Source of the DNA: Endomicrobiia bacterium | GTDB taxonomy: Bacteria > Elusimicrobiota > Endomicrobiia > DTEH01 | NCBI GenBank assembly: GCA_039630545.1 | Contig: JBCNUU010000013.1 | Location: 1-31,617, forward strand | Length of the DNA stretch: 31,617 bases | Direction of reading: 5' to 3' | Shown: piece after piece, positions 1 through 31,617 of the stretch | Layout of the letters: the number at the start of each line of letters is the position of its first letter | Numbering within the stretch: the first letter of the stretch is position 1 | The notes under the pieces: generated by a model | Told to the model about the DNA's origin: nothing | Database searches by the model: none | Seen by the model: only the letters and a program-made list of their open reading frames with translations | Made by a program: the position numbers and the translations under genes

Positions 1-326
1 CTCATAGATTCAGGCATAGTCAAAATACATTTGTAACCTTTAACCGCAGCAACTAATGCTAAACCAATCCCCGTATTCCCACTTGTAGGTTCAACTATTA
101 CACCACCAGGCTTTAATAAACCTTTTTTTTCTGCATCTTCAATCATAGACAAAGCAATTCTATCTTTTACAGATCCACCTGGAGAAAACATTTCTAACTT
201 TGCATAAACACATGCTGAATCTTTTTCAACAATTTTATTTAACTTTACAATTGGAGTATTAAAAAAAAGTTCTAAAACACTATTTGCTATTTCCGAACCT
301 ACTTTTTTTGCTTTTTCATTTTTCAT
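1..326 (-). CDS. cysK: Cysteine synthase (O-acetylserine sulfhydrylase), 5' part; runs off the window edge
   Basis: Manual translation from ATG at 326: [31 protein letters not shown]...[26 protein letters not shown]...[32 protein letters not shown]. Contains the PLP-lysine motif SVKDR and [16 protein letters not shown] lies upstream. Confidence 0.95.
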
Positions 327-357
327 AATTTACTCTAAACCTCCTTATTAAAATTAT

Positions 358-495
358 TTACCTCTTAATTATAACGTCATTTAATTCAACAGTAACAACT
401 TCCGACCTTATATTTTTTAATTTCAAAAACTCTGAAAGTAAAATTTCATTTTCAATTTCTTCTTCTTTGCCATTTACTTTAATTTTTATACTCAT
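358..495 (-). pseudogene. thiS: ThiS-family sulfur carrier protein, C-terminally truncated (45 aa, no Gly-Gly end)
   Basis: Manual translation: MSIKIKVNGKEEEIENEILLSEFLKLKNIRSEVVTVELNDVIIKR*. The IxVNG and VxVELN..II patterns are typical of ThiS. It stops ~20 aa early. A GGGGTG SD-like sequence lies upstream. Confidence 0.75.
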
Positions 496-518
496 ATAAA
501 ACACCCCAAAAATCTATA

Positions 519-545
519 TAAATTCTATCGACTTTATATAGTTTA
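519..545. promoter_or_regulatory. Imperfect palindrome overlapping the -10/+1; candidate Rrf2 (CymR-like) operator
   Basis: The - strand reads TAAACTATAT-AAAGTCG-ATAGAATTTA, with 8/10 dyad symmetry, upstream of a cysteine synthesis gene. Confidence 0.4.
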
Positions 546-568
546 CGATTTAAAAATTAATTTGTCAA
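540..568 (-). promoter_or_regulatory. Sigma70-type promoter for thiS-cysK
   Basis: TTGACA (568-563), 17-nt spacer, TAAACT (545-540). Confidence 0.7.
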
Positions 569-629
569 GAGTTACAAAAAATTATTTTTAAATATTGAAA
601 AGAATAAAAATTATTTTTTCAATAAGTTA

Positions 630-1547
630 CTAAGATTTCATAATTTGGTACATATTAATGATAGATTTTATAGCTTTTTTTCTAATACTTTCTTCTACTA
701 CAATTTGGGGAGCCAATGTTTCTAAACTAATAAGTATCTTTTCTAATGTATTCTTTTTCATATTTGGACATAGAACTCTTTCAGAAACAGCAATAAATTC
801 TTTGTCTGGATACAACTTTTTTAACCTATAACACATACCGATTTCAGTACCTACTATAAAACTTTTTATGTTTTCATTTTCTCTGACATATCTAATCATT
901 CCAGAGGTACCTACAACTTCATCTGCTATTTCTTGAACATCTATGCTACACTCCGGATGAACCATAACCTTCGCATCCGGATATTTCTCTTTAAGTTTCA
1001 ATATCTCCAACTTTGATATCTTTAAATGTGTAGGGCAGTAACCATTCCAAAGTATTATATCTTTTTTTGTTCTATTTTTTACGAAACTACCTAAATACTT
1101 ATCTGGCAGAAAAATTATTCTATTAGAATCTATCCTAGATACAATTTCTACAGCATTTGCGGAAGTACAACAATAGTCAATTTCTGCTTTTACTTCTGCA
1201 GTAGTATTAATATAACCAACAATTGGTATTTGAGGGTATTTTTCTTTAAGTTTTTTTACATCGTCAGCTGTTATCATATTTGCTAAAGGACAACCAGATT
1301 CAGGTTCTGGAAGTAAAATTATTTTGTTCGGTGATAAAATATAAGCAGTTTCTGCCATAAAATGGACACCACAAAATACTATAACTTTGTTTGGTAGTTC
1401 TTTAGCTTTAGTAGATAAATCCAAAGAATCTCCCAAATAATCAGCTATGTCTTGAATTTCAGGAAGTTGATAGTTATGTGCAAGTATAACTGCATCTTTT
1501 TCTTCTTTTAATTTTTTTATGTCTTTAATAATTCTATCTTCATTCAT
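630..1547 (-). CDS. nadA: Quinolinate synthase
   Basis: Motifs LAHNYQ, FCGVHFMAE, GCPLA, YINT, CPTH, HPEC, CPNM (three Fe-S cysteines). Confidence 0.97.
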   Translation of the reverse strand: MNEDRIIKDIKKLKEEKDAVILAHNYQLPEIQDIADYLGDSLDLSTKAKELPNKVIVFCGVHFMAETAYILSPNKIILLPEPESGCPLANMITADDVKKLKEKYPQIPIVGYINTTAEVKAEIDYCCTSANAVEIVSRIDSNRIIFLPDKYLGSFVKNRTKKDIILWNGYCPTHLKISKLEILKLKEKYPDAKVMVHPECSIDVQEIADEVVGTSGMIRYVRENENIKSFIVGTEIGMCYRLKKLYPDKEFIAVSERVLCPNMKKNTLEKILISLETLAPQIVVEESIRKKAIKSIINMYQIMKS

Positions 1548-1582
1548 TGCAAAAAAACAAAAATCAAATACTATTGATCAAA

Positions 1583-2452
1583 TTAATATTCTACACCTGT
1601 AGTAATTGTAACTTCTTTAAACTCCTTTATTATCTGTCTGGTAATCTCACCGGGTTTTCCGTTGCTTATTATTCTGCCGTCTACTTTAACAACAGGGATT
1701 ACTTCAGCTGCGGTTCCTGTAAGAAAACATTCGTCTGCTGTATACACATGGTATATTGTAAATGGTTCTTCTTTTACTAATAGTTTCAATTTCGTTCTCG
1801 CTATTTCTATAACTGTATCTCTAGTTATTCCAGGTAGAACCCCTATATAAATTGGAGGTGTAATTAATATATTATCCTTTACTATAAAAATATTGTCTCC
1901 AGTGCATTCTGCAACATATCCATCTTGGTTTAACATTATTGCTTCCTCACAACCAGCTTTTATTGCTTCTATTTTGGCAAAGATATTATTTAGATAATTC
2001 AGAGATTTAATAGCAGGATTAATTGCGGAAGATAAATTTCTTCTTGTAGAAACAGTTATTACTTCAAGACCGTTTTCATAAAACTCTTTTGGATATAAAA
2101 CAATTTTATCTGCAATAATTACCAATGAAGGCTTTTTACATTTTCTTGGATCTAAACCTAAATCTCCTATACCTCTTGAGATTACAACTCTTATATAAGC
2201 ATCTGAAAGATTATTAACCTTTAATGTCTCTATTATTGCTTTCTCTATTTCTTGTTTAGTATAAGGAATATCCAGCATTATAGCTTTAGCTGAGTTAAAG
2301 AGTCTATCAATATGTTCTTTTAGTTTAAAAACTCGTCTGTTGTAGCTTCTTATTCCTTCAAAAACTCCATCACCATATAAAAACCCATGATCAAAAACAG
2401 AAATTTTTGCTTCTTCTTTTTCATAAAATACACCGTCTATATATACTTTCAT
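1583..2452 (-). CDS. ilvE: Branched-chain amino acid aminotransferase (class IV PLP)
   Basis: Motifs HGFLYGDGVFEG, AIKSLNY, ECTGDNIF, LPGITR, ADECFLTGTAAEV. Confidence 0.95.
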   Translation of the reverse strand: MKVYIDGVFYEKEEAKISVFDHGFLYGDGVFEGIRSYNRRVFKLKEHIDRLFNSAKAIMLDIPYTKQEIEKAIIETLKVNNLSDAYIRVVISRGIGDLGLDPRKCKKPSLVIIADKIVLYPKEFYENGLEVITVSTRRNLSSAINPAIKSLNYLNNIFAKIEAIKAGCEEAIMLNQDGYVAECTGDNIFIVKDNILITPPIYIGVLPGITRDTVIEIARTKLKLLVKEEPFTIYHVYTADECFLTGTAAEVIPVVKVDGRIISNGKPGEITRQIIKEFKEVTITTGVEY

Positions 2453-4410
2453 CCTTTATTATCCTCCTTAAGATATTTTAAAACATTAGGAAATAAAGAA
2501 AAGTCTGTGTGAGGTATAAAAATTGTAGAAGTGTATTCATTCATATATATCGGTAAACTTGAAAGATCTATATACGTCATTTTTTTTGCTACTTCAAACA
2601 TCCTTTTTCTTGCTTTTCTTGAAACTAAAAATAATTTAGATCCTAAAAGCGAAGTATTACCTGCAATTAAAAATTTAGTTTCATCTATATCAGGAAGTAG
2701 TCCCAAAATTTGTGCTTTTTTTATGTTTAGAAAACTACCAAATCCTCCTGACAAAAAAAATCTTTTTATATCATTGAATTTTAAATTAGTATATTTAAGT
2801 AAAGTATGCAAACCATGAAAAATAGCTCCTTTTGATCTTAAAATATTATGAATATCTGACTGAGTAATTACTATGTCTCTGTTAATACTTGTAAACTCCT
2901 TACTTTCAATTATAAACTCATATTCTCCAAAATCATTTATTCTTATTCTTTTTTTTAAATTATGATTTTCCACATTTTCAAGAAACTTCCCGGATCTATC
3001 TATTACACCTGCTTTAAATAATTCTGCAGGAATATCTATAAGTCCTGATCCACATATTCCTGTGGGTTTTGTATTGTTTATAGTTTTATATTCTACATTT
3101 CCATTTACAATTTTTATATCTTCTATAGCACCATCTATAGCTCTTACACCACAACTTATTCCTACGCCTTCAAAAGCAGGACCACATGAACACGCAGCTG
3201 AAACTAGAAATTCTTTGTTGCCAACCACAATTTCTCCATTAGTTCCTAAATCTATTAAAACACACAAATCTTCTGAAATATCTATTCCACAAGCTACAAC
3301 CCCTGCTACAATATCACCCCCTACATAGGAAGCGACTGATGGGACAGAATATACTTTAGCTTGAGGATTAATAAGTAGATTTATTTCTTTAGCCTCAATC
3401 GGAGGCAGAACAGTACTTACAGGTATATAAGGTTCTTTTCTAATATTTTCGGCTTCAATATTAAAAAAAAAGTGAATCATAGTAGTATTTCCAGAAACAA
3501 CTGCCACATATATGTCTCTTTGAAGAATTTTTGTGTTTTCTATAATATCATTTATAAGATCATTTAATGTTGATATAACTTTTTCGTGAAGTTCTTTAAG
3601 TCCTCCTTTTTTTTCAGAATAAATAATCCTTGTGATAACATCTTCACCATAAACTAACTGTTTATTAAAAGTAGTTTTGGTTATTATGTTTTCAAAATTT
3701 TTTATATCAACAAGAGACATAGCGATAGTGGTAGTGCCTATATCAATAACTAATCCATAATATGTTTGCTGATTATTTAGTATGTCAGTTATCTCCAAAA
3801 CGACCTCATCATCCAGAAATTTTTCAGCTAGTAAGACCTGTCCTTTCCAATTATTTTTTCTTAAAAACGATGGTAATTTGTACAAAACATGTATATTATC
3901 TATTACTACTTTAGACTCTCCTTTTTGGTTTTTTATCGAAGTTATTAATCTATCAGCATCTGATAAAGCATTTTCAATGCTGGGCATGGTTAACTTAAAG
4001 TCCAAAATTTCTACTAAAGGAGTTTTATCCAACAAAATTTTCTCCATAATTTTTTTAAAATTTTCTTCTTCTATTTCAGAATATATAGTTATATCTTTAA
4101 CAGCCTTATACTGTGAATCTTTTATTTGTGATTCCTCAGGTATCTCTATTATTAAACTTTCCAGTGGAAAAGTTTTACATGCAAGAACGAATTTTTCTTT
4201 CTGTTCTTCTTTACTGATAAAATAAGAAAAATCTGTCATGTAGTTGCCTTCAATAATTTTTATTTTACATTTTCCACAGATACCCTTTCCGCCACAGTTT
4301 GCATATATATTAACTCCAGCGTTAATTAAAAGCTCAAGTAAGTTGTATTTTTTTTCTCCTATAAATTCTAAATTTCTATTGAGTACTTTTATCTTTATGT
4401 CTTCTGTCAT
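2449..4410 (-). CDS. acsV: Corrinoid reductive activator (RACo/AcsV, ASKHA ATPase with N-terminal 2Fe-2S ferredoxin domain; DUF4445)
   Basis: CGGKGICGKC...LAC 2Fe-2S motif; DIGTTT, GEDVITRI, GNTTM, YVGGDI, DLGTNGE, GPAFEG, GICGSG, SKGAI; adjacent to acsC. Confidence 0.9.
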   Translation of the reverse strand: MTEDIKIKVLNRNLEFIGEKKYNLLELLINAGVNIYANCGGKGICGKCKIKIIEGNYMTDFSYFISKEEQKEKFVLACKTFPLESLIIEIPEESQIKDSQYKAVKDITIYSEIEEENFKKIMEKILLDKTPLVEILDFKLTMPSIENALSDADRLITSIKNQKGESKVVIDNIHVLYKLPSFLRKNNWKGQVLLAEKFLDDEVVLEITDILNNQQTYYGLVIDIGTTTIAMSLVDIKNFENIITKTTFNKQLVYGEDVITRIIYSEKKGGLKELHEKVISTLNDLINDIIENTKILQRDIYVAVVSGNTTMIHFFFNIEAENIRKEPYIPVSTVLPPIEAKEINLLINPQAKVYSVPSVASYVGGDIVAGVVACGIDISEDLCVLIDLGTNGEIVVGNKEFLVSAACSCGPAFEGVGISCGVRAIDGAIEDIKIVNGNVEYKTINNTKPTGICGSGLIDIPAELFKAGVIDRSGKFLENVENHNLKKRIRINDFGEYEFIIESKEFTSINRDIVITQSDIHNILRSKGAIFHGLHTLLKYTNLKFNDIKRFFLSGGFGSFLNIKKAQILGLLPDIDETKFLIAGNTSLLGSKLFLVSRKARKRMFEVAKKMTYIDLSSLPIYMNEYTSTIFIPHTDFSLFPNVLKYLKEDNKG

Positions 4411-4414
4411 AAAA

Positions 4415-5743
4415 TTACTGATATAGAATTTTTAAAAACTTAGGTATCCCTGAAGCTTCTTGGGGGCCAACTATTATTTCCCAATCAGGTAACAACTCGT
4501 TAAGTTTTCCACTCATAACAGCTACATATCCAGGAATTATTAATCTTTTACTTTTTATCTTCTCAGAAATTCTCTCCTTATTTAAAGCCTCAACTACTTT
4601 TTCTGGAGTAAATTTTTCAGCAGCCCACGCTGTAAGAACAGAAAGACCCTCAGTATCCACCACTAAAAGCCATGACGGTATTTTAGAATTAATTATTTCA
4701 GGTTCAACAGAATAATATGTTAAAGAGAAATTTGTAGTAACCAATAGTGGAGAGTCTTCTTTCGGTTTACCACCTATTTGGTAAAGCTTTGGTTCTACAG
4801 TAGTTGGTTTTTGAGGGTCGGTATATATATTTAATCTCATGGTAATAAGAGGTAAATGAATTTCCTGTTTTAAAGTGGATAGCACCACTATGCTTGCATA
4901 TTTTAATATTCCCAGTGTCCCAAATAATAAATTATCCTTGTCTGATTCTTTTTCTATAATTAACATAACAGGATAACCTAAACTTCTAAAATTCTTTTTT
5001 AATGAGAGGCGTCGAATTTGAGTTAAATATTCTAAAGTTTTTATATGGTCTACTACAGGAATATTAATAATTAACTCTTTGTATGAATATTGTTTTACTG
5101 TTGTGTCTACAATTTCTATAATTTTGTCCAAGTTTTCTGCACTGATTATTAAAGGAATGTTATACTGTTTAGCCAGAGATACATATTTTTCTAAATTTTT
5201 TATATCTTCGCAAACTCCAATTAAATGAAATTTTTTGATTTTTAAAATTTCATCAATAACATCAACATTATTACAAATAAATCCTATTACTGTATCATCT
5301 TTTACTCTACTAAGGATAAATTTTATCTTTTCTATGTTATTTTGTTCCGATTTTATTAAAAGAAGTTCTGTTTTATGTTTTTGGCCTATTCTTTCAAATT
5401 CTAAATTATAAAAATTTTTTATTTTTTCATCAATTACATCATCTTCAAAAGTATCCTTTATCAGTACACCTAAAAGACAGGGGTTATAAAATGTTTTTTC
5501 ATGTCTGAATAACACTGTTTCTCCTCCAATTTTATACTTTTCAGCTATAAGAATAGTTCTTATAGGTGGTTCTGTTGCTTCTGCTAAAATCTGTTTGGCC
5601 TGTTCTGAAACATCTGGACATTTATCCAAAGAAACTTTCCTAGCCGCTAAAGCCATAGCAAATGCTAAACAAGTAGGAAACCCACATTTTTTGCAGTTTG
5701 TCTTAGGTAAAAGTTTATATATTTCAAGCCCTGTCAAAGGCAT
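4415..5743 (-). CDS. acsC: Corrinoid iron-sulfur protein large subunit (acetyl-CoA decarbonylase/synthase gamma)
   Basis: N-terminus LTGLEIYKLLPKTNCKKCGFPTCLAFA...CP; GGETVLFRHEK; NIYTDPQKP; TTNFSLTY; GLSVLTAWAA cap helix; IIPG; VGP.EAS. Confidence 0.95.
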   Translation of the reverse strand: MPLTGLEIYKLLPKTNCKKCGFPTCLAFAMALAARKVSLDKCPDVSEQAKQILAEATEPPIRTILIAEKYKIGGETVLFRHEKTFYNPCLLGVLIKDTFEDDVIDEKIKNFYNLEFERIGQKHKTELLLIKSEQNNIEKIKFILSRVKDDTVIGFICNNVDVIDEILKIKKFHLIGVCEDIKNLEKYVSLAKQYNIPLIISAENLDKIIEIVDTTVKQYSYKELIINIPVVDHIKTLEYLTQIRRLSLKKNFRSLGYPVMLIIEKESDKDNLLFGTLGILKYASIVVLSTLKQEIHLPLITMRLNIYTDPQKPTTVEPKLYQIGGKPKEDSPLLVTTNFSLTYYSVEPEIINSKIPSWLLVVDTEGLSVLTAWAAEKFTPEKVVEALNKERISEKIKSKRLIIPGYVAVMSGKLNELLPDWEIIVGPQEASGIPKFLKILYQ

Positions 5744-5749
5744 AACAGG

Positions 5750-6382
5750 TTAACCTCTGGATTTTTTAGGTTGAAGAAATATTTCAAGCTCTTTAATTGA
5801 AAAAGGTGAAATTTTAAATTCTGTAGTATATGAATTATATTCTGGATGTTCTATTTTCAGTTTGAAATTACCTCCTTCTTTAAAGAAACTACTAAATTTA
5901 TATTCAAATTCACCCTTAACATTTGTATAAAAAATATCTACTATAAGGTTAGTATCTTTATGTATTAAAGTTAATCTAGCATCTGAAACACCTGAGGATT
6001 TATTGAACAAAGAAACTACCTTTCCTTTAATTTGAGTAGAAAACGGAAAATTTATTTCGTTTTCTTTTTTTTCTAAAATTTTTGTTCTCTTTTCTTTTAT
6101 AAAATTTATACTAAAACCTAAAACTGTAAATGAAAAATTAAAAATAGAAAGGATAAATATCAAAGTAGTAATTACTTTTGTTTTGAATATTAAATTTTTT
6201 TTATACAATTTTTTATACAAGAAAATTTTTTGTTTTATTAAATTTTCTAAAATTATTACTATTACTCCTATGGCTATGGTAAAAATTAAAAATAAAAAGT
6301 TTTTATAAAAATAAGGAATTAAATAAGCATTAACTAAAACTAAAATTATTAAAAGAATTATTATTAGACTAAAAAATTTCAC
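5750..6382 (-). CDS. Membrane protein with ~3 N-terminal TM helices and a C-terminal carboxypeptidase-regulatory-like (prealbumin) domain
   Basis: Hydrophobic N-terminal segments; C-terminal IKGKVV...GVSDARLTL...TNVKGEF...YKLKIEHPEY-like pattern. Confidence 0.6.
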   Translation of the reverse strand: MKFFSLIIILLIILVLVNAYLIPYFYKNFLFLIFTIAIGVIVIILENLIKQKIFLYKKLYKKNLIFKTKVITTLIFILSIFNFSFTVLGFSINFIKEKRTKILEKKENEINFPFSTQIKGKVVSLFNKSSGVSDARLTLIHKDTNLIVDIFYTNVKGEFEYKFSSFFKEGGNFKLKIEHPEYNSYTTEFKISPFSIKELEIFLQPKKSRG

Positions 6383-6439
6383 TTTCTTAAGTTAAAAGAT
6401 ATACAAAATTCAATTATATAAAATCAACATAAATTTTAT

Positions 6440-8269
6440 CTAAAGCTTAAAATCAAACTGAAAACTAAAACTCCAATCAGATCTTTTTTCAAAATAATAA
6501 CTATTTGCAAACTTACTCCATAAAGAAAATTTGTCAAAATTATAACAAACAACTACTGAAACTATTTCTGATACTTCAGCAGGATAGGTCTTTAAAAAAT
6601 AAACATCTTTCCATATTTGTTCAAAATTACTAAATAACATCTTCCCATGCAGGGTTGGCAGATTATAGTATAAAGCAAATACAAAATTTTTTTTCTTATA
6701 TGAAAAATCTAAAGAAAAGATTTCTATAAAATTACTTTTGTTATATTGAAGCAAATTCTCATTATTTTGGATATACTTAAACTTAAAAGAAAAGTCTTCA
6801 AATAATTTATATTGTAACTGGAAAAAATTGTTAGCGTTTGAAAATTTTGTCTGAATATTTCCAGTTACATTAAAAATCTCGTATTTATATGAAGAGATAT
6901 ATTTTTCTTCTATCGTATTGTAGCTTCTAAACTCAAAAGAGATATTTCTGAATATATATTGAAGCTTCACATAAGCATTTTGAAACCAGCAAGGATGTCT
7001 GGGTAGTTCACAGCTAAAATATCCACTCCACATACTTTTTAAAATTTCACATATAGAAACCGATGCCTCCATATTTAGGTTTTTGAAATTAAAACTATTT
7101 CCTATAAGAAAACCCCACTGGTTATTAGGATATTTGTAAACTCTTAAAGGAACTCCACAAGGAGAGTAAAATGTTGGTTCTAAATATGTAGTTAGAAGAT
7201 AAAATTTATAATTTCTAAAAGGTAAAACAAAACCTGAGTTTATTGCATTTCCTTGCGAGAGTAAATTTTTATTATAAGAAAAATAGTTAAAACTTTTTCC
7301 CATCTCTAAAAAAAATAAGAGTTTATTTAACACCACTTCACCATAAAAACTTCCACAAAATAACCTATCACCTCTATATACATATTCCCATTTATCAGAA
7401 TATTTATTTTCTAAAAGATATCCGGAAGTTTCTGATTTATCTGGGTCAAAAATTTTATTATATAGCGCATAATAACCAGCTAAACCAATTTTTAGTTTTT
7501 CATTAGAAAATAAAACTCCACCGCCCAGAATTGTCTCTCCGGTGAAATTTAAGTAAGAATCCTTAAAAAATTGTTCACTGTATTCCACATAGCTGTTTCT
7601 CTCATACAAAAGGTCGGCGTTTGAAATAAAATAATCCGTAGCTTGTATTATTAAGTTTTTTTGAGAAAAAAATAAAAAATAATTTAGGTTTTTAATTTTA
7701 TCTTCAAAAACAACTCCATAAAAGTTTGCATTGTCAGAGCTGGTTAGGTCTTCTTCTATTTCAAATTTTTGGGGTTTTAAAAATGACACAAATTCAGAAA
7801 TATAAGCATATTTGCTAAATACCATACCATATCCAAAATTTATTCTATAATTACCCAAAATAACTCTATTTAGAGACAAAAAGTTTTCTTTTTTAATAAA
7901 CCATTTTCTTAAAAAATATTTAATTGTATCTTCTTTAATCACCTCTTCTTTTCTGTGCAGGAACATATATCCGAAAGATAAATTATTATAGAAAAGAGAT
8001 AATTTTTGGTAAAAATATAAACTCTCTAAGTCATTTAAGTCAGAATCGTCATCACACATAAATCTAAATCTGAAAAAACCTTTAACTTCATGAGAAACTT
8101 TTTCTTCATATAAGTCATGAAAGTAAAAATTCCAAGGTGTTGTTGGTTCTTTTAAGTTTTCTATTTCTACATTAGACCACAAAAGTGTCTGTGAAAAAAA
8201 CACTAAAAATTTTAGCAGTAAATATAAAATTTTATAATAAAATATAAATCTACTCTTCTTTGACTTCAT
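6440..8269 (-). CDS. Putative large outer-membrane beta-barrel, resembling the barrel part of Bacteroidota HhH/ComEA-associated proteins
   Basis: Signal-peptide-like N-terminus, aromatic-rich alternating strands, C-terminal FSFQFDFKL, and a LGNYRINFGYGMVF...SSDNANFYG motif. Confidence 0.55.
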   Translation of the reverse strand: MKSKKSRFIFYYKILYLLLKFLVFFSQTLLWSNVEIENLKEPTTPWNFYFHDLYEEKVSHEVKGFFRFRFMCDDDSDLNDLESLYFYQKLSLFYNNLSFGYMFLHRKEEVIKEDTIKYFLRKWFIKKENFLSLNRVILGNYRINFGYGMVFSKYAYISEFVSFLKPQKFEIEEDLTSSDNANFYGVVFEDKIKNLNYFLFFSQKNLIIQATDYFISNADLLYERNSYVEYSEQFFKDSYLNFTGETILGGGVLFSNEKLKIGLAGYYALYNKIFDPDKSETSGYLLENKYSDKWEYVYRGDRLFCGSFYGEVVLNKLLFFLEMGKSFNYFSYNKNLLSQGNAINSGFVLPFRNYKFYLLTTYLEPTFYSPCGVPLRVYKYPNNQWGFLIGNSFNFKNLNMEASVSICEILKSMWSGYFSCELPRHPCWFQNAYVKLQYIFRNISFEFRSYNTIEEKYISSYKYEIFNVTGNIQTKFSNANNFFQLQYKLFEDFSFKFKYIQNNENLLQYNKSNFIEIFSLDFSYKKKNFVFALYYNLPTLHGKMLFSNFEQIWKDVYFLKTYPAEVSEIVSVVVCYNFDKFSLWSKFANSYYFEKRSDWSFSFQFDFKL

Positions 8270-9365
8270 CTTTTTGTTCTACAAAAAGAAATTTTTCAAT
8301 TTCTCTTAGCTTTTCTTCGGTTATTCCTGGTATGTAAATCAACTCATATATTGAATTAAACTTTCCATATTTCTGTCTGTATTCTATTATTCTTTTAGCT
8401 ATTTTATTCCCTATACCAGGAACTTTTTTCAGTTCTTCTTCAGTTGCTGTGTTTAGATCTATAAGATGTTTTTTAAAATTTCTTTTTATTTTTATAAAAC
8501 TTGCTCCGAAAGAAAAAAGATGTTGATTTCCAAGATACGGAGTATAAACAAAAGAGTAATCAAATGTGAGATCTATACCTGAATAACAAACTAAAAAACC
8601 AACTCCACTGCTTAACTTTGGAAGTTTATGTGAATTAGCAGTCTCTACACCAAAACGAATAAACATATCATTTTGTTTATAAAAAGACAAACTTATTTCC
8701 TGTGCAATTTTAAAAAATAAAAAATCATTTTTAGGTTTAACTACATCCAAATATGAAGTCAATATCTTGAAAATTTTAAACTTATTGCTAAAAATTAATT
8801 GTTTATCTAAATCTTCATTAGAATTTAAAATAAACATGTTTTTAATAATAAACCCACTATTTAAATAAGACAATACTTCACAAAAAACACCTATATCAGT
8901 TGTAGAATAAAATTTATAACCATAATTTTTTGTATAAGTATTCAAAAATTTAGGATTTACTCCGAAAAATATTTTATCTTTAAAAGAAAACCACAATCCT
9001 GAATAGAAAAAATTTTCATTATATAATTCATGCATTAAATGGTTGTAAACAAAAGAAAATTTTACAAATGGAGTATTAACTTTAAAACATAAACTGTTAC
9101 TTTTTAATTCTGGAATTTCAAACAAGTTTGTTTTAGATAAATAAATATTAAAAAGATAAGAATCAAAAACAAAAGGATTAAAATAAGCAAACCCTGAAAC
9201 TTCAACAACAGAGGCACTGTTAGCCAGAATTCTTTTTTCTTCAAAAATACAATATGAAAAATTTAAGAAAATATAAAAAAATAAAAAAAATCGAAACTTA
9301 CTTTCTAAAAACAACAACCACATCTTTTGACACATATCTGTTAGCATTTTGAGGATTATATGCAT
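8250..9365 (-). CDS. PorV/PorQ-like beta-barrel fused to a C-terminal ComEA-type helix-hairpin-helix DNA-binding domain (true start probably ATG at 9323)
   Basis: C-terminal IDLNTATEEELKKVPGIGNKIAKRIIEYRQKYGKFNSIYELIYIPGITEEKLREI is a clear ComEA HhH. The N-terminal part has YFNP and DYSFVYTPYLGNQHLFSFG, which resemble PorV-family ends. Confidence 0.75.
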   Translation of the reverse strand: MHIILKMLTDMCQKMWLLFLESKFRFFLFFYIFLNFSYCIFEEKRILANSASVVEVSGFAYFNPFVFDSYLFNIYLSKTNLFEIPELKSNSLCFKVNTPFVKFSFVYNHLMHELYNENFFYSGLWFSFKDKIFFGVNPKFLNTYTKNYGYKFYSTTDIGVFCEVLSYLNSGFIIKNMFILNSNEDLDKQLIFSNKFKIFKILTSYLDVVKPKNDFLFFKIAQEISLSFYKQNDMFIRFGVETANSHKLPKLSSGVGFLVCYSGIDLTFDYSFVYTPYLGNQHLFSFGASFIKIKRNFKKHLIDLNTATEEELKKVPGIGNKIAKRIIEYRQKYGKFNSIYELIYIPGITEEKLREIEKFLFVEQKDEVKEE

Positions 9366-11268
9366 CCATATAAACTAAATATATACCACTTTTGACATAA
9401 TTTCCAAACATATCTTTACCATCCCATGTTATGCTTCCATTTGTTATATTTCTATAAGTTGTATAATCACCATTATGGAGTTTGTCTTTTTCTAAAAGTT
9501 TTATTATCTCATAACCTGCCAGATCATACACTATAATACTTTTTTCTGCTTTTTCATCTGGAATATTAAAGTTAATTTTCACAAAATTATTGTTTTTATC
9601 TTCCGGACTAAATGGATTTGTAGCCTTATCAATCTCCAATATTTTATGCGTAAAAGATATGATCTTTTTGTAACCATACCCTTTTGTTTGATTTTTAGAA
9701 AAAAACCAGTCCGAGATGGAATTTGTGTCATTAGGAAGACCTTGTTGATTTCTTACTCTTTCTATGCTACATTTATTATATTTTTCATGCAAAGACCAAT
9801 CTACTAATGAATTCTGGATTTCTCTTTCATCAACAACATTCTCAAACTGTGGACCCTCTTTCCACATTTTACTGTTTTTGAATTTACTGTAAGCTAAAAG
9901 AGCATTTTTTGAAATACTACCGTCTCTATTAGACCATCCAACAGCATCTATAAAATTCCCATATTGATCTACTATGTAAAGAAAACCCTCTGTGTTATAT
10001 AGATTTACATTTGAGGAAGAGTGTAGTATAACTAAATTATCTTTTTCCTCATCTATATCAACTGAGTTAAGATTTACTATTATAAATTCTCCAGCGTAAT
10101 AAAGCCTCTCTGGTAATTTTTTAATTTTATACTCCGGATATCCACTCAAAATTTCCCAACCTCCGTATCTACCATTCTCTAAAACAAAAATCTCTATCCA
10201 ATCTTTACCATCTGGTTCATTTATAGCAACTTCAGTAAGCAAAAGTGGTGGTTCTTTTATTTTAAAATTTTTACTTTTTAGATACAAAAATTCTTTATAA
10301 AACCTCTCGCAAATGCGTTTTGATTCTATAACCATTAAATTCTCATAATTACCTTCTGGCATCAAACCAGAATAAGTCAAATTAGCTGATCCACAAATCA
10401 CAAAAGGATCTTGTTGTTGAATATTTAAGATACAAAATTTATTATGCATTACTCCTTCCCCATATACAGTCAAATTTTTATCAAACTCTACATTTATTTC
10501 TGTGTTTCTCAGTGCCTGATAAGAATAAAAATTTTCTTCCTCATCATCTAAAACACCTTCAATTACAACCATCTGATTTTTCATTTTTTTAAATATTTCA
10601 ACAAATTCAGAAAGTGTAAAAAATGTATAGGCAAAATATATACTTGAAACTTTTGGAATTTCCAAATGTATATCGTAAAGCAAATCAAGTACTTTATCCT
10701 TAAGAGGTGGATTACTTTGGAATGGATTAAAATATACCGTAATTTTGGTGTTGTCTGGTAAAGACACTTTTTTGCCATTAAAATCCTCTAAAGAAATATT
10801 TTCACCCCAGATATACAGGAATGCTTTTTCATAGATCTCTGCAAGCTCTTTTGAAAAAATTTCAACTGCAAAGTTATCTTGCTTATATGTAGCTGCTACT
10901 GTAAAATTATAAGATCCACTCCAAACTTTTGAACTTTTTAAAATTATAAATTTATTGTGCATTATTTTACCTGATGAAATTTTTTTGCGTTCAAAATTAC
11001 TTTTAAAAATGTCCAGGGATGTATTTTCATCAAAAATTCCATATACTTTTACTCCTCTTCTTACAGCTTCATCTATTGAAGAAGCTATAGTTGAGTGATC
11101 AATTTGATAAGCACAGATATAAATTGTATCTCCTAAATTTGAAGAATCAACAAATTCTTTTAAAGCAATATCAATTTGTTTTTCTCCTTCTCTAGAGGGA
11201 GAAAAGTATAAATTTATATAATTGGAATACACTTCTACTGAAAGAAAAAAAAGAAAAAATAAAAACAT
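9298..11268 (-). CDS. Secreted phospholipase D-family (Nuc-like) nuclease with lamin-tail domain and T9SS/FlgD-like C-terminal domain
   Basis: Signal peptide; two HxK...GSxN motifs (MHNKFIILK..WSGSYNFT and MHNKFCILN..CGSANLT); LTD (LLTEV..DWIEI..IDAVGW..SIER); CTD (NPFSP..IVYDLAG..WDGKD..G..VKSGIYLV..VVV). Confidence 0.8.
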   Translation of the reverse strand: MFLFFLFFLSVEVYSNYINLYFSPSREGEKQIDIALKEFVDSSNLGDTIYICAYQIDHSTIASSIDEAVRRGVKVYGIFDENTSLDIFKSNFERKKISSGKIMHNKFIILKSSKVWSGSYNFTVAATYKQDNFAVEIFSKELAEIYEKAFLYIWGENISLEDFNGKKVSLPDNTKITVYFNPFQSNPPLKDKVLDLLYDIHLEIPKVSSIYFAYTFFTLSEFVEIFKKMKNQMVVIEGVLDDEEENFYSYQALRNTEINVEFDKNLTVYGEGVMHNKFCILNIQQQDPFVICGSANLTYSGLMPEGNYENLMVIESKRICERFYKEFLYLKSKNFKIKEPPLLLTEVAINEPDGKDWIEIFVLENGRYGGWEILSGYPEYKIKKLPERLYYAGEFIIVNLNSVDIDEEKDNLVILHSSSNVNLYNTEGFLYIVDQYGNFIDAVGWSNRDGSISKNALLAYSKFKNSKMWKEGPQFENVVDEREIQNSLVDWSLHEKYNKCSIERVRNQQGLPNDTNSISDWFFSKNQTKGYGYKKIISFTHKILEIDKATNPFSPEDKNNNFVKINFNIPDEKAEKSIIVYDLAGYEIIKLLEKDKLHNGDYTTYRNITNGSITWDGKDMFGNYVKSGIYLVYMDAYNPQNANRYVSKDVVVVFRK

Positions 11269-11291
11269 TTAAAATTCCTTTCTTTTTAAAA

Positions 11292-14200
11292 TTACTTAAC
11301 TACAACGATATAACCATATTTTCTGATATTTTCGAAAGTATATATGCTATAAATATAAACTCCTGATTCTAAAAAATTACCATTTTTATCTTTCATAGAC
11401 CAGATTATTATTGATGAATTATTATTTTCTTTACTAAAAATTTTTTTTCCTCTTGTATCAAAAATTTCCAGTTTTTTTGCATTTTCAAAAATTATATCAG
11501 GATTATATGGATTCACATAATAATTTATGTTTTCAAATTTATAACCACTTAGAACTCTATACCATCCAGTATCCGGAAATCTTAGAGTATTTATACCATC
11601 AGAGATTTCAAGGTAGTACTCAAATCCTGAATTTCTGTGAGAATTATCAAGTTCAAAAATAAGATAACCTTCAAATTCATTACTGTTAAATTTTTTAGTT
11701 TCTATCAAAATTTCTTTTTCATTATTAGAATTTATTGCTCTAAATTTTCCTTTTATATAAACAATCTGTCCTTGCTTGTCTCCTAAATTAACTTTATCAT
11801 CTTCTAGTTTTATTTCTAACTTTAATAAATTTTTTAAAATATCCTCTGGTGTAAAATTCTGTAAAAAAACTATTCTTGGAGAAAGTAAATCTATTGGAAC
11901 TTTTATTACTTCAGAAGGTTCACTTTCAAAATTTTGTTTATCTAACTTACAGACATAGTAGTAATATTCTTTAACCGGTAAAATCTCGTAATCTTCATAA
12001 AATGTTTTTTCAGAAAATCCTGTTAAGTAAAAATTTAAACTGTCAGTAGACCGATAGATGTTATAACCCATTACTTCTTCTTGAAAATCATCTTCCCAGT
12101 AGATATATATTTTGTTCTTTGAATAAGAAAATTTTAAATTATAAACCGAATTAAAAAATGGCATAGCACAGAATACCTTAAAGTATGTACTCACTAACAC
12201 ATCTTTATCAGAAAATCCTCCGTCTTGACTTAAAACAGCAAAATAATAGGTGGTATTGTTTTCCAAATTATAAATTATAACCTCATTTAATGGGTAACTA
12301 ACAGATGAAACAAAATTAGCATCATATATTGTTTTAAAATTAACTGTTGAAATAAAAACAAGATATTTAACTACATCATAACTTTCAGGATGTTCCCATG
12401 TTATTTTAATTTTTCTGTTTAAATTAGTTATATTTAGCTTTTCTACCGGAGGAGGAGGCAAATCTTGAAGATACACAAAGTTAGAGGTATTTATATTTAA
12501 TTCTTTAGATTTTATCCATACTCTCCAGCTGTTGTTTATATCTTTAAATATTACTGCAAAATAATAAGTAACCGATGGTTCTAAATTTTCCACATACCAT
12601 ATGATATTTCCAGAATGAGTTGTAAATTCAAGATTAAAACTATCATTTTCATTAAAACTTATAAAATCGTAGGTTGAATATTTCACTCTATATTCTAATT
12701 GATCTTTTAAACTGTCAACTGTCCATGAAAGTTTTACCTGACCTTCTTTCTGTGTAGAATCTACCTTTAAGCTAGTAATTCCATATATGTAAAAATTTGA
12801 ATTTCTTGGATCTCTGAAGGAAACAGTAAAATCATTATAGTTGTTATCAGTGTCAACATAAAAACCATTTCTGTCTTTTTTCCTTATTACGCTGTTATTA
12901 TTAGGTTCGGAACCACAGCTTACGGATGTAAGTTTCCCTTCTGCTAACTCATTAGATGTGCCTCCATCTTTTTCATATATTACTTTGTCAATTTCTTTTC
13001 CTGATTTATCAAGTATTCTTAAACCTCTTGGCTTATCTTTTTCTCCATCAGCTAAATTAAGATAACTTTTATGATATAAATCAGCTTGAGTAGTTTTAAA
13101 ATATTCCGATGAAGAAGATATAAGATAAAAAGAAAATGGCTTAATTTTTGTTCCCTCTGAAATTATTATTTTACTTACCCATGAATTTCCATCCCAGTAT
13201 TCCAACTTAAAACCGCTTATGTCTATCTCTTTATCCAACCTGTTCCACAGTTCCACAAATTCATCATAAGCAGAATACATACCCCTTGTAGCAAATTGCG
13301 AAATTATTGGCGAAACAATTTTTAATGTTCTGGTTGAAACAACACTGCTAAAATCTGCTGGGATGTTATCTTTGTTAAAAGATCTTATTTTTATCCAATA
13401 GGTAGTATCTGACAATAGATTTTTAATCAAAATTTTGTTCATAACCGTATATGTTGAAAAAGAAGAATAAAAATTATCTGTGGAAATTAAAATTTCATAT
13501 TTTGTGTAATCTGGGTTACCATTGGGATCAAAATAAATTGATAAAGCATCGTATGAAACATCTTCTATTCTTATATCTCTAACTGGATTTGTTAAAGTAC
13601 AAACAGAAACAGTTTTTGATTTTATTCCTTCAGAAAAATTATATGCGACAATATATCTTTCATAAATTGTATTTATATCTAAATTTGTCTCTATGTAGAA
13701 AGTTAAAGAAGGTAAAACCTCTCCAATAAGTTTTTTAGTTTTTGCACAATAAATCTTAAAATTTTCTACTTCCTGATTTTTATTCCAAAACCATTTTATA
13801 GAACAGCTACTTATTGCTTCTCCAAAAAATTCTGGAGGAGAAGGCGGCGTATAAACATATATATCACAAAAGCTATTGTAGTTTATTTTGTTGTCTTTAT
13901 TAAGAGAATAAATCCTATAATAATACCTACTGTTATGAAGAACTTCTTTATGAATGTAGAAAGTTGTATGCGCTTCTAAGACGCATAGTGTAGAAAATTC
14001 ATTACTATATGTATCAGTGGAATACAATAAAAGATACTTTTCTGCATAGGAAGCATCCCAGCTTAACTTTATTAAAATTTTCTCATTCTCCTGCAGACAT
14101 TCGGCTTTAATAGATCTGGGAGCCAAAGAATAAGTACACACTTGATAAGGTTTACTCCAAAAAGAATTTTCTTTAGTTTTTATTTCTATAAATCTTGTAT

Positions 14201-15314
14201 AGATTGTATTTGGAGATAAACCTGTCTCATGCCACGAAACTATCCCACCTTTCTCATAAAGTGGACCTAAATTAAACGACAATCTTGAAGTTATATCTGT
14301 GGAAGACGAAATATAAATTTCATCTTCTATCAAAGAGTTGTCCTTTATTGTCCATCTTATATGTCCTGTTGAAACTTCAATACTCCCATCAAGCCACTCA
14401 GGAAGGTTTACAGGGAAGTACAAAACAGCTAAATTTGAACATAAAGAAAAATTATCTGAATTATCTTTTGTCCATATACAGAAATAATAAGTCGTATTTT
14501 CTTTTGGTATTTCATTAAACTCATAAATTTGTTTCTGTAAAGCAGCCACAGCATATGTTGAAATTATAACATTTGCATTATGTGTTGAGGATATCATCTG
14601 GTAGGTTTCTATGAAAGATGTTGTGTACTTTATAATATATTCGCTGTTAAATAAAAGTTCTCCAGTATAAAAATCATTTCCAGGTGAAGTCCAGTTTAAA
14701 AAGATCCTGTTGTCTTTTATAAAAGCAATTAAATCAGAAACAAAACCAGGGGGTGTTGAATCTTTAATAAAATATGCATCATCAAAGAATACTTCAAAGT
14801 TAGCATATGAAGTTAAATTTTTAACAACCAGATGAACTTTCAGTTTCGTTATTCCTGACGGTATTGTGGTGGAGGCTGATAATTGTTGCCAGTAAAGATT
14901 ATTTGAAAAAGTAGCTGTAGACATGTAAGATCTTAACTGCCAATTTTCGTTCCAGCTAAGGTTTGTAGATTTTAAAGCAATACCTGCAGGAATTTCTAAC
15001 TGATTGTATTTAAAAACTTTAACACCATAATTATATGTGTAAAATGGTTTTACTTCTACATCCTGATATATAAAAAAATTTCTACCTGACGAAGTTACAT
15101 TATATGAAGATATCTTTAATGAAAAAGAACCTGTCGAAAATTTTTCAGTTGAAGTGCATACATAAAAACTCCAACCTGGAATTTTCCAACTTACAGGGAC
15201 AACTCCAGATGCATTATCTTCTTCAAAGCTGGGATTTTTAATGAGAGAAAAAGAATAAGAAACACATATCAAAAATAAAAAAATAAGACCTCTATAATTA
15301 AAATTGACATGCAT
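11292..15314 (-). CDS. Large secreted surface protein: CBM4/9-like domain, multiple FN3 repeats, lamin-tail domain, T9SS/FlgD-like CTD
   Basis: Signal peptide; NPSFEE...VFFDD (CBM-like); repeated L.W...Y.I...L...TTY.F.V FN3 patterns; IISQF..DEFVELWN..IDISGFKL..DTDNN..DF (LTD); IFDTRG..W.MKDKNG..LESGVYIY..IVVVK (CTD). Confidence 0.8.
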   Translation of the reverse strand: MHVNFNYRGLIFLFLICVSYSFSLIKNPSFEEDNASGVVPVSWKIPGWSFYVCTSTEKFSTGSFSLKISSYNVTSSGRNFFIYQDVEVKPFYTYNYGVKVFKYNQLEIPAGIALKSTNLSWNENWQLRSYMSTATFSNNLYWQQLSASTTIPSGITKLKVHLVVKNLTSYANFEVFFDDAYFIKDSTPPGFVSDLIAFIKDNRIFLNWTSPGNDFYTGELLFNSEYIIKYTTSFIETYQMISSTHNANVIISTYAVAALQKQIYEFNEIPKENTTYYFCIWTKDNSDNFSLCSNLAVLYFPVNLPEWLDGSIEVSTGHIRWTIKDNSLIEDEIYISSSTDITSRLSFNLGPLYEKGGIVSWHETGLSPNTIYTRFIEIKTKENSFWSKPYQVCTYSLAPRSIKAECLQENEKILIKLSWDASYAEKYLLLYSTDTYSNEFSTLCVLEAHTTFYIHKEVLHNSRYYYRIYSLNKDNKINYNSFCDIYVYTPPSPPEFFGEAISSCSIKWFWNKNQEVENFKIYCAKTKKLIGEVLPSLTFYIETNLDINTIYERYIVAYNFSEGIKSKTVSVCTLTNPVRDIRIEDVSYDALSIYFDPNGNPDYTKYEILISTDNFYSSFSTYTVMNKILIKNLLSDTTYWIKIRSFNKDNIPADFSSVVSTRTLKIVSPIISQFATRGMYSAYDEFVELWNRLDKEIDISGFKLEYWDGNSWVSKIIISEGTKIKPFSFYLISSSSEYFKTTQADLYHKSYLNLADGEKDKPRGLRILDKSGKEIDKVIYEKDGGTSNELAEGKLTSVSCGSEPNNNSVIRKKDRNGFYVDTDNNYNDFTVSFRDPRNSNFYIYGITSLKVDSTQKEGQVKLSWTVDSLKDQLEYRVKYSTYDFISFNENDSFNLEFTTHSGNIIWYVENLEPSVTYYFAVIFKDINNSWRVWIKSKELNINTSNFVYLQDLPPPPVEKLNITNLNRKIKITWEHPESYDVVKYLVFISTVNFKTIYDANFVSSVSYPLNEVIIYNLENNTTYYFAVLSQDGGFSDKDVLVSTYFKVFCAMPFFNSVYNLKFSYSKNKIYIYWEDDFQEEVMGYNIYRSTDSLNFYLTGFSEKTFYEDYEILPVKEYYYYVCKLDKQNFESEPSEVIKVPIDLLSPRIVFLQNFTPEDILKNLLKLEIKLEDDKVNLGDKQGQIVYIKGKFRAINSNNEKEILIETKKFNSNEFEGYLIFELDNSHRNSGFEYYLEISDGINTLRFPDTGWYRVLSGYKFENINYYVNPYNPDIIFENAKKLEIFDTRGKKIFSKENNNSSIIIWSMKDKNGNFLESGVYIYSIYTFENIRKYGYIVVVK

Positions 15315-15392
15315 AGTTTTTATTTTGATTTTAATAAAGAAATTTTAATTAAAGCTATCCACAGATATAAATAAGGAAAGAACAAATAATAA

Positions 15393-15469
15393 AAAGGTCA
15401 GGGGACAAACTACAACTTCACCTTTCTAAAGCCTTCCCGGCTTATGGGTTGGGTTGTCCCCTGACCTTT
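15393..15469 (-). promoter_or_regulatory. Structured leader / attenuator-like element upstream of the 1340-aa gene
   Basis: Perfect 16-bp inverted repeat (15393-15408 / 15454-15469) around a 45-nt loop that contains an inner AAGCC-GGGAA-GGCTT hairpin; followed by a T-rich tract on the - strand. Confidence 0.6.
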
Positions 15470-15534
15470 AAATCCTACCTGTGTTTTTTTCATATTATGA
15501 AATACACAAAAAATATAAAAATGTCAACTAAAAA

Positions 15535-15936
15535 TTATTCTTTAACTATCTCTGCAACTTTATCTACATAATCCGGTGCTTCAACATATACTATTATTTT
15601 TGTCTTTTCAATAGAAGCAAGATAATTTTTAGCAACTACACTGCTTCCATTTATCCAGTAAATTTCCAGATCCAAATATGTATTTTTATTATAAAAAGTT
15701 GGTTTTCTTTTTTCAGGAAAAACAAATAGCATTCCATCGGCATTCTTTAGATTTCTTTTATGCATCAAACCTTTGGCCCACTTCTTAGGTGTATCTGCCA
15801 GAAGGAGTTTGTATATTTTTCCTTCTATTTCGTAATCTATTATTTTGTAATCTTCTTTTTTTAACAAAAAAAGAAAAAGTCCTGCAACTCCAAATAAGAT
15901 TATCAATAATACTTTGAAAAATTTAAATGATTGCAT
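15535..15936 (-). CDS. DUF192 family protein
   Basis: LADTPKKWAKGLM.R...GMLFVF...FYNKNT.LDL pattern; N-terminal TM/signal segment. Confidence 0.9.
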   Translation of the reverse strand: MQSFKFFKVLLIILFGVAGLFLFLLKKEDYKIIDYEIEGKIYKLLLADTPKKWAKGLMHKRNLKNADGMLFVFPEKRKPTFYNKNTYLDLEIYWINGSSVVAKNYLASIEKTKIIVYVEAPDYVDKVAEIVKE

Positions 15937-17411
15937 AAATTTTAAAAATTTTACATTTTTCTAACAACCTAATGAGATTTACAGCAACTCCACTTTAAGG
16001 AACAAAATAAAATTTCTAAAATAAAAACGTTATTAATCTAAGAAAAAGATTTTTCTATTCATTAATTGAACAAATAAAAAAATCCTTTCTTATAATATTG
16101 TTTTATCTAAAATTATTAAACAATAAAAAATTATATTGCAACTTTCAATAATAAATTTACATTAAAAATACAGATATCCAACAAAATTAAAAGATACTTT
16201 CTGTTATTTAAAATTTCTATATCAAACAAAATATCATCCAATTGGGCATAGCAATTGTAGGTGGCAGTTTTAATGATGAAAAAAACAAAAGATGTTCTGC
16301 TAAATACCAATCAAATAAAATTCTAGAAATCCAAATTCAACCAATAAAATCTCTAATAAAAAGAAAAAATTGTGACATTTTATCTTTAATTTTAAAAATC
16401 TTAAAAAACAAACACATTTTTGAAAAAACAAAAGAAATTCTGCTTAATATAGACGATAGCTTCTGATGAAAGATTTCTTTTTAGCTTTTTTATTTGAGAA
16501 TATAGACATTAAAAATTTGTCTATTTCAAGTAACCAGATATAAAAATATAGAGTTCTTTTGCCAGTTCTGGCTAAGTGATATCAAACTGGAAAAGAATTG
16601 AAATGTTTAAAATTAAAACCTACTACAATAAATTGCTTTGATGTCGTATGATAATACCAAAATACATTCCAGAATTGAAATGAATTTTACACTCAAAAAA
16701 CAAAAGGGTTATTAAAACAAAATTATAAGATTATAAAAAATAAAAAGTTGTTAAGTAAACATTAAATAGTTTAGAAAAGACTATAAAAAATGACGAGCTT
16801 AAAACATTAATTTATAGTTTTAATAAGATGATACAGAAACTTATTAACAAAAAAAGAAATGAATAAAAGAATTTTGATATTTTTAATGTTTATTAATTTA
16901 CAGCATCAATTATTATTCAAGAATATACAAAAATAGTGTTTATTTCTAAAGAAGAATGTCATTATATAGTCACAAAATAAAGATTTTTACCTTCTAAATA
17001 ACATCAACAAAAAGTTATAATAGAAGCTTTTTACAGATAAAACCGAAATTACAAACAAAGATTTATAGATGCCCCGAATGTCCAAGTACCATCTGTTATT
17101 GAAAAAATACTCATCAAAAAGAAGAATATGAGTATCCTGTTATAGATGCATTTTTGGGCTGACACATAACCGTATGCAAAATTTGGAAAAAAACCTTTCT
17201 CTATAGAAGGTGAAAGAGAAAAAACTACTAAAGGAGACAGGATCAAAATCTTTCTATAGGGAGTTCTCTAGGAAACAAACAATACTAATGTTGTAAAAGA
17301 CAGTTCTTACATTACCTAAAATTTTTGCTTTACTTATTACAAAAATGCTTTATTTAAAACAATTAAAACTATTCTATGTCGGATTCAAGTGTACAAAAGA
17401 TAATAAATAAA

Positions 17412-17446
17412 GACACTTAAAAGAGGACTAACAATCCTCTTGTGTC
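17412..17446 (-). terminator. Probable intrinsic terminator of the glutamate-synthase-family gene
   Basis: - strand GACACAAGAGGA-TTGTTAG-TCCTCTT(TTAA)GTGTC, then a T-rich tract; ~18 nt after the stop codon. Confidence 0.6.
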
Positions 17447-17463
17447 AAAACTTCACAAAAAAC

Positions 17464-19122
17464 TTAAGAATTTAAAATCTCTTTTGCTACATCATCTTCA
17501 GCTTCAGTAATGAAAGGAATACCGGTAACCTCTTCTGTTTCACGATTTGCTGAAAACAAATCATCTCTGGATATTTCAGAAAGGGAGAATTTCCTTGCAC
17601 CAGCCATAAACTGCTGTAGACCAGCTTTAAGTTTATCACATAAAGTATACACAGCTATAGCACCAAAAGGAATATTTTTCATTTCATCTTTTCCAACCTT
17701 CTTTTCAACATCATAGTAACAAGCAAATATTTCTTCTGGTTTTGAACCAAATTGAGAAACAGACGCAGGAAGTTTGTCCCAGTTGCCATGAACTTTTTCT
17801 TTGTTTTCTGGTTTTAAAACACCCTCTATGTTTGAACCTAAAAATCCTGGTATCATCACAGCTCTTCCCATACAGACAAGTTTTACATAAGGAGCACCGA
17901 GTGCTATAGCTTTAAATATATGATCCTCTTTTGCAAAACCACCTCCAAATGACATGTCTACAACTTTTTTATTTTTCTTTGATCTTTTATATTTCTTTTC
18001 TAAAATTGTAGCATATTCATAAGCTTTTGAATGTAGATAAATTGAAGGGACTCCCCATGCTTCCATCATATTCCATGGACTCATACCTGTTCCACCACCT
18101 GCTCCGTCAATAGTAAGAAGATCAAGTTCAGCATCAGAAGCTAATTTTATAGCTATAGCAAGAGCTTCCATACCATAAGCACCTGTTTTCAATGTAATTC
18201 TTTTAAACCCAAGTTTTCTTAATCTTTCAACTTCTTTCATAAAAGCATCTCTTACCTGTTTCCAACTAGAAAGCGAAGTATAACCCAACCTACTGTGTCT
18301 GGCAATACTCTTTATGGCACCTGACTTAAATGCCTCCTCCACTTCTGGTTTATCAGGATCAGGATCTACAACATATCCTCTTTTTTTCAAAAGTTTTGCA
18401 TACTCAAGATCTGTGACCTGTATTTCTCCACCAATGTCTTTTGCACCTTGTCCCCATTTTAGTTCTATGATTACTTTATCTCCATATTTGTCAATAATAT
18501 ACTCTGCAACACCATTTCTTGTATCTTCCACATTCATCTGAACAATGATTGCTCCATAACCATCATAATATCTTAAGAATGTTTGAATTCTTCTGTCTAA
18601 TTCAGGAGCTTTCACTACTTTTCCATTTTTAAATTCTGCTTTTTTATCAACACCTACTACATTTTCTCCTACCACTATTGGAAAACCAACCAAAGCTGCT
18701 CCCACTGCAAATGATTCCCAGTATTTCGCTGCAATAAAAGTTGATCCCAAAGCTCCTGTCATTATGGGAATTCTTGCTTTAGTTTTTACTTTGTTCCCAA
18801 ACTGTGTTTCCACATCCACATTTGGAAAAATGCAATCATCTTCAGAGTTTGTTAGACCTTTTGGAAGACCTTTTGCTCCATAGAGTCTACCGCGAATTCT
18901 TAAGGAATTATATGCTACACCAACATGGATGGTATTTGCACTTCCTGAGGTAATAAAACCAAAATCTCTTGGATACAACATTTTTCTTCCTCTCAATGAA
19001 GAAAGCCAAGTTTCACATTTACCCGCACAGTCTGCCATACACAAAGTACAAAGTCCGGACTCGCAAGGATTTCCCCGGTTAACAGTACCTAATGCATCGT
19101 TTGTTTTTCTAAACTCTATCAT
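17464..19122 (-). CDS. Stand-alone FMN-binding glutamate synthase family protein
   Basis: ELKWGQGAK, TIDGAGGGTGMSP, GGF...IFKAIALGA.YV..GR, N-terminal Cys cluster CESGLCTLCMADCAGKC; AGGAGG SD. Confidence 0.9.
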   Translation of the reverse strand: MIEFRKTNDALGTVNRGNPCESGLCTLCMADCAGKCETWLSSLRGRKMLYPRDFGFITSGSANTIHVGVAYNSLRIRGRLYGAKGLPKGLTNSEDDCIFPNVDVETQFGNKVKTKARIPIMTGALGSTFIAAKYWESFAVGAALVGFPIVVGENVVGVDKKAEFKNGKVVKAPELDRRIQTFLRYYDGYGAIIVQMNVEDTRNGVAEYIIDKYGDKVIIELKWGQGAKDIGGEIQVTDLEYAKLLKKRGYVVDPDPDKPEVEEAFKSGAIKSIARHSRLGYTSLSSWKQVRDAFMKEVERLRKLGFKRITLKTGAYGMEALAIAIKLASDAELDLLTIDGAGGGTGMSPWNMMEAWGVPSIYLHSKAYEYATILEKKYKRSKKNKKVVDMSFGGGFAKEDHIFKAIALGAPYVKLVCMGRAVMIPGFLGSNIEGVLKPENKEKVHGNWDKLPASVSQFGSKPEEIFACYYDVEKKVGKDEMKNIPFGAIAVYTLCDKLKAGLQQFMAGARKFSLSEISRDDLFSANRETEEVTGIPFITEAEDDVAKEILNS

Positions 19123-19126
19123 GGTT

Positions 19127-19247
19127 TTTATACCTCCTTATGTCAAACTTTATCTTCGGTTAGAAAAACACCATTGTTTTGTAGGTATAAATTTTTGACA
19201 GGTCCACCATTGGACAATATATGTTCTGCAAGCTACTTCCTTGTAGC
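19127..19247 (-). promoter_or_regulatory. ANTAR-target RNA leader: three hexaloop hairpins plus anti-SD
   Basis: GCTAC-AAGGAA-GTAGC (19247-19232), GTCC-AATGGT-GGAC (19215-19202), AAAAC-AATGGT-GTTTT (19180-19165). All have a C-G closing pair and loop A1/G4. An ANTAR gene lies directly upstream. Confidence 0.85.
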
Positions 19248-19255
19248 GAAAAAAT

Positions 19256-19284
19256 TTTTTATAAAAAAATTTTTCATTTGTCAA
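19256..19284 (-). promoter_or_regulatory. Probable sigma70 promoter for the ANTAR leader
   Basis: TTGACA (19284-19279), then TATAAA at 15 nt or TAAAAA at 17 nt; this places +1 just before hairpin 1. Confidence 0.5.
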
Positions 19285-19358
19285 GACAAAAATATAATTT
19301 CAGAACAAGAATTTTTTTAAGAAAAATCTTCTGGGAAGAAACGAAAAATGTAGTAGTA

Positions 19359-20072
19359 TTATTTTTTCTCTTCAAATGCTAAAATTATTGCCTGTGCAAT
19401 TTCTTTAACAGGCTTTCTTAAATCCATACTTTTTTTCTGTAAAAACCTGTGAGCTTCTTCTTCTGTAAAATTGCGATATTTGATAAGCAACGCTTTTGCA
19501 CGATCAACTAATTTTTTTGTTTCTAAAGCATCTTTTGTAATGACAAGTTCTTCAAATAACCTGGCATTTTCTATAGCTAAAGCTGCCTGGTTGGCTATAG
19601 CCTGTAAAATATCAATTTCTTCCTGGGAAAACTCATATTCAGTTGCTGTGTAAACATTTAAAACACCAATAATTTTATCTTTTACTACCATAGGAACTGC
19701 CAACATTGAACAAAGTCCTTCTTCCTCCGCAATAGAAGGAAACATATATCTTGGATCTTTTTTAACATCTAAAACAAAAATAGGTTTTCTTTCTTTAACC
19801 GCAAGACCGCTTATACTTGAACCAACTTTTACCGGAGGTTTATTTTTGTATTTTTCAGACAAACTCTGTGTAGCTTTTATTATAAGTTCTTCTTTTTTTT
19901 CATCTAAAAGCATAATAGAACATATCTTTGAACCAAACATATCCGCTGTAAGTTTTACAATTTGTGACAAAATATCATCTAAAAATTTTGATGATACAAT
20001 TGTGGAACTTATAAGAGAAAGTGTTTGTATTTCTTTTAATAACTTTTTGCTTTTTGATCTTTGTTTTTTCAT
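19359..20072 (-). CDS. GAF-ANTAR RNA-binding regulator
   Basis: GAF domain (CSIMLLD..SMLAVPM..IGVLNVY..IANQAALAIENARL), then ANTAR (LETKKLVDRAKALL..TEEEAHRFLQKKSMD.R.PVKEIA). Confidence 0.95.
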   Translation of the reverse strand: MKKQRSKSKKLLKEIQTLSLISSTIVSSKFLDDILSQIVKLTADMFGSKICSIMLLDEKKEELIIKATQSLSEKYKNKPPVKVGSSISGLAVKERKPIFVLDVKKDPRYMFPSIAEEEGLCSMLAVPMVVKDKIIGVLNVYTATEYEFSQEEIDILQAIANQAALAIENARLFEELVITKDALETKKLVDRAKALLIKYRNFTEEEAHRFLQKKSMDLRKPVKEIAQAIILAFEEKK

Positions 20073-20151
20073 AATGTTTTTAACAAATTAAAATTTCAAC
20101 GAATTAAAATTCGTTGTCTCACATAATGGTTTTGAGGTCCACATATCACAA

Positions 20152-20179
20152 AAACGGCAGACAAGCAGTCCATCTGCGT
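20152..20179 (-). terminator. Possible terminator after pyrG-nadE
   Basis: - strand ACGCAGATGG-ACTGC-TTGTCTGCCGT followed by TTTT; the stem has G-U pairs and a bulge. Confidence 0.45.
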
Positions 20180-20221
20180 AGAAATTCATAAAAGATATAA
20201 AATACAATAAATTGCATGTTA

Positions 20222-20979
20222 TCATTTTGATCTAATCATAAATATCTTGGGTGGTAATAATTTATGTTGATTTTTTTGTTTTGTCAAAACAACTTTATCG
20301 TAAAGATTTTTGTCAATATACTATGGAGTTTTTTTTCTTTCTATATACTTAATAAGCTCATCAAGTTGTTGATATGTAATACCCATCTCACCTTCATCAA
20401 GTTGTCCCTCCCACAGTCCTGCTGATGGCGGCTTGTTATTATTTCTTCGGGAATCTTTAAACACTCTGCTACGTTCCGCACTTCTGTTTTTGTTAAATCA
20501 CCAATAGGTAACAAATCAACTCCACCATCTCCATATTTTGTAAAATACCCCATAGTAAGCTCTGATTTATTACCCGTTCCAACTACTAAATAGTTAAGTT
20601 TGTTAGCAAAATAATACAAAGTAATCATTCTCAACCGTGGCTTGATGTTTACAACTGAAAGCTCTTTACTTTGTGGTTCTAAGTTGAGTGTTTCACAGAA
20701 TTTTAAAAATACATCTCTAAGATCAATTAGTTTTGAATTAAGGTTGAATTTTTTAACAACAATATAAGCATCTTTCAAATCTTTTTCTGAAGAAAAACAA
20801 GGAAGAATTAAAGCAAGATGATTTTCAGGAAATGCTTTCTTACACAAAACAGCAACAACAGATGAGTCAACCCCCCCACTTAAACCAAATACAACCCCAT
20901 TTTTATTTGTTTGTTTTACTTGTTGTTTAATCCATAAAGTGATATTTTTTACCAATTTAGAAGAAACAGTAATTTTCAT
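20222..20979 (-). pseudogene. nadE: NH3-dependent NAD+ synthetase, with a frameshift and an in-frame TAG
   Basis: GLSGGVDS, NIKPRLRM, GTGNKSE, GYFTKYGDG. After ~20433 the homology continues in another frame: KPPSAGLWEGQLDEGEMGITYQQLD...KTP*YIDK...NQHKLLPPKIFMIRSK*. TAG at 20323-20321; ancestral TGA at 20224-20222. Confidence 0.88.
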
Positions 20980-22562
20980 ATATTAGTTGCAACTTTTACC
21001 AGATTATAAAACAAAGGATGAGGCGACAAAAACCTTGATTTAAACTCTGGATGAAACTGAACCGCTATGAAATACGGGTGGTCATTAAGTTCTATTATTT
21101 CAACTAATCTTCCAACAGGATGTATTCCACTTATTACTAATCCATTTCTCTGCAAAATTTGTAGATACTTATTATTGACTTCGTAGCGATGTCTATGACG
21201 CTCATAAATTTTTGTAGTTTGATATACTCTATGTGCTAGGGTATCCTTTTTTATTTTACACAAATACGCACCTAAACGCATCGTCCCACCTTTATATTTT
21301 ATCATTTTTTGACTTTCCATTAAGTCAACTACTGGATGATCTGTTTTTTGATTAAACTCAGTAGAGTTTGCATCTTTAAGTCCACATACATTTCTTGCAA
21401 ATTCAATTACAGCACATTGCATACCTAAGCATATACCTAAAAATGGGAGTTTGTTTTCTCTTGCAAATTTTACTGCTTGAATTTTTCCTTCAACACCACG
21501 CTCACCAAAACCACCAGGAACTATAAGTCCTTTAACATTTTTTAGTTCTTCTTCAAAATTTTTTTGCTCAACATCAACATATTTTATATCCACTTTCACA
21601 TTATTGTGCAAGCCAGCATGAAATAAAGCCTCCAAAATACTTTTGTAGGCGTCTTTAAGCTGTGTATATTTACCAGCTACTGCAATTGTTACAGTATCTT
21701 TTAATGACTCGTATTTTTCAACAAGCCTGTTCCAGTCAGCAATATCACATTTTCTATATCTTAGTTTTAGTTTCTTTAATATAATCCTATCAAGTTGCTG
21801 TTCCTTTAGTAAAATTGGAACTTTATACACACAACTGCCTACATCTGGCTCTAAAATTACAGAATCTTCATCAACATTGCAGAATAAAGAAATTTTCTCT
21901 TTGATATCTTTTCCCACAAACTTTTCTGTTCTACATATTATTATGTCGGGTTCTATTCCTATTTCTCTTAGTTTCATTACACTGTGCTGTGTAGGTTTTG
22001 TTTTTATTTCTTCTGCTGCTTTTATATAAGGAAGAAGGGTAATATGAATATACAATACATTTTCTCTTCCAACCTCCAGCCTTATTTGTCTTATAGCCTC
22101 CAGAAACGGCAAACTTTCAATATCACCAACAGTGCCACCTATTTCTGTGATTACTATGTCTTTTTTTCTTGCTAAACGGTAGACACAATCTTTTATTTCT
22201 TTAGTCACATGAGGAACAACTTGAACTGTTTTTCCTAAGTATTCTCCATACCTCTCTTTATACAATACTCTTTCATAGATCTGTCCTTGGGTAACATTGT
22301 TTTTTCTAGACATATTTTGATTTAAATATCTCTCATAGTGTCCAAGGTCTAAATCTGTCTCAGCTCCATCCTCTGTAACAAAAACTTCTCCATGTTGATA
22401 TGGACTCATAGTACCAGGATCTACATTTAAGTAAGGATCAAACTTAAGAACATCTACGCTATATTTATGAGATTTTAAAAGAAAAGCAACTGAAGCAGTG
22501 GTAATACCTTTACCCAAGGAGGAAACAACTCCACCAGTTACAAATATGAATTTAGTTTTCAC
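20976..22562 (-). CDS. pyrG: CTP synthase
   Basis: [55 protein letters not shown]. Confidence 0.98.
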
Positions 22563-22641
22563 AACGTTAAATAAAATAAATTAAATTCCTGGCGAGAACA
22601 CCAATTATATAAATAAAAAATACAAAGCAAAAATTAAGTTT

Positions 22642-23459
22642 TTAAAACTTAAAACTTATTCCAATGTTTAAGCTTAACCCACTATAATCAAAAGAAATAA
22701 CTTTTCCATCCTGGTCCTTTAATGGTTCTCCAGCTTTAATATCTCCTTCACCAATCACTCCATCATTATCCATATCAACATCTTTTTTAGCACGCACTTC
22801 TGGTATGTTTGCAACTCTGTAACTCGCACCTCCAAACAAGCTAATTTTATCTGTAATGGAATATTTAGCTGAAACACCAACTCTTCCAACTAAGCTACCC
22901 CCGGATCCTTCTATCTTTTTTTCATCCCTCTGTGGTCGTTTTCCAGGAAGTTGCATGAAAAACTTTATGTTCGCTATTGGCTCTGTTATTCCATATCCAA
23001 CAGATATTGTTCCAAAAAACAAAAATTTACTACTCAAATTGAGACTATAACCTATTCCTACAAGAGGAGAAACTAAAAAAACAGAGTAAATACCTTCAAT
23101 TTTCATACTAACAGGATAATTCATAACAGTTCCTGTTCCTTCTATTGCTAAGTTTCCATCGTTAGGTTTTAAATGTATAACTGAAAGTCCAAGATCTAAA
23201 TTAGAATAACATTATACGAAAAATCTAAATTTATTCCAACTCCTGAATTTATCTGTTGTATCTTTTTTGACAAAGAAAGCCCAAAACCAGAAAAAGTTTG
23301 ATATACCTCATCTGCAGTTTTTTCAATACTTTTATTCACATCTTGCATAGAAACAGTACTATACCCACCTGAAATAGAAATTGAAATTTTATTAGCTAAC
23401 AAATAATAACTATTAATCAAAAACATTACTGAACCCATAGATATAATCAATTTTTTCAT
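22642..23459 (-). pseudogene. Outer-membrane beta-barrel protein (~272 aa), split by a 1-nt frameshift at ~23204
   Basis: ORF 23196-23459 (signal peptide, AGGAGG SD) joins ORF 22642-23124 through the stop-free frame NLDLGLSVIHLKPNDGNLAIEGTGTVM if one base is restored. C-terminal DYSGLSLNIGISFKF is a beta-signal. Confidence 0.8.
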
Positions 23460-23585
23460 ACTATTTTATTTATACCTCCTTTTAAAAAATTAAATTTTGT
23501 TTTAAACAACTTTATTTTATAAAAATCAAACCTATATTTTCAAGACTTTATTTTAATATAAGCATTCTTTCTTTATAAACTATCT

Positions 23586-24533
23586 TCAACTTATATTTTT
23601 TCCTTGAAATGAATTTCTACTTTTCAATTCATCTTTAACTTCTTCTATTATGCTAAATCTATCATTCATCCATAGGGGAGCAACTAGATAATTTTTTTTG
23701 GCTGTTGAAATTAATCTTAAAATAACAACATCTGAAGGAATGTTTTCCAAAAAATCACATACATATTTAACATATTGGTCTTTATTAAGAAGAGAAATTT
23801 TGTTTTCACTGTATAGTTTTTCCAAATAGGTTCCTTTAAGTACATGCAAAAGATGAAGTTTTACACCGTTTAGTTTTAAGTTTTTTACTGCGTGGGCTTC
23901 TTTTACTACATCCTGGCCTGGTAGTCCTAAAATAATATGAGCAGCAACTTTAATACGGCTAAATTTTTTTGTAAGTTCAACAGCCAAAACAAAATCTTCA
24001 AAGCTATGACCACGATTTAACCACTTCAGGATATCGTTATTACTTGTTTGCATACCATATTCTATCCATACAAGATAGCTATCAGTGTAAGAGTTGATTA
24101 ACTTTAATTTTTCTTCATCTATACAATCAGGTCTTGTTGAAATAAAAAGTCCTACTATTTGAGGAAATTTTTTTATTATATCGTAAGTTTGTTTTAGTTT
24201 TTCTAAAGTGGCGTAAGTGTTTGAATATGCTTGGAAATACGCAATAAATTTTCTTATATTCCTAAACCTCTTATAAGAAGAAAAAAACTCCAATGTGTTT
24301 TTTATCTGTTGTTCCACAGAAAGATTGTTATCCACATTTTCTGCAAACCCGCTGTTATTACAAAAAATACAACCTTTATTGCTTATCGTTCCATCTAAAT
24401 TTGGACATCCAAAGGCAGCATTGATAGAGATTCTATGGACCCTTTCTTTAAAGATTTCTTGAAGATAGTTATTAAAGCTATAGTAAAGCTGCATATATGT
24501 GGAAATATAATAATTTTCAGACATAATCAACAA
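23586..24533 (-). CDS. Radical SAM protein of the YhcC/YtqA (TIGR01212) family
   Basis: FGCPNLDGTISNKGCIFC, YFQAYSNTY, STRPDC, EYGMQT, NRGH, HIILGLPG, GVKLHLLHVLKGT. Confidence 0.92.
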   Translation of the reverse strand: MLIMSENYYISTYMQLYYSFNNYLQEIFKERVHRISINAAFGCPNLDGTISNKGCIFCNNSGFAENVDNNLSVEQQIKNTLEFFSSYKRFRNIRKFIAYFQAYSNTYATLEKLKQTYDIIKKFPQIVGLFISTRPDCIDEEKLKLINSYTDSYLVWIEYGMQTSNNDILKWLNRGHSFEDFVLAVELTKKFSRIKVAAHIILGLPGQDVVKEAHAVKNLKLNGVKLHLLHVLKGTYLEKLYSENKISLLNKDQYVKYVCDFLENIPSDVVILRLISTAKKNYLVAPLWMNDRFSIIEEVKDELKSRNSFQGKNIS

Positions 24534-24621
24534 AAATAAAAACTTGTTTTAGTGATTTTGATTTTATAAAAATACCAAATAATTTTAAATTTCTAGAGTT
24601 TTAACTTCAAACCAAAAAACC

Positions 24622-26487
24622 ATGCACACATATACTGAAGATTTTGATATAATAGTAATAGGTGCAGGTCATGCTGGAGCAGAAGCAGCAAATGTAGCTT
24701 CAAAAATGGGTATGAAGACGCTTCTTTTGACTATGTCTTTAGATACAATAGGACAGATGTCTTGTAATCCAGCAATTGGTGGTGTTGCAAAAGGGCAGAT
24801 TGTTCGTGAAGTTGACATACTTGGTGGCCTTATGGCAAAGGTAACTGACGAAACTGGAATACATTTTAAAATGCTAAATACTTCAAAAGGCGAGGCAGTA
24901 TGGTCCCCAAGAGCACAATGTGACAGAACATTATATAGATTAACACTTAAAAAATACCTTGAGCAACAAAAAAATTTAACAATAAAACAAGAAGAGGCAA
25001 AAAGAATTGTTGTAGAAAACAATAAAGTAGCTGGAGTATTAACAAACCACAATAACTTATACAAAGCAAAATGTGTAGTAGTTTGTACAGGAACTTTTCT
25101 TAATGGGTTAATCCATATAGGTCTTAAAAGTTTTCCTGCTGGCAGATACGCAGAGTTTCCAGCAACCGGTCTAAGTGATTCGCTTAAAGAGTTAGGTTTT
25201 GAGGTAAAACGGCTAAAAACAGGAACACCTCCAAGAATTGACGGGAAAACCATAGATTATTCAAAGTTAGAAGTACAACCATCTGACAATCCACCAATAC
25301 CATTTTCACATTTTACAGCACTTTCTAAATTTCCATACCAGAAACTCTTAGATTGTTATATTACCTACACAAACAAAGAAACTCACAAAATAATTTTAGA
25401 CAACCTTGACAGATCTCCACTTTACACAGGTATAATAAAAAGCATAGGTCCAAGGTATTGTCCCTCTATTGAAGATAAAGTAGTAAAGTTCAAAGACAGA
25501 GAAAGACACCAAATTTTTTTAGAACCAGAAGGACTCTACACCAACGAGTTTTACTGCAACGGTATTTCTTCAAGTTTACCTGAAGATGTTCAGGAAAAAA
25601 TTGTTCATTCAATAAAGGGGCTTGAAAATGCAAAAATAACAAGGTACGGCTACGCAATAGAATATGATTTCTGTCCTCCAACACAACTCTGGCCCTCGCT
25701 TGAAACAAAACTAATTGAAGGACTTTTTTTTGCAGGACAAATAAACGGCACCACCGGCTACGAAGAAGCAGCAGGCCAAGGTATTATTGCCGGGATAAAT
25801 GCTGTGTTAAAAATCCGCGGTGAGGAACCTTTAGTTTTAGGTAGAGACGAGGCATATATCGGTGTTTTAATAGATGATTTAGTCACAAAAGGTGTAATGG
25901 ACCCTTACAGGATGTTTACTTCCCGTGCAGAATATAGGTTACTTTTAAGAACAGACAACACAGACCTTAGACTTATGGATTACGCTAAAAAATACAATTT
26001 AGTTGAAGAAAGTTTTTATCAACTATTCTTAGAATATAAAAATAAACTAGAACAACTAAAAAAATTTTTTGAAACAAAAAAAACACAAACAGGCGAAACA
26101 ATTGCTGATTTAATAAAACAATCAAAAGAATTTTATTTAGAAGAAACTGACTTAGAACCTTATAAGATAAACTCTGATTACTACTGGAACACACAAAACT
26201 TAATAAATGAAGCAAAAATACAAATAAAATACTCTGGCTACATAGAAAAACAAATTCATCAAGCACAACAAATAAAAAAATTAGAAAACAAAAAAATACC
26301 AGAAGATATTGATTACGAAAAAATTCCAGGTCTTCTTAAAGAAGCAAAAATTAAACTTTCACAAATCAAACCAAAAACAATAGGCCAGGCATCAAGAATC
26401 TCAGGTGTCACCCCAGCTGATGTATCTGTACTTCTTGTACATCTTAAGAAATTATCAGATAAAGAACAACAAAACATACAAAAGTAA
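24622..26487 (+). CDS. mnmG: tRNA uridine 5-carboxymethylaminomethyl modification enzyme MnmG (GidA)
   Basis: GAGHAG, MSCNPAIGG, RAQCD, RLKTGTPPR, GPRYCPSIEDK, AGQINGTTGYEEAA, YRMFTSRAEYRL, RISGVTPAD. Confidence 0.99.
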   Translation: MHTYTEDFDIIVIGAGHAGAEAANVASKMGMKTLLLTMSLDTIGQMSCNPAIGGVAKGQIVREVDILGGLMAKVTDETGIHFKMLNTSKGEAVWSPRAQCDRTLYRLTLKKYLEQQKNLTIKQEEAKRIVVENNKVAGVLTNHNNLYKAKCVVVCTGTFLNGLIHIGLKSFPAGRYAEFPATGLSDSLKELGFEVKRLKTGTPPRIDGKTIDYSKLEVQPSDNPPIPFSHFTALSKFPYQKLLDCYITYTNKETHKIILDNLDRSPLYTGIIKSIGPRYCPSIEDKVVKFKDRERHQIFLEPEGLYTNEFYCNGISSSLPEDVQEKIVHSIKGLENAKITRYGYAIEYDFCPPTQLWPSLETKLIEGLFFAGQINGTTGYEEAAGQGIIAGINAVLKIRGEEPLVLGRDEAYIGVLIDDLVTKGVMDPYRMFTSRAEYRLLLRTDNTDLRLMDYAKKYNLVEESFYQLFLEYKNKLEQLKKFFETKKTQTGETIADLIKQSKEFYLEETDLEPYKINSDYYWNTQNLINEAKIQIKYSGYIEKQIHQAQQIKKLENKKIPEDIDYEKIPGLLKEAKIKLSQIKPKTIGQASRISGVTPADVSVLLVHLKKLSDKEQQNIQK

Positions 26488-26498
26488 AACCACTCCTC

Positions 26499-27020
26499 TC
26501 ATTTTCTTAACAAAACAAAGTAAGCATCCAAAAGTTTGGTGTAATAAATATGATCTTTATAAAATCTGTTAAGCAGTTTATAAAAGTTTTCGTTGTGTTT
26601 TTTTTCTAATAGATGACAAACCTCATGACACACAACATATTTTAATAATTCTTTAGGTAAAAATTTTAAATTTTTGTTAAAGACAAGTACATTGTTTTTT
26701 GTGCAACTTGCCCAGCTTTTTCTCATTTTTCTTAAAACTATTGATTTGTAACTTATATTTAATTTTTTAGAAAATTCTTCTAAATAAGTTTTAATATCTT
26801 CTATGAAATTTTCGTTAACCACAACTCTTAAGTTCCTGCTTATTTTTTCAACTTCATTTATATATTTGTATTTCTCTTCTAAAACTGCTCTGTACTTGTT
26901 TATAATCACATCAGCTGGCACATTATACCTCAAAGGCAATATAACTCTTGTCTCAAAATTTTTAATTTCAATTCTTGGATATTTAACATTTCTTCTAAAA
27001 ATCTTGGTCTTTATATTCAT
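26499..27020 (-). CDS. YgjP/DUF45 (M48-like) zinc metallopeptidase, associated with type I R-M
   Basis: MRKSWASC...YVVCHEVCHLLEKKHNENFY (HExxH); overlaps the hsdR stop. Confidence 0.88.
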   Translation of the reverse strand: MNIKTKIFRRNVKYPRIEIKNFETRVILPLRYNVPADVIINKYRAVLEEKYKYINEVEKISRNLRVVVNENFIEDIKTYLEEFSKKLNISYKSIVLRKMRKSWASCTKNNVLVFNKNLKFLPKELLKYVVCHEVCHLLEKKHNENFYKLLNRFYKDHIYYTKLLDAYFVLLRK

Positions 27021-30019
27021 AAGTTTGTTTCTGTTATAAAAACTATTATTTCATCATAAATTTTTTCCATATCTTCGTAACTTATCTGATATTTGGTTTT
27101 TACATCTGTCAGATATTCCCGGATTTTTCTTTTAATATCATTTAATATAGCATTGTTTTCTTTCCAATTTGGAATCATACTATTTTTTATTTTTAAATGT
27201 ACATCTTTAGCCAACTCTATACATAAATTTTCCTCAAAACCAACAACATTTTCAAAAATAGTTTTAATCCCAAAAACAATTTCGTCATATTTCTTTTTTT
27301 CTTCTTCTTTTTCTTTAAGATATTCAACTAATTTTATTCCCTCTTCAAAAAGTTTTTTGTAATCTATAACCTTGTCTTTCCAATCTTTAATTAGTTTTTT
27401 TACTTTTTCAGCAATGGCTCTGTAGACAGGGTTGGCGCTGTGAATTCTTATAATAATTTCTAACCCGCTTATAATACCTACAGCTTTCTGATAATCAGTT
27501 AAACCTTTAGATTTACGAAGTTTTTCTAAGTAATTCACATCTATCATAAAAGGAGGGCTGAGTTCAGAAATTGGTTTAACTTCAATAAGCTCATGGATTA
27601 TTTTTAAGGTCCTTTCTAAGTACTTATTTATTTCTTCCTCACTAACATCCGGTCTTCTTAACTTAATATATGCCTCATATATAGCTAAAAACCACTTATA
27701 TTCAACTATGTGTTCAATTTTTTCTTTTACTATACCTAAAAGTTCAAAAATTTTTCTTAACTCTTTAACCTTATCAATAAAAACCTGTGCTATCTCATCA
27801 TCAGTAACGATCATCTCTAAAGCTTTATCCATAACATCTTTCTCAAACTTCCCAACCATATCTCCGAATAAATCTTTAAGTTCTTTAATTATCTCTAAAA
27901 ACTTTTTAACCAGTTCATCTTTTGCTATTATCCCTGGAAGTTTTTTTCTGGTATAGTATTTTAGTGCTTCAATCCATAACTCAAAAATACCAACATAATC
28001 CACAACTAACCCTGCTTCTTTTATATCCTTATACGGCCTGTTAGTTCTTGAAATTGTTTGAAGCAACCTGTGCCGTTTAAGAAGTTTGTCAAGATATAGA
28101 ACAGCTAATTTTGGTTCATCAAAACCTGTGATAAGCATATCTGTAACTATTAACAATTTCGGATTTTGTTTATTTTGAAAATCTTCTATTATTTTTTTGT
28201 TAATTTCATTTATATCTTTATTTGCATATTTATTTATAAGATAGTTTTTATAATCATCTATTTCTTGCTTACCCTCACTAAACCCAAAAGTCATAACAAC
28301 TTCAGTATAATCAGAAGGTAAATATCTATCTATAATTTTTTTATATTTAACACAGGCTAATCTGCTTGCAGTAACTATAAGCCCTTTAAATTTATTGTCA
28401 AAATTGTTCTTATAATGTTCAGAAATATCCTTGCAGATTTTTTCAATTCTTTGTTCATTTTCAAGAAACACCTTAATGGCATTCAATCTTTTTTTAACAG
28501 ATTCTTTTATGTAAATTTGTTCATACTCATCTTCCATATCATCCACATCAACTTGTTTTAAGAACCACTCTATATCTTCTCTTTTTAAGAGTATATCTTT
28601 TTCTCTTTTTGGAAGATAAACAATATTTAGGACATAACCATCTTTAATTGCTTCATCAATGAAATATCTATCCAGATAAAGCTCTTTGTTGTCCTCAACA
28701 GGATATCCAAACTCTAAATATGTATTTCTCTCTTTTTCAGAGATGGGAGTTCCTGTAAAACCAAAAAAGAATGCATTTTTAAGTATGTTTTTCATCTTTG
28801 CTGCCAGAAGCCCATATTGGCTTCTGTGAACTTCATCTAAAAAACAAACTATATCTTTTCTTTTGCTTACTTCTTTTTGAGATGATAAAAACTCATTAAG
28901 TAAAATTTCATCATCCACATTGAATTTATGAATCAAAGTTAAAAACACCCCTCTTTTCCCGGAATAGTTGTCAAATCTTAAAATTTCAACAAGATGAGGA
29001 ATACTTTCTACTTTTTCATATTCAAAATTTAAATCCAATTCATTTAAATTATACTCTCCAAATTGCCGTTCAAGGTCACGCCTGTCAACAACAAAAAATA
29101 TAGTTGGTTTACCTAAATCAAAATACAACTTATGAGCTGCAAAGATCATAGTTAGCGTTTTCCCTGAACCCTGCCAATGCCAGATTAAACCTTTGTTTTT
29201 TTTATCTTTACCTTCAAGATTATCAAAAACTCTTTTGTATATCTTATTTACAGCACGAACCTGCATATACCTTGCAATAACTTTTTTTGTTTCTTTTCCT
29301 TTTTGTTGTTTTATAAATAAAAAGTTTCTTATTATATCTAACAACATCTCTGGCTTTAAAAACTCAAAAATCGCTTCAATTTCATTTTTACAACCTTCCC
29401 AACGCCAGGTGTGTTGTTCAACATTATCTTCCCAGGGAACTATTGGAAAATATTTAACCTTTTCAGCAAAAACTACACCTATTTGAACATACTTATATAG
29501 TTCAGGTGCATCTTTTTCATATCTTTTAATTTGATAATAAGCAGCATGATAATCTGTTTTTAGTGTATAAGGATTTTTACACTCAATGTTTACCAAGGGA
29601 ATACCATTTACAAAAAGCAAAATATCAAGCCGTATAGATTCTTTTGCTGTAAACTTAAACTGGTTTGTAACGACAAATTCATTTTTAGAAATGTTCTTAT
29701 AATCAAACAGGTCAACTTTTCTTACTATTCTTTGTTTAGTTTTTATTTCAATGCCGTATTTTAGATATCTTAAAACCTGCTTATGACCATTCTGGTCATA
29801 AAATGCATTTTTTAGAATTTTGATAACCTCTTCAATATCTTCATCAGTAAGATCTTTTTCAGAATTTATTTCTTTTATTTTTCTTTCCAACTCATCAATA
29901 AGAAGAGGTTCTTCAAACGAGTATCTTTTTAACTCATCAGGTCTTACATATCTCCAGCCAAGCTGTTGTAGTTTTTTAATAACTGGCTCTTCTGCTAAAG
30001 TTTTTTCTAAATTTTTCAT
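27017..30019 (-). CDS. hsdR: Type I restriction endonuclease subunit R
   Basis: DILLFVNGIPLVNIECK nuclease motif; HWQGSGKT, VVDR.DL, DEVHRSQYG, FTGTP, DMLITGFD, QTISRTNR. Confidence 0.97.
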   Translation of the reverse strand: MKNLEKTLAEEPVIKKLQQLGWRYVRPDELKRYSFEEPLLIDELERKIKEINSEKDLTDEDIEEVIKILKNAFYDQNGHKQVLRYLKYGIEIKTKQRIVRKVDLFDYKNISKNEFVVTNQFKFTAKESIRLDILLFVNGIPLVNIECKNPYTLKTDYHAAYYQIKRYEKDAPELYKYVQIGVVFAEKVKYFPIVPWEDNVEQHTWRWEGCKNEIEAIFEFLKPEMLLDIIRNFLFIKQQKGKETKKVIARYMQVRAVNKIYKRVFDNLEGKDKKNKGLIWHWQGSGKTLTMIFAAHKLYFDLGKPTIFFVVDRRDLERQFGEYNLNELDLNFEYEKVESIPHLVEILRFDNYSGKRGVFLTLIHKFNVDDEILLNEFLSSQKEVSKRKDIVCFLDEVHRSQYGLLAAKMKNILKNAFFFGFTGTPISEKERNTYLEFGYPVEDNKELYLDRYFIDEAIKDGYVLNIVYLPKREKDILLKREDIEWFLKQVDVDDMEDEYEQIYIKESVKKRLNAIKVFLENEQRIEKICKDISEHYKNNFDNKFKGLIVTASRLACVKYKKIIDRYLPSDYTEVVMTFGFSEGKQEIDDYKNYLINKYANKDINEINKKIIEDFQNKQNPKLLIVTDMLITGFDEPKLAVLYLDKLLKRHRLLQTISRTNRPYKDIKEAGLVVDYVGIFELWIEALKYYTRKKLPGIIAKDELVKKFLEIIKELKDLFGDMVGKFEKDVMDKALEMIVTDDEIAQVFIDKVKELRKIFELLGIVKEKIEHIVEYKWFLAIYEAYIKLRRPDVSEEEINKYLERTLKIIHELIEVKPISELSPPFMIDVNYLEKLRKSKGLTDYQKAVGIISGLEIIIRIHSANPVYRAIAEKVKKLIKDWKDKVIDYKKLFEEGIKLVEYLKEKEEEKKKYDEIVFGIKTIFENVVGFEENLCIELAKDVHLKIKNSMIPNWKENNAILNDIKRKIREYLTDVKTKYQISYEDMEKIYDEIIVFITETNL

Positions 30020-30033
30020 AGTAATAAAACCTT

Positions 30034-31284
30034 TTATCCTAAAAATATCATAAGTGGAACTAAAAATATATTATCTTTAATTTTAAGTAGCTGTGTGCCT
30101 TTATATACTACTAAACCGAAAGGAACTTCTTTAGAAAAATCTTTAAAAAAATTTATCATACCAACAACTTCTCTGTAGTCAACTTTTTCTGACCATTTTA
30201 CTTCTACAGGTATTAGTCTACCATCAACTTCAACAACAAGGTCAACCTCAGCACCCGCAGAAGTTCTAAAGTAAAAAAGCTTCGCCTGTGGCAGATAACA
30301 AGAAACTAAACTCTTAACTTCAACAATAATTTTATTTTCAACTAAAAACGGCATTCTTCCTAACCGTTCAGCTTCTAATAAACTATTTACACCCTGTAGA
30401 TACAAAGCCACTCCTGTGTCATTCCATATTAATTTAGGGGACTTAATTAATCTTTTACCTATATTTCTAAAGTATGGTTTTAACAAAAACACCTGAAATG
30501 TAGCTAAAAGTAAATCAAAAAATTGAGTTGAAGTAGTATAAGGAAGGCCTGAATCTTTTGCTAACTCTGCTTGATTTAATATATGACAACACCTGAATGC
30601 TGCCAAAGATATAAATCTTTGAAAATCATAAAGTTTTCTTATTTTTGTTAAACTCCACACATCACGCTCTAAGTAAGTTCTTACATAACCTTTAAACCAC
30701 TCCTGCCTTGCAACATCGTCATTCTCAAACCATGCTGGAGGATACCCACCTTTCAGTATAATATCTTCTACTGAAATTTTTTTATTTTTAACTGAATTTA
30801 AAAAATCCCAGCACTCCTTTGCACTTTTGCAAGAAAAAATTTCAATGATGTTTGGCTTTCTGGTTTGCTTTGAACATATTTCAAAAATTGTAAAAGGCAT
30901 CAGTTCAACAAAAACAATTCTTCCTGCAAGTGTTTCAGAAATTTTAGGAAGTGTTGTTATATTAGCTGAACCAGTAATAAGAAACTGACCTGGTATTCTT
31001 TTTTTATCTACAATCTGCTTTATAGCAGACAAAACTGAAGGACATTTCTGGACTTCATCTATGGTTATGTATTTGTTTTGAGTTAAAAAAGAAACAGGAT
31101 TTTTCTCAGCTAACATAGCAACCGCTGGATCATCAAAACTGAAAAATGCTCTATCTTCTTTTATAATATCACGCACAAGCGTTGTTTTACCAACCTGCCT
31201 TGCTCCTAACACAGCCACTACAGGAAATTTTTTTAAATACCTTTTTACAACATCTGTTTGGATTCTATTTATTATTTTTTTCAC
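30034..31284 (-). CDS. AAA_14 ATPase with DUF4143 and C-terminal PD-(D/E)xK-like domain
   Basis: GARQVGKTT, IDEVQK, ITGSA, ETLAGR, GGYP, Y.ERD, KSPKL..DTG, YFRT..G.EVDLV...PVEVK. Confidence 0.93.
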   Translation of the reverse strand: MKKIINRIQTDVVKRYLKKFPVVAVLGARQVGKTTLVRDIIKEDRAFFSFDDPAVAMLAEKNPVSFLTQNKYITIDEVQKCPSVLSAIKQIVDKKRIPGQFLITGSANITTLPKISETLAGRIVFVELMPFTIFEICSKQTRKPNIIEIFSCKSAKECWDFLNSVKNKKISVEDIILKGGYPPAWFENDDVARQEWFKGYVRTYLERDVWSLTKIRKLYDFQRFISLAAFRCCHILNQAELAKDSGLPYTTSTQFFDLLLATFQVFLLKPYFRNIGKRLIKSPKLIWNDTGVALYLQGVNSLLEAERLGRMPFLVENKIIVEVKSLVSCYLPQAKLFYFRTSAGAEVDLVVEVDGRLIPVEVKWSEKVDYREVVGMINFFKDFSKEVPFGLVVYKGTQLLKIKDNIFLVPLMIFLG

Positions 31285-31291
31285 ACATTGT

Positions 31292-31320
31292 ATTTTAACA
31301 AAATTTTAGTGAATTTTCAA
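31292..31320 (-). promoter_or_regulatory. Internal sigma70 promoter, probably giving a leaderless mRNA for the AAA ATPase
   Basis: TTGAAA (31320-31315), 17 nt, TAAAAT (31297-31292) with an extended TGn; GTG start 7 nt later and no SD. Confidence 0.6.
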
Positions 31321-31617
31321 GGTATAACTATTTTCTCAACATCAACTTCGCCATTCATAATTTTGTTCAACATCGTCTTAAAAAGCTCTTCATATAGTTC
31401 TTTTTTCTTTTTTTCAATCTCAATTTTTTTGTCAACCGTCTGCAAAATCTCAGCAATCTCTTTTTGCTCTTGAAGCGGCGGGAGAGGTAGTAAAAATTTC
31501 ATAATTGTGTCTACTTTTAACCTTCTTCTTTTAGTTGTACCTTCCATATGCTCCTTTAAGTAGTTTCTAACCTTTTCCTGTTGCAGAAAAAAATGCAGAT
31601 ATAGGATTTCGTTTTCT
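31317..31617 (-). CDS. hsdS: Type I restriction-modification specificity subunit, 3' end (runs off the window)
   Basis: The frame is open to the window edge (ENEILYLHFFLQQEKVRNYLKEHMEGTT...) and has the conserved LPLPPLQEQKEIAEIL..VD.KIE...LFKTML.K.M.G coiled-coil region. Confidence 0.92.
   Translation of the reverse strand, partial: ENEILYLHFFLQQEKVRNYLKEHMEGTTKRRRLKVDTIMKFLLPLPPLQEQKEIAEILQTVDKKIEIEKKKKELYEELFKTMLNKIMNGEVDVEKIVIP

What the first reader, a model, noticed from the sequence alone, without database searches (positions are those of the whole stretch)
5750..15314. Candidate T9SS-like extracellular DNA capture/processing system
Seen: five tightly packed or overlapping co-oriented genes. 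They encode a 1340-aa FN3/LTD surface protein and a PLD-family nuclease-LTD protein (both ending in a T9SS/FlgD-like CTD), a PorV-like barrel carrying a ComEA DNA-binding domain, a second large barrel, and a membrane-anchored prealbumin-like protein. Known: PorV-type barrels bind CTD cargo in Bacteroidota T9SS, ComEA HhH binds DNA non-specifically, and LTDs often accompany secreted nucleases and ComEC. Inference: a dedicated outer-membrane module that tethers a nuclease, binds DNA and imports it or its fragments, for nutrition or transformation, possibly without a type IV pilus secretin. I know of no characterised system with this layout.
Basis: partly seen in the sequence, partly recalled or inferred. 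Interest (0 to 1): 0.8.

Follow-up and report, generated by a model that had tools for sequence, protein, structure and literature searches.

The report
Outer-membrane barrel pair for DNA uptake
These genes encode a small outer-membrane barrel carrying the genome's only ComEA-type DNA-receptor domain, a large unstudied barrel predicted to form a wide pore, and a likely surface nuclease, which together would form a new kind of gate for bringing DNA into the cell.

Summary
All five genes are real and their domains are largely as described, but the conserved unit is smaller. In this Elusimicrobiota genome the core is a 14-strand PorV-fold barrel with a C-terminal ComEA module (g3), a predicted 24-26-strand barrel with no close solved relative (g4), and an upstream LTD/CTD cargo. 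The barrel family is found in 174 of 201 Bacteroidota and 37 of 301 Elusimicrobiota genomes, including all 39 Bacteroidota lacking SprA. The nuclease (5 of 33 loci), FN3 protein (8) and prealbumin-like gene (1) are accessory. For DNA import: g3 holds the genome's only ComEA domain; relatives link the barrel to a second ComEC (13 of 37 versus 2 of 264), exported SpoVG and pilin genes. Against: ComEA's key lysine is missing, this genome lacks the second ComEC, and its barrel looks eroded. The ComEA module should face the periplasm, and the genome has a secretin and full type IV pilus set, so uptake here need not be secretin-free. Best reading (0.5): an outer-membrane DNA gate feeding ComEC. The scan noted this barrel pair before on other genomes; ten literature searches found no study of it.

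The parts
11292..15314 (-). g1: 1340-aa exported surface protein (weak CBM-like N-terminus, FN3 repeats, LTD, C-terminal T9SS-like CTD); accessory, and its own PorV-like partner gene seen in relatives is missing here
   Evidence: relatives; FN3 gene nearby in 8 of 33 loci
9298..11268 (-). g2: 656-aa tandem Nuc-like PLD (H104, H275) fused to an LTD-like domain and a CTD of the subtype that usually precedes g3; PLD and LTD-CTD are separate genes in some relatives
   Evidence: CTD subtype upstream in 24 of 33 loci, PLD in 5 of 33; split form in L002, L005
8250..9365 (-). g3: 14-strand PorV/FadL-fold barrel with a C-terminal ComEA-type HhH module (about 8286-8471), likely periplasmic; probable start near 9323; only ComEA-type domain in the genome
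6440..8269 (-). g4: 609-aa predicted 24-26-strand outer-membrane barrel of an uncharacterised, mostly single-copy family; many relatives carry an N-terminal degenerate HhH that this copy lacks
5750..6382 (-). g5: membrane-anchored carboxypeptidase-regulatory-like protein; found only here and in one sister genome, probably a passenger
15386..15473 (-). Conserved structured leader element upstream of g1: long stem with compensatory changes, inner hairpin, U-tract; role untested
   Evidence: no Rfam family

Best explanation
The locus likely encodes an outer-membrane DNA gate: the large barrel g4 is predicted to form a wide, basic-lined pore, the PorV-fold barrel g3 would sit beside it and hold a ComEA-type module in the periplasm, and the Nuc-like nuclease g2 would be displayed at the surface to cut incoming DNA. 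Steps: (1) g1 and g2 are exported by Sec and cross the outer membrane through the genome's SprA-like translocon (inferred from the CTDs and the C12 gene). (2) g2 docks by its CTD on g3, as T9SS cargo does on a cognate shuttle (inferred from gene order). (3) g2 nicks or shortens environmental DNA (inferred from motifs). (4) DNA ends enter through g4 (inferred; no transport shown). (5) The periplasmic HhH binds DNA and ratchets it in, as ComEA does (fold shown, binding untested). (6) ComEC and DprA, both encoded elsewhere in the genome, take over. The type IV pilus may deliver the DNA. This genome's copy looks reduced relative to its relatives.
For: g3's HhH is the only strong ComEA-type hit in a six-frame scan of a 95% complete genome (E 2.5e-23; next 1e-6) that has ComEC, DprA and a pilus set. 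In 72 hand-picked Elusimicrobiota genomes (36 with, 36 without the barrel), 17 pass the TIGR00426 ComEA cut-off, all barrel-positive: 14 on PorV-HhH proteins and 3 stand-alone, each in a genome whose g3 lacks HhH, two of them beside comEC. A second full-length ComEC occurs in 15 of 301 genomes: 13 of 37 barrel-positive and 2 of 264 others, one of which (G025) has the same gene run cut by a contig end where the barrel would lie. It lies in the same co-oriented run as the barrel in G010, G016, G031 and G059. In Bacteroidota G480, comEC starts 3 nt after the barrel gene. Exported tandem SpoVG is nearby in 11 of 33 loci and directly precedes the barrel in 4 of 4 family-f30 loci, which lack HhH. 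Pilin plus peptidase follow the barrel in 5 of 33 loci and PilB in one. The barrel persists in 39 of 39 SprA-negative Bacteroidota, alone in 8 of 8 such loci read. Conserved Arg/Lys lie on the polar face of its strands. g3-g4 complex: weak support, 0.39 against best control 0.00, contacts agreeing at least 94%, partner pLDDT at least 78; at 0.60 or under only 18 of 157 solved pairs and both of the 2 passing mismatches (of 215) reached the mark, and likeness to SprA-PorV or BAM could drive it.
Against: The lysine central to ComEA binding (B. subtilis K164, V. cholerae K63; PMC9747964, PMC3879209, passages) is absent in 22 of 22 first HhH modules on PorV-like proteins of these loci; the window has Ile there and Lys one residue earlier. 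The GhG hairpin is kept in 17 of 22 of those, but in 0 of 21 Elusimicrobiota and 0 of 50 Bacteroidota barrel-fused modules. Mitigating: the P. gingivalis ComEA required for transformation lacks the same lysine. That ComEA is a separate protein of at most 265 aa, not this barrel. The Riemerella screen (3000 mutants) names a different outer-membrane barrel. 7 of 33 loci have no HhH, SpoVG or PLD. 19 of 36 barrel-positive genomes have no ComEA over cut-off. ComEC (70 of 72) and secretins (69 of 72) occur with or without the barrel. comEC lay beside the barrel in only one of the Bacteroidota loci scanned, most with 1.5-kb flanks. This genome lacks the second ComEC, and its g4 keeps 6 of 12 family-conserved basic columns against a mean of 10.2. 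Kin are not independent, so the co-occurrence counts overstate.
Confidence: 0.5

Rival explanations
1. An envelope or secretion accessory: g4 and g3 form a barrel pair, like SprA-PorV or the Bacteroidota BAM with its FadL-type partner, that docks or handles surface cargo; the HhH modules are degenerate interaction domains and the DNA-related neighbours are incidental.
For: g3's best folds are PorV and BAM-complex chains. 11 of 17 PorV-like genes in this genome directly follow a CTD gene, so g2-g3 is one case of a genome-wide pattern. Key ComEA residues are lost. Downstream cargos in relatives include peptidases. A PorV-like gene precedes the barrel in 26 of 30 top Bacteroidota loci.
Against: The barrel is kept without SprA (39 of 39) and without a PorV-like neighbour (8 of 8); the SprA-like gene is present in 70 of 72 Elusimicrobiota with or without the barrel; repeated links to ComEC, ComEA, SpoVG and pilins.
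Confidence: 0.22
2. DNA as food: the surface nuclease digests environmental DNA and the barrel admits short oligonucleotides for salvage, with no role in transformation.
For: Nuc-like PLD with two intact motifs fused to the cargo; basic pore lining; this genome lacks the second ComEC; LTDs accompany extracellular DNA-metabolism nucleases in haloarchaea (PMC5118699, one passage).
Against: PLD in only 5 of 33 loci; links are to competence genes, and I noted no nucleoside-salvage partner in the conserved core, although purine-salvage-like genes were not annotated systematically.
Confidence: 0.17
3. In this genome the module is decaying: g3 serves only as an anchor for ComEA in ordinary pilus-and-secretin uptake, and g4 is a drifting remnant.
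For: g4 is 42% identical to its sister orthologue against 57-62% for g1, g2, g5 and 77% for acsC; it has lost HhH and half of the conserved basic columns; the second ComEC, g1's PorV-like partner and the link to pilA-pilD are gone.
Against: g4 is intact in this genome and its sister, and still models as a complete barrel; HhH-less barrels are common in other families.
Confidence: 0.11

Closest known systems
ComEA (Pfam HHH_3, TIGR00426; PDB 8dss, 8dfk)
   Same: Same (HhH)2 fold (Z 12.4, rmsd 1.1, 65 aligned), GIG hairpin kept in g3, predicted periplasmic, co-occurs with ComEC.
   Different: Fused to an outer-membrane barrel rather than soluble or inner-membrane anchored; lacks the K164/K63 lysine; scores 48.4 bits against the 53.1 cut-off.
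T9SS PorV and cognate PorP/SprF-type shuttles (PDB 6h3i, 8gl6; PMC10994853 and PMC12618676, abstracts)
   Same: 14-strand FadL-type fold (Z 26.1); gene lies directly after a CTD cargo; a SprA-like gene is in the genome (TIGR04189 E 1e-22).
   Different: Carries a ComEA tail; paired with a different large barrel; SprA-like protein is 1733 aa and below cut-off; no GldK found.
Nuc/NucT PLD-family endonucleases (PDB 1byr)
   Same: HxK...GSxN motifs; only solved sequence relative (E 1e-4); NucT models are the top NCBIfam hits.
   Different: Two PLD domains in one chain, fused to LTD and CTD; far below NucT cut-offs; activity untested.
Large outer-membrane barrels (ushers FimD/PapC, TonB-dependent transporters)
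   Same: Similar barrel size; best Z 15.7, rmsd 4.6, 365 aligned.
   Different: Generic matches only (TM at most 0.44, 6-10% identity); no recognised plug domain; no family assignment.
Riemerella and Porphyromonas competence genes (PMC8459023, PMC11532111)
   Same: Bacteroidota DNA uptake needs HhH proteins and ComEC, and the outer-membrane step is unresolved.
   Different: PGN_0421 is a small protein, not this barrel; Riemerella's essential barrel RA0C_RS04915 is described as a carboxypeptidase-regulatory-domain protein, and I did not compare its sequence.

Membership tests
ComEA | (HhH)2 fold with GIG hairpin | tested here: met
ComEA | Conserved DNA-contact lysine (Bs K164 / Vc K63) | tested here: not met
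   Ile in g3; K/R in 0 of 22 modules; also absent in P. gingivalis ComEA
ComEA | Score over TIGR00426 cut-off | tested here: not met
   48.4 vs 53.1 bits for g3; 14 related PorV-HhH proteins pass
ComEA | Binds dsDNA in the periplasm | not testable with these tools
   needs EMSA and topology assay
T9SS PorV/PorQ family | 14-strand FadL-type barrel | tested here: met
T9SS PorV/PorQ family | NF033709 or PF19572 over cut-off | tested here: not met
   no hit for g3; relatives hit NF033709 at E 1e-9 to 1e-13, below cut-off
T9SS PorV/PorQ family | Binds a CTD cargo | not tested
Type IX secretion system (host) | SprA/Sov translocon | tested here: inconclusive
   1733-aa protein, TIGR04189 79 bits vs cut-off 200; PF14349 found nothing and rang in no control
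Type IX secretion system (host) | GldK/PorK ring and GldLM motor | tested here: inconclusive
   GldK not found in a 95% complete genome; GldL, M, N not searched
Nuc-type PLD nuclease | Paired HxK...GSxN motifs | tested here: met
   H104 and H275 motifs, kept in 5 of 5 relatives
Nuc-type PLD nuclease | Cuts DNA rather than lipid | not testable with these tools
   closest solved relative is Nuc
Natural competence machinery | ComEC, DprA and pilus or secretin genes in the genome | tested here: met
Known large outer-membrane barrel families (usher, TonB-dependent, LptD) | Specific structural or profile match for g4 | tested here: inconclusive
   no Pfam or NCBIfam hit; generic fold matches only

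The most novel reading that the evidence does not exclude
g4 founds a new class of outer-membrane DNA channel, present in most Bacteroidota and in deep Elusimicrobiota lineages, that imports DNA without a secretin; in Elusimicrobiota it is built into an operon with a barrel-tethered ComEA ratchet, a T9SS-displayed nuclease and a dedicated second ComEC.
Probability: 0.3. Interest if true: 0.9.

Novelty: new variant of a known kind. Interest (0 to 1): 0.72.

Why it matters
How DNA crosses the outer membrane in Bacteroidota, which take up DNA without a known pilus route, is stated as unresolved in PMC11532111 (Discussion). A single-copy barrel found in 174 of 201 sampled genomes of that phylum, with HhH attached and repeated ComEC links, is a one-gene, directly testable candidate. 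The Elusimicrobiota loci add the strongest context: ComEA fused to a PorV-fold barrel, a second ComEC restricted to barrel-bearing lineages, and a CTD-tagged nuclease. They also show a SprA-plus-shuttle export system outside Bacteroidota with no GldK detected.

Tried and rejected
Secretin-free uptake in this organism: rejected. g5 as a member: rejected (1 of 33 loci). PGN_0421 as the barrel's orthologue: rejected. ComEC, secretin and SprA-like presence as discriminators: uninformative, near-universal. PF14349 missed the SprA-like gene and rang in no control; a PDB sequence search with it found nothing. Fold searches gave g4 no specific family, which is no proof of a new fold. Cluster look-ups gave only 'hypothetical protein' names. 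One search scored only three candidates per genome and mixed in HhH hits, so it was repeated with a barrel-only profile (39 hits, two weak partial ones, G154 and G262, dropped, leaving 37). Three barrel-positive genomes (G065, G073, G105) were left out of the 33-locus tally because of contig breaks. Promoter and terminator scan was at chance level. The leader element matched no Rfam family; SRP RNA was not found in the genome; a DNA search of 41 relatives found it only in G000 and G183. Literature: searches found no paper on this barrel family; subscription papers are not searched; Riemerella Table_1 was not read and the supplement store did not answer. The CTD-g3 complex and sequencing-run tools were not run.

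Full report
Observation. The five ORFs are present on the minus strand at the stated coordinates, spaced +23, -68, -20 and +57 nt, but the same tight run continues into acsC, acsV, ilvE and nadA. The closest named relatives are Endomicrobia/Elusimicrobia records. The genome is 1.6 Mb and 95% complete. Signal peptides were judged by eye, not by a tool.

The proteins. g1 has FN3 repeats, an LTD below cut-off and a CTD just below cut-off. g2 has two PLD domains with HxK...GSxN motifs at H104 and H275, kept in 5 of 5 relatives; its only solved sequence relative is the Nuc endonuclease. g3 models as a 14-strand barrel matching PorV (Z 26.1, rmsd 2.5, 251 aligned) with a ComEA tail (Z 12.4, rmsd 1.1, 65 aligned). 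g4 models at pLDDT 90 with 26 strand elements; two short ones alternate weakly and may be a loop, so I write 24-26, a caution prompted by earlier scan notes that count 24. Its matches are generic large barrels. By standard topology of even-stranded barrels (established knowledge, not tested), g3's C-terminal HhH and the N-terminal HhH of g4's relatives are periplasmic.

What is conserved. A barrel-only profile finds g4 relatives in 37 of 301 Elusimicrobiota genomes (39 hits, two weak partial ones dropped), none in the four largest families apart from those two, and in 174 of 201 Bacteroidota genomes, mostly once. Among 33 Elusimicrobiota loci, one per genome and some cut by contig ends: PorV-like gene directly upstream 26, g2-type CTD gene 24, LTD 21, HhH on the barrel 19, HhH on g3 16, exported SpoVG 11, FN3 protein 8, PLD 5, pilin downstream 5, g5 1. 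In the 30 best-scoring Bacteroidota loci, 26 have the PorV-like gene and 29 a detectable HhH; 20 wider loci showed no LTD, CTD or PLD neighbour with my profiles. The core is therefore the barrel, usually with its PorV-like partner, and in Elusimicrobiota an LTD-CTD cargo.

Secretion side. The genome encodes a 1733-aa SprA-like protein (TIGR04189 E 1e-22, below cut-off), 17 PorV-like and about 26-29 CTD proteins, and no GldK was found. 11 of 17 PorV-like genes directly follow a CTD gene, as cognate shuttles do in Flavobacterium (PMC12618676, abstract); cargo binds the carrier's outer loops (PMC10994853, abstract). So g2 docking on g3 is a reasonable inference. The barrel itself is not tied to SprA: 135 Bacteroidota genomes have both, 39 the barrel only, 27 SprA only, none neither, and in 8 of 8 SprA-negative loci read it stands without a PorV-like gene. 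The g3-g4 complex got weak support: 0.39 against best control 0.00, contacts agreeing at least 94%, partner pLDDT at least 78; at such scores 18 of 157 solved pairs and both passing mismatches of 215 reached the mark, and resemblance to solved two-barrel complexes may contribute.

Evidence for DNA import. g3 carries the only strong ComEA-type domain in the genome, which has ComEC, DprA, pilMNOPQ, PilB/PilT ATPases, pilin and peptidase. In 72 genomes that I picked (36 barrel-positive, 36 negative), all 17 ComEA hits over cut-off are in barrel-positive genomes; 14 are on PorV-HhH proteins, and the 3 stand-alone ones occur where g3 has no HhH. A second ComEC (DUF4131, Competence, long C-terminus) is found in 15 of 301 genomes from six families: 13 barrel-positive and 2 incomplete genus-mates of a positive genome, one with the same gene run cut at a contig end. 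It lies in the barrel's co-oriented run in four genomes and is often followed by PD-(D/E)XK nuclease, UvrD-like and metallo-beta-lactamase genes. One Bacteroidota genome has PorV-like, barrel, comEC back to back. Where HhH and the partner are absent (family f30, 4 of 4), an exported SpoVG-like gene precedes the barrel (called by my profile, no Pfam hit for the one copy scanned). Conserved basic residues lie on the polar face of the strands. These counts are across kin and overstate independence.

Evidence against. ComEA's key lysine (PMC9747964 and PMC3879209, passages) is missing from all 22 distinct first HhH modules on PorV-like proteins in these loci, and the barrel-fused modules have lost the GhG hairpin (0 of 21, 0 of 50). 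The transformation-essential ComEA of P. gingivalis (PMC11532111, passages and Discussion) lacks the lysine too, but it is a separate small protein, so Bacteroidota need a ComEA besides the barrel. The Riemerella screen (PMC8459023, passages and Table S4) names another barrel; it was small. 7 of 33 loci have no nucleic-acid module. This genome has lost the second ComEC at its syntenic place, and its g4 is the fastest-diverging of the five genes and keeps 6 of 12 conserved basic columns.

Mechanism and verdict. Most likely (0.5) an outer-membrane DNA gate: displayed nuclease, wide pore, periplasmic ComEA ratchet, then ComEC. Folds and gene links are shown; binding, cutting and transport are inferred. 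Rivals: envelope or secretion accessory (0.22), DNA as food (0.17), decaying remnant (0.11). It works like competence uptake but is not filed as ComEA or PorV, since defining tests were not met. Ten literature searches found no study of the barrel family. Interest 0.72.

Noticed in passing
window 15386-15473 (-): Structured element upstream of g1, conserved in four genomes of the genus with compensatory changes and a U-tract, single copy, no Rfam match; candidate attenuator or small RNA.
   Followed up: partly
L044 4847-10048 (G000 C12:74846-80047): 1733-aa SprA-like translocon, with relatives in 70 of 72 Elusimicrobiota, alongside 17 PorV-like and about 26-29 CTD proteins and no GldK found: a reduced T9SS-like system.
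   Followed up: partly
L129 10555-13434; L134 3946-7302: Second ComEC paralogue of 950-1140 aa; the family-f1 form has an insertion that looks like a thermonuclease fold by eye (no Pfam hit); followed by nuclease, helicase and metallo-beta-lactamase genes.
   Followed up: partly
L047 9088-9726; G000 C1:80569-81183: Signal-peptide-bearing tandem SpoVG proteins (PF04026), an exported form of a normally cytoplasmic nucleic-acid binder; in this genome the copy lies away from the locus.
   Followed up: partly
G000 whole genome: No small SRP RNA found in a 95% complete genome.
   Followed up: no
window 2449-5743: acsC (corrinoid Fe-S protein large subunit) and AcsV-like activator run on directly from g5.
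   Followed up: no
window 15937-17463: About 1.5 kb AT-rich stretch without an ORF over 90 aa; possible decayed DNA.
   Followed up: no
window 26499-31284: Type I restriction subunit HsdR between a YgjP-like metallopeptidase gene and an AAA/DUF4143 gene.
   Followed up: no
L164 2671-4119: HhH module fused to a ComEC-like C-terminal region in G028.
   Followed up: no
L063 131-1582; L066 11797-13347: Further PorV-like proteins in the same loci also end in a degenerate HhH module.
   Followed up: no
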